Positions 1 through 64,000 of a DNA stretch of 64,000 nucleotides are shown piece by piece. Source of the DNA: Candidatus Heimdallarchaeota archaeon (lineage in GTDB: Archaea; Asgardarchaeota; Heimdallarchaeia; Hodarchaeales; Hodarchaeaceae); the NCBI GenBank assembly GCA_011364965.1, contig RDOB01000006.1:1-64000 (forward strand), in the 5' to 3' direction. The notes beneath the pieces are model-generated. The model ran no database searches and had not been told where the DNA came from. It saw nothing but the letters and a program-made list of their open reading frames with translations. Within the stretch, counting starts at the first letter, position 1. Each line of letters starts with the position of its first letter. The position numbers and the translations under genes are program-made.

Positions 1-358
1 CTTCAGTCAGATTATTTCTTAACTTCCCTGAAGGAGGAAAAGCTACTTCTACATGCAAATCTGGATGATATTGAATCATTGTAGCCATTTTTAGATTCAA
101 ATACTCAACATGAAAATGCTCAAAATCAGGTTTTATCAGTGCTTGAGAAAGCTCAACTTCTCTTTCACCTCTTATATTAGCAAAAATTAGGCCATCATGT
201 ATTTTAATTCGTCCAATAGAGTTACCTTCCTCATTTATCAATAATAGGGGTTCAAGTACTTCATCATTTTGCCCCTCTCTGTAAGCTGCCAATACAGCAT
301 TTGCCAAGGGGGTGTTTATCTCAATTTCAGTCATAATACTACTCTCTTCCTGAATCAT
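1..358 (-). CDS. 2,3-bisphosphoglycerate-independent phosphoglycerate mutase-like protein, 5' part (runs off the window edge)
   Basis: Not in the ORF track. Manual translation from ATG 358 (or 334): MIQEESSIMTEIEINTPLANAVLAAYREGQNDEVLEPLLLINEEGNSIGRIKIHDGLIFANIRGEREVELSQALIKPDFEHF...MATMIQYHPDLHVEVAFPPSGKLRNNLTE. This matches the iPGM (GpmI) segment AY..G..DEF..P / IF.NFR.DR..+L / TMT.Y...VAFPP...N.L.E. The frame is open to base 1. Confidence 0.8.
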   Translation of the reverse strand, partial: MIQEESSIMTEIEINTPLANAVLAAYREGQNDEVLEPLLLINEEGNSIGRIKIHDGLIFANIRGEREVELSQALIKPDFEHFHVEYLNLKMATMIQYHPDLHVEVAFPPSGKLRNNLTE

Positions 359-566
359 TAAGTTTTAAGGTATTTCCTGCCAATAAATGAGCAATTGATA
401 AACAAATTGTAAATTTTTTCTCTCTCTAAAGACTTACCATTCTTTAAGTAGTTGAATAATAGAATCGTGAAAATCGGAGTCAAAAATTTAATTACCTTGT
501 ATGAATTCAAATTATTAGAAAACAATAGATTTTCGTTAACAGGACATTCGGTGAGATGAAGATAAA

Positions 567-1019
567 ATGTTAAAAATTGGAGAAAAAGCTCCAGAATTTA
601 TTACAACAACCCAATCAGGTGAAGAAATAAATTCTTCAGGTTTATTAGGGAAAAAGTATGTAATTTACTTTTATCCCAAGGATAATACCCCTGGATGTAC
701 CAAAGAAGCATGTTCTATCAGAGATAATTATTCAATCTTTCAAGAGAATAATATTCCTATTTATGGGGTATCTGGCGGATCAGCAAACTCTCATCAGAAG
801 TTTATCGAAAAATACGATCTCCCTTTTCCACTTTTAATGGATGAGAAATTCTCTATAGCTAAAAAATTTGGAGCTTTTAAAAAAGGTAATCATGTTGCTC
901 GGATTACATATCTAATTAACGAAACTGGAATAATTGAAGGAATCTATGGCGCAGAAGGCTTTGATAAAGTTGAAACAGCAAAGCATGCAGCTCAGCTCAT
1001 TGATTTTTGGAAACTTTAG
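567..1019 (+). CDS. bcp: Peroxiredoxin, BCP/PrxQ family
   Basis: YFYPKDNTPGCTKEAC motif (PxxxTxxC with resolving Cys); FPLLMD; ARITYLI. Confidence 0.93.
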   Translation: MLKIGEKAPEFITTTQSGEEINSSGLLGKKYVIYFYPKDNTPGCTKEACSIRDNYSIFQENNIPIYGVSGGSANSHQKFIEKYDLPFPLLMDEKFSIAKKFGAFKKGNHVARITYLINETGIIEGIYGAEGFDKVETAKHAAQLIDFWKL

Positions 1020-1641
1020 TCTGCTTTATTTTCATTACTCTTATGGTTAAAATGAATACAATTAAGATCAGATCCAGCATGTAAATGATTGCAACAAATT
1101 CGGGGAATATCGGTTCGATGGTTGGTATTTGTGCTAAAGTGGGTTCTGTTAGAGCTCCTATGCCAAAAAAATCTGATAAATCGTTGAATATGATAATAAA
1201 AATAGCAATTACTGTTCCTTTTCCCAATTTTGTATGATTAAGAAGAGGAAAGATAGCTAAAGCTTGAATAAGCAACAAAGTATGACCTATTATTACAATT
1301 TCAGTATCCAGAGATCCGAAGTTGAAAACAATTAGGTAAGTGATAATAGCTGCTCTTATACCCTGTATTAGTGCAAAAAAATTATAGTTCTCATAACGAG
1401 GATTGGATCGTTGCAGATATACAGGGATTAAAAGCATTACCGCCATAGGACAGTCTGGAATCAATATCCAGAGATATACTGGATATGCTGCTAATCCAAT
1501 AACTTCGAAATAATATTGAAATCCAATCAATGCTCCGATTAGGTTTGCAAGAATGAGAAAAATAGTTATAAAAACATTATTTAATATTTTGAGTTCATAC
1601 TTTCTGATTCTAAAAAATAATGTTCCTGAGAAGTTCTTCAT
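997..1641 (-). CDS. DUF1405-like membrane protein
   Basis: Several TM helices; LANLIGALIGF..Y, IPDCP and NDLSDF motifs resemble DUF1405. Confidence 0.65.
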   Translation of the reverse strand: MKNFSGTLFFRIRKYELKILNNVFITIFLILANLIGALIGFQYYFEVIGLAAYPVYLWILIPDCPMAVMLLIPVYLQRSNPRYENYNFFALIQGIRAAIITYLIVFNFGSLDTEIVIIGHTLLLIQALAIFPLLNHTKLGKGTVIAIFIIIFNDLSDFFGIGALTEPTLAQIPTIEPIFPEFVAIIYMLDLILIVFILTIRVMKIKQTKVSKNQ

Positions 1642-1701
1642 GTCAATTTTATGAATATTAATTTCTTATTAAATAATTACTGATCAGTAATTCTGATTCA
1701 T

Positions 1702-1716
1702 GAAAGCTTATATATC
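1702..1716 (+). promoter_or_regulatory. Putative archaeal BRE/TATA box
   Basis: gaaagcTTATATAT about 50 nt upstream of the 1765 ORF, which also has AGGAG just before its ATG. Confidence 0.45.
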
Positions 1717-1764
1717 CCCTTTATCAATAACATCCAAAATCGCAAATCTAAATAGATAAGGAGT

Positions 1765-2853
1765 ATGAGAATATTGATGGATCGATCTCTCTTATTTTCC
1801 GTATTTGATAAATCCAAACGATCATTTCCCATTTTTTCAGAGAATCTAAGTAAAGAGGAATCCTCACTTATTGCTATTCGGTCTCAAATGACTCTTAGCA
1901 TGATGGATGAAGCGAATTTAGAAACTGCTGAAGCTGTTCTACCATTTTCCACTATTAATAAAATGGCTTTTATTTTATTATTTCAACTTCCGTTTGAGAA
2001 TCAATCAAACATCGGTATTGGAGCCCTTTTTTATTTAGTACCACAAAATCAACAAGTATTTCTGTATAACAAAGTGCCATTTTTAAAATTTAAAGCAGAG
2101 GAAATTGCTTCAAAGATAAGACAAAGTTACGCTTTTGCAGAAAATAAAGACTTCCCTAATGAACTAAAAGGATTACTATCAGATTGGCGAATAAGTGATA
2201 AAGAAGCAACAGCTGAAATTGAAATCATTGAAAAGAAAGTTACTTTATCACAGAAAAAAGAAGGTGGGAGTATAGACTTCTTTCTATCACAAATTAAGAA
2301 AAATGAGGATCGTGCATTAGGAGCTCTTTATCGTGGAAAAACAGTTTTCGTTACTGGATCTTCAAATGTTCTTGTAGATCTCATTGTACATTCTCTCGAC
2401 TATTTTGTTCCACATGCGTCGCTTCGAAAAGTTAGCTACACAACATCAATTTTAGATCCCTCCTATGCTGATATCATTGGAATATCAAAGAATATAGTGA
2501 AAAATTACCCAAATGAGGTGATTATTGATATCGATAAAAAAGAAGTTAAAAATGGGAAAGCGTGTCCTTATTCAAAATCCGTGGTAAAAGAACTCAATAA
2601 AAAAAGTGAGGATTCCCAAGAAATCATTAAGAAATCAACCAATAAATTATTAAAGGTTGCCAGTCAATTAATTGATGTTTTTAGTTTCCCTGAAGGTGAA
2701 CGGGAAGAAAAATTGGCTCTGATTCAACAAGAAAATAGTTCAGAACTAATTGAAATAGCAGCAGAAATAGCAGCGCAACGTAATCCTTTGATAAAAGAAA
2801 TTTTACTAAATTCTGTTTCAAATCGATTTGTCGATTGGATGGATGGATTGTAA
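1765..2853 (+). CDS. DENN-like domain protein (uDENN/longin-like N-terminus plus cDENN/dDENN-like C-terminus)
   Basis: N-terminal LLFSVFDK..P strand start. The C-terminal half follows the cDENN pattern: ALYRGKTVFVTG, LIVHSLDYFVP, IIGIS, VIIDIDKKEV, then a helical tail. Confidence 0.55.
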   Translation: MRILMDRSLLFSVFDKSKRSFPIFSENLSKEESSLIAIRSQMTLSMMDEANLETAEAVLPFSTINKMAFILLFQLPFENQSNIGIGALFYLVPQNQQVFLYNKVPFLKFKAEEIASKIRQSYAFAENKDFPNELKGLLSDWRISDKEATAEIEIIEKKVTLSQKKEGGSIDFFLSQIKKNEDRALGALYRGKTVFVTGSSNVLVDLIVHSLDYFVPHASLRKVSYTTSILDPSYADIIGISKNIVKNYPNEVIIDIDKKEVKNGKACPYSKSVVKELNKKSEDSQEIIKKSTNKLLKVASQLIDVFSFPEGEREEKLALIQQENSSELIEIAAEIAAQRNPLIKEILLNSVSNRFVDWMDGL

Positions 2854-2870
2854 AAAAGGGAAAAGAAAGG

Positions 2871-3692
2871 CTAATTGGAAACTCCGAGTTTCGATTTAGC
2901 CCAGTTTGGTGTATAAACCCCAATCCACATAAGCAGTGGATAGATCATAAGCAAGAAGCGCGATATCGCAGAAATAATCCCCTCATAACTAGAGGGTAAC
3001 GATAAAAGAGAGGTGAAAAACGAGGGGTTTAAGATCTCAACCGTAAAACCTATTGAGAGTAATGTTTGCGTTATGAAAATCCAGAATAATCTTCGCCAAG
3101 TTGAACTGCCTTTTCGTTTCAAAGAAATGGTTAGATATAGAAAGAGAAAAGCCACTGTCCATAGTGGAATAAAGAACAGTATCCATAGAATCACATTCAA
3201 ATCTGGAGCGTGTTCTGGAGACCAATCTGTACCACTAAACGTGAATTCAAATGGGGAACTAATAATCAAGATTAGATATACTGTGATTAGAATAATTGGA
3301 ATTATTAGAATCCGTTTATTAGCCTCAGGAAAGAATGAATGTGTGAAAAAATTAGCCCATATGATTCCTAATGCACTTGCTATCCATGCAATAGTTGCTG
3401 CCATAAAACCAAGCCAAAAAATATTTGTTTCCTGATATTCTAAAATACTCATGAAGGGAGGAATGTCTGCAGGATCCGCTGCTGCAAGTAAAATGACCTG
3501 TTCGACAAGTAAAGAAAGCATTCCTAACCCACCAAATATCAAGAGAAGGGATAGGTAAAGAGTTTGTTTTTTCTCGGTTCTCTGATAGGAAAAGAATAAT
3601 TTAATTCCTAGCACAATCCACAAAACAATTCCTATTAAGACAAAAACAATGCCTACTAGATTAATGGGTTCCAAAATTTTTTTACCTCTCAA
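2871..3692 (-). CDS. Seven-transmembrane protein with no fused output domain
   Basis: Seven hydrophobic segments, TTG start, C-terminal G..TP.W motif. Confidence 0.7.
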   Translation of the reverse strand: MRGKKILEPINLVGIVFVLIGIVLWIVLGIKLFFSYQRTEKKQTLYLSLLLIFGGLGMLSLLVEQVILLAAADPADIPPFMSILEYQETNIFWLGFMAATIAWIASALGIIWANFFTHSFFPEANKRILIIPIILITVYLILIISSPFEFTFSGTDWSPEHAPDLNVILWILFFIPLWTVAFLFLYLTISLKRKGSSTWRRLFWIFITQTLLSIGFTVEILNPSFFTSLLSLPSSYEGIISAISRFLLMIYPLLMWIGVYTPNWAKSKLGVSN

Positions 3693-4008
3693 AACATTGA
3701 CTAAAATAAATTTGTTTTCCTAATTCTTTATCTTTCGAATAAACATAGGTTTTTATTTTTCACGTAGGAATATTCTTTTAAATTTTACCCATTTTACTGT
3801 TTTTTCCACAAAGTAGACCTGAGGATTTGAAAGTCAAATTGAGATTTTCAGAAACGGATTTATATAAGGTTGATAAGGATCGTTGTGTTCACCAAGAAAT
3901 TCCTCTGAAAAAGGATATAATTTGTAAATTATAGCATTAAAATAACTATCTTCCTTTATTTTACAAAATAATGCGCTATTTTATAACCAAAAGCACAGGT
4001 AACTCCAG

Positions 4009-5475
4009 ATGACAGATATAAGAAGAACCACAGATGATATTGGAAGAGAATTTGAAACTCATATAATCAGGATGAGTAAGCAGCAATATAATCTAAAGGC
4101 GGGATTAGAGTATGATAGAACACTAATGGAAAGTGAATCTGAATCATTATTAAAATTGAGTAAAGAATTTTTGGATTCTTATTTAGAACCTCGATCATTT
4201 TACCTTAATTGCATTAATACTATTGCCCAATCACGAAAATTACCTATCTCATTAGAAATATATGAAAAACGCAACACAGAAATCTCTTGTAATAAATATA
4301 ATTTTGCTGGGAAACCAGTTAATTGGGGGTCGTGGAGGCAGTTCAATACACTTTCACGAGACATAAAAGAAAGAAAAGAAATTTTTGATTTTTTCCTCGA
4401 GAAAGCAAGCCAATTGAGCTCGTTAATCTCTACACGGTTCAATATTGCTCAACAAGTATATTCTTTGTATGGCACGTCTCCATTGGATGCGTACCTAGAG
4501 ATTGAGAAAACTAGTTATGAAAAATTAACTAATTTTGTGGGATCTTTGGGAGATAATGCCAGAAAATCTTTTCTTAGCGCAGCAGATCATTTTGCACCAG
4601 AGGTCTTTGATAAAGAGACTTTAGAGTACTATGATGATTTCTATGTTGCTAGAGGCCGAATTTATACTCCATTAAACAAATACTTAGAAAAAAAGAATCC
4701 ATTGAAAATTATTGAGAAAGTGCTTGGTGAATGGGGATTTCAAGAAGATCTTACCAAAATTCGGGTAGATCACGAAAATAGGGAAAAAAAATCGCCAAGT
4801 GCCTTTTGTTTTGGAATACAAATCCCAAATGATGTTCGTATTGTCTTTAAGCGAGTTTCTCCATTTAGTGATTTCACAAGTTTATTCCATGAATTTGGCC
4901 ATGGCATTCATGCAACATCTGGAATTGCAGAAGATCCATACTGGAAAAGATATCTTGTTCCCATGTCAGTAGCTGAAACTTTTTCGATTCTTATCGAAAT
5001 GTTACTCCAATACAAACCTTTCTTACAAGAAGAATTGGAATTAAGTGATGAGGCAATCTTAGAAATTCTTGATCGGCGACATTTCATGAATCTTTACTTC
5101 TTAGTGTTTTACGCGGCAAATTCCTTATTCAAGCTCGAGTATTGGAAAAATAATTACTCATTAGAACAAGCTGAATCTCGATATCAGGAACTAACTAAAA
5201 GATTTTTTATCGAATTACCTGGAAAATATTGGTTACTACATCATATCATGCCTGAATATGATCTTTACTCTCCTTCTTATATGATTGCTAGTATTAGGGT
5301 TAAGGAATTGATGCAACAGTTAATAGGAGAGTACGGAGAGTTTTTCTGGAAAGAAAAGAGGGCTGGATCCGTTGTTAAAGACTTAGCTGCATCTAGGGCC
5401 GATTTTGACCTTACAATATGGAATATGGATATTGAACCATATCTTGAAGAGCAGTCTGAATTTTCATTCTTTTAA
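4009..5475 (+). CDS. Zinc metallopeptidase, gluzincin (M3/M32-like)
   Basis: HEFGH zinc motif, downstream third ligand in AETFS, upstream KSPSAFCF motif, late YSPSY motif. Confidence 0.8.
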   Translation: MTDIRRTTDDIGREFETHIIRMSKQQYNLKAGLEYDRTLMESESESLLKLSKEFLDSYLEPRSFYLNCINTIAQSRKLPISLEIYEKRNTEISCNKYNFAGKPVNWGSWRQFNTLSRDIKERKEIFDFFLEKASQLSSLISTRFNIAQQVYSLYGTSPLDAYLEIEKTSYEKLTNFVGSLGDNARKSFLSAADHFAPEVFDKETLEYYDDFYVARGRIYTPLNKYLEKKNPLKIIEKVLGEWGFQEDLTKIRVDHENREKKSPSAFCFGIQIPNDVRIVFKRVSPFSDFTSLFHEFGHGIHATSGIAEDPYWKRYLVPMSVAETFSILIEMLLQYKPFLQEELELSDEAILEILDRRHFMNLYFLVFYAANSLFKLEYWKNNYSLEQAESRYQELTKRFFIELPGKYWLLHHIMPEYDLYSPSYMIASIRVKELMQQLIGEYGEFFWKEKRAGSVVKDLAASRADFDLTIWNMDIEPYLEEQSEFSFF

Positions 5476-5498
5476 CGAATTAGGAATGAATTTATGAT

Positions 5499-8093
5499 CT
5501 ATATAGTAAATGCGAAAATATCCCAATCAAGTGTTTCCATATTTATGAGGATTTGCTGAAATGTAGTTATTTGTGAAGTGATGTCTCCAGGCAATGTTAT
5601 TTCAATATCCTGAATTAATTCATTACATTTTTTAGCGTTCATATATATTGAATTTGTATTAACATCACTGATATTACCCTTGACCAATTGTCTCCAATTT
5701 TCAACCGATGTTTCATTTAATAAATGCACTGTTATACCTTTAAGATAACCATCTGTCGAATCCGCTAATTCCTGACATAATGTAAAATTATTAATTGCAG
5801 CTGTTGCATCAAAAGGATTCAACTGAAGAGCTTCTGTAATGCTCTCATTTAAAGCATTTGAACCTTTAGAGAAATAATTTATAGCATAATATGTTCCATT
5901 TAATGCAGAATAATATTGATCTACTACTGTAAATCTATCGGAAGCTTCCTGAGTGAAATCTTGAAGCTCGAGAAGGAACTCGTTGAGATCAGCTAATTCC
6001 TCAAACCCTGAAGCTATTTGTGCATTGAGAACTAAAGTCATCTCTGTTAAACTATTTTGAGTGTTTCGAAGGTAAACTCCAGTATTTGATAATCCAATAA
6101 GAATGGATTGCCAAGCTGGATCTTTGGTATTTGAGGTATTTGTGAAGTCAATAGTCTCAATTATAGAAAGGGTCGAATTCAATGATTCGAACATCGAGCT
6201 TGCGTTTTGAACTGCAAATAGAAGGTTTTTTGTTACATCGTTTAAGTTCAGACTGAAATTAACTAAATCTCTGATTGGTATAATAGTTTTAGAAGGCAAA
6301 GAAGAAAGATCAATATTCCTTAACTCATGAGTGGCTTCATAGTCAGCTTGCGCCTGATTCAGATATTCTGATGAAAAATCGTAGTTATACACACTTTCAA
6401 GAGCTAGGGATAAACCATAAGTGCTATTTATCCAGGGAATTGTACTAGATATAACTGTAAGGAGTATAGGGGTGCTAATTTCTATCTCAGTTAGTAAATT
6501 CGAAATATCAGAAAATACCGAGTAATCTAGTTTTTCTTGAACTTGATCCAATAAATCTAGAAGAGGTAGTTCAGCTAAAGTGATATTAGCTAGTCCTAGC
6601 TGCATTATAGCTAAAGCTGCGTGCATTCTTGTGTCATATTCCTGAAAAATGGCAGATCCAATTCCCATTTGAGAGAATTGAATAATAGAATCCTGAAGTA
6701 TGCTTAATGATTGATTCAAGCCATTTTGAAGGTGATTATACCCCCAAAGCACATTAGGTAAGTAGGGAATGGAATCAGCTAAGATTCTAGTCAAAGTTAA
6801 GATTTCGGGAAGATCTTGAAATGGGATCCCTGCGATTTCAGGGATAACCAATGGTAATATATAGGCTATAAGTGGATTGTCGCCAAATTGCTGAAAAGAA
6901 TTACCCGCTTTACTTAAATGGTATTGAGCGGAGGCTATTGTTTGAAGTAATTCTTCATAATTTTCTTCTAGATTGTCGATATATTCTGGAGAAAACATCT
7001 CTACCGTCTTTAATAGACCTATACTTGTGTGAAGCGTTCCTTCCGTTCCTTTTCCTAATGCGTGATATCCAAGAGGTAGAATAAGAATAAAAATTAGAAA
7101 TATACCCATAAAAAATATTCGTAAGGCAATTCCTGCTTTCCAATCAATTTCATATTTGCTGAAAATACCTGTCACTCCTATTCCTATAGTAAAGGGAATA
7201 AATATCATAATTAAGAAATCGAAGAAAGGAATAATGAATTGAAGAATTTCAATACCAAGAAACACTGGTCCCCCTAAATCGGAAATTAAATCTTGGCCTT
7301 GCAAGATTCCAACCAAATTTTGCCGTGAAATATTATTAAAAATACCCCAAGGATTCAATCCACCACGAATCAACCCGAGATGAATCAGTAGTTCAATTGT
7401 TAGATAACTGATAAGCATGGATAGGATTGAGAGAGGAGCATGTCTAATTGATCGTTTTGCGATAGGATATATACACCATAAAATCGATAAAAGTGAAAGA
7501 ACAATTATATAGTTCAAAGCATCATCTAAAAGGTCAATAGGTAATATTATGATCAAGAAACTCGGTAAAATTATACTTAGACTAAAGATTAATGCTTTTC
7601 CTTCAAAACTTTCCGTAATAGCGGTCGCTTTTTCTCTTTTTTTGATTTCATGTTCATTTGATGCATAATAAACTGTTTTTATTGCCCCTAAACCTGGAAT
7701 GGGTGGATTATCTGGTTTAATAACCTGGAGTAATATGCTTACTATCGTATCATACCCTAAATAATTATAATGTGAATCAATCCCTTCAACTGTCAAATGT
7801 TCAAAGGTTTGGCGTAATATTAGCGAAATAGGACCAAGTTTCTCCAATACTAGCATTAGAATGTGGATTTCTTGTTCATTGGTATACTCTGGAGTATTTT
7901 TAAATTTTAAATTTCCTAGTTTTCCCATATGTAATCTGTATTCATTGGCTAAACCATGAGTCTCTATCGCTTTTAGGAATTTATCTTTCGGAAAACTCGG
8001 AATTTTAGTTTCTTTTAACGAGTTCGCTTTGAACTGAAAATGTTCTGCTCGATTTCCAGCAACCAGATCGAATGATATCTCCCATTCATCCAT
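5499..8093 (-). CDS. Large membrane protein: soluble N-domain, multi-TM block, long helical extracellular C-terminus
   Basis: 864-aa ORF; TM cluster at about aa 167-345; the C-terminal ~500 aa are Leu/Ser/Asn/Gln-rich helices with many N-x-S/T sequons. Confidence 0.7.
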   Translation of the reverse strand: MDEWEISFDLVAGNRAEHFQFKANSLKETKIPSFPKDKFLKAIETHGLANEYRLHMGKLGNLKFKNTPEYTNEQEIHILMLVLEKLGPISLILRQTFEHLTVEGIDSHYNYLGYDTIVSILLQVIKPDNPPIPGLGAIKTVYYASNEHEIKKREKATAITESFEGKALIFSLSIILPSFLIIILPIDLLDDALNYIIVLSLLSILWCIYPIAKRSIRHAPLSILSMLISYLTIELLIHLGLIRGGLNPWGIFNNISRQNLVGILQGQDLISDLGGPVFLGIEILQFIIPFFDFLIMIFIPFTIGIGVTGIFSKYEIDWKAGIALRIFFMGIFLIFILILPLGYHALGKGTEGTLHTSIGLLKTVEMFSPEYIDNLEENYEELLQTIASAQYHLSKAGNSFQQFGDNPLIAYILPLVIPEIAGIPFQDLPEILTLTRILADSIPYLPNVLWGYNHLQNGLNQSLSILQDSIIQFSQMGIGSAIFQEYDTRMHAALAIMQLGLANITLAELPLLDLLDQVQEKLDYSVFSDISNLLTEIEISTPILLTVISSTIPWINSTYGLSLALESVYNYDFSSEYLNQAQADYEATHELRNIDLSSLPSKTIIPIRDLVNFSLNLNDVTKNLLFAVQNASSMFESLNSTLSIIETIDFTNTSNTKDPAWQSILIGLSNTGVYLRNTQNSLTEMTLVLNAQIASGFEELADLNEFLLELQDFTQEASDRFTVVDQYYSALNGTYYAINYFSKGSNALNESITEALQLNPFDATAAINNFTLCQELADSTDGYLKGITVHLLNETSVENWRQLVKGNISDVNTNSIYMNAKKCNELIQDIEITLPGDITSQITTFQQILINMETLDWDIFAFTI

Positions 8094-8108
8094 ATTTTTA
8101 TCTTTCCT

Positions 8109-8569
8109 TTAAAATAAAAAATTCCGCGCGAAAATTAGGAGTCCAAGTATAAAAATCATGATAATATTAACCGATTGTATTACTCCGCGGTTAGAGTCAT
8201 TAATTTGGTAATAATGTGCATCGTGAGATAATTTGGTCAAACTACTCACATAAACACTTGATTGGACGTATTTTGGATTTCCAGCTCTCTCAAATCTAGA
8301 GCAAAGAACCATAGCTTCTTCTCCTCTCTTAGTTAATACAATGAATGCACGATACCAAGATCAGGTACTTTTAGTAATTCTGCTATTGGAGTAAATACAG
8401 ACTTCGTGAATAAACATCCTTCTTTTGGATTCACAAAATAGCATTCTCCTTCAAATGAAGTTTCCACAAAATTTTTTGTGATTATATAGTCTGGTGCTTC
8501 AGGATATTTTACTGCTCTTATTACAACAACTGAATCTGCGCTAAAGAAATCATTTAGTAAATACCCCAT
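8109..8569 (-). pseudogene. Decayed remnant of ADP-forming acetate/acyl-CoA ligase (CoA-binding domain)
   Basis: FFSADSVVVIRA, F.G..Y.VNPK and VPDLGI match the CoA-binding domain, but the conserved IGAS is degraded. After the stop at 8333 the similarity continues in another frame (KRGEEAMVLCSRFERAG) and then fades. Confidence 0.7.
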
Positions 8570-8689
8570 ATTATTCTTTCGATTACTTAGAGACTATCTC
8601 CTTTTTATTCAAAATAAATCTGTTAATAAAAATGTTTATTCTATGGATCTGAATCGTCAAAGTTTACGCTTCCTCCTCCTTTGGCCAAG

Positions 8690-8779
8690 CTTTATAAAAG
8701 AATTAATTAATATTCTAGATTAATCTATTAAAGAACTACTATTATTTCTTTAGTGGCCCTAGGATGATCCTAGGAACCA
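8690..8779 (+). promoter_or_regulatory. TATA box followed by two palindromes (operator-like)
   Basis: TTTATAAA at ~8691; TAGATTAATCTA at 8716-8727; CCTAGGAT-g-ATCCTAGG at 8758-8774; AAGGAG SD before GTG 8798. Confidence 0.5.
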
Positions 8780-8797
8780 ATATAAGGAGTAGATTAT

Positions 8798-9343
8798 GTG
8801 CCCATCAAAAAATCAAAAGGACCAAAGTTCGCTTTCAAATTACTGCTCGTGGGTGAGCCTGAAGTTGGAAAAACATCTCTTATAAAAAGATATGTTGATA
8901 ATTTCTTCAAAGAGGGCTATCAGATAACTTTGGGAGTGGATTTTTTATCAAAAACCGTGAATATTACACATCCTAAGACTGGTAAGGAAACAGAACTTTC
9001 ATTTCAAATCTGGGATGTAGCGGGCCAATCAGGATTTACTAATTTTCGTCATCTCTATCTGAAGAAAGCACATGGTGTTTTTCTGGTCTTTGATTTAACT
9101 AGGTCGGATATCACTTACGATAAGTTGGATAGATGGAAAGATGATGTTAGAGAACAGAGTCCTGGCGCTAAAATCATTGTAATCGGCAATAAAGAAGACA
9201 TTGCGAAAGAAAGCGCCCCAGAAGAAAAGGAAGACTTATTAAAAAGATTTGATGCTAAAGAGTTTTTCACTACCTCTGCGAAAACTGGCGCTAAAGTTCA
9301 AGAAGCATTTGAATTAATGGGTAGACTTATTCTAGAAGAGTAG
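8798..9343 (+). CDS. Rab-like small GTPase
   Basis: G1 GEPEVGKT, switch I ITLGVDF, G3 WDVAGQ, G4 NKED, G5 TSAK; no C-terminal Cys. Confidence 0.93.
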   Translation: MPIKKSKGPKFAFKLLLVGEPEVGKTSLIKRYVDNFFKEGYQITLGVDFLSKTVNITHPKTGKETELSFQIWDVAGQSGFTNFRHLYLKKAHGVFLVFDLTRSDITYDKLDRWKDDVREQSPGAKIIVIGNKEDIAKESAPEEKEDLLKRFDAKEFFTTSAKTGAKVQEAFELMGRLILEE

Positions 9344-9351
9344 GTGATAAA

Positions 9352-10140
9352 ATGGTCTCGTTCGGAGAGTTAGAATCGTTCTTAGCTTTCTTCGTATTCA
9401 CATCACAAGGAAAAACACTAATTTCTCAAGATTTTCGAGATAAAAAGGGAAGGATAAAATTCCCAGAAAGACATATTTTTACTCTTTTAACATCAGCATA
9501 TGAAGTATCTCAAGGTTTGAAAGAGGAATCGATTTCTGAGGGGCAGATCTTTCACGTAGATTTTGCTTCGATGAGAATTGCTGGAATTCAAAGACCAGAA
9601 GGGATTTTTTCCTTAGTTGCTGCAGCATCGGCCTCTCTATTGGATATAGAGTTTAAATTAAGAACATTAATGACCCTGTTTCTGGGGAGTTTCAGTCATA
9701 AGTTTGGCTTGAAGAGCATACGACTTGGTAAACGGGAAAGAGAAGAATTTTATGAATCCATTCAAACAGTTATGTCTGGAGAATCCCGATATATGACTGA
9801 GGCGCTAAAAAAATCCGTTGATGAATGCTTATTTGCGTGGGTTACGAGTGATGATGCAATTAATGGCGCATGTGTTACATCTTTTACGGGTGCTGTAATA
9901 GTTAACCAGATGAACTTAGAAATTCTACCTGCAGCGATGCGAGCCATTCGTGGAGCGTTTGCAGCTCACCTAGAGAAACCTAGGTTCTTCATGGCTGTAT
10001 CAGGAGCTTCAAATATTTTCGTTTATATCCTTGGTGAAGGACTTCTTCTCTTGGTTGATGCCAATCCTGCTGTTCCAGCTTCCTCGACTGTTGAAAGAGT
10101 GGAATCAAAGGTAGACGAGATTCGAAATTTGATTCTTTAG
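9352..10140 (+). CDS. Longin-like plus roadblock-like two-domain protein
   Basis: N-terminal FFVFTSQGKTLISQDF (longin-type start); C-terminal INGACVTSFTGAVI...LLLLVDA (roadblock-type); 8 bp after the GTPase with a GGTGA SD. Confidence 0.6.
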   Translation: MVSFGELESFLAFFVFTSQGKTLISQDFRDKKGRIKFPERHIFTLLTSAYEVSQGLKEESISEGQIFHVDFASMRIAGIQRPEGIFSLVAAASASLLDIEFKLRTLMTLFLGSFSHKFGLKSIRLGKREREEFYESIQTVMSGESRYMTEALKKSVDECLFAWVTSDDAINGACVTSFTGAVIVNQMNLEILPAAMRAIRGAFAAHLEKPRFFMAVSGASNIFVYILGEGLLLLVDANPAVPASSTVERVESKVDEIRNLIL

Positions 10141-10188
10141 TTTCGTATATCAATTTATCTCCTCTTCTTTCATATGGGGTTATGAAAC

Positions 10189-12258
10189 GTGGTTGGAAAT
10201 AGTATTTATCTCCCAATTTTGTTTCATTTCCACCAACCCATAGGGAATTTACCATGGGTTATGGAAAATGCATTTAAAAAATCCTATCTTCCGCTATTAC
10301 AAACTATCATGAAATTCCCCAAACTAAAGGTAAGTTTTCACTTTAGCGGTTCTCTCCTCTCTTGGCTTTCTTTAAAACAGCCTGATTACTTGTCCATGAT
10401 AAAAGAGCTCTATCTAAGAAAGCAAGTTGAAGTAATCGGAGGAGGTTTTTACGAACCAATTTTTGCAGCAATACCAGTTGAGGATTTAGAGCAGCAGGTT
10501 CAAAAATTAAGTTCATGGTGGTGGCGTAACTATCGCGTTCGAACCCAAGGTGTTTGGATTGCTGAACGAGTTTGGAATCCAGAACTTCCAATAATATTGA
10601 ATAAACAAGGAATAAAATTTACCTTCATCGATGATTATTTATTTAAGCTTGCAGGAATTCAAGAAGCGCATCATACTTATGTAACAGAGTTTAGTGGAAA
10701 AAAGATAACTATTTTTCCAATTAATGAACAAATCAGATATTTAATTCCTTGGAAAGATCCCCAAGAGACCATTAAATATCTAAAAAATAAATCGGAATCG
10801 CTTCTTAACAGGGTTATTGTACTAATTTCCGATGCTGAAAAAATGGGTGTTTGGCCAGCAGGAGAGCGGACAACTTATGATATTTGTTACGTAAACGGAT
10901 ACTCGGGGGAACCATGGCTGTCTGAATTTTTTAAAGCAATATTAGAAAACAATTGGATTAAAACCATTCATTTCAGTGAATATTCATCTCATCACAAACC
11001 AAAAGGATTGATTTATCTTCCGACCTCCTCTTATGATAAAATGGCAATTTGGGCGTTACCTACCTCTCTTCGTGTGAAAGCGGAAGAAATTAAAAAGAAA
11101 ATCACCTCTGGGGATTCATTTTATTCTGAAGAGCTTGATACTCTAATTTCAGGGGCTCTTTGGCAAAATTTTTTAGTTAAATATCCTGAATCAAATATAA
11201 TGCACAAAAGGATGCTTTATTGTAGAAGTAAAGTCATCAATACGCAAAATGAAGGAACCATAGATAAGGAACATTTATCCGTGATTTGGGATAATATACT
11301 TGCTTCTCAAGCAAACGATGCTTATTGGCATGGTCTTTTTGGAGGGATATATTATAAATTCCTACGTCACACAATTCACAAACATATTATAACAGCTGAA
11401 CATTTATTGGATAATATTCCTTCAAAAAAGGATACGAGTGTATTAAGGGTACAGGATATTTTGTTCGATGGACATTTGGATGCAATCCTTGAGAATGAAT
11501 ATATTTCTTGTTATATTTCCCCCTTAAATGGAGGATCAATTTTCTGCCTAAACCTAAAGGACAAAGGTTATAATTTCTTAAATGTTATGACAAGAAGAAA
11601 AGAATCTTATCACTATCAGCATAATCTTGATGTTATAGAAGATCGTTTCCTTAAATGGATGTTTCAGGATCACTTTGTTGATTCTTTAAATGATCTAAAT
11701 AAATATTTCAACGATACATATGTTGAATACGGAAATTTTGCTGGACACAATTATGATATTATTTCTTCTGAGAATACATTAATGCTAAAAAGAGCTGGCA
11801 GTGTAAAAAACAAAAATCTGGAAACTAACGTTACAATTTATAAAAAATTTTCATTAGAATTAAATATTCTCTATATAGACTATCAAGTGGAATTCGAAGG
11901 CCCAATTCTTCCCGATTTAACATTTATACCTGAACTCAATCTTACGTGTAGCTCTTTTCCTTATAAAACGTCGTTAAAATGTAATAGCGAAATTTTTGGA
12001 TTAGAAAAAATGCATACTTTACTTTGCCATTCATTAATATTTAGGGATTTAAATGAGCAGGAATTGGTAGCTCTAGAAATAAGCTTTCCTGTATTAACAG
12101 AATGTATAATATTTCCAATCTATGTCACTCTTTTAAGTGAAAATGGGCTTGAAGAGCAATATCAAGGTTCCTCAATATTCCCATTATTTCGAATATCTGA
12201 AAAAACTATGAAATTTCAAATGCAACTGCAATTATTCTCCTTGAATAAACAAAGTTAA
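10189..12258 (+). CDS. GH57 alpha-amylase/4-alpha-glucanotransferase
   Basis: HFHQPIGN, GGGFYEPI, WIAERVW (nucleophile Glu), SDAEKMG (acid/base Asp), QANDAYWHGLFGG. Confidence 0.93.
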   Translation: MVGNSIYLPILFHFHQPIGNLPWVMENAFKKSYLPLLQTIMKFPKLKVSFHFSGSLLSWLSLKQPDYLSMIKELYLRKQVEVIGGGFYEPIFAAIPVEDLEQQVQKLSSWWWRNYRVRTQGVWIAERVWNPELPIILNKQGIKFTFIDDYLFKLAGIQEAHHTYVTEFSGKKITIFPINEQIRYLIPWKDPQETIKYLKNKSESLLNRVIVLISDAEKMGVWPAGERTTYDICYVNGYSGEPWLSEFFKAILENNWIKTIHFSEYSSHHKPKGLIYLPTSSYDKMAIWALPTSLRVKAEEIKKKITSGDSFYSEELDTLISGALWQNFLVKYPESNIMHKRMLYCRSKVINTQNEGTIDKEHLSVIWDNILASQANDAYWHGLFGGIYYKFLRHTIHKHIITAEHLLDNIPSKKDTSVLRVQDILFDGHLDAILENEYISCYISPLNGGSIFCLNLKDKGYNFLNVMTRRKESYHYQHNLDVIEDRFLKWMFQDHFVDSLNDLNKYFNDTYVEYGNFAGHNYDIISSENTLMLKRAGSVKNKNLETNVTIYKKFSLELNILYIDYQVEFEGPILPDLTFIPELNLTCSSFPYKTSLKCNSEIFGLEKMHTLLCHSLIFRDLNEQELVALEISFPVLTECIIFPIYVTLLSENGLEEQYQGSSIFPLFRISEKTMKFQMQLQLFSLNKQS

Positions 12259-12285
12259 GAATTAGAAGAATGTATATTAGAATTT

Positions 12286-12393
12286 TTACAGAATGAATAA
12301 CAAGAATAAAATTCCCATAAGGAAAAGTAAACCAGCACCCCATGTAAATATGATATCCAGAAGAAGTTTAATTCTACTTGTTTCGCATATCAC
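12286..12393 (-). CDS. Putative 35-aa single-pass membrane micro-protein
   Basis: GTG at 12393 gives (M)ICETSRIKLLLDIIFTWGAGLLFLMGILFLLFIL; TTTATAAA box at 12424-12431, about 30 nt upstream. The longer 99-aa call overlaps the divergent gene. Confidence 0.4.
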   Translation of the reverse strand: MICETSRIKLLLDIIFTWGAGLLFLMGILFLLFIL

Positions 12394-12525
12394 TTTTTCT
12401 CTGAGTAAATGGGGACTCTTGGATTTATAAACCCTTGCATTTTTGAATCTAGAGGGCAGAAAATAAGAAAAGATTTTCTTTATAATCCAAGTGTAACATA
12501 TTATAGAAAAAAATGGTGATAAATA

Positions 12526-12924
12526 ATGATAAATTGGAAAAGAACTTTGCGGAAGAATATTGACCTCTTTGGTCGTGTTCGGCAATTTTTTTTACGTGGC
12601 CATAGTAATTGGTTTGCACTCGCCTTTTCTATGTTGAATTTTACGTTAATTTTCTATAATTTGCTTTTTAAAGAATTATACTTTATTCCTGACGCTTTGA
12701 AGCACTATAGCATATTTTTCATTATATTTGGTGTGTTTTATTTTCCTTCAGCCACCATATTAGGGTACTTAGATTTTAAGAAGGGTACATATAAAGCTGA
12801 ACAAGAAATTACCTTGAAGTATTCTCCTCTATGGCAGCAGCTGTTTTCAAAACTAGAAAAGCTTGAACAAGAGAATATGAAGTTATTACAAGAGGTTCAA
12901 CGACTGCAAAAAAATAATGATTAA
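12526..12924 (+). CDS. Two-TM membrane protein with C-terminal coiled coil
   Basis: Two hydrophobic segments, heptad tail LEKLEQENMKLLQEVQRL, GGTGA SD. Confidence 0.7.
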   Translation: MINWKRTLRKNIDLFGRVRQFFLRGHSNWFALAFSMLNFTLIFYNLLFKELYFIPDALKHYSIFFIIFGVFYFPSATILGYLDFKKGTYKAEQEITLKYSPLWQQLFSKLEKLEQENMKLLQEVQRLQKNND

Positions 12925-12969
12925 ACCTACAGAAAACTTCTTGAAGTACACAAATAGTGGATACAAAGG

Positions 12970-13428
12970 TTGATTGAAATGAGACCAGCTAAAATAGGGG
13001 ATATGACTTCCATAGTTGAGCTTATCCATAAATGTTTTTTAGATGAAATACAACGGGGAATGAGCTTAGAATCCCCCGCTTATTTCCAAAATTTAATTGA
13101 AATGGAGAAAATCCTTGTTTTAGTAGAGGAATCAGGCAAAAAAATAATTGCTACCGTGATTCTTAAACTCCAAACAATAGAATTCCCTGCTGAACTTCAA
13201 ATTATCGCTGTTGACTCCTCATATCAAAGAAATGGTATAGCTACAAATCTGATACAAGCTGTGTTAGATATTATGATCGAAAAAGATTGGAGAAAGCTTA
13301 AGGTTTCATCTCGACCTTGGAATGTCGGGATGCGGAAATTGATGGCTAAATTTGGATTTGTTCCTGAAGGACTTCTTAAAAATGAATATTTAGGTGAAGA
13401 TCTGATCATTTATGCTTATTTCCGATAA
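12970..13428 (+). CDS. GNAT family N-acetyltransferase
   Basis: IAVDSSYQRNGIATNL acetyl-CoA motif; N.GM..L..KFGF..EG. Confidence 0.88.
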   Translation: MIEMRPAKIGDMTSIVELIHKCFLDEIQRGMSLESPAYFQNLIEMEKILVLVEESGKKIIATVILKLQTIEFPAELQIIAVDSSYQRNGIATNLIQAVLDIMIEKDWRKLKVSSRPWNVGMRKLMAKFGFVPEGLLKNEYLGEDLIIYAYFR

Positions 13429-13444
13429 CTAAGTTGGTATATAT

Positions 13445-14410
13445 GTGATTATTTTTTCGAGATATGATCTTCGTTTTCTTCTATATTCTGCAGTTATAAT
13501 TGTGCTTTGGAGCACACCTCCTTTAATTTCAAAATTATGGGTAGGAACGACTCAAGAATTTCCTGGATTGTATTTTGGATTTCTTAGGTATTTTGTAGGT
13601 GCAATTACATTATTCATTATTCTCTCTTTTCGAAAAAAGACACACCAAAGTTTATGGAGGTTATTCAAGCAGTCTAAATTTCATATTTTTCTCTCTTCTT
13701 TGTGGTTAAGTTTGATGATTTTCGGACAAAATTTCTCTGTACTCTTCATACTAGGAAGTAGTAGCTCGATTCTGCTTAATTTCAATCCTAGCATAATCTA
13801 TCTTCTTGCTCCTCTTATCTTTCAAGATGAATATTATTCAAAGAAAAGATCTCTAGGGTTTCTTCTTTCCTCTACTGGAGTAATAATTGTTTTTATAGCT
13901 TCAATCGATATTATTAATTCGAATTTAGTTGCCTTCATAATTGGAAATAGTTTGGGATTCCTTTCTGGGGTCGCTTGGGCAGGTTACTCTTTAACAATAA
14001 AATATTTCTTCCAGCAAAAAGATGAATTATCTTCAGAGATTACTTCTTTAAACCTCTTTGCTTCTGCAGTCACCCTGATTCTTGTTTCCTTAATCTTTGA
14101 GACTCCTCCGAGTCCTGAAAGTTATTCCATTGAGAGTATTTGGGGAATTTTAGTAATTGGGGTTGGTGCAGCAGCAATAGCTTTTACTCTTTATTTACGT
14201 TTAATTCAAGAATATGGAGCAACGGAAGCAGGAAACATACAATTTCTAATACCTATTATGTCCTTGATTCTAGCATGGGTATTTTTAAAAGAATTTTCAT
14301 TTTTTGCAATAATTGGCGGCATTATTTGCGCTTTAGGAGTGGCAATTGTGAGTTATAAAGACGATAAATCAACAGATATTCATACACAAGAAAATAGCTT
14401 TTCTAAATAA
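13445..14410 (+). CDS. DMT/EamA family transporter
   Basis: Ten TM in two repeats; GNSLGFLSGVAWAGYS; P..SLILAWVFLKE. Confidence 0.88.
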   Translation: MIIFSRYDLRFLLYSAVIIVLWSTPPLISKLWVGTTQEFPGLYFGFLRYFVGAITLFIILSFRKKTHQSLWRLFKQSKFHIFLSSLWLSLMIFGQNFSVLFILGSSSSILLNFNPSIIYLLAPLIFQDEYYSKKRSLGFLLSSTGVIIVFIASIDIINSNLVAFIIGNSLGFLSGVAWAGYSLTIKYFFQQKDELSSEITSLNLFASAVTLILVSLIFETPPSPESYSIESIWGILVIGVGAAAIAFTLYLRLIQEYGATEAGNIQFLIPIMSLILAWVFLKEFSFFAIIGGIICALGVAIVSYKDDKSTDIHTQENSFSK

Positions 14411-14477
14411 ATATATGATGATGAAGGTATAAAAAGGATTTATTAAAAAGAACCAATCGTATTTTCCTCTTTTACAT

Positions 14478-15761
14478 TTGTACAGGATGACCTCTAATTT
14501 GAATTTGGAAACTCAGAGAGAAATTTCTCCACGGATGAGTCTAATTTCTGCTTTTATACTTCACACTTTCGTTGAAATTCCCTTTTTTATTTTTCCTGTA
14601 GTACTACTCCTTGTGGGTGATGATGTTTTACAATCCCTAGGATCATTGAGTTGGATTGGTTTAGGAGCAATCGGAACAATTGGAACTCTAGCTGCTGCAT
14701 TTCCATCCCCAATATTTGGAGCAATCGCAGATAAATACCGTCGAGGTTCGTTGATGATGCTCAGCGTTGCAGTAGCGGGAATTGGGGCTGCAATAATAGG
14801 TTTATGGGGAGATAAATTTGTTACTCTTCTTATTGGAGAACTTTTACTAGGAATTGCTTTATCGATTTATCATCCCCCAGGATTGTCTTGGGTGTCCTCT
14901 GCATACGAGAGAGGTAATAATATCCCTTTTTCTAATAAGCTAAATAAAATATTGGCCATTCACGGAATAGGTGGAACGTTGGGAGCTTCAATTGGTCCAA
15001 TTTCAGTTTATATTCTCATAACTGATATGAATTGGCGAGAAATATACTTACTTTGGGCATTCCCCGTAATATTTGTTTCTATCATCTTCTGGATTTTTTT
15101 TGGAAGATTTGAAAAGAGAAATAATTATTCTAAAATGAATGAAGAGAAAATGAAGAGCGTGGAAGTCAATCTGGGGTACAATCCCGTGAAAATAATTCTA
15201 CCAATTATTTTCCTATTTGTGATTTCAATGTCTATTGGCCGTGGTATGGTTAATTTCGTTCTTTCCCCTTTTCTTTCTGAAGTAAAAGGGATGCAGATTG
15301 CCACTGCTGCTCTATTCATCGGATTTTCAACATTAATTGGATCAACAGGCCAAATGGCTGGTGGTTATTTCGGAGATAAATATGGGGAGGTGGGTATACT
15401 GGGAATTGCAGCTTTTTCTCAAATTTTTGTGTTGTTTGGAATATTCATTCTGGAAAATCCGGCCATTATATTTTTCTTGTATGTTTTTCTGGGAATAGTG
15501 AATGCTTTATTCTGGCCTTCGACGAATAGTTTAGTTGCAAAATACTCAGCTCAACGTGGAAGAGCATTTGGTATGGTTATGCTGATTGCCAATATATTTG
15601 GAGCTCTTGGCCCGACTATTGATGGAATTTTACTTGCTATATGTAGTGGCCAGTATAATTTTATTTTTATCATTGCTGGTCTTATGTCTGCATTCGCTTT
15701 GTTTTTTTTGGCCTACTTGAAGCTTTTTGATAGAAAAAGGTCCATAAGTGTTGAATACTGA
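14478..15761 (+). CDS. MFS transporter
   Basis: Twelve TM; GAIADKYRR and GYFGDKYG motif A; YHP motif. Confidence 0.88.
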   Translation: MYRMTSNLNLETQREISPRMSLISAFILHTFVEIPFFIFPVVLLLVGDDVLQSLGSLSWIGLGAIGTIGTLAAAFPSPIFGAIADKYRRGSLMMLSVAVAGIGAAIIGLWGDKFVTLLIGELLLGIALSIYHPPGLSWVSSAYERGNNIPFSNKLNKILAIHGIGGTLGASIGPISVYILITDMNWREIYLLWAFPVIFVSIIFWIFFGRFEKRNNYSKMNEEKMKSVEVNLGYNPVKIILPIIFLFVISMSIGRGMVNFVLSPFLSEVKGMQIATAALFIGFSTLIGSTGQMAGGYFGDKYGEVGILGIAAFSQIFVLFGIFILENPAIIFFLYVFLGIVNALFWPSTNSLVAKYSAQRGRAFGMVMLIANIFGALGPTIDGILLAICSGQYNFIFIIAGLMSAFALFFLAYLKLFDRKRSISVEY

Positions 15762-15930
15762 GCATCTTTTGGAAGAAAAAGGAGTATTTTTTTGGCAAGG
15801 AAAAAAGTTTTGGGGCTTTTTATTTTCTTAAACGACTTTTATGGATTTGGTCGACCAATTCAAATCTATATCGAATTAGCTAACAAGATTTATTAATCGT
15901 AGGAGCTATTGGTATAATTGAGAAATACTG

Positions 15931-16575
15931 ATGGCTACAATTCTAATGACCCTAGCTGAAAAGAAAGCTCCTTCTAGATATGATTTAGTAATAGATCTTC
16001 TAACCCTTGGTAAACGCAGAAAAATTTTCCAGTTCATTGAAAAATATATAAAAGAAGATTTTCTCGTACTTGATGCAGGTACAGGATCTGGAAAAGTTTT
16101 GGATCATATTGCACATGCATGGGGAACTCCAATTGGCGTGGATATAAACCCTGAGATGTTAAAAAATACTAAAATCCGATTGAAGACCGAAAGAAAGCAT
16201 TATGAACTCTTAATGTCTAGTATTCTTGAATTACCTTTTAAAAATGAAGCTTTTAATATGATTGTTTGTAATTTTGTCCTTTCTGAATTAACTGTCATGC
16301 AGGTAGCTAATGTACTTACTGAATTTCTAAGATGCCTTCGTAAAACTGGCGTACTTCTTTTAACCGTGGAAAATAAACCAAAAAATAAAATTAGCGGGTT
16401 TATAAATAAATTAATTAGAGCTCCTTCATATATAGTGGCTAGAATATCAACAGGTATATCCAGACATCCAATACACGATATAGAAAACTGTTACCATGAC
16501 TTGAAGGTTCAATTGATTGAAAAAAAGGAATATCTCCTTGGATCTCTAGCAGTTCTGGTCTATGAAAAGAAATAG
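15931..16575 (+). CDS. Class I SAM-dependent methyltransferase, corrinoid protein-associated (CpaM-like)
   Basis: VLDAGTGSG motif I, GVDINPEML, LPF..E.F; N-terminal APSRYD...LLTLG and FVLSEL as recalled for CpaM; adjacent to a corrinoid protein gene. Confidence 0.75.
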   Translation: MATILMTLAEKKAPSRYDLVIDLLTLGKRRKIFQFIEKYIKEDFLVLDAGTGSGKVLDHIAHAWGTPIGVDINPEMLKNTKIRLKTERKHYELLMSSILELPFKNEAFNMIVCNFVLSELTVMQVANVLTEFLRCLRKTGVLLLTVENKPKNKISGFINKLIRAPSYIVARISTGISRHPIHDIENCYHDLKVQLIEKKEYLLGSLAVLVYEKK

Positions 16576-16670
16576 GAATTATATTATATTTTTTAGATAA
16601 AATTGAAAAGCAAAAACAAGTCTACTTACCTACAATCGTAAATTGATATATTTTACCCCCAATAACGGAA

Positions 16671-17642
16671 ATGATACGAAAAATGTCAGTAAATTCTTTT
16701 TTAAAAGAATTAATCTCTGTATTCATCACTGGAATTGCATTTCCAGGTTTTAATTTTCAACAGAAACCCGGATTATATCCAATTGGTGCTCCATCTGAAA
16801 AATCCCCAATCCTTATCACATCAAACTATTTTATAACTGTAAAACGCGTAATATCCTCTCTTAAAAATCAAAAAATTGATTCATGGTTACTTGTCGTAGA
16901 TACTGCTGGAGTGAACGTTTGGTGTTCTGCTGCGGGGGGTAATTTCACAGCAGAGAGAATTTTACAGCAGATCGAAAAAGTGAAACTAAGGGAAAAGCTT
17001 AGTCATAAAAACCTAATATTACCTCAGCTTTCCGCAGCAGGAGTTAATCATATTATTCTAAAGGAAGCTGGTTGGAACGCAAGGTTCGGCCCTGTTGAAA
17101 TCAGAGACCTTGGTGCTTACCTGAAGAATAATTTGGAAAAGTCAAATAAAGCAAAAACAAAAAGCTTCCCTTTTAAGGAGCGGCTTGAACTTAGTATTGG
17201 TCACAATTTCTTTATTTCCCTCATTCTTCTTCCTTTCGTTTTATTAGTGGAGTTATTAAGGAATCCTCTTCCGTTTCTCTCTCCTTGGGCTCAATGGCTT
17301 GTTGCAAATATATTATTCTTACTTTTCTACATTTGGATGTTTGGTTTTCTAGTAGCAATTCTGTATCCGTTTATTCCATTCAAATCTGGATTTCTTAAGG
17401 GATTGATATTGTCGATAGCAATTATTCCCATTGCTGGTTTTTTGTTATTCAGTTCATCATCTCTTGAATTCATACTAGCATTCGGTTCTCTCATTATCTA
17501 TGGTACTGCAATAAGTACTGACTTTGATGGATTCACACCATTGCATGGAATGGATTTTTTTGAGAAGGATTTAATTCTGTTTGCAGGAGTTGCATTGTTA
17601 GTAGTAGTAGGTTTAATTATTTTTCCAGTCGTTCTGACTTAA
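16671..17642 (+). CDS. HgcA-like membrane-anchored corrinoid protein (CdhD/AcsC-type cobalamin domain plus TM domain)
   Basis: PGLYPIG.P...SPILITSNY, LLVVDTAGVNVWCSAAGG (cap-helix Cys), LILPQLSAAGV, FGPV; about 5-6 C-terminal TM helices; DFDGFTP resembles the HgcA NFTG.T motif. Confidence 0.85.
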   Translation: MIRKMSVNSFLKELISVFITGIAFPGFNFQQKPGLYPIGAPSEKSPILITSNYFITVKRVISSLKNQKIDSWLLVVDTAGVNVWCSAAGGNFTAERILQQIEKVKLREKLSHKNLILPQLSAAGVNHIILKEAGWNARFGPVEIRDLGAYLKNNLEKSNKAKTKSFPFKERLELSIGHNFFISLILLPFVLLVELLRNPLPFLSPWAQWLVANILFLLFYIWMFGFLVAILYPFIPFKSGFLKGLILSIAIIPIAGFLLFSSSSLEFILAFGSLIIYGTAISTDFDGFTPLHGMDFFEKDLILFAGVALLVVVGLIIFPVVLT

Positions 17643-17654
17643 GAGGTTTTAATT

Positions 17655-17873
17655 TTGACAATATTATTTAATGAGAAACGATGTGTAGGATGTAAATACT
17701 GTGTTCAAGTGTGTCCAAGGAATTGCTTTGGTTTCAACGATTCAAAACACAAAGCAGAAATAATTCTCCCGTTGAATTGCTTGAACTGCCGAGCTTGTGA
17801 AATTAACTGTGAGGGAGACGCAATAAGAATTGAAAAGCAAATTTTGAAGAATTTTCTATCACAACTTATTTAG
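17655..17873 (+). CDS. 2x[4Fe-4S] ferredoxin in the HgcB position
   Basis: CVGCKYCVQVCP and CLNCRACEINC; GAGG SD with TTG start 12 bp after the corrinoid gene. Confidence 0.9.
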   Translation: MTILFNEKRCVGCKYCVQVCPRNCFGFNDSKHKAEIILPLNCLNCRACEINCEGDAIRIEKQILKNFLSQLI

Positions 17874-17900
17874 TTTTCAAGTTCCCAATGGTGTGAGTGA

Positions 17901-18839
17901 TTGATTGGTGAAATAATTTCAATTATCGCGATCTTTACTTTTGTTTCGTCCAATACAATGTTTAGAAAAATCGAAACAGAAGTTTCACCAATTTTGATTA
18001 ATGCTTTTCGTACTTCTATTGGCGCTATAACCTTTATTTTATTTGGATTAATTTTAAACCTTTGTAATGTGATATCACAGTTTACAAATGAATTGACTTT
18101 ACTACTCATTATAAGTATTGTCTTCGGACAAGTAGTTGGAGACACTGCTTATTTTATTACTCAGATGAGACTTGGAACTACAATCTCCTTGGCAATTTCG
18201 ATGACTTTTCCTTTTTTCACATTTTTTATTAGTATTTTAATATTAAAAAACCCTGTTCCTGTTCGATTTCTAATTTCTTCGATGTTGATCGCTTTAGGGA
18301 TACTAATAATGCATAATTATAAAATTTCTATTGATACAGATTCAAAAAAAACATCTGTTGTGCTTTTGGGTGATTTGAGAGAAAAAACGTTTGCTATTAT
18401 TATGGGAATAATTGCTGCATTTTCATGGGCTTTAGGAATTGTATTTACTGAAATTAGTGTAAATGAAATCTCCTACATTATTGGTTCTGATACTAATAGC
18501 TCTCTTGTAGCGAATGCTTTTCGGTTCCCATTTGCGTCTCTTTGTTTAATATTGTTATCCTACAATGAGGATAGGTCTTTTTTTAGAAAAATACAGGAGT
18601 GGAATAGGGTTATTATAGCATGGTTGTTCTTTGCTTCTATATTAGGAACATCAATTGGGGCATTACTCTATGTGGAAGCAATTCGTATTGCAGGAGCGGC
18701 TTTTGTCTCTATTTTATGGACAGCAAGCCCTTTATTTGCATTACCGATTACATGGTGGCTAAATGCTGAGCAGATCGGTCGAAAAGGGTTCCTAGGTGTT
18801 ATAATAACAATCATTGGAGCGATTCTGAGTATTCAATAG
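17901..18839 (+). CDS. DMT/EamA family transporter
   Basis: Ten TM; GQVVGDTAYF; SPLFALP....LNAEQI. Confidence 0.85.
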   Translation: MIGEIISIIAIFTFVSSNTMFRKIETEVSPILINAFRTSIGAITFILFGLILNLCNVISQFTNELTLLLIISIVFGQVVGDTAYFITQMRLGTTISLAISMTFPFFTFFISILILKNPVPVRFLISSMLIALGILIMHNYKISIDTDSKKTSVVLLGDLREKTFAIIMGIIAAFSWALGIVFTEISVNEISYIIGSDTNSSLVANAFRFPFASLCLILLSYNEDRSFFRKIQEWNRVIIAWLFFASILGTSIGALLYVEAIRIAGAAFVSILWTASPLFALPITWWLNAEQIGRKGFLGVIITIIGAILSIQ

Positions 18840-18873
18840 CAATATCAGAAATCAATTAAATACTTGAAATTCG

Positions 18874-19422
18874 TTAAATAATTCCTTGTTTGGAAAGAAT
18901 TTCTCGGGTGAGATCAGTGAAAACTTCACGTACGTTTTTATCAAGGTATGCAGATGTTTCAATATATTTTAGTGGCTTAAATTCTTGGATAACATGATCT
19001 TCAAGTGTTTCGTAATCTATCTGAATTTCCTCTTCCAAATCACATTTATTGCCAACTAGAATTTTTGGTAGATCTTCACCTAATCGTGAATCTATTTGTT
19101 CTTTCCAAGTATACAACTCATCTAGAGTATCGCTTCTAGTTAAATCAAAAACCAATAAAGCTCCATGGGCTTTCCTAAAAAATACTTCCCTTAGAGTTTG
19201 AAACCTTTCTTGTCCAGCCACATCAAAAATTATAAGGTTAACTAGAAGACCATTAATCTCTATCAATCTATTAGTAGGATCCATTCCCACTGTAAGTAAA
19301 TAATTAAAATCAAATTTATCATCAACGTATCTTCGAACGAGAGAGGTTTTTCCAACCGCGCCACCTCCAGTAACGATGAGCTTTAGATGATACTTAGGTT
19401 TTCGATCAGAATCGTATGCCAT
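18874..19422 (-). CDS. Rab-like small GTPase
   Basis: GGGAVGKT, LTVGMD, FDVAGQERF, NKCD, ETSA. Probable start MAYDSD at 19422 behind AGGTGTG; the ORF track starts at 19455. Confidence 0.93.
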   Translation of the reverse strand: MAYDSDRKPKYHLKLIVTGGGAVGKTSLVRRYVDDKFDFNYLLTVGMDPTNRLIEINGLLVNLIIFDVAGQERFQTLREVFFRKAHGALLVFDLTRSDTLDELYTWKEQIDSRLGEDLPKILVGNKCDLEEEIQIDYETLEDHVIQEFKPLKYIETSAYLDKNVREVFTDLTREILSKQGII

Positions 19423-19684
19423 TGTATTCACACCTTTGAGTTGTAAGATAAACATGTCTTATGTTAGTTTTAAATTATACTAAATAGAGAATTCCACAAT
19501 CTTAATTTGTCCTATTAAAGATCAATGTTTGTTACATTGCTTTTATCAGAAAAGAAACATTTAAGATAAAACATAATCATTTCAATCTAAGTTTATTGAT
19601 TTCAACTCTTAAAAGACGAATAAATCAATTATAAAGATTAATCATCTCAGTTTCGACTCTAATGAATTTAAGTTGTGAAACATT

Positions 19685-21559
19685 ATGAGTACAGTAATTT
19701 CTTCTGTTAAAGTAAAAATCAAACGCATACCATGGGGTGTATACCTTAAAAAACAGCTTTACAAACTCCTAGGGTTTCTCGGATTAGGAATATTAATAAT
19801 TGGCATAATGGTGGTAAGCTCAGAAATAAACCTAGAGACAGCTACCAGCGCTGATCTTCTTTACCTTATTGCTGTTGCTTTATCAAGTATTTGTTTCATA
19901 CTCGTATTAATCGGATTTTCAAAGATTATATTATTTGATATGGGAAATGAATTTGGTTTACGAAACGACGAAAATAATACCGTTTATAACGCAAGATTCT
20001 TCTTATTTGCCGCTTTAGCTCTATCATTCTGTTCTGCAATCTACTTACTGTTAGATGTCTTTCTTCAAGCAACATATCTCGAGTTATTACCAGTCTTAAT
20101 GATGGAATGGGTACTCATTGCTTTCGATATTCAAATTGCGGGTTTAACAGATATTGGAAGTGGGAGGGAGTTTTATCAGACTGCAAGAAATATTTATTTT
20201 GCTTTTTTCTTTTTGATAATTATTGGCTTTTCAGTCTTAGTTTTTCTGTCTATATTAACAACTTTAGGCCGTAAACGGGTTGTTTCCCGTTATAAGAAGG
20301 ATGAAACCGAACAAACACAAGAAGAAGAAAATAAACGTTTTTACAAAATTTTTGCTTGGCTCGCAATACCTCTTATTGAAATCTTTCTAGGAAGTTTATT
20401 TTCATCCGAGATTGGATTCATAATTTCAGTTATTTTTCTCATTTTACTGATTTGGTGGGTCTATCAGTTATTTAAAATAATAATACTTGTTGTATGGAGA
20501 GGATTTAAGATTACAGCCTTCATAACAAGTGTGAATGCGTTATTGTTAATCCCACTGATTCTTGTATTGTATGGAGCTCCTGTAATAGCGTGGATGGGTT
20601 GGGATGTAATTCAATTACTCCAACAAGGAGCTATAGACCTGACACTTCCAAATCTAATAACAGCTGGCTTTGAAAGTCTTTCTTATCGTTATCAAGATAT
20701 TCTTAGTATTATACAGCTTGATTTCATTTTTATTACTCTAGTAGCAACTTGTATCGTAGGTTTTGCAGAAGGATTTGCTATTGTAGCTATTTTTACCGCT
20801 ATTTTCAAGGGGGTAGAAGTGGCACGAACAGGTCAGATTATCACTCATTCTCCTCCTAAGATCGCAGTGATTTCAAAATATCTAATCATGCTTGTAGCGT
20901 GGCTAGGATTATCTTGGAATAGCTTTTTGGAGATCTGGAATCTGTTAATAGAAAAGTTTAATTTTCACCTTCCTCCAATTGTGATTCCTTCATTTTTCTA
21001 CCTGATTTATAACTCGTTAATATTGCCCCTGTCGACATGGTTCGAGCAAATTATTCCGATATTAAAATTTGTACCATTCCTCCTCCTTCCTCTCTATTTC
21101 ATACTTTCTGGGGCGTTCAAATTCCTAAGTGTAACAATAATCACTCCTAGAGTTAAGAATCGGCTCTCAATCTTCTTCTTATTAGTATCTACATCATTCG
21201 TTCTTATTATAACTAATATTTTAGGAGACATTTATGAGCTTGGCGCTTCTGTAATTCCTGATGCTCCTCTTATATCCGTTTTTGAGTTGTCCTATATTCT
21301 TACTGAAGCAGTGTTCGCTTTTGAATATTTTGAAGCAATAACGTTCTATACAGGATTTCTTTTTGGCCTTGCGTGGGTAATCCGAAGAGGAATTCAAGCA
21401 ATTCAAATGAGATCTCGTCCACCAGTAATCCCATTTGATGGCCATTTAACCGAATCTGATCTTCAATTGTCTTCTGGGCCTTCTAAAGAAACAAATAAAG
21501 TTCAAACCGAATCTAATAAGAGTGAAATCTCACATGAATCTAGTACTGAAGAAGAATAG
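19685..21559 (+). CDS. Polytopic membrane protein of unknown function
   Basis: 624 aa, more than 10 hydrophobic segments, acidic internal loop and Ser/Glu-rich tail. Confidence 0.75.
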   Translation: MSTVISSVKVKIKRIPWGVYLKKQLYKLLGFLGLGILIIGIMVVSSEINLETATSADLLYLIAVALSSICFILVLIGFSKIILFDMGNEFGLRNDENNTVYNARFFLFAALALSFCSAIYLLLDVFLQATYLELLPVLMMEWVLIAFDIQIAGLTDIGSGREFYQTARNIYFAFFFLIIIGFSVLVFLSILTTLGRKRVVSRYKKDETEQTQEEENKRFYKIFAWLAIPLIEIFLGSLFSSEIGFIISVIFLILLIWWVYQLFKIIILVVWRGFKITAFITSVNALLLIPLILVLYGAPVIAWMGWDVIQLLQQGAIDLTLPNLITAGFESLSYRYQDILSIIQLDFIFITLVATCIVGFAEGFAIVAIFTAIFKGVEVARTGQIITHSPPKIAVISKYLIMLVAWLGLSWNSFLEIWNLLIEKFNFHLPPIVIPSFFYLIYNSLILPLSTWFEQIIPILKFVPFLLLPLYFILSGAFKFLSVTIITPRVKNRLSIFFLLVSTSFVLIITNILGDIYELGASVIPDAPLISVFELSYILTEAVFAFEYFEAITFYTGFLFGLAWVIRRGIQAIQMRSRPPVIPFDGHLTESDLQLSSGPSKETNKVQTESNKSEISHESSTEEE

Positions 21560-21725
21560 TGTTTTCAATCCTAAAAGCAAACGCCTTTCTAATATTTATG
21601 TTACCAAATTACTTTTTATTTATAATGAGCATTCTAAGGAAATTCAAAATGTTTTAGGGCGAAAGAAATAAAAATAAATTTTGAATACATTGCAACTATT
21701 AAAGATACTACTGTGGAATACCTTA

Positions 21726-22070
21726 ATGAGGACTTCAGAGAAAAACCTTCGTCAGCAAATCGAAGAAAAAGAAGTATATATTCAAGCAGAGTTATTGAAA
21801 GCTCGTAAAGAGCGTGCATTGATTATTGAAGAAGCGAAAGATTATGCTGATGCGCTTATTAGGAATTATAAGAGTGAAAAGGATGAGGAATTTGCTGAGT
21901 GGCGAAGAGAAATAGAGAAAAAAGCAGAATCTCTTTTATTTGACTTTGATGAAAAAGAGAAAGAGAAATTAGATCTTATAGAGAGAAAATGGAAAGAGAA
22001 AAGCAAAAACATGCAAAATGAGATTCTTAAAAAAATCCTACCCGAGAAAAAGCAACATTTGGGAGGTTAG
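21726..22070 (+). CDS. A/V-type ATPase subunit H/G (peripheral stalk)
   Basis: Charged coiled coil KARKERALIIEEAK; first gene of the ATPase operon; start is ATG 21726 or TTG 21681. Confidence 0.7.
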   Translation: MRTSEKNLRQQIEEKEVYIQAELLKARKERALIIEEAKDYADALIRNYKSEKDEEFAEWRREIEKKAESLLFDFDEKEKEKLDLIERKWKEKSKNMQNEILKKILPEKKQHLGG

Positions 22071-22078
22071 TTGAGAAA

Positions 22079-24001
22079 ATGATTGAACCAATGATGCATG
22101 TTCATCTTACTGGACTAAAAAGTGAAATTTTTGATATAATAAGATCTATTCGCGATTCAAGAGTTTTTCATTTTTTAATTCCTCCTGGTGGAGGAGTTAG
22201 CATTGCAGATGATCGACTGGAACAAATCCAGCATTCTCTTCAAGATTTGGAGACACGCATATCGGTTGTTTTAGCTAATCTGCCAGCACCCAAATTAGAA
22301 AATGGAGATGAGCCTGCTTTCTACAATCTTGATCCTTATGAGAGTGAAGAAAAATCTGAGGCAATCTTAAAGATCATTGAACCACGATTAATGGAGCTTC
22401 AGCTGGCAATCCGTAGATTGGAAGATCACAATCGCCAAATTCGAAAATACAAAGATATTTTAGTAGACATACATCCATTAGTACGAGAATTTCATAAAAA
22501 TCCCCAAGTTGAATCCATAGTTGTAATATTGGATCGAAGATCGGGTATGTCTTTTTCAGTTTTTGAACAACGGATTTCTACAATTACCGAAGGAGTTTTT
22601 CAATTAGTTCGAAGAAATTTGGATAAGAATTTTATCGCGATTCTTGCACTTTTCGATAAAGAATATTTGACTGATATTCAAACTTTCCTTTATAGTGAAC
22701 GCGTATCAGAGATGCGACTACCTTCTGAATTTCAGGGTATTCCCGTAAGACAAGTTTCTGAAAGAATTCAGGAGACTCAAATTAGAAATGATTCTCATAT
22801 AAAAGGTCTGCATGATGAAAGAGCTGAATTAAGCGAGAAATATTATAACGATCTTGAAACACTCCATAGAAAAATAACAATTATATTAAAGGAATTTGAT
22901 ATTATTAATCGTTTGTCCTATATTTCAGAATTCTCTTTTGAAGTTGAGGGATTTGTACCAAAGTCATTTCTACAGTCTTTTATCGAAACCATTCAATTAA
23001 GGTTTGATAATCGTGTGACAATTTCATCATCCGAAGCTTCAAAAGATGCACCTGTCCTGAGAAGGAATAAAGGAATTATCAAGTCATTTGAAACCTTAAC
23101 AGATCTTGTTGGTTTACCTGTATATGGCTCAATTGACCCCACCCCATTAGTATTCATTTTATTTCCGTTCTTTTGGGGTTTTATGGTAGGAGATGTTGGT
23201 TATGGGTTAATTATTCTTTTATTAGCGTTTTCATTACCTAAGATGTTTCCTGAGAAATTCAAAAGTCAATCGATAAGAAATCTTTTGAATATTTTTATAA
23301 TCAGCAGTATTTGGACAATTGGCTTTGGAATACTGTATGGAGAGCTATTTGGGAATATTGGAGAGGAGCTATTCCATTGGCATCCAATATGGCTAAATAG
23401 ATATACTCAACTCTTAGAATTTTTAGTTGTAGCCATAATTGTAGGTTATCTTGTAATTTTGTTTGGACTTACACTCGGTGTTCTTAATAATCTGAAAACA
23501 GGGCATTCTAAACATGCAAAAGCTGAATTTTTCCTTTTAGCTTTATGGGGGTCAATATTTCTAGTAATTATACTTGGAACCATTAATCTCAATATTTTCT
23601 CTTCTTTAATAGGTTTTGAGATCTTATTTGTTCTTGCATTTATACTTTATCTTATCAGACTTGATGGAGTTGCAGGAATTATTCACGTCATAGATCGATT
23701 CTCAAACATACTCTCCTTTGCACGATTGATGGCTATTGGATTAGTTGGGGCAGAAATGGCATATGTTGCAAATGATCTATATGATAAATTTATTCCTGTT
23801 TTTGGACAATTTGGCCCAAATATGGAACCAGTTGGATTGATTGTAGGGCTTTTAATTACTCTTTCTCTTCATCTGATTAACTTGTTAATTCTCATTCTAA
23901 GTCCATCGATTCATGCTCTTCGATTAAATGTATATGAATTCTTTACTCAATTCACTCAAGTTGGTGAAGCTATTAAATACGAACCATATGGATATAATTA
24001 A
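22079..24001 (+). CDS. atpI: A/V-type ATPase subunit I (a)
   Basis: PVYGSIDPT, GFMVGDVGYG, LSFARLMA (essential Arg), HALRLNVYEFF. Confidence 0.95.
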   Translation: MIEPMMHVHLTGLKSEIFDIIRSIRDSRVFHFLIPPGGGVSIADDRLEQIQHSLQDLETRISVVLANLPAPKLENGDEPAFYNLDPYESEEKSEAILKIIEPRLMELQLAIRRLEDHNRQIRKYKDILVDIHPLVREFHKNPQVESIVVILDRRSGMSFSVFEQRISTITEGVFQLVRRNLDKNFIAILALFDKEYLTDIQTFLYSERVSEMRLPSEFQGIPVRQVSERIQETQIRNDSHIKGLHDERAELSEKYYNDLETLHRKITIILKEFDIINRLSYISEFSFEVEGFVPKSFLQSFIETIQLRFDNRVTISSSEASKDAPVLRRNKGIIKSFETLTDLVGLPVYGSIDPTPLVFILFPFFWGFMVGDVGYGLIILLLAFSLPKMFPEKFKSQSIRNLLNIFIISSIWTIGFGILYGELFGNIGEELFHWHPIWLNRYTQLLEFLVVAIIVGYLVILFGLTLGVLNNLKTGHSKHAKAEFFLLALWGSIFLVIILGTINLNIFSSLIGFEILFVLAFILYLIRLDGVAGIIHVIDRFSNILSFARLMAIGLVGAEMAYVANDLYDKFIPVFGQFGPNMEPVGLIVGLLITLSLHLINLLILILSPSIHALRLNVYEFFTQFTQVGEAIKYEPYGYN

Positions 24002-24028
24002 ATAAAAAGTGATAAAATAAAAGGAGAA

Positions 24029-24274
24029 ATGAAAAATATGTTGATGCAACAGTTTCTTGATATAACAGCGATGAAACCATTAGCTGCCGCGTTGGCAATA
24101 GGATTGGGTGCAATTGGTACCGCCTTAGCTCAGGGAAGAATCGGTTCTTCAGCTGCTGGGATGCTAGCTGAACGTCCTGAAAATTTTGGTTTAGCTTTGA
24201 TACTTGTGGCTATCCCAGAGACAATTCTTGTTCTCTCATTTGTAATTGCAATTATAATTCTTTTTATTGGTTAA
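24029..24274 (+). CDS. atpK: A/V-type ATPase subunit K (c, proteolipid), single hairpin
   Basis: GLGAIGTALAQ...AERPE...AIPETIL with the ion-binding Glu. Confidence 0.95.
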   Translation: MKNMLMQQFLDITAMKPLAAALAIGLGAIGTALAQGRIGSSAAGMLAERPENFGLALILVAIPETILVLSFVIAIIILFIG

Positions 24275-24291
24275 GGAGGCGCTCTTCTTAA

Positions 24292-24933
24292 GTGAAAAGT
24301 TCTTCTGATGGAATTTTACAATCGATGGAAATGATGCTTGCTCATCTAAAGGTTGAAATCATAGATGAAGGTAAAAACGAAGCCAAACAAATTCAGCAAG
24401 CTGCACAAACACATCTTGAAGAAATGAAATCAAAGGATCTTCATCACAAAAAGAAGGAGTTAATCTTAATTCAGGTACATCAAAGGATTAGAGAGAGAAC
24501 TAACCAATGGATAAAGAATTTCAACTCGTTAAGGGAAAATTTAATAGAAAAGACTATTGCGGATCGCTTAGGAAGTTTGATTGACGTAAAGGATACTAAT
24601 TCCTTTCCTGATTTGATAAAAGATTTATATTCCGAGCTTGAACCATATTTAGAAGGCCATTCTGCGCTAATTCACGTTACAAAGGGTTCTAGAAAGCACA
24701 TTTCTGAAATACCTTCAAATTGCGATGTAAAAGCCGATTTAGATGAAATAGGCATTAAAATAGAATTTCTAGACCACGCAATAGTAATTGAAAACACTCT
24801 AGAGTCGCGCTTAAGCTTAATCAAGCACGAAATTGAGTCATTGATAAACAAGGAAATATTTAGTGGACTGGAGGATCCTCCATGGCTGGAATCTCAGATC
24901 TTGGATATATTAATGCGCGAATCCATGGTTTGA
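24292..24933 (+). CDS. atpE: A/V-type ATPase subunit E
   Basis: Operon position, N-terminal coiled coil, IENTLESRL motif. Confidence 0.8.
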   Translation: MKSSSDGILQSMEMMLAHLKVEIIDEGKNEAKQIQQAAQTHLEEMKSKDLHHKKKELILIQVHQRIRERTNQWIKNFNSLRENLIEKTIADRLGSLIDVKDTNSFPDLIKDLYSELEPYLEGHSALIHVTKGSRKHISEIPSNCDVKADLDEIGIKIEFLDHAIVIENTLESRLSLIKHEIESLINKEIFSGLEDPPWLESQILDILMRESMV

Positions 24934-25949
24934 GGAGTTATTTGCTCCCAAAGAGTAGAATGGAGTCTTTTTCCGACTTAAGCTCCCTTGGAGAGCTTAT
25001 AGAGGAGTTGAGAGAGTCTTCTTATCGTGAATTTATTCAACGAGCTCTTATTTCAGGAGATCAATTACACGCGATAGATGTTACTCTAAATGAATATCTC
25101 GGGTTTATCGCAAAAAAAATTCTTTCTATTACAGGAGAAGAGCCTCATGAGATTTATTCATTGATTTTTCTCAGGTGGGATTATACAAACTTAAAAATCG
25201 CACTTAGAGGTCTTACAACTGAAGTAAGGCTCGATAGGAATCTTATTCCATACGGCCAACTCGGTTTAGATGAATTAGCTAATATTGCTGCCTCAAGCAC
25301 TCTACAAGAGGCTTATAATTGGCTTCAAACATATAGATCCCCTATTTCGCGTGCAATACGTCCTCTTCTCGAATATCCTTTTGATTTATTTCAATTGGAC
25401 ACTGCATTAGACCAATCATATTTTTTATCCGTAATTAGGAAATTAAATAGCTTAAAGGATCAGAAAAATGCCCAAATTGCTCTTGATATGATATATGAAG
25501 AAGTTGAACTAAGGAATGTTTTGAATCTTTTCCAGATTATGTCGAAAATGTATAATAATATACTTTTACCTATCTTTGACATGAAAAAGATCATTTTTCC
25601 TAAAAGAGTAGGTGCATCTATTCAGTTTTTAAATGAATTAATTCAAAATAGAAATATAGGTGGTATTTTAGAGATCTGTAAGCTCTCTTCATATCGTCAT
25701 ATTTTTGAGGTTTATCCATCGATTCCTGCATTAATTGAAGATCAAGATGAAGTCACAATCCAGATTGAGATTCAATTTGTAAAAAATCAAATTCGAAAAG
25801 CCCATAAAGGAGTTTCCGACATGAATTTGGGTATTGCATATATTTGGCAGTTATTCGCTGAAACACGAAATCTTCGGTTAATAGCACATGGTATTTTTGG
25901 CTTCATGCACCCAGATGACATTAGGAGGTATTTGGTGTTTGGTAGATGA
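24882..25949 (+). CDS. atpC: A/V-type ATPase subunit C (d)
   Basis: YINARIHGLRSYLL, RWDYTNLKIALRG, ETRNLRLIAHG. Confidence 0.92.
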   Translation: MAGISDLGYINARIHGLRSYLLPKSRMESFSDLSSLGELIEELRESSYREFIQRALISGDQLHAIDVTLNEYLGFIAKKILSITGEEPHEIYSLIFLRWDYTNLKIALRGLTTEVRLDRNLIPYGQLGLDELANIAASSTLQEAYNWLQTYRSPISRAIRPLLEYPFDLFQLDTALDQSYFLSVIRKLNSLKDQKNAQIALDMIYEEVELRNVLNLFQIMSKMYNNILLPIFDMKKIIFPKRVGASIQFLNELIQNRNIGGILEICKLSSYRHIFEVYPSIPALIEDQDEVTIQIEIQFVKNQIRKAHKGVSDMNLGIAYIWQLFAETRNLRLIAHGIFGFMHPDDIRRYLVFGR

Positions 25950-26286
25950 TATCTTAATAGTAACTTATCCTGAACTCTCTCTTGGTTATCGTTTAGCTGG
26001 AGTTGAGACCCTACCTGCAAATGATCCCAAAGTAGCTGCTACTTTAATATATCAAGCAGCTGAAAATCGACAGATAGGACTGATTGGTGCTGATGAAACC
26101 TTTTTTAAAGTTTTGGACCCTACTTTTCTTTTTGAATTACGAAAAAGAGGGAAACCAGTAATATTACCTATACCATCTGTCCATGAACCATCAAGAATAA
26201 GCGAAATCCAAGAGTACGTGAGAGGGATTGTTGAAAGAGCTGCAGGCTTCTATCTTAAAATCGAATTAGAGGAAGAAATTGAATGA
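25939..26286 (+). CDS. atpF: A/V-type ATPase subunit F
   Basis: GYRLAGV, PVILPIP, VERAAG; likely TTG start at 25939 after GGAGG/GGTG (ORF track extends it to 25888). Confidence 0.9.
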   Translation: MVDDILIVTYPELSLGYRLAGVETLPANDPKVAATLIYQAAENRQIGLIGADETFFKVLDPTFLFELRKRGKPVILPIPSVHEPSRISEIQEYVRGIVERAAGFYLKIELEEEIE

Positions 26287-28037
26287 ATAAATCATCTCAA
26301 GGCAAAATAACACGCATTTCGGGACCTGTTATTTACGCGACTGGGTTAATCGGACCTCAAAAAAATCACGTTGTCAACGTCGGGTATGAAGAATTATTAG
26401 GAGAAATTGTTCAGATTCGTGGAGAAATTGCAATTATCCAAGTTTATGAAGATACTAGCGGAATAGGTATTAACGAACCCGTTATTGATCTGAAAAGACC
26501 GTTAACGATTCAATTGGGGCCGGGATTGATTAGTACTGTTTTTGACGGAATTCAGAGGCCCCTTGATCTTCTAAATACTGATTTTATCCCCCGTGGTGCA
26601 AAATTAGAGCCATTGTCATCAACAAAGAAATGGGATTTTGTCCCAAATCCTAAAACCAAAGTTGGTACCGAATTAAAAGGAGGAGAAGTTCTTGGAACAG
26701 TTCAAGAGACAACTTTAATTTCACACAAGATTTTAGTACCTCCAAATGTAAATGGAACTTTAAAAGAAGTTACTCAAGGGGGTAAATACTCAATAAGAGA
26801 ACCAATCGCATTATTGGACGATGGAACCGAATTATATCTCTCACACGAATGGCCAGTTCGTCAACCCAGACCATTTTCAAAACGTTTACCTCTTACTACT
26901 CCATTTCTCACAGGACAACGAATTCTAGATTATTTGTTCCCTTTAGCTGGAGGAGGTGCAGCAATGATTCCTGGAGGATTTGGAACTGGCAAAACTGTTC
27001 TCGAAAGGACTTTAGCTAAATTTAGTAGCACTGATATTATGGTATTAACTTTATGTGGAGAAAGAGGCAATGAAATTGCAGATGCGTTATCAAGTTTTAT
27101 GGAATTGGAGGATCCTCGAACGAAGCGCCCCATGATAGAAAGAACTTGTATTATTGCTAATACAAGTAATATGCCTGTTGCTGCAAGAGAGGCATCAATA
27201 TATGCTGGTGTAACCATGGCTGAATATTATCGTGACATGGGTTATCGCTGTTCTGTTTTAGCAGATTCTACAAGTAGATGGGCTGAGGCTTTAAGGGAAA
27301 TATCTGGACGTTTGGGTGAGATTCCAGGAGAAGAAGGCTTTCCTAGTTATTTGCCCAAACTAATTGGCCAATTCTATGAGCGCGCTGGACTTACAGAAAC
27401 TTTATCTGGTGATAAAGGGAGTGTAACGATTATAGGTGCTGTTTCTCCCATGGGAGGTGATTTTTCTGAACCAGTTACGCAATATAGTTTGCGTTTTACA
27501 TCAACACTCTGGGGTTTGGAAACTGAGCTTGCACGAGCTCGTCATTATCCTGCAATTAGTTGGAAAATATCCTATTCAGGAAGTATTAGGGAAATTACTA
27601 ATTATATGGAAGAGCAATACTCCAATTGGATAGAAACGCGTGGTAAAATTCAAAAAATTCTACAAGAGGAGGAAGAACTAGAAAGAATAGTTAGATTGAT
27701 TGGTAAAGATACTCTCTCTGAAACACAAAATGGATTATTATTAACTGCAGATATAATCAAAGAAGGATTTCTCCAGCAATCTGCGATTTCAGAAACAGAT
27801 GCATACTGTCCATTTGAAAAAACAGACTTAATGGCCAGAACAATAATTCGTGCTCACGAAGCAATTCAAGGCCATTTGCACAATAAATCCATAACAGTGG
27901 AACAGCTTTATGACAAAACGCCATTAATTGAAGAGCTAAAACGTTTGAAAGAGTTTTCAGTTTTTGAAATAAATGATTATTATATTAATCTCGAAACTCA
28001 CATTGACGAAGAAATCGCACGGGGGATTGCATTATGA
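26283..28037 (+). CDS. atpA: A/V-type ATPase catalytic subunit A
   Basis: Walker [47 protein letters not shown]; no intein. Confidence 0.98.
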
Positions 28038-29434
28038 AAGATTTGAAGACTTTTCGATATCGAACGACTTATGGGATTCAAGGTACTCTTTTATTCTTAA
28101 AAGAAATTCAAAGTGTAGCTTTTGAGGAAATTGTTGATATTATTATGCCTACAGGAGAAATTAGAAGGGGTCAAGTACTTCAAGCTGATAAAAATGCTAC
28201 AATTATACAAGTTTTTGAAGGAACTCAATCCTTAGATGTCGTGAATTCCGAAATTATATTTTCTCGCGATGTATTCAGGGTGGGGGTATCTGAAACCATG
28301 GTGGGAAGGATTTTTAATGGACTTGGAGAACCAATTGATGAATTGGGTACAATTATACCACTAAAAAGATTACCAATCTCTGGATCCCCAATGAATCCTA
28401 TCCGTCGAGAGAAACCAGAAAATTTTATAGAGACAGGCATCTCTACTATTGATGGACTCAATACACTGGTAGAAGGCCAAAAATTACCGATTTTCACTGG
28501 ATCTGGTTTAGAAACTAGCGAAGTAGCCTCGCAAATTGCTGTGAATTCTCGATTACTAGGAAAAAATAGAACATTAGATATTATCTTTGTCGCAATGGGA
28601 ATCACTGAAAGAATAGGACGTTTTTTCCGTGAAACCTTCGAGAAAGCCTCTTCTTCAAGTATCACTTTTTTTTCAAATTACACACAGGACAGTATTGTTG
28701 AAAGGTTAATCACTCCTCGCGTGGCTCTAACTTTTGCAGAATTTCTAGCCTTTGAAAAAGGAAGAGATGTCTTAGTAATACTTCAGGACATGTTGAATTA
28801 TGCTGAAGCATTACGTGAAATATCTTCTGCTCGTGAAGAGTTTCCTGGTAGACGTGGGTATCCTGGGTATTTGTATACAGATTTGGCAACAATTTATGAA
28901 CGAGCTGGTAAAGTAAAAGATCAGAAAGGAAGCGTAACAATGATACCAATCGTTACAATGCCTAATGACGATATCACACACCCAGTTCCTGATCTAACAG
29001 GATATATTACTGAAGGACAGATTATTATGTCACGTGATCTTGCAAATAAACAAGTATACCCCCCTATAAATCCTCTTCCTTCACTTTCACGTTTAATGAA
29101 CGAAGGAATTGGTAAAGGAAAAACCAGAGAAGATCATTCCCAACTAGCAAATCAATTATTTGCCGCATATGCAAAAGGCATGAATTTAAGGCAATTAGCA
29201 TCGATTGCAGGAAAAGAGGCACTTACTTCACGAGATCAACTGTATTTAAACTTCGCTGACAAATTTGAATTGCATTTTATATCCCAAAATGAGAGACGTA
29301 CAATTGAGGAAACTCTCTCTATTGGTTGGCAAATATTAACAGCAATACCCAAAACTGATCTAAATAGGATCTCTCGTACATTTATTGACAAATATTATCC
29401 TGAAGGTGAAGTATTATTTCCCAAACTAAGTTAA
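28034..29434 (+). CDS. atpB: A/V-type ATPase subunit B
   Basis: [52 protein letters not shown]. Confidence 0.98.
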
Positions 29435-30042
29435 CAAGAGTTGAACTGCACGATAAGCGTGAGCAATTAGAATTAGCAGGTATTGGAAGAGATCTTTTGG
29501 AGGATAGATTAGGAGCCCTGATTTCCTCCTTTATGAAATATGCTAAAAGGGTTCTACGGGCAAGGCAGGATCTTTCACTATTGAGTCGTCAATCAGCAAA
29601 ATCAATGGCAGTATCCTCTTCTATTTATCGCGATAAGCTTATACTGTCAGCATATTCTACTCCAATTACTAATGGGGTAATAATTCGAAGAGAAAATATT
29701 ATGGGGACAACAATTTCCTCCTTAGAGCTAGTCTCGAAAAATTCAGCCTCTCCAGAAGACAAACAGTTGCCATTAACTGTGGAATCTGATCAGGTAGCTC
29801 AAACCGCTGAATTATTCAAGCGACAGATGTCGGTTTTGGTTGATCTGGCTCGAATGGAAAAGATCCTTGATGAGCTGGGTCGAGAGATGCAACGAGTAAG
29901 GCATAGATATAATGCTTTGGATAACCTTCTCATCCCAGAATTAAAAAAAGAAATTCAAAAAATAATGTTAAGTTTGGAAGAAAAAGAGCGGGAGGAAAGT
30001 TTTAAGATGCGTATATTCATGAATAAACGTAGTAATCAGTGA
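29413..30042 (+). CDS. atpD: A/V-type ATPase subunit D
   Basis: In-frame upstream of the TTG 29497 call lies [32 protein letters not shown], the conserved N-terminal helix. Also [23 protein letters not shown]. Probable ATT start at 29413 or 29416. Confidence 0.88.
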
Positions 30043-30197
30043 AACAGGAAAAATAACGGATTCAAAATAAATAATTAATATAAATAACAGAAAATCTAAT
30101 AAAATTAAATGGTAAAATAATAATTAAAAAATAGTGATTTAGTATATCTAATTATGAATATTAATTTTAATGAAATCAGGAAAAAACAGGATTTAAT

Positions 30198-30650
30198 TTG
30201 TATGAGTCGGTAATTGTGTCAGAGAATGGATCAATAGATCAAAAAAAGAAGGATAAAGGTCTTAAAAAGCATATATCAAAGGATAATGATGAGAGAAAAC
30301 TCCCAGAATCCGCTTTTGATTACTCCTATCCATTTCAACGACCCGTTGGCATTAGACCCAAAAAAGAGGAATATGTAGAAGAAGAAAAGAAAGATGAAAA
30401 TTTTGATTATCCGTTCTATAAAGGAAAATTGAAAAAACCTAAGAACCATGATGATGAGAAGGAGATAGAGAGGAATATTTTTCATGATAAAAGTCCTGCT
30501 AGTCCAGTAAAGGAGAGAGAACAAGGTGAATATACTTATCCATTCACCAAATTCAAACCGAAGCGAGTAGATAAATCGCACGACACATTCAAGTTGTATG
30601 ACTATCCTTTTAGAACAAATTTTAGACGCGGTAAACAAAGACGTTATTAA
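30198..30650 (+). CDS. Charged low-complexity protein with four (F/Y)xYPF motifs
   Basis: K/E/D-rich; motifs YSYPF, FDYPF, YTYPF, YDYPF; start uncertain (TTG 30198 or GTG 30216). Confidence 0.65.
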   Translation: MYESVIVSENGSIDQKKKDKGLKKHISKDNDERKLPESAFDYSYPFQRPVGIRPKKEEYVEEEKKDENFDYPFYKGKLKKPKNHDDEKEIERNIFHDKSPASPVKEREQGEYTYPFTKFKPKRVDKSHDTFKLYDYPFRTNFRRGKQRRY

Positions 30651-30695
30651 ATTCATATAAATTTCATTCATCTAATTGGCGATAGGGAATATTTA

Positions 30696-31244
30696 ATGCG
30701 TTTATTAATCGGAATAACAGGCTTAATGGGTAGTGGGAAATCAACTGTGGCCAAAATACTTGAGATAGATTATGAATTCACAAGATTACGAATTTCTGGA
30801 AAAATGAGGGAGATTGCAGAAGAACTGAGTCTTGAACCAACTAGGGACTTCTTGCAAGGAATAGGAGCGTTTATGCGTCAATTTGATGAAGATGTTTGGG
30901 TACGTTATGTTGCCAAATTGGCCATGAAGTCGAATAAATCAGTAGTTATAGATGATATTCGAAAGATCAATGAAATTGATTACTTAAAACCTCTGGGTTT
31001 TAAATTTATTCGAATAAATTCACCTTCAAAAGATAGAAAAGAAAGAATTGAAAATAGAACTTCCCAAAGAATATCTGAAAGCGACTGGGAGCGCTGGGGG
31101 AGACATTCGACCGAAATAGAAGTCTTAAATTTACCAGTTGATTACGAAATCGAGAATAAAAGTGACATGGCCGAATTGAAAACAAAAATGAGAGATTTGG
31201 TTACACTTGAGTTGAAAAATACTATTTCTAATCCTGATCTTTGA
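30696..31244 (+). CDS. P-loop nucleotide kinase (dNMP/dephospho-CoA kinase-like)
   Basis: IGITGLMGSGKST, LQGIG..MR, VVIDDIR..NE, HSTE, DYEIEN. Confidence 0.8.
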   Translation: MRLLIGITGLMGSGKSTVAKILEIDYEFTRLRISGKMREIAEELSLEPTRDFLQGIGAFMRQFDEDVWVRYVAKLAMKSNKSVVIDDIRKINEIDYLKPLGFKFIRINSPSKDRKERIENRTSQRISESDWERWGRHSTEIEVLNLPVDYEIENKSDMAELKTKMRDLVTLELKNTISNPDL

Positions 31245-31647
31245 GCAAATCCATTGAACCCTTCATTTTCCCTTCAAGATCCTTTTTCTTTCGTGAAGCT
31301 AGTGCTCCCTTAAGTTCATCCACACTGAACTGATCTGATTGCGAGGGGGTAAAATCGTCCATGGTTCCTCCTGTTAGAACTGTAGCTTGGCCACCTGGGG
31401 GAATACCAGTATTAGATTTACGCATTTGGCGCATATAGACAGCTAATGAGTCAATAAATTGTCTAGCAACTTTAAGAAGTAGTTCATCGATAGAACCTGG
31501 ATTTGATGTTCCATATTCAACTCCTCGTCTCACCTCAGCAATCTGTGCGTTCAAGGAGTCAGGGTTCATCTGAAATGACCGATTAGCAAGTAGATCAATA
31601 AGTTTCTTTAGTTCTTGACCCATCCATAGACTATAATCTTCTGCCAT
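31228..31647 (-). CDS. Hypothetical protein: helical N-domain plus disordered tail with a basic amphipathic helix
   Basis: 139-aa ORF with AGGT SD-like signal; plausible composition. Confidence 0.7.
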   Translation of the reverse strand: MAEDYSLWMGQELKKLIDLLANRSFQMNPDSLNAQIAEVRRGVEYGTSNPGSIDELLLKVARQFIDSLAVYMRQMRKSNTGIPPGGQATVLTGGTMDDFTPSQSDQFSVDELKGALASRKKKDLEGKMKGSMDLLKDQD

Positions 31648-31738
31648 TTGAAATCTACCTGATAGCGTTTCATTGTTTTAATATGAATTGAATCTTTCCG
31701 AACTAATTTTTATTTATTACTATTTTCGCTTGAATACC

Positions 31739-34700
31739 TTATTTTTTTTTATCCATAAAATCCAGCATTTCATCAATTTGATCATCTATAAGATTCTCTT
31801 CAGCGGGTGTGATCTGATCTTTCATCCCTAGAAATCGTTCATTTATAATTTGGTATTTACTAGTCACTAGATCCATCCATTTTTTCTTTTTTCGTTTTGC
31901 AAGGAGCTCAAGATGATGATCCAGTAATCTGAGATACTTTCTAGCTATTCCCTCTGGATCCGAAGTTGCTTTCAGCTTGTCAATAACCTCATCTAGACGT
32001 CTTAGGGCATTCAAATAATTTTCTGCTTCTAAATCGTCTTGTGTTAAACCATAAAGCAAATTTAGTGATGGAGATGGGTTGGAAGACATTTCTGATATTT
32101 GAAAAGCGAATTCTATTGCTTGATCATAGATCTCTTTTTGATTTTTGTAATGTGTACTTATTTTTAAGAGTAACGCGGATATAAAATCGACACTTTGATC
32201 ATCTAGATCTTTCGATAAATTACGAATAATAGATAATCCCTGCAATACCTCAGTTCGCTGTAGATCGTACTGCTCCATTAATGAAGAAACTAAATTTACT
32301 AATTTTAATCCATTTTCCAATTTTAGGGATTTGAGATTCGTAATATTCTCAATTAAAACTGTAAATAACAAATTAAACTCTTTTATGAGGCTTAATTCTT
32401 GTGTTAATCGAATTGTGAAAAATACAAAGACTTCTTCTGCTTCTGGTATTTCAGATAGTGAAACAAAGAATAGTGATACTTGATCTTGGAATAGTTCTCG
32501 CTGTTTCAACTTTATTGAGTCAATTAAAAGGGTAACATAAAAATCTAAAGATTGTTTCAGTGCGCTAATATCATCAATAAGTAAGTTAATATACATTCTA
32601 AGAATAAATTTGCTTTTCGCTGGATTTTTTCTTACAAAAATGGGAACCAAGTCTCGTAATAAGGCAAGAGTTTCGCTAAACTTATTATTATCAATACCTA
32701 GTGTGGCCATATCTAGTACTTGTGATAATGCTCCCTCAATATTTCCGCGACCAATTAATGCGTCGATTTTCTTTCGTTCTACATCTAAAATCTTTTCAGT
32801 AAGGTTCAGGTGCTGATAAATCCGTCCTAGGAATTCTAAAAAATTCTTTGCTTCATCATATGATTTTGCTTCATTTTTACTGAAAAGAGATTCAATTACT
32901 TCTTCTGCGAAAGTAATAATAGGTTGAGACATTTGAGAGACGTTTTCATTATATACGAGTGTTACAGGAGCCCATGATCTTTCTAAATAAATCATGGTAT
33001 ACGCAAGATTCTCAACACTCCATAGCTTTCGGGCTTCTGATAGAGCAATAAGGGAGGATTCTCTATACATCTCCAATCCTGTATAGATGCTCAGAGCTCT
33101 GTCTATTAAAGTAAAATAGGTATCATAGTCCTTTTCCGTAAATCTATTTTTCGCAACAGTAAGACATGTGTCTGCTATGGCCAAAGAATTTGTAGAAGCT
33201 GAACTTTCAGCTTTAGCGAGTTTCTCCATGCCTTCATCAATACGTCCAACCTTCAATAATGCTGTACCATAATCTTGATAGAATTGGATCATATCCCCTT
33301 CGGATCCTGTTTTTGAAATCAATTCTTTTGCCTCTGAGAACTGTATAGATGCTTTTTTATCGTCTTTTCCAATTAAACTCACTGCTCTTGTAATTTTGAG
33401 CTTTGCAGCATCCTTGGGTTGTCCTAAATCTACTAGACATTTGCTTAGGAAGTTTGTAAAACTATCTGCTATTTTTTGATCATCAAGATTTTCATAAACT
33501 GCATTCTTACTTGTTACGTAATCCAATAAAATTCCGATTTTTTCCAATAAGTTTTCTTGCATGAAAATCTCGAAAGCTTGTTTTAAATAACTTATACCCT
33601 TTTTGATATACCCTGCTTCAATTAAACGATTAGAAAGATCAAAAGCTGCGTCTCCTTGAGCTTCTTTCACTCCTAGATAATCATAGAGTTTCAAAATATT
33701 ATTAAAAAGGTCATTAATTAGATCTTCTTTAATATTTTTAGCCAGAGCTTCACTTATTTGATCTTCTAATCTTTTTATTACCTGAAGAACCTGTTCTTGA
33801 GGCGCTTCCCCCTCTATGAGCAATTTTGTTTGTTTTCCCCTGAAAAGAACTGCTTCTTCAAATTTACCATGGGAATGCAAAGCACTAGCAAATTCCTCAA
33901 TTCGTGCCATCCCACGTGTGGTATTCTTTGTTTGAACTAAAAAATCAAAATCCTTCTGATGAAAAGCAATAGCCTGATTATAATTCCCTTCTTCAAGGGC
34001 TTTCAATGCATATGTCGCATATAATGAATCATATCGATCGCTATCTTGTAATTGTAAATATATATTTCCTAATAGAGTCAGAAATTCCATTCTTATGGTT
34101 TCAGGAACCATTATTTCAAGTTTTGTGAATTGTGCGAGTAGAGCTTCTCCGTAAGCTTTTTTAATTTCTATATCAGCGCTTTGAATTAGATTTGCTCCTT
34201 CTTGAAGGCAGTTTAACTGTTCTTCATAATTGCCCCAAGTTGCATAATGCGCAGCAATTTTTAAGTTCAGCCAAGCAGCAGCTTGATATTCATCAACTTG
34301 GGAATATCTGTCTACCAAAAAGGTCTTAAGTTGTTCTAACGCCTTCCTCTCCCTTTTCTCTGCTAATTTTTCAATTTTTTGTTCTAAATATTCCCCTATT
34401 TGACTTATCGCGCTCATTCGCCTATTATTTATTAAAATTTCAAGTGATTTTTGAGTAAAGGGAAAATCATCTGCTATCACTTTTGTTTCTCGGAGATTAA
34501 TCCCAAATTTCCAAATAAATAAGGCAACTTCTTCAATTTCAGCTCCCCGATCTAATTTTCGTTCGATTTCTTCAATTTTATTGAAGAATTTCATCATCAA
34601 TAAAGAATCAATATTATCTACAGAAATCTTACTAGGTGAGGATAATACTTTCGCTGATTCTTTTTTACCTTCATTAAAAAGGTACTCAATAATCGCCCGT

Positions 34701-35629
34701 GGAACTGCTTCATCTCCGACGAGCTGTGAGTTTGAAATCGCTTCATCTATAGATTTGAATCCCATTTCTAGTTGTTGATGATTTAAATGAATTTTAGATA
34801 TTTCAAATAGGATTGTAGAAACTTCACCCAATGATTTAGCATTTAGGTGAGCTTCTCGAGCTTTAGCTATTAAAAGATCGGCTAATTTCCGTTTTTCTTG
34901 ATCTTGGTAATGATCTCGGAGGAATTGGATTCCAATTTCGGCATAAGCGACTTTTTCTATATTAACGGCCTTTAAAATCTGAGTTTCATCTTCAAATATC
35001 GTTCTTGCCTCGTCAAATAAGGCGAATCCTTTCTCTAGTTTATGATTTCTAATGTTCAATTCCGCTTCTGCTAAAAGGGAATTAAATAACTCTTCCCGAT
35101 TTTGCATCATATCAAAAATTACACGTGATTTCTGAAAAGACTCTTCTGCTTCCTCTTCACTTCCAGGTATCTTTGAAAGATTAATACCTACTTCTACAAA
35201 GACTTTTCCAGCTTGTAGAAATTCTATATTTCTTTGTGAAATCCCAGAGACAATTTCTCTGCATTCTCCCAAAAAGTATCTTGTTAAAGCTCCATGTTTA
35301 GTTAGATAATTATTATTCTCCTTTAAAACTGTAATATATTCTTCTACAAGAGGGATTGCGGCTGCTGCATATCGAAATAATTCTCTATTTGTTTTATTTT
35401 TTCCTTTTCTTGCTGAATTAATGATTTTTCTATATAAAATGATAACAGGTTCAGCTTTTTTCTCCTGTTGTCTCATTTCTATAGCTTTTTCAAGATAGGT
35501 TAATCCCTCCGAATAATCATTGTTTTCGATATAATAATCTCCTATATCAGCAGCAAGAGTAGCTGCTTCATCCCATTTTCTCTTTTTCTCTAATTTAGCT
35601 AATTTTTTGGTATTTCCTTCTATATCCAT
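31739..35629 (-). CDS. Large alpha-solenoid (TPR/alpha-SNAP-like repeat) protein
   Basis: 1296 aa, all-helical; recurring A..+..+G..Y......+.A...+.KA pattern; no TM or signal peptide. Confidence 0.75.
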   Translation of the reverse strand: MDIEGNTKKLAKLEKKRKWDEAATLAADIGDYYIENNDYSEGLTYLEKAIEMRQQEKKAEPVIILYRKIINSARKGKNKTNRELFRYAAAAIPLVEEYITVLKENNNYLTKHGALTRYFLGECREIVSGISQRNIEFLQAGKVFVEVGINLSKIPGSEEEAEESFQKSRVIFDMMQNREELFNSLLAEAELNIRNHKLEKGFALFDEARTIFEDETQILKAVNIEKVAYAEIGIQFLRDHYQDQEKRKLADLLIAKAREAHLNAKSLGEVSTILFEISKIHLNHQQLEMGFKSIDEAISNSQLVGDEAVPRAIIEYLFNEGKKESAKVLSSPSKISVDNIDSLLMMKFFNKIEEIERKLDRGAEIEEVALFIWKFGINLRETKVIADDFPFTQKSLEILINNRRMSAISQIGEYLEQKIEKLAEKRERKALEQLKTFLVDRYSQVDEYQAAAWLNLKIAAHYATWGNYEEQLNCLQEGANLIQSADIEIKKAYGEALLAQFTKLEIMVPETIRMEFLTLLGNIYLQLQDSDRYDSLYATYALKALEEGNYNQAIAFHQKDFDFLVQTKNTTRGMARIEEFASALHSHGKFEEAVLFRGKQTKLLIEGEAPQEQVLQVIKRLEDQISEALAKNIKEDLINDLFNNILKLYDYLGVKEAQGDAAFDLSNRLIEAGYIKKGISYLKQAFEIFMQENLLEKIGILLDYVTSKNAVYENLDDQKIADSFTNFLSKCLVDLGQPKDAAKLKITRAVSLIGKDDKKASIQFSEAKELISKTGSEGDMIQFYQDYGTALLKVGRIDEGMEKLAKAESSASTNSLAIADTCLTVAKNRFTEKDYDTYFTLIDRALSIYTGLEMYRESSLIALSEARKLWSVENLAYTMIYLERSWAPVTLVYNENVSQMSQPIITFAEEVIESLFSKNEAKSYDEAKNFLEFLGRIYQHLNLTEKILDVERKKIDALIGRGNIEGALSQVLDMATLGIDNNKFSETLALLRDLVPIFVRKNPAKSKFILRMYINLLIDDISALKQSLDFYVTLLIDSIKLKQRELFQDQVSLFFVSLSEIPEAEEVFVFFTIRLTQELSLIKEFNLLFTVLIENITNLKSLKLENGLKLVNLVSSLMEQYDLQRTEVLQGLSIIRNLSKDLDDQSVDFISALLLKISTHYKNQKEIYDQAIEFAFQISEMSSNPSPSLNLLYGLTQDDLEAENYLNALRRLDEVIDKLKATSDPEGIARKYLRLLDHHLELLAKRKKKKWMDLVTSKYQIINERFLGMKDQITPAEENLIDDQIDEMLDFMDKKK

Positions 35630-35659
35630 TTACAGTCGGTCCTTTCAAGATTTATGCCC

Positions 35660-36511
35660 TTATAAATGAGTATTTAACCAATTCAATAAGTCTTTAAGCG
35701 CTAATGTCCGAGAATCCTCCAACTCATTATAAACCTCATGAAAACAATCCTTATAAATTTTCAAAGTTTTATCAGATGTTGTAAGATATTCTGATAGCTC
35801 TTTTACTCCAGGAACAGCTTTATCGTGTTCTCCACTCTGCATTAAAATTGGGATTTGGATTTTTGCTATATCTGCTATAATGATCTTTGTTACTTTGAGA
35901 ATTTCGGATCCTAACTTCAATGTTGATTTTGTAAAAATATAAGGATCATTTTTATAGGCATTCACGACCTCTTGATCTCTTGATATATGATCTGCAACCC
36001 CCACTTCAATCTTCCCTTTTGGGTTTATTTTAGCCATTAATTTAGCAATGAATTTGATAATTGGATTAACTGTACCTCCCATAGTGGTTCCTGAACCCGA
36101 TAAAACTAGACCTTGGAACGATTCAGGTTCATTAGCAATGTACATAATAGCAATGTAGGATCCCATCGAATGGCCAAGCAAAAATAATGGTTTTTCCCCC
36201 TCAGCTTTTGTTATAATCTCAGTAAATCGCTCCTGATCAATTACATAATCATTAAAGGAGTTTGGAACATAAGCACGCTCTCCCTCAGATCTCCCATGAC
36301 CTCGAAGATCTGCGATGTATATGGCATAACCTTCTGGAACTAAAGTGTTAACAACATTCGTGTATCGATTTGAATGTTCTGCAAAGCCGTGAATTATCTG
36401 AATTACAGCTTTAGGTTCTTTTTCTGGTCTCCAAACCTGATAAAAAATGGTTGTTCCATCGTGCGTTTTGAATTCTTTTTCAAAATGTTCCAAGGTTTTA
36501 TCCACTCTCAA
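35660..36511 (-). CDS. Monoacylglycerol lipase/lysophospholipase (alpha/beta hydrolase)
   Basis: IIHGFAEHSNRY, DLRGHGRSEG, GHSMG, G.HDK, FHEVYNE. Confidence 0.92.
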   Translation of the reverse strand: MRVDKTLEHFEKEFKTHDGTTIFYQVWRPEKEPKAVIQIIHGFAEHSNRYTNVVNTLVPEGYAIYIADLRGHGRSEGERAYVPNSFNDYVIDQERFTEIITKAEGEKPLFLLGHSMGSYIAIMYIANEPESFQGLVLSGSGTTMGGTVNPIIKFIAKLMAKINPKGKIEVGVADHISRDQEVVNAYKNDPYIFTKSTLKLGSEILKVTKIIIADIAKIQIPILMQSGEHDKAVPGVKELSEYLTTSDKTLKIYKDCFHEVYNELEDSRTLALKDLLNWLNTHL

Positions 36512-36656
36512 ATGTTTTTAAATAAATATTAATTCAGTTTTTCTCACGAGTCAAAAATCAATGGATTATTAATCTTGTCAGCTATATTTGTTTATTATCG
36601 AAATAAGTTTCCCATTATTAAAACATACACATTCAAGCTAGCTACTATCATTTTTA

Positions 36657-38141
36657 ATGGCGATTGGTGATGAAACTATGAAGATTGCGGTTTTTGCTAG
36701 TGAAATGGATCCATTTATAAAAACAGGTGGTTTAGCTGACGTCATTGGATCTCTGCCTCTAGAATTAGCGAACTTTATTGATTATATTGCCGTTTTCATC
36801 CCATTATATCGTGATATTAAGGCAAATTACCAATACTTAAAGGAAATTCCTTTTGAATTTTCCATAAAAATCGGTTCTTTAAATCATAAAGGGAATCTGT
36901 TTTACATTCCTTTAAATAATAAAATAGAGGTCTTCTTTATTGATAATTACCATTTTTTTGGGATTAGAACTGATTTATATGTCAAAGATGGCAAAGATTA
37001 TCGTGATAACCTTCAAAGGTTTGTATTTTTTTGTAAAGGATCTTTAGAAGCCCTCATGTATTTATCTCAACAAAGTCATCAACCTTTCGATATCCTCCAT
37101 ACTCATGATTGGCAAACAGCCCTGATCAATATATATTCCAGGGAGATGGATTATTTTGTGCAAACTAATCCCCTACGAGTTTATACAATCCATAATCTAA
37201 ATTATCAGGGTAAATTTCCTCAATCTCAATTTAATTTTTTGGGAATTAACCGTAGCTATTTTACTCCAGGTAAATTAGAATTTTGGGGAAAAATCAATTT
37301 GATGAAAGCAGGTATTCTTTATTCTGACATTTTAACTACTGTTAGTCCCACCTATGCAAAAGAGATACAAACAGAAAAGTTCGGTGCAGGTTTAAACACC
37401 TTCATAAAGAAAAGAGAAGCAAATTTGCATGGAATACTTAACGGTGTAGATTATTCTCAATGGAATCCCAAAACAGACCCGTTTATTGCGCAAAATTACT
37501 CAGCTTCAGATTTAAATGGAAAATCTATTTGTAAATCAGCTCTTCAAAGCTCTTTTTCACTTTCACCAGGTAGCAAACCACTTTTAGCGGTAATATCTCG
37601 TCTAGATTGGCAAAAAGGTATGGAACTGATTCTCGAAGTTTTACCCTATTTTCTAAAAAATGAACTGGCTCAATTCATTCTTGTTGGTTCTGGCGATCCT
37701 AAATTGGAGAAGGAGTTTTCAAAATTTGCTCTTCAGAATAGAGGTAATGTTGGAGTTAAGATTGCTTTCAACAATACTTTAGCTCATCAAGTAGAAGCTG
37801 GAGCAGATATATTTCTTATGCCATCACGCTATGAGCCCTGTGGTTTAAATGACAAATATAGCTTAAAGTATGGGACAGTTCCGATTGTTCATAAAACAGG
37901 AGGATTAGCTGATAGTGTAATAGATTATATCAAGGATCCTCAGAAAGGAACGGGATTTTGTTTTCAAGAATATAATTCTAAATCCTTCCAAGAAGCTATT
38001 AAGAGTGCTCTGAAAGTTTTTCAATCCTTACCCGAGTGGCGTCAATTAATGAAAAGAGGAATGGATTTAGATTTCTCTTGGCGAAAAGCATCTAAACAAT
38101 ATTTAGAGATCTATAAACAGCAGATGATTAATAATGGTTGA
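36657..38141 (+). CDS. glgA: Glycogen synthase
   Basis: KTGGLADV, HTHDWQT, TIHNLNYQG, MPSRYEPCGL. Confidence 0.95.
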   Translation: MAIGDETMKIAVFASEMDPFIKTGGLADVIGSLPLELANFIDYIAVFIPLYRDIKANYQYLKEIPFEFSIKIGSLNHKGNLFYIPLNNKIEVFFIDNYHFFGIRTDLYVKDGKDYRDNLQRFVFFCKGSLEALMYLSQQSHQPFDILHTHDWQTALINIYSREMDYFVQTNPLRVYTIHNLNYQGKFPQSQFNFLGINRSYFTPGKLEFWGKINLMKAGILYSDILTTVSPTYAKEIQTEKFGAGLNTFIKKREANLHGILNGVDYSQWNPKTDPFIAQNYSASDLNGKSICKSALQSSFSLSPGSKPLLAVISRLDWQKGMELILEVLPYFLKNELAQFILVGSGDPKLEKEFSKFALQNRGNVGVKIAFNNTLAHQVEAGADIFLMPSRYEPCGLNDKYSLKYGTVPIVHKTGGLADSVIDYIKDPQKGTGFCFQEYNSKSFQEAIKSALKVFQSLPEWRQLMKRGMDLDFSWRKASKQYLEIYKQQMINNG

Positions 38142-39441
38142 ACTCTTTCTTTTAAAAGGAACTAAAGATCATTTACCCGATGAACAGATACTACGTGAAT
38201 ATATAATTGATATCGCGAAGAAAGTCTTCCATTTATTTGGATTTCAACCAGCTACTACTCCAATCCTTGAACCTTTTGATATTCTAGCATCAAAATATTC
38301 AGGAGGAGAAGAGATACTTAAGGAAACATATAAATTAACTGATCAAGGAAACAGAGAGCTTGGATTAAGGTATGATTTATCGGTACCCTTATCTAGACTT
38401 ATTGGAATGAATCCTCAATTGAAGAGACCTTTTAAAAGGTATGAAATCGGTCACTGCTTCCGTGATGGCCCCATTAAGAAGGGAAGATATCGTGAATTTG
38501 TGCAAATGGATGCTGATATAGTAGGTGTTTCCTCAATGCTGGCGGACGCTGAATGTTTGGCATTAGCTCACAGAATATTTGCAGAACTAGGTTTAGAGGT
38601 CTTTTTGGAAGTTAATAACAGAAAATTATTAACTGGTATCCTTATTCAGGCAGGGGTGCCAGAAGAATTAATTAAAACAACAATACTCTCAATTGATAAG
38701 ATGAAAAAAATCGGGATACCTGGAGTACGAGAAGAATTAAAGCTAAAAGGAATCTCATTTGAATTAGCTGAGAAAATTTTTAGTTATTTTGAGTATGATG
38801 GACCTTATTTAGAAATTTTGGATCAACTTGAACCTCGAATACAGAATGAAATTGGCAAAAAAGGTGTCCAAGAGCTAAGAGAGCTCTTTCAGTACATACA
38901 AATATTCAAAATTGAAAAAGACGTTAAATTGTTATATTCTTTAGCTAGAGGGCTAGAAATCTACACTGGAACAGTATTTGAAGCATTTCTTAAGGAATCG
39001 GCAGTTATTGATTCTTCTCTCTGTGGTGGAGGGCGTTATGACAAAATAATTGGCAATTTCCTAGAATCGGATGTTGAATTTCCTGCAGTTGGAATATCAT
39101 TTGGTCTCGATACTATTTACGATACATTGTCTAATCAAAAGATAATTTCACCCATAATTACAGATGTGTATTTGATTCCTATTCGAACATTAGAGAAAAC
39201 CGTAGAAATTGCATGTGTGTTACGGAAAAATAACATTAATTCTGAAATTGATCTTTTAAATAGAAGTTTATCGAAAAATCTTGAATATGCTGATAAAAAT
39301 AATATCCCTTATGTTCTGATCATTGGAAAAAAGGATCTGAAGAAGGAAGTTGTAACTTTAAGAAAAATGAAGGATGGAGAGGAAGAAAAGGTACCCCTCG
39401 CTTTAATTATTGAAAGAATTTCGCAATTAACCAAGAAATAA
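38134..39441 (+). CDS. hisS: Histidine--tRNA ligase
   Basis: LRYDL, GRYREFVQMDAD, LARGLEIYTG, GGGRYD, C-terminal anticodon domain. Confidence 0.96.
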   Translation: MVELFLLKGTKDHLPDEQILREYIIDIAKKVFHLFGFQPATTPILEPFDILASKYSGGEEILKETYKLTDQGNRELGLRYDLSVPLSRLIGMNPQLKRPFKRYEIGHCFRDGPIKKGRYREFVQMDADIVGVSSMLADAECLALAHRIFAELGLEVFLEVNNRKLLTGILIQAGVPEELIKTTILSIDKMKKIGIPGVREELKLKGISFELAEKIFSYFEYDGPYLEILDQLEPRIQNEIGKKGVQELRELFQYIQIFKIEKDVKLLYSLARGLEIYTGTVFEAFLKESAVIDSSLCGGGRYDKIIGNFLESDVEFPAVGISFGLDTIYDTLSNQKIISPIITDVYLIPIRTLEKTVEIACVLRKNNINSEIDLLNRSLSKNLEYADKNNIPYVLIIGKKDLKKEVVTLRKMKDGEEEKVPLALIIERISQLTKK

Positions 39442-39622
39442 GGGAATATGAGTCCAACCAACTCCGATCATTTACAAAAAGCCCTATTTTTTAATTGATA
39501 AGAGGAAAATGCTTTTTATAATATGGCGAAGTGATACCTGTAATCGGTCTTTGCATATTGTCTCGCAATAAACTGTCACATTTGAATAAAATGAGTTAGT
39601 TTCAGTCTTAAAAACAATTAAG

Positions 39623-40993
39623 ATGAGTAAAATGTCCAAAAAATTCGATTCATATTCATACAATCAATGGGGTCATTACCTCGAAGGCTTGTCAGAATCC
39701 ATTGACCCAGAAGAATATATAGTTGCGACATATTACATTTCTGTTGCCAGTGGAATCGACCCTTGGTATATCGGACGAGTAATGGTAAAGGAACAAACAA
39801 TAGGTTCCTATATTCCATACCATTCTGACCCTAAAACCATTTTACGAAAGTATGGTGGAAAGGTTATTGGTTTATACGAAGTACCTCCCCGAGAAATATC
39901 TATCCCTGCTCAATTAAAAGAACGTGATTATATTATCAAAATAGCCTATCCTAAAATTGGATTAACTCAATTTCCATTACTTTTAACAACAATAATGGGA
40001 AACATAAGCCTTGGAGGGAAAGTCAAGCTTTTAGATGTTGCTTTTCCGCCCACTTTTTTGCAGAAATGGCAAGGCCCTAAATTTGGGATTCCAGGATTAC
40101 GAAAGGAATTGAATATTCCTGATAGACCTTTACTAACCGTTGTAAATCATACATTTTCACTCGAGGACGGAACAAATTATTTTTACGAAGCAGCTATGGG
40201 AGGAGCTGATTTCGTAAAGGATGACGAAGGAATTGCAGGAGATATAGAATATCTACCATTAGAAGCACGAGTGACGAGTTATATGGAGAAAATGGATCTA
40301 GCAAAGGAAGAAACAGGCGAGAAAACCATATATTTGGTAAATGTGACCGCTGAACCTAAAACTTTGATAGAGAACGCAGAAAAAGCTATTGATAACGGCG
40401 CAAATGGTTTAATGGTAAATTATTTGACAGTTGGGTTACCCGCAGTCAAAATGTTGACTGAAGATCCTAGTATCAAGCTACCAGTCTTGGGTCACATGGA
40501 TCATGCAGGAGTCTTTTATGAATCAGAAATCTCAGGAATATCCTCGTTCTTAATGATGGGCAAATTTGCCAGATTAGCAGGTTTGGATATATTGGTGTAT
40601 CCTGGGGTATATGGAAAGGCTCCATTCTTACGAGATAAGTATATTGGCTGCGCTATGGCTTTACGTTATCCTTTTGGGAGTCTTAAACCTGTTTTACCAA
40701 TGCCAGCAGGAGGAGTTACTCCTGGAATAGTACTAAAATTGATTAAAGATTTAGATCGCGATATCATGATTGGCGCAGGATCAAGTGTCCATTCTCACCC
40801 TCAAGGAACTCGAGCAGGAGTAAAAGCTTTTCGTCAAATCATCGAAGTGGGTATGGATCAGAAATTAATGGTTGAAGCACTAGAAGATTTAGAGGATTTC
40901 ATTGATGATCATGACGAAGATTATCCTGAATTGGCCTCTGCGATCAATTCATGGGGCGAAACAGGCATTTCCTATTTTCCCGAACTCAATTAA
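39623..40993 (+). CDS. RuBisCO-like protein (form IV)
   Basis: EQTIG, MGN, GPKFGIPGLR, GGADFVKDDE, YGK (loop 6), PAGG, HSHPQG; several carboxylase residues are missing. Confidence 0.9.
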   Translation: MSKMSKKFDSYSYNQWGHYLEGLSESIDPEEYIVATYYISVASGIDPWYIGRVMVKEQTIGSYIPYHSDPKTILRKYGGKVIGLYEVPPREISIPAQLKERDYIIKIAYPKIGLTQFPLLLTTIMGNISLGGKVKLLDVAFPPTFLQKWQGPKFGIPGLRKELNIPDRPLLTVVNHTFSLEDGTNYFYEAAMGGADFVKDDEGIAGDIEYLPLEARVTSYMEKMDLAKEETGEKTIYLVNVTAEPKTLIENAEKAIDNGANGLMVNYLTVGLPAVKMLTEDPSIKLPVLGHMDHAGVFYESEISGISSFLMMGKFARLAGLDILVYPGVYGKAPFLRDKYIGCAMALRYPFGSLKPVLPMPAGGVTPGIVLKLIKDLDRDIMIGAGSSVHSHPQGTRAGVKAFRQIIEVGMDQKLMVEALEDLEDFIDDHDEDYPELASAINSWGETGISYFPELN

Positions 40994-41002
40994 AAATAAG
41001 AT

Positions 41003-41689
41003 TTAATCTCCCTTCCATTTAAAGATTGAACGATTCATTCTATGCTTTATGGTATAGAGATGCGTTTTAAAAGGAGATTTTTTTCCCCCTATTGTCGTTT
41101 CATGGTTTTTAAGCGCTTTACGGAAATCTTCAGAGGTTGATCCCTCAAATGATAACCAAGCTCTTCCTAATTCTAATGAAAAATGAGCATCTGACCCAGC
41201 AGTCTGAATGAGGTTAAATTTGTCTGCAAATTGCTCTGCGCGCTTATTTGCAAAAGGTATAATACATCGGGAGTTCAATACTTCTATAGCATCGATCGCT
41301 TCAACATGGTTGGAATGTAATTGAAAGGATTTTCCTCGAATTTTGTCAAAAGGATGAGGAATAAGTACTAATCCGTCATGAGTTCTAATATAATCAATTA
41401 AATCCATAAATCTGTTTGTTGGTGGCATTTCATCAAGCCATACCCCTATTACTTCTCCTAGATCAGTAAGGATTTCTATGCCTGGAATAAGAAGAAGATT
41501 ATCTTCAGATGAGAGAAGCGATTTCATGGCATCCACACCCCTAAGTGTGTCATGATCACAAATCATAAAACCCTGAATTCCCCTCTCCTTACTGATTTTG
41601 ATGATATGTCTTGGGTCTAAATTTGAACACTTAGAATATTTCGTGTGTACATGAAAATCGATCCTACTCAATAAAATTCCACACTTCAA
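41003..41689 (-). CDS. PHP-family metal-dependent phosphoesterase
   Basis: DFHVHT, CDHD, PGIEI, PHPF, GSDAH. Confidence 0.92.
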   Translation of the reverse strand: MKCGILLSRIDFHVHTKYSKCSNLDPRHIIKISKERGIQGFMICDHDTLRGVDAMKSLLSSEDNLLLIPGIEILTDLGEVIGVWLDEMPPTNRFMDLIDYIRTHDGLVLIPHPFDKIRGKSFQLHSNHVEAIDAIEVLNSRCIIPFANKRAEQFADKFNLIQTAGSDAHFSLELGRAWLSFEGSTSEDFRKALKNHETTIGGKKSPFKTHLYTIKHRMNRSIFKWKGD

Positions 41690-42651
41690 ACTATAAAAAA
41701 ACTACTGAAGAATATAACAGCTGTTGATAGCCATAAAGACCAACGACTATATTTTCTGCCTTTGATAGCGTTTTCTTTTGAGGGGTCTTTGAGAATAGTA
41801 AACGTTGTTAAAAGAATTAGTAGAACTAGGACTGAATAACCACCTAAGAAGAATAAATTGCTTTTATAAACCAAAAATAGCATTAAAAATCCATTGAGAA
41901 TACTTATGAAATAAATAATAGCAGAAATCCTTGCAGCCCATTGAGGACCATAAATATTCGCCACAGTCTTGATTTTATTTGCCAAATCTCCCTCAATATC
42001 CATTAAATCTTTTAAGACTTCTCTTCCTAGTGCTAAGAAGAAAATGAAGGAACATAGAACAATAATATTTAAAAATACCCATGAATCAGTAATACCAACA
42101 AGTAATGCACCCATCAGAAATGGCATAAAATATCCTAAACTGACCCATATATTTCCAAGTATTCCGAATTGTTTTATACCAAAATTATAACCAGCCCCAA
42201 GAGCTATAAAGAATAATACTGCAAAGATAAGAGGAAAGGGAATATCATAAAAAAAGACCATTATTAATGTCATAATGAAAGCTAGAACATAATTTCCCAA
42301 GACAATTAATTTCGCTGAGGATTTTGATAAAGTTCCTCTGACAAGAGGTCTGTCCATTCTATTGTTAATCACATCACTCTCATAATCAAAAATATCGTTA
42401 ATGACATGATTACCTCCTATAAGCAAAAAGGGGATGACTAATCCTAAAAAAATCCCCTCAGGTGGCAGTAATTCATTTAGGAACGTAAATTCAATAATAT
42501 TTTGAGGGGTTTTATTTAAAACTATTGCATTTAGCCGATGGCACAAGTAACCAGCAATTAGGACAACTAAACTAGCTAGAAGACATAAGCTAAGACGATA
42601 GAGGTCTGAAATATCTTTTAGGTTCATTGAATGGTTCCCACTTTTATCCAA
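41686..42651 (-). CDS. UbiA-family prenyltransferase, DGGGP synthase-like
   Basis: NDIFDYESDVIN..DRPLVRG, GN..V, REVLKDLMDIEGD motifs; multi-TM. Confidence 0.85.
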   Translation of the reverse strand: MDKSGNHSMNLKDISDLYRLSLCLLASLVVLIAGYLCHRLNAIVLNKTPQNIIEFTFLNELLPPEGIFLGLVIPFLLIGGNHVINDIFDYESDVINNRMDRPLVRGTLSKSSAKLIVLGNYVLAFIMTLIMVFFYDIPFPLIFAVLFFIALGAGYNFGIKQFGILGNIWVSLGYFMPFLMGALLVGITDSWVFLNIIVLCSFIFFLALGREVLKDLMDIEGDLANKIKTVANIYGPQWAARISAIIYFISILNGFLMLFLVYKSNLFFLGGYSVLVLLILLTTFTILKDPSKENAIKGRKYSRWSLWLSTAVIFFSSFFIV

Positions 42652-42894
42652 TAGACATTTCTACGAAATCTTCAAAGCAATAAAATACCTTTTTTATTGT
42701 CATTAATATATGTGATTATACGAGTACAGCTGGATTTAACTAAGAAAGATCTTTATCTTTTTTCTCTTACCGAATAGGTGTTGATAACAGAATAAAGAGA
42801 AAATCCGATGATTTAGCTTCAAGTAAAATAATAGTATTTGGTTATAATATTCGTTAAACTGAATAAAAAAGAGGTTGATAGGAGAAGTGACCCC

Positions 42895-45663
42895 CTAACT
42901 TGGAGGTTTCTTCCGTCCTATAATCTTCTTCTTATCACCAGTTCCACCAGAACCTCTTCCACTGAATCGATCCTTAAATTTATCGACAACAGTGTCTAAA
43001 GCTCCAGTTTTCTTTCCAGCATAGAGAATTGCTGCTCCCCCACCAACAGCTCCGCCAATAACAAGCGCGGGTCCTACAAAGCCCCAAGGATTAAAAGCTT
43101 TAGTAGTGGTTGTCGAACTCCCAGTTATAGCAGTTTGTCGCGTAATAAGCAGCTCCTCAGGTCCAATTGTCACATTAAGTTCATAATCTGTTGTCAAACC
43201 TTGGTTCATATATACACGGAAAAAAATATTTGTTGTATTATAGACTGTATAATAAGACGAGTTCATGGGGAATGGGCCAACTTCTTCCGTGTTTCCTAAG
43301 GTGAGATCGCTCGTGTCGAAGATTGTGCCAGTCCCTGCTAATAGCTGAAGATCTAGGTTTTGTCCTTGAGGGAATGAAAGTCTTATTAATATCGCTGATC
43401 CTGCTGGTACATTTACAACATAAAAATCATCATCTTTGACTCGCATACGTAAGCCTGATTCCATACGTGAGATCGCTTGGCCTGGGATAGGATTGATATT
43501 GAATTGAGAAGCCTCTCCAAGAAAATCATTGTCTTCCCATGGATCATCAGTTTCAATAATATCAATGGTGAGATTGTAAGCGTTTGCTTCACCGAAAATA
43601 ATCAGATTGATGTAATATCTTCCAGTGATATCAGCAGTAAATGTTATAGACTCGTTAAATGAGGTAATATTTCGCTCCGCTAGCGATTCATCAGGATAAA
43701 ATAGCGAAAGATCAATATCATTTAACTCTCCATCGGTTTCTTGGGCAAAGTATGATAAATTAACCGAAATAACATCCGTTTCTATCAAATACACATAGTA
43801 CCAATCATCACTACCATCTCGCAATATAAGGTCATCGTGATGTCCTTCTCCAATTGGTTTTGCTTCAACGGGGAAGTTGTTGGATTCATAATCGTCATCA
43901 AATGCATCTATAGCAACTGTTAAATTATAATCCACCCCAACACCATTATAAGACGCGCCTACGATTACAAAAAGGTAAACATCTGCTTTTCTTACAAGGT
44001 GAGTTACCTCTTCAAAATCACCAGTGATTCCCAATGATAAATCCAAAGTTGTCCCTTCTTGTGTATAAAGGCCGAGATTTAAGTCTGCTAATGCGTCATC
44101 AAAATCGATACGAATCGTAATGTTATCTCCTGATAATAGAGGGATAGCAAACCAATCTTGATCACCTTTTAAGCTATATAATCCTGCGAAAGGATCAGCT
44201 AAAGTAGGTGCATAAGTTCTGGACGTGGGTGAGAGAAGATATGCAGTATTAGGGCCATTATTATCTTCAGCCCAGTCATCTGCATCTAGTAATCTTATCG
44301 AAAGATTATAATAGCGTGGTTCAGGGTTGTCACTAGTAATATTCAAGTAATAAACACTTGTAGATTGCGCTCGATGCGGGCCAACTCGTCCTGCGCTTTT
44401 ATCAGGGCCTATGGGAATGGGTTTATCTTCTGCAATAAAGGATTGGATGGAATAATTCTCATAGACTTTCAATGTTAGATCTCCTATAAAGGAGAACCAA
44501 TAAATTTCCACAAGTAACCGTTGTTGAGCTGTTATTGAGAGGTTATAACTATCACTGTCATCTCGAGAGATTACTCTTGTTTGAGTTCCTAATGCGAGTA
44601 TTCTGTCATCAATGGTTGAATTTTCTCCATTATTTACCTCTATTTGATCTTCCATATCGATATATAGATTGTAGGTTTTTGTATGTTGCCCGCCATGATT
44701 AGTTCCATCAATATAGAGATAGAACCATCCACTATTGCCCATTGTAAATTTACATACTTCTGTTGTTGGTGAACCATCTCCACCGTCAATAAAGTCATAT
44801 TCTTTAGCTGAAAGATCATGATTGTAGAGAATAATATCAGGCCCTGCTTGACTCGGAACCCCGTTGGCACCAAATGCCGAAATAGTGATATTCATCCATG
44901 TATCTGCATAAAGAAAGATAGAATAGATATCAATGTTTCCGTACTCAGTGTAGGTATCACCTGATAGACGCATATTTTCATAAGTACCTGGAACAATTTC
45001 ATCATCGTAAATATTTATGTAAGATTGTTTATCATTGCTCTGTAAGCGTTCATATTTGTCCTCGTAAATAATAGACATATTATATGTCGTTGAATAAGGA
45101 ACTGTGGAATAGATCCCACTAAAAATCGGATTAACAACAGAGACATTGATAATAATATCTATAGATTCAGTAGTAAGGATTGGACCAACTAGTTCTTCTG
45201 ACCCTCCTGCTCGACTTTCTTCAATAAGAGTACCATCTGGATAGAGAAGTTGTAAATTGATAGCAGCAGTGAATTTGGAGTCTTCTGGTTGAAGAGGGAC
45301 AATTAATTGACGACTTGTTTCATTCCACGCGTTCGATTCATTCAACTCTATATAAACCTGAAAATAAAACCCTGGTGCAACTCTAAAGCTATAGTAATCG
45401 GGGTGGAGTGTACTAACGTTGAGTGGAGTAGCTGGGTTGTTGGTTAATGATTCGTTGATTGTAAATATCCAAGGTGTATTGAAATTATCGTTACTTGTCA
45501 CCGCACCTTCCCATACACTATCCCAATATGTTAGGGGAGATGCGGAACTTGTTTGAGGTGTTATCAACGTGGAGTTGAAGAGAAGCTGTATGAAGAAGAA
45601 AAAAACTATAAGTTGTGCTAATGACTTTCTAGTATGTAATTTATTAGATTTCATGGTCATCAC
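42895..45663 (-). CDS. Membrane-anchored surface protein with tandem PPC-like beta-sandwich repeats
   Basis: Signal peptide; repeats of DD.+E.N+....A / D.D++ / DL.L.+Y / E.+ / Y.L.+; Thr-rich linker, Gly-rich C-terminal TM and basic tail; GAGGTG SD. Confidence 0.8.
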   Translation of the reverse strand: MMTMKSNKLHTRKSLAQLIVFFFFIQLLFNSTLITPQTSSASPLTYWDSVWEGAVTSNDNFNTPWIFTINESLTNNPATPLNVSTLHPDYYSFRVAPGFYFQVYIELNESNAWNETSRQLIVPLQPEDSKFTAAINLQLLYPDGTLIEESRAGGSEELVGPILTTESIDIIINVSVVNPIFSGIYSTVPYSTTYNMSIIYEDKYERLQSNDKQSYINIYDDEIVPGTYENMRLSGDTYTEYGNIDIYSIFLYADTWMNITISAFGANGVPSQAGPDIILYNHDLSAKEYDFIDGGDGSPTTEVCKFTMGNSGWFYLYIDGTNHGGQHTKTYNLYIDMEDQIEVNNGENSTIDDRILALGTQTRVISRDDSDSYNLSITAQQRLLVEIYWFSFIGDLTLKVYENYSIQSFIAEDKPIPIGPDKSAGRVGPHRAQSTSVYYLNITSDNPEPRYYNLSIRLLDADDWAEDNNGPNTAYLLSPTSRTYAPTLADPFAGLYSLKGDQDWFAIPLLSGDNITIRIDFDDALADLNLGLYTQEGTTLDLSLGITGDFEEVTHLVRKADVYLFVIVGASYNGVGVDYNLTVAIDAFDDDYESNNFPVEAKPIGEGHHDDLILRDGSDDWYYVYLIETDVISVNLSYFAQETDGELNDIDLSLFYPDESLAERNITSFNESITFTADITGRYYINLIIFGEANAYNLTIDIIETDDPWEDNDFLGEASQFNINPIPGQAISRMESGLRMRVKDDDFYVVNVPAGSAILIRLSFPQGQNLDLQLLAGTGTIFDTSDLTLGNTEEVGPFPMNSSYYTVYNTTNIFFRVYMNQGLTTDYELNVTIGPEELLITRQTAITGSSTTTTKAFNPWGFVGPALVIGGAVGGGAAILYAGKKTGALDTVVDKFKDRFSGRGSGGTGDKKKIIGRKKPPS

Positions 45664-45672
45664 CTCTTCTTC

Positions 45673-48600
45673 CTATCCTGTCCCTCCATCTGGTCCAGTA
45701 TCTTGTAAGAAAGATCTCTCTATAGTTCCATGTAGAATATATATCATTCCATCGATTGTACCTACTGCAATGTCATCGACACCATCATTATTAAAATCAG
45801 CAATGACTGCAGAGAGAACAAGATGCTTTGGAATGAATGCAGCCCAGACCACTTGGGTAGGTTCTCTCTCTGTTCCACTTAAAGCAATAACATTGTCAAT
45901 ATTGAAGGAGATGATGTCCAATTGTCCATCATCATTGAGATCCGCAGTTAAATATCTTGGTAGATAGAAAATGGAACGATCTTCAAATGTCCATAAAACA
46001 CTCAGATCTCCATCTAAGCAGTACGTTCCATTCGCAAAGGATCGTATTGCTATCTCATGTAGTTGATCGGAGGGATCAAAGTTACCTGTTGCCATATGTG
46101 ACAGACGGAATGGAATATTCAAGTGGATTTTCTTATCTTCAAATATGGAACCAAAACTTGAATAATCGAGGCTGTCATAGATGATCACAGTTCCATTACG
46201 TACAATTACTGCTAGTTGAGGGTGTAGATTTGTAGTAAAGATACCCACTCTAAAATCATGCACTTTTATAAGGATACCATTGACTGGGTTACCATTATTA
46301 CCATTTAATATCCAGATTGAGTGCTCATAGATTTCAACCGCGAAGTCGAGAATTCCATTAGCGTCGTTCAAGAAATCAGCAACCTCAAATCTGGTGAATG
46401 GGCCAAAAGGTTGGATAAATTGCCATATTACTTTCCCATGTCCTAAAACTGGATCCCTAGTAGTATTATACAACATAATTCTACCAAAGATGCTACTGAA
46501 ACGATAACCCATACTTACAGCAAGCTCTTTCTCTGAGTCATGATTATAATCAACAAACTGCATTTGGTTAGCAATAATCAAACCCATGAAGTGCTGCCAA
46601 GAAGGTCTTCCAGTTTGACCGTTGATCATAACAAGCATACCTGAACGTAATGCAGCTGCAACATCTGAGTACCCATCATTATCTACATCGTCAATAGCGA
46701 CTTTCTGAATTGGTGAGCTGGTACGATATTTCCAGATGACTTCACCAGTCAAACCATCTAATGTTATTAAATAGCGACTTTTATCCGCAAAAATAACGTC
46801 TTCAATGTCATCATTATTGAAATCACCAGTGTCAATAGCATAAACAGGACCCCGAGTTTGATATGAAATACTTCCTTCAGGTATGGAGAGGTCAAGGGCG
46901 ATCGTTGGTTCATGATGGACAAAAGTCCAAGTACTTAAGGTGCAGGAGGTATTTAGAATGGCCACTTCCCCATAAGGACCGAAATTACCTGCTGCTACAG
47001 ATATTCCTGTTCCATGAAGCTGCATATATCCCAAGGGGGTCCCATAAGTGCCATCTAATGCAAAAATCGCTCCAGTATGGGGATTGTCAAGGGTATATTC
47101 TGTCAAAAGCAGAAGATCATCATCTTCAGAATCATGATCCAAATCACCCATTTTGATTTCTGTTGCATAGGTATCCCATAGGTTGTACTCCCAGAGGTAA
47201 ATTTCGGGATTAATTCCTGATAAAGCCACTAGTTTTGTCTCAACTTTCTCAGGATTCTTCCAGTAACTGAAGCTATCCATAACAAACCGACTATTCCATG
47301 TTGTATCTCCAGTTCCTGTTACATGAACACGATAGATTCTACCATAAGGATCATTCAATTCAACATATTGAACGGGACGATTCGGTATAAACGAAGTAGT
47401 ATCTATTAGATTTCCATCAATATCGTACGCTTCCCAGACGAAAAATCCAGAATAGGAACCAGTTGAGAAATATGCTGATACTGTGGTAGCAAAGTCGTCT
47501 ATAGTTATATAATTGTCTAATTCACGGGTGAAAATTGTTATATCCCCTGAATGAGGTGTATATATGGATGAACTTCCTGAATCCCAAGCAGTCCATCCTA
47601 AGTAGGTGCCAATATTAATTGGATCAGTGTTCGAGAAATTAATGCCTTGGTCAATATATGATTCTCCAACACGAGTGAGGGATACTTGATCTTCAAAAGT
47701 TAAAGTAACGTTATAATGCAGTTGTATTAATAGATCGTCATAGCTGTCTCCATTAAAGTCATATTTAATCGTTTCCTTAGCATTTCCAGTACTACCATCA
47801 AAAGAGGTATTGAATAACGCTTCAGTCATATTAGATGTACCATCATAAACATACATAACTCCAGATTCGAATATGATTATATCTTCTATGGAATCTTCAG
47901 TTATATCTAGCATTGTTGCTGTAAGACCATAGATTGAGCTATTTCGCAGGAATGTGTAGATTACTGTTCCATTATAATCGATTATAGCAACCGTTCCATT
48001 TCCAGAATCAGGATCAACCCCAGAAACAATTACTCTATCTTCCGTAGTCGAAATATGTGTAACATGTGTTGTAGGATCTGGATCCATGTGATCTGGGAAT
48101 GTATAGAACCATTCGGGTCTAGCATCATTGTTTCCATCATAGTTTCCATCTACTCCACTAACAAAGAAAATGCTATCCCCAATCCCTGTGAGAACATCTG
48201 GGATAGTATCATTATCAATGTCTTCGAACATCATTTCTGCATATTGCGTAGCATCTATTGCGAAGAAGAATACGTCATCGGGCCACCGTTCTATACCTGT
48301 TGTTCCTTCTAAAGCAATCATATAGAGGTTATCTGCTGTGATGTCATGTATAAGTGCAATAACTTCCTTTACACCGTCACCAGTAAGGTCTATAGTACGT
48401 AAATTAAGGACTATCGAGTTTTTAGAAGAAATACTTGTACTAGATAGGTTATACTCCCATATTAGTGATCCAGTTGCACCATTAACCGCACGAATCAGCG
48501 GAAAACCATTGTAACCTATACCGTCAGGATCCATCATGGCAAATACAATGTCATCCACACCATCAAGTGTAATATCCGTTGTGTCTGCAAGATGATCAGG

Positions 48601-51600
48601 TTGAATCGGTGCACTAGAAAACTCTCCTTGCTCATAATTCGTCCAGACTGGATCCCAATCGAAATAGAGGTAATCGGTTGCTGAAGGTTCCGTGAAAATT
48701 CCTTCAAACGCATAAACGTTTCCCTCAATACATGATACAACAAGTTCGTCCATTCCATTTCCATTGACATCATGGAGCTCAATATCAGTTGTTTCAGTAG
48801 CCAAGCCATCGCTATGCCAAGGTTGATAATAGAAAAGAACCTCTTCTTCGCCACCTGTGCGAGCTACTTCAACAAGGAATGCTTGATTTCCAGAAGCGAT
48901 AGCAATTTCACGTCTTCCATCTTTATCAGTGTCTCCTGTGTCAATGGCTCTGGCTTCTTTGAAATCAAATAGGCTGAAATTGGAACTGGGGTTCATACCA
49001 AAGAAGATATTATTATAAAATCCCCGATCAGGAGTCTGTCGGTCGCGATGGAAATCTTCTCCCCTGAAACCAACAGCTGCTGCTAAACCATACGAACCAG
49101 TGTTCTGATCATTTTCTGGATTATCAGTTCCTGTTGCATCCTCGCCATATGCAACGATTGATCCGCCATAGCTAGAGAGTTGTGTATCTTCTGTAACGAT
49201 GGGGGTATTATAGTTGATAGTAGGGGTGCTAACAGTCGTGGTATAGTAAATAGCGCTACCACCGCCACCTAGAGTTAAATTGACTAAAGTTCCGACTGGA
49301 ATAGTGTCTCCTTCGGTAGTGATATAGCTTACTTCTCCACCTCCAGTAGTAATACTTCCTCCAATATTTTCAACTAATCCAGAGTGGGCTGTTATGTCAC
49401 CCGAATTGAGTGTCATTGTGCTATCAGGAGGACTAACTGATTCAGCATACCCGACGCCTACAGTCAGTGTTGATGTAGTAGTCTGGGTAAGACTAATTTT
49501 AGCTAATGAGAAAAGATGATATTGTGCCATAAAGGAATAAACGAAACCACCTTCCCAGTGTGCCGAAATAGCTGGTCCAACAGAAATCAAAGACTTAACT
49601 AGGATAAAGGGATAGTCTTTCAATACTAATAGACTGAATCCATACAGTGGGAAAGAGATGTACTCTGCAAAAGGTGGAGTAGTTGTAACTGGTTCAGGAT
49701 CACGCCATGTGGCTCCATCGTCTTTACTATAAGTAATTTGAAGGGCACCAGAAGGAGCATAGCCATCCGCTTCGAAAATAATCATCAAAGTATGGTCAGG
49801 TGTTACCGTTTGGGTAATTGAGGGGTATAATTCGTCGATTGCATCCACAGTTGCACGGGAATAGGGAAAAGCTCCATCCCACATTGGTGTGGAGTTTGAT
49901 TTGGCAATCCAAAGATCATAATCAACTTTAGCTTCTTTAAAGCTCATACCAGTAAAAACTAGTACGACATCTCCACTAACTGATCTGATCGCGTCATGCG
50001 AGATTGCTTTATACCCGAGTTTGTTCCAAGTTTGATTATTCTCAAATGCACTATTACCAATATTTGGAATTCTAGCCTCTGGTCTAAGATTTGGAGCAGA
50101 AAAATCACCTTTCCAGTAAATTCCTCCATTTGAGGAGTTCATATAGGAAATAGCCACCCGCTGAGCAGTGTTGTTATTGTACTCCCAAACACTTGGATTA
50201 TAAACATAATTTCCATGGAAATCTTGAACTGCTAGATTACCACTTCCCGTACCAATACCCACCGCGTTTTCCCATGTGAGGCTACTTGGATTTAATTGCA
50301 GGAGCCAGATTCCTTCATATGTAAAAACATTAAAAGTCATCTTTGCACTAAATGCAATCCAAACACGACCGTCCTTTGCTTGGAAAAGGGAGGGATGAAT
50401 CTCATAATTGGAATAGGTCCACGACCAGGTTCCTGCGCCCGCAGTCACAATCTCCACTCCAAGAGTGACAATAGGTCCCCGCTGAGTCCATGTGTCACCA
50501 TAATCTGCGCTCGTAGCCCAATAAAGTCGATTTCCACCCTTGAATACCTGTATCCAATTACCATAATATAGAGTTGTGCTTACATTGCGTTGTAGTTCAA
50601 TCATATCAGTATTCCGTAATGCAAGCTGAACTTTTGTCTCTAAGTCAAACATTGCTTTAAGCTTGATAGTGGGGAAGTTGACATAGCTAGTTAAAATAGA
50701 TCGTTCTACATAATTGTTATTCCGCTCTGTTTCAGTTCCATTGTTTTCATAAATAACGATTCCTTTGAAAGTTCCGACAATTATCTCCTTATACTTGTCC
50801 ATGTCTTGATTATCGACAGTAAGGTCGTATACTGGGTTTTCGTCCATTAAATGATTAGGAGCCCACCATGTGTAAGCATATGTACCAATTTGATTTTCTA
50901 GGATGGCTACAAATCCGTTATATGTTCCCCACCAAGTCTTATTTAGTCCACCTATGATAATCTCGTTAAGAGTATCATTATCTGTATCAGAAACTACAAT
51001 AGATTCAATTGATAAAGCTCTAACTGCGGGGGAAACAAGAGGATTGCCAGGAGTGAAGTAACGACCTCTAGCGGGGAAAGGATTCTTTAAAAAATTCTCA
51101 TAATAATTATTTGAGCCGCTAGATTCAAATACAAAAAGAAAGCTACCCGCGGCAACAACAAATTCACCGAAACCGTTGTAATCCATATCCCCTGCATATG
51201 CAGCCGCTGTAAATTTATCGATTCCAAGATCTGCAAAAAGTGGAGCCCAAGCGGATTGTCGGAGGTCAGCTTGCCAAATAAGTGTGTATTCATCATCGAT
51301 AGACACAAATCCATCATTATTTTGCTCCCAGATAAATATAGAGAGACCTGCAGTTGCAACCATCTCTAAGAAGCCATCATTATCCATATCTAATCCAACG
51401 ACAATCTCTTCTACATCATCCCAAATAGTACGGTAGAATGTACCTGACACACCTTCTAGTTCTTCGTAAGCATATGGAGAGGTCAAGGAAAGTTCTTTAT
51501 GGGTTAGATCTTGTGATCGATAAGCACGCTTGTAAGTATTATTTGTTAGATGTTCAAAAACGTACAGGTTCTGGTCGTACGAACCGACAATTACTTCTTG

Positions 51601-54600
51601 TCTGCCATCTTGATCCATATCACCTGTTTCAATTGCAAGAGTCCAGCGAGCTAGTTCTGCTTGTGAATTCCAGACTTCAAAGACATGATACCCATAGTTA
51701 GCTAGCAGGTTACCATAACTGTCTGCACCAGATTTAAGATTGATTTCTAAGCGGGAAATGAGGGGATTTGTTCCTATTATAAAGGCATTGTGATTTTCAT
51801 ATTCTGCTAGCAATTTAACCATCATACCTGTGTGATTATTGTATGTGGTTAAATGAGTGAGTACCCCTGTAGCTGGATCAATGGCGAATGTAGGAGTTGT
51901 GAGGTTATTAAACCAGAGACCACCCCAACTATTTGTATAAAGCCATTTATTTTCTACCCATTCAGGAGCCCAACGAGAGCCTTTATTCTCAAAGTAGGTT
52001 GCTCCTTCTCGATTAGCGTATCCTACGGTGAGATCTAAGTCACCATCACCATCAAAGTCATATAATTCTGGAGAATTGTATAATTTGTCTGTCGCTTTTA
52101 GGTTCATATCACGGAAGTATTCGGTATCTAGCCTAAACATGGTATTATGGATATTTTCGATGAAATACAACCGCCCATTTGTAAGGACAAGATCAGAATC
52201 CCCATCCGCGTCAACATCACCCCAAGCAACCTCAGGAACGACCAAAGACTTTTCAAGAGCTCGCCAAAGGAGACCAGTAATCTCATGTTCAGCCAATTCG
52301 AATCTACCTACATATGCTCCGATAGGACTTGCAGCCAAATCGAATGTATAAACATCCAACCCAGCCATAGATTGTTGTTTGTTTGGATCAATGGGATCAT
52401 ATAGCTGATCTTTGTCCCCCCATCCAAGAAACATCAGCTCTGGGAAATGGTTTGGATCTTGATTGAAATCAACGAAAGTAGGGCTAATAGACATTCCATT
52501 GTAAAAAGGGTTCGTATTTACGGGATAGAAGAAATAATTTCCGAGAACTGACCAAGTTTCTACTAAGGAGGGAAATACCACTAGTTTTCCATTATCAGTT
52601 CCCACAACAATATCGTTCGCAGGGACATTAATATCAACTATTTCAGCATAAGGCCAATAATCTTCTATCACAGCGAAAATATTTTCCCAGAACGATTTCA
52701 TTAACGAAACATGATCCATACTGAAATAATTACCTAGGATCCCAGGTAACCAGCTCTGATCAATTTCAAGCTGGCGTAATTCTTCATTCACATTAAAAAT
52801 ATCGCTGCTAGATTGATTATATAACCAAGTAGGGATTTTACCGGGGCTTTTCACCTCAGTTATCGCCCAAATGTTGGTACCTTGTGTGTAAGAATCATTT
52901 TTGTACGAGTTCCAGAGTAAATCATAGGCCTTTGTTGCTGTATTATAGCGGAACATGATGATTTTCCCGTCTACAGTCCCAAGTACAATCTTTTTACCTT
53001 CACTTTGACCTGTAGTATAAGCTTTGTAGTAATCTAGATCAAGTGAACCAATAGTGATAGATGAAGCAGTGTCCATGGGACGGTACATAACTGGAGCATA
53101 ACCTCCTTTAATTTTATAATACCCACCGTCCGTTACATTAATCCGCATATATCGGAAATACGCCCAATGTTTGGAAGAGAGCACAGGGTCAATATCTAAG
53201 AGAACATCATCATCACCTGATTTCCATTGAATTTTGATATTTTCATTGGGTACACGAACCCATTGTTGAGTATCAGGAGAAATCTCAAATGAAATTTTGT
53301 TTAAATTGGGATCATATGCATCATGGAAACGAAGAGTAACATCATAACCAAGAGTGGTTCCAGGTACAGCCCATAAACCATCTCCCATGACTTCTTGGTC
53401 ATTACCCCAATCAACTATTGCACTAGCTATGGAATCACGGGCATTAAAGGTTGTATAGTTTTCTGCAGGGGGGTGACTTATTGGAGGATCAGAAATGTAA
53501 ACACCATCTTCACCCCAGGGATCAAGTTTGCGATGAATAGCCATAGAGGTGTTTTTAGGCCATTGAGGTTCCCAGACATAACGAGCATAAGGTTCAGTTA
53601 TGAAGATCTTAGTAGTATCATTCTCCCAATACACATGCAGATCGGACATATTCTCAATAGGGAGGAAATTCCCCGAGGGTTTCATAGATCCATTAATAAA
53701 AACGGTCATTTCTTGGTAAAAAGTATCGTTGTAGGGCATATACGTACCCGAAGGAATTCTAGTAAGGTTATTGTTTGACCAAGTCATCCAATCAATATAA
53801 TGGTTAAGGTAATGTCCTAGACCTTCAAAACCACCTAACTCCCAGGAGTCGAAAGGTTCCCAAAGCTGGTGAGTGAGATAACAACCACCTGCAACATTTG
53901 GATCCCAATTGATTACATAAACCCCCTGACCTTGAGCAATGTAAACCACTTCATCATGAGGATCATTATCTAAGGAATCCACTTCCATTTGGGTAACGGG
54001 TTTCCAGGATATATTTCCTGAATCCCAATGATAACGATAGGAGTTGTCTTGTGTTAACGGCCAAGGTTTACCATTAATTGACAAAACTGTGCCATTATTT
54101 TCGTAAATATAAACTCTCCCTAGACTCGTACCGGCGATGATTTCTGGGAGGGCATTATAATTGGTATCACCAACATCAATGGAGTAAATTTTTTCTCCAA
54201 CATTGATTGTAGCCTTCTCTGCATATTCAATCCAATGTTGCTTTGAAAATGGATATCCAGAGTGATTGATGTATTCATAAACATGGATTTTTCCATCCCA
54301 TGAACCAGCAATGATGTCAGGAAGATAATCTTTGTCTACATCAGCAATTTTCACACCCCAGACCTGTTGAATCTTGGGACTTGTCCAAACATGCACGAAT
54401 TGATTTTCCATGTTATCAAAGGGATCATAGATATGTTCCTGTTCAAATACGTAGACATGACCGTCAGCAGAGCCAGCTACTATCTCCAAAAATTGATTAT
54501 TATCTGTATCACCAAAATCAATAGAGATAACATCCCCCTGAATGATTTGATCCCCTGAATCCCACACTTTATCGTAATTCCTAGTGTGACCATTCCAACG

Positions 54601-54993
54601 ATAGATATGAATTTCATTATCGTATAAATATCCTCCTCCAACGGCCAGAAATTCTTTGGAGGCATCAGTTTCTATACAACGAACTGCTGCTTTAGTTAAC
54701 CATGGTTCCCAAACACTTTGATATTGCATTTCGTTATTCATCAAAAATTTGGAAATATCATAATCACTTGGGAGATATTTTGAGTCAACTCCAGGATCAG
54801 AGCTCGAGTAATAAGTTGACACTTCCTCGGAGATACTCCTTAGTGGGGGGACAATTCCTTGCGGATAGAGTCCATATTCATCAGTGAGGAAATCCATGAA
54901 TGGATTGTATATCAAAGCTTCCGTAACACTAGGTCCAAAGAGAAATATAGTGACTGCGAAGAGTGCTGCAAATCTAACTAGTTTATTTCGCAT
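45673..54993 (-). CDS. Very large secreted FG-GAP/Asp-box/PQQ-like multi-beta-propeller protein
   Basis: Signal peptide MRNKLVRFAALFAV (ATG 54993 behind AGGAGG; ORF track starts at 55011); many GD.D.DG..EI+.G motifs; two Asp boxes (SADYGDTW, SKDDGATW); DG.TG...W.Y blades; no C-terminal TM. Confidence 0.85.
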   Translation of the reverse strand: MRNKLVRFAALFAVTIFLFGPSVTEALIYNPFMDFLTDEYGLYPQGIVPPLRSISEEVSTYYSSSDPGVDSKYLPSDYDISKFLMNNEMQYQSVWEPWLTKAAVRCIETDASKEFLAVGGGYLYDNEIHIYRWNGHTRNYDKVWDSGDQIIQGDVISIDFGDTDNNQFLEIVAGSADGHVYVFEQEHIYDPFDNMENQFVHVWTSPKIQQVWGVKIADVDKDYLPDIIAGSWDGKIHVYEYINHSGYPFSKQHWIEYAEKATINVGEKIYSIDVGDTNYNALPEIIAGTSLGRVYIYENNGTVLSINGKPWPLTQDNSYRYHWDSGNISWKPVTQMEVDSLDNDPHDEVVYIAQGQGVYVINWDPNVAGGCYLTHQLWEPFDSWELGGFEGLGHYLNHYIDWMTWSNNNLTRIPSGTYMPYNDTFYQEMTVFINGSMKPSGNFLPIENMSDLHVYWENDTTKIFITEPYARYVWEPQWPKNTSMAIHRKLDPWGEDGVYISDPPISHPPAENYTTFNARDSIASAIVDWGNDQEVMGDGLWAVPGTTLGYDVTLRFHDAYDPNLNKISFEISPDTQQWVRVPNENIKIQWKSGDDDVLLDIDPVLSSKHWAYFRYMRINVTDGGYYKIKGGYAPVMYRPMDTASSITIGSLDLDYYKAYTTGQSEGKKIVLGTVDGKIIMFRYNTATKAYDLLWNSYKNDSYTQGTNIWAITEVKSPGKIPTWLYNQSSSDIFNVNEELRQLEIDQSWLPGILGNYFSMDHVSLMKSFWENIFAVIEDYWPYAEIVDINVPANDIVVGTDNGKLVVFPSLVETWSVLGNYFFYPVNTNPFYNGMSISPTFVDFNQDPNHFPELMFLGWGDKDQLYDPIDPNKQQSMAGLDVYTFDLAASPIGAYVGRFELAEHEITGLLWRALEKSLVVPEVAWGDVDADGDSDLVLTNGRLYFIENIHNTMFRLDTEYFRDMNLKATDKLYNSPELYDFDGDGDLDLTVGYANREGATYFENKGSRWAPEWVENKWLYTNSWGGLWFNNLTTPTFAIDPATGVLTHLTTYNNHTGMMVKLLAEYENHNAFIIGTNPLISRLEINLKSGADSYGNLLANYGYHVFEVWNSQAELARWTLAIETGDMDQDGRQEVIVGSYDQNLYVFEHLTNNTYKRAYRSQDLTHKELSLTSPYAYEELEGVSGTFYRTIWDDVEEIVVGLDMDNDGFLEMVATAGLSIFIWEQNNDGFVSIDDEYTLIWQADLRQSAWAPLFADLGIDKFTAAAYAGDMDYNGFGEFVVAAGSFLFVFESSGSNNYYENFLKNPFPARGRYFTPGNPLVSPAVRALSIESIVVSDTDNDTLNEIIIGGLNKTWWGTYNGFVAILENQIGTYAYTWWAPNHLMDENPVYDLTVDNQDMDKYKEIIVGTFKGIVIYENNGTETERNNNYVERSILTSYVNFPTIKLKAMFDLETKVQLALRNTDMIELQRNVSTTLYYGNWIQVFKGGNRLYWATSADYGDTWTQRGPIVTLGVEIVTAGAGTWSWTYSNYEIHPSLFQAKDGRVWIAFSAKMTFNVFTYEGIWLLQLNPSSLTWENAVGIGTGSGNLAVQDFHGNYVYNPSVWEYNNNTAQRVAISYMNSSNGGIYWKGDFSAPNLRPEARIPNIGNSAFENNQTWNKLGYKAISHDAIRSVSGDVVLVFTGMSFKEAKVDYDLWIAKSNSTPMWDGAFPYSRATVDAIDELYPSITQTVTPDHTLMIIFEADGYAPSGALQITYSKDDGATWRDPEPVTTTPPFAEYISFPLYGFSLLVLKDYPFILVKSLISVGPAISAHWEGGFVYSFMAQYHLFSLAKISLTQTTTSTLTVGVGYAESVSPPDSTMTLNSGDITAHSGLVENIGGSITTGGGEVSYITTEGDTIPVGTLVNLTLGGGGSAIYYTTTVSTPTINYNTPIVTEDTQLSSYGGSIVAYGEDATGTDNPENDQNTGSYGLAAAVGFRGEDFHRDRQTPDRGFYNNIFFGMNPSSNFSLFDFKEARAIDTGDTDKDGRREIAIASGNQAFLVEVARTGGEEEVLFYYQPWHSDGLATETTDIELHDVNGNGMDELVVSCIEGNVYAFEGIFTEPSATDYLYFDWDPVWTNYEQGEFSSAPIQPDHLADTTDITLDGVDDIVFAMMDPDGIGYNGFPLIRAVNGATGSLIWEYNLSSTSISSKNSIVLNLRTIDLTGDGVKEVIALIHDITADNLYMIALEGTTGIERWPDDVFFFAIDATQYAEMMFEDIDNDTIPDVLTGIGDSIFFVSGVDGNYDGNNDARPEWFYTFPDHMDPDPTTHVTHISTTEDRVIVSGVDPDSGNGTVAIIDYNGTVIYTFLRNSSIYGLTATMLDITEDSIEDIIIFESGVMYVYDGTSNMTEALFNTSFDGSTGNAKETIKYDFNGDSYDDLLIQLHYNVTLTFEDQVSLTRVGESYIDQGINFSNTDPINIGTYLGWTAWDSGSSSIYTPHSGDITIFTRELDNYITIDDFATTVSAYFSTGSYSGFFVWEAYDIDGNLIDTTSFIPNRPVQYVELNDPYGRIYRVHVTGTGDTTWNSRFVMDSFSYWKNPEKVETKLVALSGINPEIYLWEYNLWDTYATEIKMGDLDHDSEDDDLLLLTEYTLDNPHTGAIFALDGTYGTPLGYMQLHGTGISVAAGNFGPYGEVAILNTSCTLSTWTFVHHEPTIALDLSIPEGSISYQTRGPVYAIDTGDFNNDDIEDVIFADKSRYLITLDGLTGEVIWKYRTSSPIQKVAIDDVDNDGYSDVAAALRSGMLVMINGQTGRPSWQHFMGLIIANQMQFVDYNHDSEKELAVSMGYRFSSIFGRIMLYNTTRDPVLGHGKVIWQFIQPFGPFTRFEVADFLNDANGILDFAVEIYEHSIWILNGNNGNPVNGILIKVHDFRVGIFTTNLHPQLAVIVRNGTVIIYDSLDYSSFGSIFEDKKIHLNIPFRLSHMATGNFDPSDQLHEIAIRSFANGTYCLDGDLSVLWTFEDRSIFYLPRYLTADLNDDGQLDIISFNIDNVIALSGTEREPTQVVWAAFIPKHLVLSAVIADFNNDGVDDIAVGTIDGMIYILHGTIERSFLQDTGPDGGTG

Positions 54994-55011
54994 TTTTGTG
55001 CCTCCTATCAT

Positions 55012-58000
55012 TTACAAGCCCCCCTCCTTTTTCTTCCAGACAAGTAATTGCTGGATATTAACAAAAGATGTCAAATAGAGAAGTAAAGAAACCATTCCAA
55101 AACCGATGACCCCACCAATGAGGAATGGAACGATTTGTAAAGGTTCGGTTAAAATATAGAATGTAATACGTTTAATCGCTTCCGAACCGTCAAATCTTGT
55201 ACCCGAAACTTCTAAAGTATAGATGCCTTTAGATAAAGAAAGGATCTCACTTTCCCATTGATACTTGCGAGGTTTATATTTCATTTCGTGCTCCAAATGA
55301 TCTGTAGGTCCACCCACAAATTGATATTGAACATTGCCAAAGAAAGTAAAGTTGGCAACAGTGACAGTAAGTGTAGTTGTGTCATAAATAGTATCAATGG
55401 GGGAAGTTACTAAGAGATCATCTCGATAAATATCCAATGCTGCATACATTTCTGTTGCATTAGTGAATGTGAGGGGGTCAGTGCCAGCTAATATTTCCAG
55501 TCCATCAGAGAAAGTATCGTTATCCGTGTCCCAATTTGACGCATTCGTTCCATAAATCTGCCATTCTGCTCCATCTAACAATCCATCACGATCTGAGTCA
55601 GGGTTAAACGGTCCACCACCCGCTACGAGTACCGTGGGAGAAAGGGTGCCATTTGGATCCCCGAAGTATTCCAAACCGTCAGAGATCCCATCATGGTCAC
55701 TATCGAAGATGGAGCCATCAGGACGGCCAGGAATAATACTATCCCATACCATAGGGTTTGATCCATACGGCATATCCTCCATGATTTCAGCACCGTCTGG
55801 CAAACCATCGTCATCCGTATCGGGATCGTCTGCATAAGTTGGGTAAAAAGGGTTATAAGGCCCCATCAGAGTGATTCCTAGTCCACTAGCACCCCAACCA
55901 ACTGGAACTACTGCTGTGGTCTCATTGCAATCTAATAAGCCATCTGCGTCAGTATCATTACTAAGAGGATCAGTCAAGTGGAAATAATGCTCATCATAAT
56001 CGGATAACGTGTCGTTATCAGTATCTAGAACATCAGGACGTGTGCCTAGATCACGGAGTTCAAAACTATCATTCAAGAAATCTCCATCAGTATCCAATAG
56101 GACAGGAGAGGTGTTATATGGTAGGAGAATAAAGAATCCAACATAGGGGTAAATCAAACTAGATTGATTACCAATCATTAATTCTGCCCCATCGAGGATA
56201 AGGTCTCCGTCGGTATCATTATTCAAGGGATTTAGTTTAATTGGAAATGCGATCTGATAATATTGATATACAACTTTGGGAACTAATCCTGATGCCAAAT
56301 ACAACTCCCAACCATCAGTAAGTCCATCTAAATCAGTATCGCCATAAGTGGGGTTTGTACCAAAGTAATACAATTCGTCTCCATCACTTAGTCGGAAGGT
56401 CATATCAACTTTACCACCCGGATAGACAACATAATAGGTAATCGAGTCCATATCCGTATCCCATTTTAATGGATCTGTTTTAATACCGTTGTAAGTCCCA
56501 TAAACCTCATCACCGTCACGGAGGTAGTCACCATTCCACACTCCATCTCCATTTTCATCGTATGCAGGATCCCATTCTTCAAGACCGTCATATCGATTGT
56601 TATGGTTTAAGTCATTCCATCTCTCTGAGTCAGTGTCAGAATCATCTGGTTTAGTTCTATAGATAAAGATTTCCTCATAATCATCCAGTCTATCATTGTC
56701 AGAATCTTCATCCATTGGATCAGTGAAGTAGATATTTAATTCCATCCAGTCTCCAATTCGATCTCCATCACTATCGATTGAAAAGGGGTTTGTATGGAAC
56801 CAATAAAGTTCCTCACCGTCAAGTAATCCATCGTAATCTGTATCGGGGTTATGTGGATGTGTACCATATTTAAAGTACTCGTCTCCATCGATAACCATGT
56901 CTCGATCAGAATCTGGATGTCGAGGGTCTGATCCGAGAAGTAATTCTTGAAGATCTCCTAAACCGTCCCCATCGGTATCAGGATTATTATAATGCGTGTG
57001 ATTTGAGTCAGACGCTCGGGTTCCCTCTAAACCATCAATCAATCCATCATCGTCCGTATCAGCGTCACATGGATCGCTTGGGGGGTCTAAGGATAGTTCG
57101 TATCCATCTGAATTGAGGATTTCACTAACTGGAGGTTCATCATGTGGTTGATCTGGGGCTCCAGTTCTATCATAGCTTCCAATTCCTGTATCCCCATCAG
57201 TGTCTGGATTACATGGATTTGTATACGTGATATTTAAAACGGGTTCTCCTTCAACCATATATACAATAGGCATACCTTTTACTTCCCACCAGTCAGTAGT
57301 TAATATCCAAGAGCCATCTTGTATTTTAACCCAAGCATGAGCTTTGGACGGAGCTATCATCCCATCATATAACTGCTCCCATGTATCATCATCTGTATCA
57401 TTATCCAGTGGATGTGTATATCCACCGTTGAAAATTATAGGTGGGGTGTCAATACCAGGCTGTGTTTCATTATATAGCTCATCCAATCCATAAAACGGTC
57501 CAAACTCTCCTTCTTCACCATCTAATAAACCATCCCCGTCAGTGTCTGGGTTTAGGGGGTCAGTTCGGTCAGTATATTTTACACCACCAATCATTACAAA
57601 CTCCACGCTTCGTGTGACTCCTTTGATATCATAAGCATGGTTTACTTCATAGTAATCGTCAATTCCATCTTCATCAGTATCTGTGTCGAGCGGATCTGTT
57701 CCTATAATGATTGCTTCTTCGTAATCAGTTAAACCGTCCCAATCAGTATCAGGTTGCCTTGGATTGGTTTTGGTATTCTCATATTCGATAAAATCATCTA
57801 ATCCGTCTCCATCTGTATCTGGGAGGATCGGATCTGTCTTGGAAGTCTGCGTTTCAAACTTATCTGATAATCCATCCCCATCTGTATCAGCAGCATATGG
57901 ATTTAAGCCAGGAGTTGCCTCCTCATCCACATCCGAGATCCCATCTTGGTCTGCATCCAATCCCATAGCCCCACTTTCCTTCTGTTCTTCAGGATCACTA

Positions 58001-61000
58001 GGAGTTAATTCTAATGGCGAAGGATCAAGGGGTTTCCATTCAACCTCGATATCCCAGTCCGCAAACAAGAATGTTAACGTAACCGTGATCCGTAGGATGA
58101 TTTCTAAGAAAATCTTAAGCGGCACCGGGTTCACTAAATCCTGGAAAAACGTCAGAATGATCTCCATAGTAAAGTCAAGCGCTATTCCAACTATCAGTAA
58201 ATTAATTCCTATATGAACATTCATACCTAAGGTGATTTTTAGGGTAAATGAACCCTCTTCTGGCCCTGCAGCTGATGCTGCACGTTTTACAACTTCAAGA
58301 AAGATTCCAAATGAAACTGTTACCGTTATTGCATCCAATCCGAGATATTCACCTATTGAATTTAGAGCTCCCGCTGTCCCCCCTGTAAGAAAATCAAGCA
58401 GAGTGAATGTACGGGAAATAGTAATAGTAAATTGGAATCCCCATTCAATAATTTTAAAGAAATTATCTGTGTCAAACACTCCACCTTTTAAGGTAAAGAG
58501 TTCTAATTCGAACCAACCTTTTCCTGAGAACTCTAGTTCAAGGCCTAATGATTCTAGTAAGAAAGCCATCAGCGGATTTTCTTCTGTTCCAAATCCTCCT
58601 ATTTCTAACCCTGCTTTGAATGTTGGAATTAATTCAAAGAACGAGAAGATTTCACCAAAGAAATCGTCTATTCCTCCACTAAATGGATTTAAACCACCGA
58701 AAACAATATCCAGCATCCAATCTGAAAAAGCAGCTTCATCAAAACCGAAATGAGGATATAATCCCAATTCAATCCCAATACTAAAAAGACTGAAACCTCC
58801 AAGCCCTACTGGAAGGCTTCCAGACCATTCTGGAGGAATTAGATCAGATGAACTTAGCGCGTTCATAATTGCATCTAAAAGCATGTTAATTAATTGTTCA
58901 ATTTGTCCACCTACCCAATCCATTAATTGTCCAAATAACCAGCGGATACCATCGGTAAAGATATCCTTTGCGTTAAAGATTATTCCCAATATACCTTCCA
59001 TGGCGTCTTTAAGGTCATTAAGGTTTGAAATACCAGGGATACTGAGGGATCCGATCAGAGAATCAAGCCCTGGAACCTCATCAAGCTGTCCCAACAAATT
59101 TTGGATGAGTTCATGAGCTGAAGGCAGATCTGCACTATCAACTCCGAAAAATTTGGGGAAAATAAATTCCAAAATATCCTTTACAAAAGATATGTCGATT
59201 CCAGCAAATTCCTTTATCAAACTGACTCCAATATTTTGAATAAGTCCTTGAAGAATTCCTTGGATACTATTGTCTTTTGCGGATATGATGATTCTGAAAA
59301 ATGCTGTTCCCATTTCCGCAAATGTCTGGATTTTTTCGAGAATTGAGGTATCTATACTAAGACTGCTTGCAGTAGACAATAAAAACCTAATTGTATTGTC
59401 TATAACCGCTGCAGGATCCTTAAATTGTTCTTTGAATTTATCAATAGTACTACTAATGTATTGCTTTAATTCATCTTTATCACTAATCACAGCAATGATT
59501 GTTACGATATTATTGACAGCTTTTTTAATTTTTCCTTCCTTAGTATCATCAATGTCTCCCATCATTAGTTCTGCAACATCAATTATGAAATCCATTGTAT
59601 TATTCAAATTAGGTAGTTGATCCTTATTAGTAAAGTCTCCATTAATAGCTCCTGCCACCATTGTAGCACCTGATACAATCATTTCCTTGATTTGGGTATC
59701 CTTTGTGCTATCGCTGTGGAATTGAAATCCAGTTTGAGTTTTGAAAGTATCAATTGCTGAACGTAAATTGGTCATAAAGTCGGTTACACTAGACATAGCG
59801 GATTCCTTAGCTGCAGAAATAGCCATATTGACCTGATAGATTAAGTTTTGAAGCTGGTCTGCAGCATAAGTTACTTCAGGTACGTTTTCATCAATTAGTT
59901 GGAGAAGATAACCAAATATACTTGCTAAATTATCATCAGTCGGTAAGTCAGAAGGATAACCTAACAGTGTACCAATATTCCCGCCCGAAAAGCCAATTGC
60001 AGACATCAACAGGTTAACTAAAATCCCAATCAATTTGCTCCAAGTAGATGCATCTTGAGCACTAAGGGTGTCAGCTCCTGATCCTGCTCCAACTAAACCA
60101 ATGGCCTCAAAGAAAAATTGTATAAATTGAGGGAGATACTCTGAAATCGTTTTCTTTAAATTACCGCTGGCTAAGAAGTCCATTATTGTTTTGAGGAAAA
60201 GACTGATGCCAGAAATGTATTTCGTTAAATCACCACTGTCTAATCCAAGTAACTCCAAGAATTGTTCTATTAAAACGTCTAAATATCGCTCGCTGATGAC
60301 AGAAAGAAGGGCATCAAGAAAATTTCCTCCCCCTTCTTTCATTTCATCAATGAGAGATACTGATAAACTAAGAATCTCATTAATTATAGTCTTAAACCAT
60401 CCCCAGTCCTCAGGAATAACTAGATCTAGCAATCGTCCTATTATATCACTAATTGCTGAAAAATCCCCTCTTAGAAGAGGAATAGCATCAAAGATCAGCT
60501 GGACATAAGGTTCTAATTCCTCTGGAAAAGGTATGAATTCTTTGATGATGTCAAATAAGGTTGATAATGCAGACTCAACTGAGATGTCATCACCACTAAA
60601 GAATCCAAGCATGGCCTCAATTGCCATAAAAGCGGTTTCTATGGTTTGCATAGCATCCTCCCCAAGATTTATTTCATCCCCAACCTTCCCAATGAAAATT
60701 TCTAGGAGTATATCAACAAGCCCTCCAATCGGGCCTTGAAGTCCTGATTCTATGGGCAATAAACCTATTAAGAGATCTCCTACTCCAAGTGATTCTTCAG
60801 TGGATTTTTTGATATACATTGCTGGACGATTTTCTTCAGGAAGTTCTCGTATATCAAATTTAGGCTCTATATAAGCTGGAAAACTTTCTTTGAGTTCTTC
60901 AAATCGCTTTTGTTTCAGAACTAAATCTTCCTCTCCTATGGGGTCGACAGGAGTAAATTGTCGTTGAACTATATCATTAATATTATCTGCAAAGTATTTT

Positions 61001-64000: not shown

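What the first reader, a model, noticed from the sequence alone, without database searches (positions are those of the whole stretch)
15931..18839. Non-canonical HgcAB-like corrinoid methylation module with its own SAM methyltransferase and exporter
Seen: co-oriented SAM methyltransferase, corrinoid protein with cap-helix NVWCSAAGG plus TM domain, dicluster ferredoxin (12-bp gap) and EamA transporter (27-bp gap), with GNAT, EamA and MFS genes upstream. Established: Hg-methylating HgcA has N(V/I)WCA(A/G)GK, and HgcB has C(M/I)ECGAC plus C-terminal cysteines. Here the Co-ligating Cys is kept, but the motif ends in GG as in fused HgcAB-like proteins. The ferredoxin reads CLNCRAC and has no Cys tail, yet the genes are split as in true hgcAB. 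Inference: an intermediate-architecture B12-dependent methyl-transfer system, probably acting on a substrate other than Hg (a metalloid, thiol or small molecule), with the product exported.
Basis: partly seen in the sequence, partly recalled or inferred. Interest (0 to 1): 0.8.

Follow-up and report, generated by a model that had tools for sequence, protein, structure and literature searches.

The report
Unfused CpaM–HgcA-like–ferredoxin methyl-transfer module
An Asgard archaeon carries, as three separate genes, a SAM methyltransferase, a membrane vitamin-B12 protein related to the mercury-methylating enzyme HgcA, and a small ferredoxin; this is an unfused, deep-branching form of an already catalogued but never characterised family whose target is probably not mercury.

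Summary

The module is a divergent, unfused member of NCBI's "CpaM + HgcAB-like" family. All three proteins score best against those models but below their cut-offs.

In the trees the corrinoid protein belongs to a tight Asgard clade. That clade lies outside canonical HgcA (100/100) and outside the crown clade holding every ferredoxin-fused form (99/94). It keeps the fifth, C-terminal TM helix that fused forms lack, so the split is genuine. The in-frame TAA is coincidence.

The link to the methyltransferase is strong:
- it is adjacent in 29 of 30 Asgard fused loci;
- it is present at all 13 split loci;
- natural CpaM–HgcA and CpaM–HgcA–ferredoxin single-chain fusions exist.

The exporter link is weak. 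The downstream EamA is present only in the window's nearest relatives (3 of 13 loci).

Most likely mechanism, inferred: SAM → Co(I) → CH3-Co(III) → an unknown acceptor, with the ferredoxin reducing the cobalt.

This scan has already reported the family, including a split Thor-archaeon form, on other DNA. I class it as a new variant of a known kind, of moderate interest.

The parts
15931..16575 (+). Class I SAM-dependent methyltransferase, a divergent CpaM-family member (214 aa, P0001)
   Evidence: NCBIfam NF043040 CpaM is the best hit: 124.4 bits, E 4e-36, full length 3-215 of 216, but below the 180-bit cut-off. It keeps all nine invariant columns of a 27-sequence CpaM alignment, including the GxGxG SAM motif and D71. 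The AF2 model has pLDDT 88 and a Rossmann MT fold. Orthologues lie upstream of the corrinoid gene at all 13 loci of the clade.
16671..17642 (+). HgcA-like corrinoid-binding membrane protein (323 aa, P0002): N-terminal cobamide domain with a Cys-bearing cap helix, followed by five TM helices
   Evidence: HgcAB_like 218.6 bits (cut-off 285), HgcA 169.9 bits (cut-off 275), CdhE 100 bits. Sequence match to the CFeSP large-subunit B12 domain, E 5.6e-14. AF2 pLDDT 92; top Foldseek hits are the HgcA model 9a0b_A and CFeSP chains. Five hydrophobic segments, including a C-terminal one at residues 302-320.
16914..16940 (+). Cap-helix motif NVWCSAAGG (residues 82-90), with the putative Co-ligating Cys85
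   Evidence: G80, N82, V83, W84 and C85 are invariant across 38 canonical and non-canonical HgcA relatives. Canonical proteins read NVWC(A/S)AGKGTF. Fused and CpaM-linked ones read NVWCxAxGGxF.
17640..17657 (+). Junction: TAA stop of the corrinoid gene, GAGGT Shine-Dalgarno-like motif (17643-17647) and TTG start of the ferredoxin, all in one frame
   Evidence: Every relative has a stop here, sometimes two. The two ORFs are in the same frame at 7 of 13 loci and in different frames at 6. GGAGG-type motifs precede the ferredoxin start.
17655..17873 (+). 72-aa 2x[4Fe-4S] ferredoxin, HgcB-like but without the HgcB-specific cysteines
   Evidence: Best hits are the HgcAB_like C-terminal part (53.6 bits) and HgcB (52.2 bits, cut-off 99). 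It has eight Cys in two CxxCxxCxxxC motifs and no others. It aligns with the ferredoxin tails of fused proteins. Canonical HgcB controls carry CMECGAC, an extra GVGC Cys and a C-terminal CC.
17901..18839 (+). EamA/DMT-family transporter (312 aa); a lineage-restricted neighbour, not a conserved part of the module
   Evidence: Pfam EamA, E 2.6e-26. An orthologue follows the ferredoxin only in L068 (63% identity) and G211/L061. It is absent downstream in L009-L011, L056-L060, L062 and L063.

Best explanation
The three genes encode a membrane-bound, cobamide-dependent methyl relay. It is an unfused, deep-branching version of the uncharacterised CpaM / HgcAB-like family, the sister group of the mercury methylase HgcAB.

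Proposed cycle (inferred):
1. The 2x[4Fe-4S] ferredoxin reduces the cobamide held by the HgcA-like protein to Co(I).
2. The CpaM-like enzyme binds SAM and delivers its methyl group to Co(I), giving CH3-Co(III) with Cys85 as lower axial ligand.
3. The methyl group passes, as a carbanion or radical equivalent, to an acceptor at the membrane face. The acceptor is unknown and is probably not Hg(II).

The downstream EamA transporter is a recent neighbour in this sub-lineage. At most it is an accessory.

Shown: family relationships, conserved residues, topology, gene linkage and natural fusions.
Inferred: cobamide binding, the direction of methyl flow, the role of each protein and the nature of the acceptor.
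For: (1) Homology. All three proteins hit the CpaM, HgcAB_like and HgcB models best. Read through the TAA, the A and B genes together score 282.7 bits against HgcAB_like, whose cut-off is 285.

(2) Catalytic residues are kept. The NVWC cap helix with Cys85, plus P118, A122, G140 and R171, is invariant across 38 relatives. The SAM motifs and all CpaM invariants are present. All 8 cluster cysteines are present.

(3) Linkage.
- CpaM lies immediately upstream on the same strand in 29 of 30 Asgard fused loci and in 3 of 3 other fused loci.
- MT, A and B are together at all 13 loci of the split clade.
- An independent lineage, P0126, has the same three-gene layout.

(4) Rosetta-stone fusions. CpaM-HgcA-like single chains exist (P0125, P0128, P0137, P0145, P0163, P0187, P0244), as do CpaM-HgcA-ferredoxin single chains (P0136, P0182, P0255, P0257).

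(5) Control. Three canonical hgcA loci have no co-oriented CpaM.

(6) Precedent. Purified canonical HgcAB takes its methyl from SAM via CH3-Co(III) with Cys-thiolate ligation, and HgcB acts as reductant (Zheng et al. 2024, PMC11588087).

(7) Genome context. The genome has no CdhE/ACS, so a Wood-Ljungdahl methyl source is unavailable. It encodes four other B12-domain proteins, so it does use cobamides.

(8) Against Hg as the target. The HgcB Cys73-equivalent and the C-terminal CC are absent, and the cap helix lacks GK. Both cultured organisms with fused forms failed to make methylmercury (PMC4646819, PMC5893877).
Against: - No biochemistry exists for any member of the CpaM/HgcAB-like family.
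- Canonical HgcAB uses SAM without a separate methyltransferase. CpaM might therefore act on the final substrate or on something else, rather than load the cobalt.
- All three proteins fall below the curated NCBIfam cut-offs.
- CobS and CobD were not found in this 87%-complete genome, so the cofactor would have to be salvaged.
- The negative Hg assays were done on whole cells of organisms with fused forms. The authors themselves say these do not exclude Hg methylation by the protein.
Confidence: 0.6

Rival explanations
1. It is a functional mercury methylase: an HgcAB equivalent that simply has divergent motifs, with CpaM as a helper.
For: It has the same domain architecture as HgcA: a corrinoid domain with NVWC Cys plus 5 TM helices. 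It has a separate dicluster ferredoxin. Canonical HgcAB also uses SAM (PMC11588087). Podar et al. caution that negative whole-cell assays do not prove the fused protein cannot methylate Hg.
Against: It lies outside the canonical clade (100/100*). It scores 169.9 bits against the HgcA cut-off of 275 and 52.2 bits against the HgcB cut-off of 99. The cap helix is not one of the six motifs of verified methylators (PMC10087281). The ferredoxin lacks the three cysteines shown by mutagenesis to matter in HgcB. Two cultured carriers of the sister family do not methylate Hg.
Confidence: 0.1
2. The acceptor is an organic molecule, such as a membrane lipid, a quinone or a peptide/natural product, rather than a metal or metalloid. 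In this reading the module is a B12-dependent C-methylase with CpaM as SAM loader.
For: After the CpaM model itself, CpaM's nearest characterised relatives are UbiE/MenG quinone C-methyltransferases. The corrinoid protein is an integral membrane protein. Earlier notes of this scan (e1-2515890, e1-3861353; unverified here) place fused HgcAB-like genes inside biosynthetic clusters in bacteria.
Against: Apart from MT, A and B, no biosynthetic or lipid gene is conserved next to the module in the Asgard loci. Arsenite methyltransferase models also appear among CpaM's weaker hits. A Cys-on cobamide is so far known only from metal methylation.
Confidence: 0.2
3. The split is an artefact or a decay product: a fused HgcAB-like gene interrupted by a nonsense mutation or read through at the in-frame TAA.
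For: The two ORFs are in the same frame, separated by one TAA. Reading through gives 282.7 bits against the fusion model.
Against: All 13 loci of the clade have a stop here. Six are out of frame and one has two stops, and all have an SD-like motif and a start codon of their own. The corrinoid protein ends in a fifth TM helix that fused forms lack, so read-through would put the ferredoxin on the wrong side of the membrane. The clade lies outside the fused crown clade (99/94*).
Confidence: 0.02
4. EamA is the dedicated exporter of the methylated product, making this a four-gene functional unit.
For: It is co-oriented with a 27-bp gap. The same order MT-A-B-EamA occurs in the closest relative, L068, at 63% identity, and A-B-EamA occurs in G211.
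Against: EamA is absent downstream of the ferredoxin in 10 of 13 loci of the same clade, and from the 1.5-kb flanks of 30 Asgard fused loci and from 3 other fused loci. P0004 orthologues were found in only 5 of 21 same-genus genomes. In four of those the orthologue lies on a different contig from the module; the fifth is G211, already counted above.
Confidence: 0.1

Closest known systems
CpaM + HgcAB-like fusion protein (NCBIfam NF043040 / NF043039; the 'fused HgcAB' of Podar 2015, Gilmour 2018, Lin 2023; e.g. Pyrococcus furiosus, Methanococcoides methylutens)
   Same: These are the best-scoring models for all three proteins. It shares the fused-type cap helix (…WCxAxGG.F), a ferredoxin without a Cys tail, and a SAM methyltransferase immediately upstream. 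The function of the family is unknown.
   Different: The ferredoxin is a separate gene. The corrinoid protein keeps a fifth C-terminal TM helix. All scores are below the curated cut-offs (124 vs 180; 219 vs 285). In the tree it lies outside the crown clade that holds all ferredoxin-fused forms (99/94*).
HgcA/HgcB mercury methylation complex (NF040863 / NF040864; Pseudodesulfovibrio mercurii ND132)
   Same: It has a two-gene corrinoid-membrane protein plus dicluster ferredoxin layout, 5 TM helices and an invariant NVWC with the Co-ligating Cys. Canonical HgcAB also uses SAM as methyl donor (PMC11588087).
   Different: The cap helix reads AAGG, not AGKG. The ferredoxin has CLNCRAC rather than CMECGAC and lacks the Cys73-equivalent and the C-terminal CC. 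It has a dedicated CpaM partner that was absent from the canonical loci checked. It is excluded from the canonical clade (100/100*).
Corrinoid iron-sulfur protein large subunit (CdhE/AcsC; PDB 4DJD, 2H9A, 2YCL)
   Same: It has a homologous C-terminal cobamide-binding Rossmann domain (E 5.6e-14; rmsd 1.4-2.2 Å over about 125 residues). The archaeal CdhE cap region also ends in …AGG….
   Different: It has no N-terminal [4Fe-4S]/TIM-barrel part and has a TM domain instead. Cys replaces the Thr/Ser of the CFeSP cap helix. This genome has no CODH/ACS.
Single-chain CpaM-HgcA-like and CpaM-HgcA-like-ferredoxin proteins (e.g. P0125, P0136, P0182; also present as second paralogues in same-genus genomes, L064-L067)
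   Same: They contain the same three modules in the same order. The basal CpaM-HgcA fusions have equally divergent CpaM domains (119-134 bits) and a separate downstream ferredoxin.
   Different: In those proteins the modules are covalently joined. Here all three are separate polypeptides.

Membership tests
HgcA, mercury methylation corrinoid protein (NF040863) | Score at or above the curated equivalog cut-off (275 bits) | tested here: not met
   169.9 bits. Canonical controls P0050 and P0068 score 417 and 360 bits.
HgcA, mercury methylation corrinoid protein (NF040863) | Cap helix N(V/I)WC(A/S)(A/G/S)GK, as in verified methylators (PMC10087281) | tested here: not met
   The window reads NVWCSAAGG. 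All 146 canonical-type relatives read …GK/…GE at that position.
HgcA, mercury methylation corrinoid protein (NF040863) | Conserved Co-ligating Cys and a five-helix TM domain | tested here: met
   C85 is invariant. There are five hydrophobic segments, and AF2 models the region after residue 168 as long helices.
HgcA, mercury methylation corrinoid protein (NF040863) | Falls inside the canonical HgcA clade | tested here: not met
   The canonical clade is supported 100* in the 130-row tree and 100/100* in the 55-row tree, and it excludes the window protein.
HgcB, mercury methylation ferredoxin (NF040864) | Score at or above 99 bits; C(M/I)ECGAC motif; extra Cys after the second cluster; C-terminal Cys pair | tested here: not met
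   52.2 bits. The motif is CLNCRAC, and there is no Cys beyond the eight cluster ligands. Controls P0274 and P0275 have all these features and score 123 and 114 bits.
HgcB, mercury methylation ferredoxin (NF040864) | Two CxxCxxCxxxC [4Fe-4S] motifs, encoded directly downstream of the corrinoid gene | tested here: met
HgcAB-like fusion protein (NF043039) | Score at or above 285 bits | tested here: not met
   218.6 bits for the corrinoid protein alone. 282.7 bits when read through the TAA into the ferredoxin.
HgcAB-like fusion protein (NF043039) | Ferredoxin domain fused to the C-terminus of the corrinoid/TM protein | tested here: not met
   The genes are separate at all 13 loci of the clade. 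The protein ends in an extra TM helix that fused forms lack.
HgcAB-like fusion protein (NF043039) | Fused-type cap helix and a CpaM gene immediately upstream | tested here: met
HgcAB-like fusion protein (NF043039) | Falls inside the clade of fused proteins | tested here: not met
   All ferredoxin-fused rows fall in one clade (99/94*) that excludes the Asgard split clade. The 130-row quick tree gives the same picture, with SH-aLRT 89.
CpaM, corrinoid protein-associated methyltransferase (NF043040) | Score at or above 180 bits | tested here: not met
   124.4 bits. Orthologues in the clade score 114-125 bits, and CpaMs beside fused genes score 239-297 bits.
CpaM, corrinoid protein-associated methyltransferase (NF043040) | End-to-end match, family-invariant residues, and adjacency to an HgcA-like gene | tested here: met
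   The match covers profile positions 3-215 of 216. M6, E10, L47, G50, G52, D71, M76, S118 and E147 are all kept. The gene lies 95 bp upstream of the corrinoid gene.
Cobamide-dependent methyltransferase (functional class) | Binds a cobamide and cycles between Co(I) and CH3-Co(III) | not testable with these tools
   Only homology to the CFeSP B12 domain is available, plus the presence of other B12-domain proteins in the genome.

The most novel reading that the evidence does not exclude
A dedicated SAM methyltransferase (CpaM) was part of the ancestral HgcA system, and canonical mercury-methylating HgcAB is the derived lineage that lost it. In this reading the three-gene Asgard module preserves the ancestral, fully modular state. 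It would offer a tractable model for how SAM is presented to a Cys-ligated cobamide, a step that has no assigned binding site in canonical HgcAB. Support: every non-canonical lineage at the unresolved base of the tree is CpaM-linked, and a CpaM-HgcA fusion (P0187) is the weakly supported sister of the canonical clade (92/69).
Probability: 0.25. Interest if true: 0.65.

Novelty: new variant of a known kind. Interest (0 to 1): 0.42.

Why it matters
HgcAB makes methylmercury. Its evolutionary origin, its natural substrate and the way it binds SAM are all open questions.

The paralogous CpaM/HgcAB-like family is widespread. Here 144 of 301 sampled Asgard genomes have a relative. No member has been characterised.

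An unfused form with three small separate proteins is the easiest version to express and reconstitute. It could show whether a class I methyltransferase loads a Cys-on cobamide from SAM, and what the methyl acceptor is.

For environmental surveys there is a practical point. These Asgard genes should not be counted as mercury-methylation potential: they fail the motif, score and clade tests for HgcA.

Tried and rejected
- **Complex prediction.** I ran the CpaM-like protein with the corrinoid domain (residues 1-172). The result was no verdict (score 0.00). It counts neither for nor against binding.
- **AU test.** I tested whether the split clade can be forced together with all ferredoxin-fused rows on the 130-row set. 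It did not finish in three 300-s runs and I abandoned it. A 55-row careful tree replaced it.
- **Read-through, pseudogene or recoding at the in-frame TAA.** Rejected on three grounds: junction comparison across 13 loci, the SD motif and own start codon, and the extra C-terminal TM helix.
- **Literature.** Searches for 'CpaM', 'corrinoid protein-associated methyltransferase', 'HgcAB-like fusion' and the NCBIfam accessions found no paper in the held library. Haft & Gwadz 2023 (PMC9879109) could not be read.
- **Solved structures.** A profile search of the PDB with the CpaM alignment returned only generic class I methyltransferases. It gave no hint about the substrate.
- **Wood-Ljungdahl link.** No CdhE was found in this genome or in the 4 same-class genomes sampled.
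- **Upstream GNAT/EamA/MFS as part of the unit.** Rejected. In relatives these genes are separated from the module by opposite-strand genes (TrmO-like in L009, DUF362 in L011), and they are absent from fused loci elsewhere.
Full report
**1. What is there**

The ORF list and translations confirm four co-oriented genes:
- a 214-aa methyltransferase (15931-16575);
- a 323-aa protein with NVWCSAAGG at residues 82-90 and a hydrophobic C-terminal half (16671-17642);
- a 72-aa ferredoxin starting at TTG (17655-17873);
- a 312-aa EamA transporter (17901-18839).

The gaps are 95, 12 and 27 bp. GNAT, EamA and MFS genes lie upstream, and a Ras-family GTPase converges downstream.

The corrinoid and ferredoxin ORFs share a reading frame. 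They are separated by one TAA, followed by GAGGT and TTG.

**2. Family assignment**

Against NCBIfam:
- The methyltransferase matches CpaM (NF043040) end to end, at 124 bits against a cut-off of 180.
- The corrinoid protein matches HgcAB_like (NF043039) best, at 219 bits against 285. HgcA (NF040863) follows at 170 bits against 275, then CdhE at 100 bits.
- The ferredoxin matches the C-terminal part of HgcAB_like and HgcB, at about 52-54 bits against a cut-off of 99.

Read through the TAA, the pair scores 282.7 bits against the fusion model.

The N-terminal domain is homologous to the B12 domain of CFeSP large subunits (E 5.6e-14). An AF2 model (pLDDT 92) superposes on those domains at 1.4-2.2 Å rmsd, and over its full length on the deposited HgcA model 9a0b.

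**3. Host**

The genome is 2.97 Mb in 16 contigs and 87% complete. It belongs to an Asgard archaeon. Close homologues are labelled Hodarchaeales, Heimdallarchaeota or Promethearchaeota. The complete genome CP070695 is in the same GTDB genus.

**4. Motifs**

Relatives came from two database searches:
- 146 carry the canonical NVWC(A/S)AGKGTF cap helix.
- 120 carry the 'fused-type' NVWCxAxGGxF.
- The Asgard clade reads NVWCS(A/S)(A/V)G(G/R/K)(N/H)FT.

Archaeal CdhE reads …VESAVAGGQL at the same place. The …AGG… ending therefore looks like the older state.

The ferredoxin has exactly eight Cys and aligns with the ferredoxin tails of fused proteins. Two canonical HgcB controls taken from hgcA loci show CMECGAC, an extra GVGC cysteine and a C-terminal CC(C). 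All of these are missing here.

**5. Is the split real?**

Thirteen loci of the clade were compared: the window, L009-L011, L056-L063 and L068. A few may come from the same organism.
- All have a stop between the two genes.
- Seven are in frame and six are out of frame. One has TAA TGA.
- Each ferredoxin has an SD-like motif and its own start.

Alignment A2 and a hydropathy scan show a further difference. The split clade, canonical HgcA and the CpaM-HgcA fusions all have a fifth, C-terminal TM helix. Ferredoxin-fused proteins have four helices and then run into the ferredoxin. Read-through would therefore place the ferredoxin on the wrong side of the membrane.

The in-frame TAA is a coincidence. 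The split is genuine.

**6. Phylogeny**

I built two trees: a 130-row quick IQ-TREE (LG+C20) and a 55-row careful tree. Both were rooted on nine or five Asgard CdhE corrinoid domains. They agree on three points:
- Canonical HgcA is one clade (100/100*).
- All ferredoxin-fused proteins fall in one crown clade (99/94* in the careful tree).
- The Asgard split clade (94/99) lies outside both.

The base of the HgcA side is an unresolved set of lineages. All are CpaM-linked, and none has a fused ferredoxin:
- the CpaM-HgcA fusions P0125, P0128, P0137 and P0145;
- P0126, which itself sits in an MT / A / 77-aa ferredoxin three-gene operon;
- P0187, a CpaM-HgcA fusion that is a weak sister of the canonical clade (92/69).

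The module is thus neither canonical HgcAB nor a broken fused gene. It is a third, deep, modular lineage.

**7. The methyltransferase belongs to the system**

- CpaM lies directly upstream on the same strand in 29 of 30 Asgard fused loci and in 3 of 3 other fused loci, scoring 239-297 bits.
- It is present at all 13 split loci. At G211 it has been displaced 2.6 kb by an insertion.
- Natural single chains join CpaM to HgcA-like, and CpaM to HgcA-like plus ferredoxin.
- Several same-genus genomes carry such a fusion as a second paralogue.
- Three canonical hgcA loci lack a co-oriented CpaM.
- The window's MT keeps every invariant residue of a 27-member CpaM alignment.
- The divergent CpaM scores (114-134 bits) track the basal HgcA-like lineages, which suggests co-divergence.

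**8. The transporter does not belong to the system**

The downstream EamA is found after the ferredoxin only in the closest relative, L068 (63% identity), and in G211. In the other ten loci the ferredoxin is followed directly by the GTPase region.

No EamA flanks any of the 33 fused loci.

The upstream GNAT/EamA/MFS genes are part of genus-wide synteny that also includes the GTPase and a 620-aa unknown. In relatives they are separated from the module by opposite-strand genes.

**9. Mechanism**

Zheng et al. 2024 (PMC11588087) showed that purified canonical HgcAB takes its methyl group from SAM. The reaction goes through CH3-Co(III) with Cys-thiolate ligation, and HgcB serves as electron donor.

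By homology, the most economical reading here has three steps:
1. The ferredoxin reduces the cobalt.
2. CpaM supplies the SAM site and methylates Co(I).
3. The Cys-on CH3-cobamide passes the methyl group to an acceptor at the membrane.

This genome lacks CdhE/ACS, so no Wood-Ljungdahl methyl source is available. It has other B12-domain proteins but no detectable CobS or CobD, which suggests cobamide salvage.

Mercury is an unlikely acceptor. The ferredoxin lacks the Hg-relevant cysteines. The cap helix is not one seen in verified methylators (PMC10087281). The two cultured carriers of the fused family do not make methylmercury (PMC4646819, PMC5893877).

The true acceptor is unknown. It could be a metal(loid) or an organic molecule.

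**10. Novelty**

The CpaM/HgcAB-like pairing is catalogued in NCBIfam, but no paper in the held library describes it. Lin et al. 2023 noted Asgard sequences in the fused-HgcAB subtree.

This scan has reported the family at least 54 times. Those reports include a split three-gene form in a Thor archaeon and a single-chain form in another Asgard genome.

What this window adds:
- evidence that the split form is an old, 5-TM, unfused lineage outside the fused crown;
- the observation that every fusion permutation of the three modules exists.

I rate it a new variant of a known kind.

Noticed in passing
L045, L048, L051, L052 (Asgard CdhE loci); P0164: Several Asgard CdhE (ACS gamma) proteins are about 590-600 aa long. 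They carry two tandem copies of the C-terminal corrinoid-binding domain: blastp of the HgcA-like domain hits at about residues 350-470 and again at about 470-595.
   Followed up: no
L064-L067 (G181, G107, G119, G102; same genus as the window): Several same-genus genomes carry a second paralogue: a CpaM-HgcA-like single-chain protein (about 550 aa) followed by a separate ferredoxin. No such copy was found in the window's own 87%-complete genome.
   Followed up: partly
L070/L071 (JGI metagenome contigs, P0126): An independent unfused MT / HgcA-like / 77-aa ferredoxin operon. It is translationally coupled (0- and 1-nt gaps) and flanked by heterodisulfide-reductase-like genes: a CCG-domain HdrB-like gene and a 1152-aa HdrA/FlpD-like gene.
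   Followed up: no
window 18874-19455 (-): A Ras/Rab-like small GTPase (Pfam Ras, E 2e-45) converges on the module. It is syntenic in all relatives examined.
   Followed up: no
window 19685-21559 (+): A 624-aa ORF with no Pfam or NCBIfam hit. It is conserved in position and size (615-646 aa) in L009-L011.
   Followed up: no
L053, L054 (canonical hgcA loci from metagenomes): Canonical hgcA genes sit among arsenic-type genes: ArsP permease, an LMW phosphatase (ArsC-like), an ArsR-type HTH and an ArsG-like permease. This is in line with the proposed ArsR-like control of hgcAB (bioRxiv 10.1101/2022.10.17.512643, title only seen).
   Followed up: no
G000 whole genome: CobS and CobD/CbiB were not found, although at least four B12-binding-domain proteins are encoded. 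This suggests cobamide salvage. The genome is 87% complete.
   Followed up: partly
window 12526-12924 (+): A 132-aa ORF with no family hit, lying upstream of the GNAT gene.
   Followed up: no

Follow-up and report, generated by a model that had tools for sequence, protein, structure and literature searches.

A three-gene cassette of a Hodarchaeales archaeon as a candidate Ca2+-dependent cell-surface adhesion complex

Organization of the cassette

We identified a cassette of three co-directional genes (positions 42895–61671, all on the minus strand) in the analysed 64,000-nt stretch of contig RDOB01000006.1 of a Candidatus Heimdallarchaeota archaeon, hereafter the window. The predicted products have 2219, 3106, and 919–922 aa; the genes are separated by 18 nt (genes 1 and 2) and ~9–18 nt (genes 2 and 3), with a Shine-Dalgarno-like motif at the start of each. 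The TAA stop codon of gene 1 is followed, after 18 nt that include AGGAGG, by the gene 2 ATG at 54993, from which 3106 aa are counted, while the ORF call (45673–55011) comprises 3112 aa. A candidate gene 3 start, GTG 45663 (922 aa), lies 9 nt after the gene 2 stop. As this GTG is itself part of GAGGTG, ATG 45654 (6-nt spacer, 919 aa) is more likely the true start. The features are as follows.

61672–62102, minus strand: AT-rich upstream spacer with the TATA-like TTTATAAA ~90 nt 5' of the gene 1 ATG (sequence reading)
55012–61671, minus strand: gene 1, 2219 aa, predicted type-I membrane protein with distal head, TSP3 Ca2+ stalk, C-terminal TM, and short basic tail (ORF call, Pfam, hydropathy)
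61531–61671, minus strand: gene 1 residues 1–47, long basic n-region and hydrophobic segment, signal peptide or signal anchor (hydropathy)
60937–61479, minus strand: gene 1 residues ~65–245, alpha/beta domain with a caspase/CHAT-like or generic Rossmann-like fold, lacking a conserved His/Cys dyad (AF2, VIA, Foldseek)
58852–60744, minus strand: gene 1 residues ~310–940, array of ~30 amphipathic helices (AF2, pLDDT 45–80)
58027–58833, minus strand: gene 1 residues ~947–1215, meander of 10–11 long (9–19 aa) amphipathic beta strands that form a barrel-like sheet in the model (AF2, pLDDT 60–85)
55492–57963, minus strand: gene 1 residues ~1237–2060, ~24 TSP3-type Ca2+-binding loops (Pfam TSP3_bac, motif count)
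55063–55479, minus strand: gene 1 residues ~2065–2203, membrane-proximal beta-rich domain and C-terminal TM helix (hydropathy)
45673–54993, minus strand: gene 2, 3106 aa, predicted exported multi-propeller protein with signal peptide and no C-terminal anchor (ORF call, Pfam, hydropathy)
53944–54726, minus strand: gene 2 residues ~90–350, N-terminal FG-GAP-like propeller (alignment, PDB profile search)
50644–52296, minus strand: gene 2 residues ~900–1450, second FG-GAP propeller region with canonical Ca loops (Pfam on this slice, FG-GAP 53.7 and FG-GAP_3 50 bits)
49594–50556, minus strand: gene 2 residues ~1480–1800, BNR/sialidase-like region with two Asp-boxes (below Pfam cut-off)
45694–48996, minus strand: gene 2 residues ~2000–3100, further FG-GAP/PQQ-like propeller regions that differ among lineages (Pfam, conservation)
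42895–45654, minus strand: gene 3, 919 aa (ATG 45654) or 922 aa (GTG 45663), predicted type-I membrane protein with PPC-type beta-sandwich modules (ORF call, Pfam, hydropathy)
42861–42870, minus strand: oligo-T run, 25 nt 3' of the gene 3 stop (sequence reading)

The upstream spacer is presumed to be the promoter region of the cassette, and the oligo-T run may mark a terminator-like end; an additional 243 nt of spacer lie between the cassette and UbiA, the following gene. All three products are acidic (pI of 4.05, 4.30, and 4.22 for genes 1, 2, and 3) and have more N-x-S/T sequons (17, 39, and 22) than expected from composition (11.5, 28, and 9.6). An earlier note on this DNA had described three adjoining exported-type ORFs of these sizes with tight spacing and Shine-Dalgarno-like motifs, as was borne out by the ORF calls and by reading of the junctions. 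Its further observation of many N-glycosylation sequons held for all three proteins, its assignment of C-terminal anchors to genes 1 and 3 and of only a signal to gene 2 agreed with hydropathy, and the Ca-type motifs that it listed (TSP3, FG-GAP, and PPC-associated DDxxExN) were recovered by motif counts and by Pfam scores above the cut-offs (TSP3_bac, 47.6 bits; FG-GAP_3, 109.8 bits; PPC, 33.6 bits).

The G+C content of the cassette is 0.38–0.40 versus 0.32–0.36. This excess is mostly at codon positions 1 and 2 and GC3 is only ~5 points higher, hence there is no clear sign of transfer. In one metatranscriptome, four contigs of 154–220 nt matched genes 2 and 3 with at least 99% identity and none covered gene 1 or the gene junctions; these four small RNA contigs could be DNA carry-over.

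Domain structure of the predicted proteins

Homologues of gene 1 have ~2050–2300 aa and an equal layout throughout the Asgard archaea. NCBI lists the homologues under 'Candidatus Hodarchaeales archaeon', in agreement with an Asgard host. In the closed 6.04-Mb genome G137, the orthologue starts with a signal of the classic cleavable type that ends in AASA/AEF, and cleavage is therefore favoured over a signal anchor for the N-terminus of gene 1. The stalk has a TSP3_bac (PF18884) score above the Pfam gathering cut-off of 25 bits and 24 loose or 14 strict DTDxD-type loop motifs; its length and register are kept phylum-wide with few gaps (identity 0.43–0.65). Such a fixed stalk length is unlike typical repeat adhesins, in which the repeat number drifts. 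The C-terminal TM is followed by the tail KKKEGGL, and a TM with a basic tail is also present in the gene 1 homologues compared. The membrane-proximal domain was considered as the most conserved part of gene 1, but this was wrong, as conservation is highest in the TSP3 repeats and in the beta domain of the head.

A PDB sequence search with the gene 1 head yielded no match at E values up to 1. The nearest named TSP3 proteins are the adhesins CglD and MtsD of Myxococcus xanthus; these and MtsC (NF033765, NF047639, and NF047638 for CglD, MtsD, and MtsC) were sub-threshold NCBIfam matches that share long runs of bacterial-type TSP3 Ca2+ loops and a cell-surface location and, according to their NCBIfam names, have a role in Ca2+-dependent adhesion or cohesion. 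Unlike gene 1, these are bacterial lipoproteins or MYXO-CTERM proteins that lack the head, the TM anchor, and a propeller partner. Equivalence of gene 1 to CglD or MtsD was rejected because the scores (143.7 vs 400 bits and 25.5 vs 800 bits, respectively) derive from the repeats only. The thrombospondin signature domain is likewise built from a fixed count of type-3 Ca2+ loops followed by a beta-rich domain. Thrombospondins have 13 such loops (~24 in gene 1), and gene 1 differs from them in being a membrane-anchored archaeal protein that has neither a TSP_C nor an EGF domain according to Pfam.

The first part of the gene 1 head, the alpha/beta domain (residues ~65–245), was modelled with a pLDDT of ~85. 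It matched SAVED-CHAT (8tl0_A, Z 10.4, 161 aa, 4.2 Å) and legumain (Z 9.0) in VIA and caspase-6 in Foldseek (probability 0.91), while unrelated Rossmann-like halves of sugar-binding proteins tied at Z 9.5–10. No His or Cys was found in invariant or at least 90% conserved columns of the gene 1 homologues (n = 21); the domain thus lacks the conserved catalytic His and Cys of clan CD peptidases (caspase, CHAT, or legumain). The subsequent helix array is the least conserved part of gene 1 (conservation 0.14–0.35), and the beta domain its best conserved non-repeat part (0.47–0.52 across the phylum). A further very large predicted Asgard surface protein with huge beta-sheet domains, and with a fold that is novel according to its authors, is 'Badge' (LOKIASV2_13140) of Nerearchaeum marumarumayae (10.1101/2025.07.22.663070), which we set beside gene 1 by description only. 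In contrast to gene 1, Badge has no described partner gene, stalk, or pair, and it is reported in all compared Promethearchaeaceae genomes, whereas gene 1 matches were present in only 4 of the 14 genomes of f19, the family that holds the closed 6.04-Mb genome.

Gene 2 has a single signal-like segment at its N-terminus and no C-terminal hydrophobic segment. Pfam scores for the whole protein exceed the cut-offs for FG-GAP_3 (PF13517; 109.8 vs 26.9 bits) and FG-GAP (PF01839; 34.1 vs 22.1 bits), and 13 FG-GAP-type Ca-loop motifs were counted. No other part of the cassette is as conserved as the N-terminal propeller, which is 48–63% identical to its counterparts in ten homologues of five families (mean column identity of 52% in their alignment); it matched ITFG2 (1.9e-10) and integrin alpha-6 (1.4e-3) in a PDB profile search, and the PDB sequence search with gene 2 yielded only marginal integrin alpha-V matches. 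Gene 2 is like integrin alpha and others of the FG-GAP group (ITFG2, BBS2/BBS7, and FAM234) in having FG-GAP repeats with D-x-D-x-D-G-type Ca loops, the matches to integrin alpha and ITFG2 being at the level of single repeats, and like integrin alpha in being paired with a second membrane protein, gene 1. It is unlike integrin alpha in its size of ~3100 aa with several propellers and in its lack of thigh and calf legs, a C-terminal TM, and a GFFKR tail. Pfam detected no VWA/beta-I or integrin-beta domain in genes 1 and 3, and no VWA domain was among the 50 VIA rows for the alpha/beta domain of gene 1. Considering its several propeller regions and the lack of a C-terminal hydrophobic segment, gene 2 was rejected as an integrin alpha subunit.

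The hydropathy profile of gene 3 has a signal-like segment and a Gly-rich C-terminal TM with a basic tail of ~48 aa. One stretch (residues 620–686) exceeds the PPC cut-off (PF04151; 33.6 vs 25.9 bits), three DDxxExN linkers are located at residues 463, 589, and 706, and the PDB sequence search returned no matches. Contigs from three DNA runs end at 44361–44872, in gene 3.

Linkage and distribution among Asgard archaea

In all of the more than 60 loci that had both genes on one contig (compared by eye), genes 1 and 2 were neighbours on the same strand, with starts ~6.5 kb apart. These loci come from several Asgard families and represent three paralogous subfamilies (the long form, a reversed-order paralogue, and a shorter paralogous pair); the pair was duplicated together. 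In five genomes of one genus, both genes are fused into a single ORF of 4271–4901 aa, in which the TM is followed by a ~75-aa basic linker and a second TM, and the trees of genes 1 and 2 (11 pairs) concur on the main clades. As they are adjacent or fused wherever found across the Asgard archaea, genes 1 and 2 probably work as one unit. Independent occurrence, which according to the earlier note would speak against a complex, was not observed for these two genes.

The N-terminal profiles of genes 1 and 2 were detected in 100 and 82 of 400 Asgard genomes, respectively, so that the pair is present in 20–25% of them, including the closed genomes G134 and G137. Within the genus, occurrence is all-or-none among 21 genomes, with all three genes in 11–12 and none of them in 9, and four of the genus relatives that lack the cassette are at least 91% complete. 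The pair cannot be a general Asgard adhesion machine, because it is missing from 75–80% of the genomes, including near-complete relatives of the same genus.

Seven genus relatives retain the gene order 1-2-3, as does one other Hodarchaeales family. Elsewhere the third gene encodes a beta-helix protein or an unrelated PPC+CUB protein, or nothing related is present; the PPC+CUB protein encoded behind the fused gene of genome G347 has no real similarity to gene 3, and radical-SAM and DUF4130 genes are located downstream of the pair in two f19 genomes. Within-genus identity is 41–49% for gene 3, 67–78% for gene 1, and 58–65% for gene 2. Judged from these comparisons, gene 3 is the fastest-evolving of the three genes and confined to this order (Hodarchaeales), and with a differing or unrelated third gene outside the order it was rejected as a conserved general subunit. 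The functional link proposed in the earlier note is supported for genes 1 and 2, which are tied by adjacency, fusion, and co-duplication, and not for gene 3 as a general subunit; likewise, the three-gene order that it considered across Asgard genomes held within the genus and the one other family of the order and did not extend beyond the order, where gene 3 is absent.

Putative function of the cassette

Our preferred reading, which we consider plausible and still tentative, is that the three genes encode a cell-surface complex for Ca2+-dependent adhesion or contact, with genes 1 and 2 as its core. Gene 1 would be a type-I membrane protein that holds its head distally on a fixed-length Ca2+ stalk of ~24 TSP3 loops, with the head composed of an inactive caspase/CHAT-like domain, ~600 aa of amphipathic helices, and a ~270-aa barrel-like amphipathic sheet. 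Gene 2 would be exported and would present the BNR-like region together with four or more propeller regions of the FG-GAP (integrin-alpha) type; since it has no anchor of its own, it is most likely retained on the cell by binding to gene 1. The hairpin of TM, basic linker, and TM in the fused form would leave both ectodomains outside. Gene 3 may be an accessory, outward-facing, order-specific, and fast-evolving membrane component made of PPC modules. Most likely, the cassette serves to attach the cell to partner cells, to particles, or to surfaces. The sequence data directly show the gene structure, the domains, the export and anchor signals (by hydropathy), and the adjacency, fusion, co-duplication, and patchy distribution; that the proteins bind each other, depend on Ca2+, reside at the surface, and mediate adhesion is inferred.

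Counting against the preferred reading, it is not evident what a strictly amphipathic domain in the head would do in a plain adhesin, and the fixed stalk length is atypical of repeat adhesins. An unlikely alternative is a membrane- or lipid-contacting device, in which the helix-shielded amphipathic sheet of gene 1 either binds lipids or becomes inserted into a second membrane, be it that of a partner cell, of a vesicle, or of a protrusion of the cell itself, and gene 2 and the stalk provide targeting and spacing. The conservation of the beta domain would fit such a device, as would its strands, which are 67–100% hydrophobic on one face and 0–40% on the other, and the alternation of 2–3-residue turns with long, helix-bearing loops as in outer-membrane proteins. 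In VIA, the top 50 rows for this domain (residues ~947–1237) are all outer-membrane or transmembrane beta barrels (Z up to 10.3 over 174–209 residues), although Z ~10 is little above the stated VIA background of 7–8 and rmsd values are 4–8 Å. CymA (Z 10.0–10.3) and the autotransporters EspP (Z 10.1), NalP (Z 9.9), and BrkA resemble its predicted shape at Z 9.9–10.3 over 173–209 residues with an rmsd of 5.5–6.8 Å, and the modelled ~270-aa domain may thus be shaped like a 12–14-strand outer-membrane barrel. Unlike in these barrels, it is internal instead of C-terminal and has no sequence similarity to them by PDB sequence search (E up to 1), and its hydrophobic stripes of 7–9 alternate positions (14–18 residues) exceed, in our reading, a membrane barrel's belt. 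The cells of Asgard archaea are bounded by a single membrane; archaea lack an outer membrane and the BAM machinery, and the hydrophobic face may just pack on the helices. ESM Atlas contained no usable match to the head and, for the beta domain, only unnamed Bacteroidota clusters (0.89–0.91, low recognition), a lead at most.

Lipid carriers (lipovitellin, vitellogenin, MTP, and ApoB) made up the top five Foldseek rows for the gene 1 head in two independent models, which also points towards lipid contact, but with E values of 3–9e-3, TM ~0.1, and an rmsd of 43 Å, and they were absent from the VIA top 50 after realignment. In addition, no Vitellogenin_N or LLTP domain was detected in gene 1 by Pfam, nor by PDB sequence search at E up to 1. 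The vitellogenin/MTP-like resemblance of the modelled head is hence weak, and gene 1 was not classed with the large lipid transfer proteins (LLTP), as the Foldseek rows came with no three-dimensional superposition. We found nothing relevant in the literature on large lipid transfer proteins in archaea; the published START-domain lipid-transfer proteins are a different family and were discarded as kin of gene 1.

Equally improbable is an extracellular feeding scaffold, whose propellers, BNR-like domain, and PPC modules would bind glycans, peptides, or particles for degradation or uptake and not hold cells together. Cultured Hodarchaeales have a peptide diet (10.1101/2025.02.26.640444), PPC domains are typical of secreted proteases, and the third genes of relatives include NosD-like beta-helix proteins, a fold frequent in polysaccharide-active enzymes. 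Asp-boxes are present at residues 1495 and 1756 of the BNR-like region of gene 2, but its BNR_2 score (23.3 bits) is under the Pfam cut-off of 31.4 bits. No enzyme or catalytic family exceeded the Pfam or NCBIfam cut-offs in any of the three proteins, so that they are apparently non-enzymatic, in line with the earlier note, which had seen no intact catalytic motif, and the pair has no consistent association with transporter or hydrolase genes.

That the products are three independent giant adhesins, neighbours only and not part of a complex, is still less probable. Clustering of giant surface proteins is frequent in archaeal genomes, and gene 3 is not kept with the pair beyond this order; against this stand the invariable adjacency of genes 1 and 2 in three paralogous subfamilies, their fusion in five genomes, their matching trees, and their all-or-none occurrence in the genus.

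A general surface coat or S-layer-like glycocalyx, as might be built from large, acidic, sequon-rich, and anchored proteins and would recall the irregular protein coat of unknown make-up on cultured Lokiarchaeia (10.1101/2025.07.22.663070; 10.1101/2025.11.06.686947), is very unlikely given the sparse distribution of the pair and its lack in near-complete genus relatives, and the S-layer of cultured Hodarchaeales is reported to consist of a different, tetrameric protein, KTGHC1_P6247 (10.1101/2025.02.26.640444). An archaeal S-layer was rejected on the same distribution within the genus. The cassette corresponds to none of the described S-layer or hydrolase systems, in agreement with the earlier note, which had recognised no described system of this architecture.

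Highly speculative, and improbable in our estimation, is an extension in which the gene 1 head is a latent membrane-inserting beta barrel that is kept soluble by its jacket of amphipathic helices, held on the rigid Ca2+ stalk, aimed by the gene 2 propellers, and plugged into a partner-cell or vesicle membrane. If true, Asgard archaea would have a dedicated device for cell-to-cell membrane contact or exchange. A conserved amphipathic barrel-like domain such as that of the gene 1 head is unexpected in a single-membrane organism.

We found no published description of the gene 1–gene 2 pair, no literature that links Asgard archaea with FG-GAP, and nothing relevant on Asgard archaea and thrombospondin. 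New here are the adjacency and fusion of genes 1 and 2, their concordant trees and patchy distribution, and the narrow range of gene 3. The significance is limited by the occurrence of the pair in only some 20–25% of the searched genomes and by the inferential nature of all functional statements; one and the same genus contains both carriers and non-carriers, and proteomes that can be mined have been deposited. Cultured Loki- and Hodarchaea adhere and crawl (PMC13716822) and Hodarchaeales cling to syntrophic partners (10.1101/2025.02.26.640444), in both cases by molecules that have not been named. By combining integrin-alpha-type and thrombospondin-type modules in one pair, the cassette provides concrete candidate surface molecules for Asgard adhesion.

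Gene cassette and its borders

ORF reading confirmed the observation of the earlier note: three ORFs, all on the minus strand, fill 42895-61671. The source genome has a size of 2.97 Mb and is 87% complete, and the window corresponds to its contig C15. Homologues of gene 1 carry the NCBI names 'Candidatus Hodarchaeales archaeon' or Promethearchaeota. The cassette and two other loci of the window are as follows:

55012-61671, minus strand: gene 1, 2219 aa
45673-55011 or 45673-54993, minus strand: gene 2, 3112 aa (first ATG) or 3106 aa (ATG at 54993, after AGGAGG)
42895-45654 or 42895-45663, minus strand: gene 3, 919 aa from the ATG at 45654 or 922 aa from the GTG at 45663
31739-35629, minus strand: 1296-aa ORF flanked by two alpha/beta hydrolase genes; no Pfam match reached E 0.001
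39623-40993, plus strand: RuBisCO large-chain-like gene adjoining genes for histidyl-tRNA synthetase and a starch-synthase-type glycosyltransferase

The gene junctions, previously described as gaps of only about 18 and 9 bp with strong ribosome-binding motifs, are as given there except for the start of gene 3. Because the proposed motif GAGGTG itself includes the GTG at 45663, the ATG at 45654, located 6 nt beyond that GTG, is the more likely start, giving a protein of 919 aa. At 25 nt past the gene 3 stop there is an oligo-T run, the next gene after the cassette encodes a UbiA prenyltransferase across a 243-nt spacer, and on the other side an AT-rich spacer of 430 nt separates gene 1 from a divergently oriented epimerase gene; the unit therefore consists of these three genes. 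The G+C content of the cassette is 0.38-0.40 as compared to 0.32-0.36 in most neighbouring genes, an excess mostly due to codon positions 1 and 2 (GC3 of 0.28-0.31 versus 0.22-0.29).

Linkage of genes 1 and 2 and the genes downstream

The gene order 1-2-3 is kept in genomes of the same genus (G018, G008, G010, G011, G016, G017, G004) and in one genome, G023, from a second family within the taxonomic order. Beyond this taxonomic order gene 3 is gone, but the pair of genes 1 and 2 stays. Presence in the genus is all-or-none, with all three genes in 11-12 of 21 genomes and none in nine, of which four have a completeness of 91% or more. A profile of the gene 1 head (the N-terminal ~1200 aa) matched 100 of 400 Asgard genomes, and a profile of the gene 2 N-terminal propeller matched 82 of the 400, a patchy distribution of 20-25%; among 1.84 billion representative proteins, only 141 clusters matched the head profile. 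More than 60 loci, matched by eye between the gene 1 and gene 2 lists, have both genes on one contig, every time on the same strand and with starts ~6.5 kb apart. This arrangement is common to three forms, namely the main form (gene 1 then gene 2), a reversed-order paralogue and a shorter pair, and two closed genomes, G134 and G137, have the pair as well.

Genes 1 and 2 are fused into a single ORF of 4271-4901 aa in five genomes from one genus. At the fusion junction, a basic linker of ~75 aa connects the gene 1 transmembrane (TM) segment to the signal-like segment of gene 2, a layout predicted to keep both ectodomains extracellular. Trees of the two genes (11 pairs) have their main clades in common and similar branch lengths. 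Strong comparative evidence hence points to genes 1 and 2 acting together, and it concerns joint action, not what the pair does.

Paralogous pairs were recovered at the following loci:

G010:C1:1645288-1680106 (L031-L033) and G011:C4:139153-174120: reversed pair (gene 2' then gene 1'), ~35% identical, immediately 3' of gene 3; next come genes for a NosD-like beta-helix protein and a TPR protein
G335:C4:310619-316221 (L045) and 10 further loci: shorter pair of ~1550-1600 aa and ~1950 aa, always adjoining its partner

The reversed pair was not found in the 87% complete source genome of the window. In the shorter pair, mainly from family f31, two parts of gene 1 are retained: the alpha/beta domain at the N terminus and the amphipathic beta domain. 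In-frame stops interrupt some of the paralogous copies of gene 1 (one TGA and one TAA in G008:C49:10216-15180; one TAG in G320:C76:10435-13833), which could reflect gene decay or faulty assembly.

The gene downstream of the pair varies by lineage. In G034 and after the reversed pair of G010 it encodes a NosD-like beta-helix protein. In G347 it encodes a 493-aa PPC+CUB protein without real similarity to gene 3, and unrelated housekeeping genes follow in G028, G134 and G137. The earlier note had interpreted all three proteins as one stoichiometric apparatus. This reading is supported in part: genes 1 and 2 stand as a conserved functional unit, but the third gene is lineage-specific.

Architecture of the encoded proteins

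The three proteins share an acidic pI of 4.05-4.30 and a low cysteine content, and genes 1, 2 and 3 encode 17, 39 and 22 N-x-S/T sequons, respectively, versus 11.5, 28 and 9.6 expected from composition. Gene 1 has a hydrophobic segment at its N terminus and is read as a putative type-I membrane protein, because its orthologue in the closed 6.04-Mb genome G137 has a classic cleavable-type signal instead. The 1200-aa head is without Pfam match and was modelled twice by AlphaFold (21 sequences, pLDDT 59.9; 63 sequences, pLDDT 66.1). It begins with a ~180-aa alpha/beta domain, whose best structural match, SAVED-CHAT (Z 10.4), is tied with halves of sugar-binding proteins and in which no conserved His or Cys was found in the homologue alignment. 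About 30 helices of low model confidence follow, and then ~270 aa in 10-11 long strands. Past the head are ~24 TSP3-type Ca2+ loops (the stalk) and a small beta domain, and the protein ends in a TM helix with the tail KKKEGGL. The length and register of the stalk are kept phylum-wide (identity 0.43-0.65, few gaps), unlike those of a drifting repeat spacer.

The strands at residues 947-1215 are strictly amphipathic, with one face 67-100% and the other 0-40% hydrophobic, and in the models tight turns alternate with long helix-bearing loops. Foldseek returned the lipid carriers lipovitellin, vitellogenin, MTP and ApoB in the first five rows for both models, at weak scores (E ~3-9e-3, TM ~0.1, rmsd 43 A), and this match was lost on 3D realignment with VIA-align. 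The VIA-align top 50 consisted of outer-membrane barrels only (CymA, Z 10.0-10.3; EspP, Z 10.1; NalP, Z 9.9), at Z values of ~10 that are only modestly over the stated background of the method. The hydrophobic stripes of 14-18 residues exceed a membrane belt. On these grounds we describe the domain as a conserved amphipathic, barrel-like sheet, probably turned towards lipid or towards adjacent amphipathic helices. A membrane or lipid role is a less likely, rival reading.

Gene 2 has a signal-like N-terminus, no further hydrophobic segment, FG-GAP propeller regions at residues ~90-350, ~900-1450, ~2000-2500 and ~2500-3100, and a BNR-like region with two Asp-boxes that scores under the Pfam cut-off. 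The gene 3 product combines a signal and one PPC match over the cut-off with three DDxxExN linkers; it ends in a Gly-rich TM segment and a 48-aa basic tail.

Variation, occurrence and possible role

Within the genus, gene 1 (67-78% identity) and gene 2 (58-65%) are better conserved than gene 3 (41-49%). Seven studies have runs with near-identical DNA (95% or more of the sampled words); the sources are marine, estuary and mangrove sediments as well as samples labelled 'soil'. One contig covers 44872-61900 with 27 differences. In each of three independent DNA runs, contigs end inside gene 3 at 44361-44872 (residues ~264-434) and most listed single-base differences are located in this gene, which suggests that 44361-44872 is a strain-level variable region. 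In our reading, gene 3 is a fast-evolving accessory specific to its lineage, and possibly the exposed, variable part. In one metatranscriptome, four contigs of 154-220 nt (at least 99% identity) on the gene 2 3' half and the gene 3 5' end give a weak hint that the cassette is transcribed; four such small contigs are not evidence of co-transcription.

Our literature search found no publication describing the pair. Adhesion and crawling are described for Loki- and Hodarchaea in culture (PMC13716822). Hodarchaeales have unexplained surface filaments at partner contacts, and another protein is reported to build their S-layer (10.1101/2025.02.26.640444). According to a preprint, a Lokiarchaeon has a giant 'badge' protein, predicted to lie at the surface, with a fold that its authors call novel (10.1101/2025.07.22.663070). 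The cassette proteins may form a complex and may serve surface adhesion, and we rate the cassette as a variant among known adhesion-type surface proteins, with an odd head domain.
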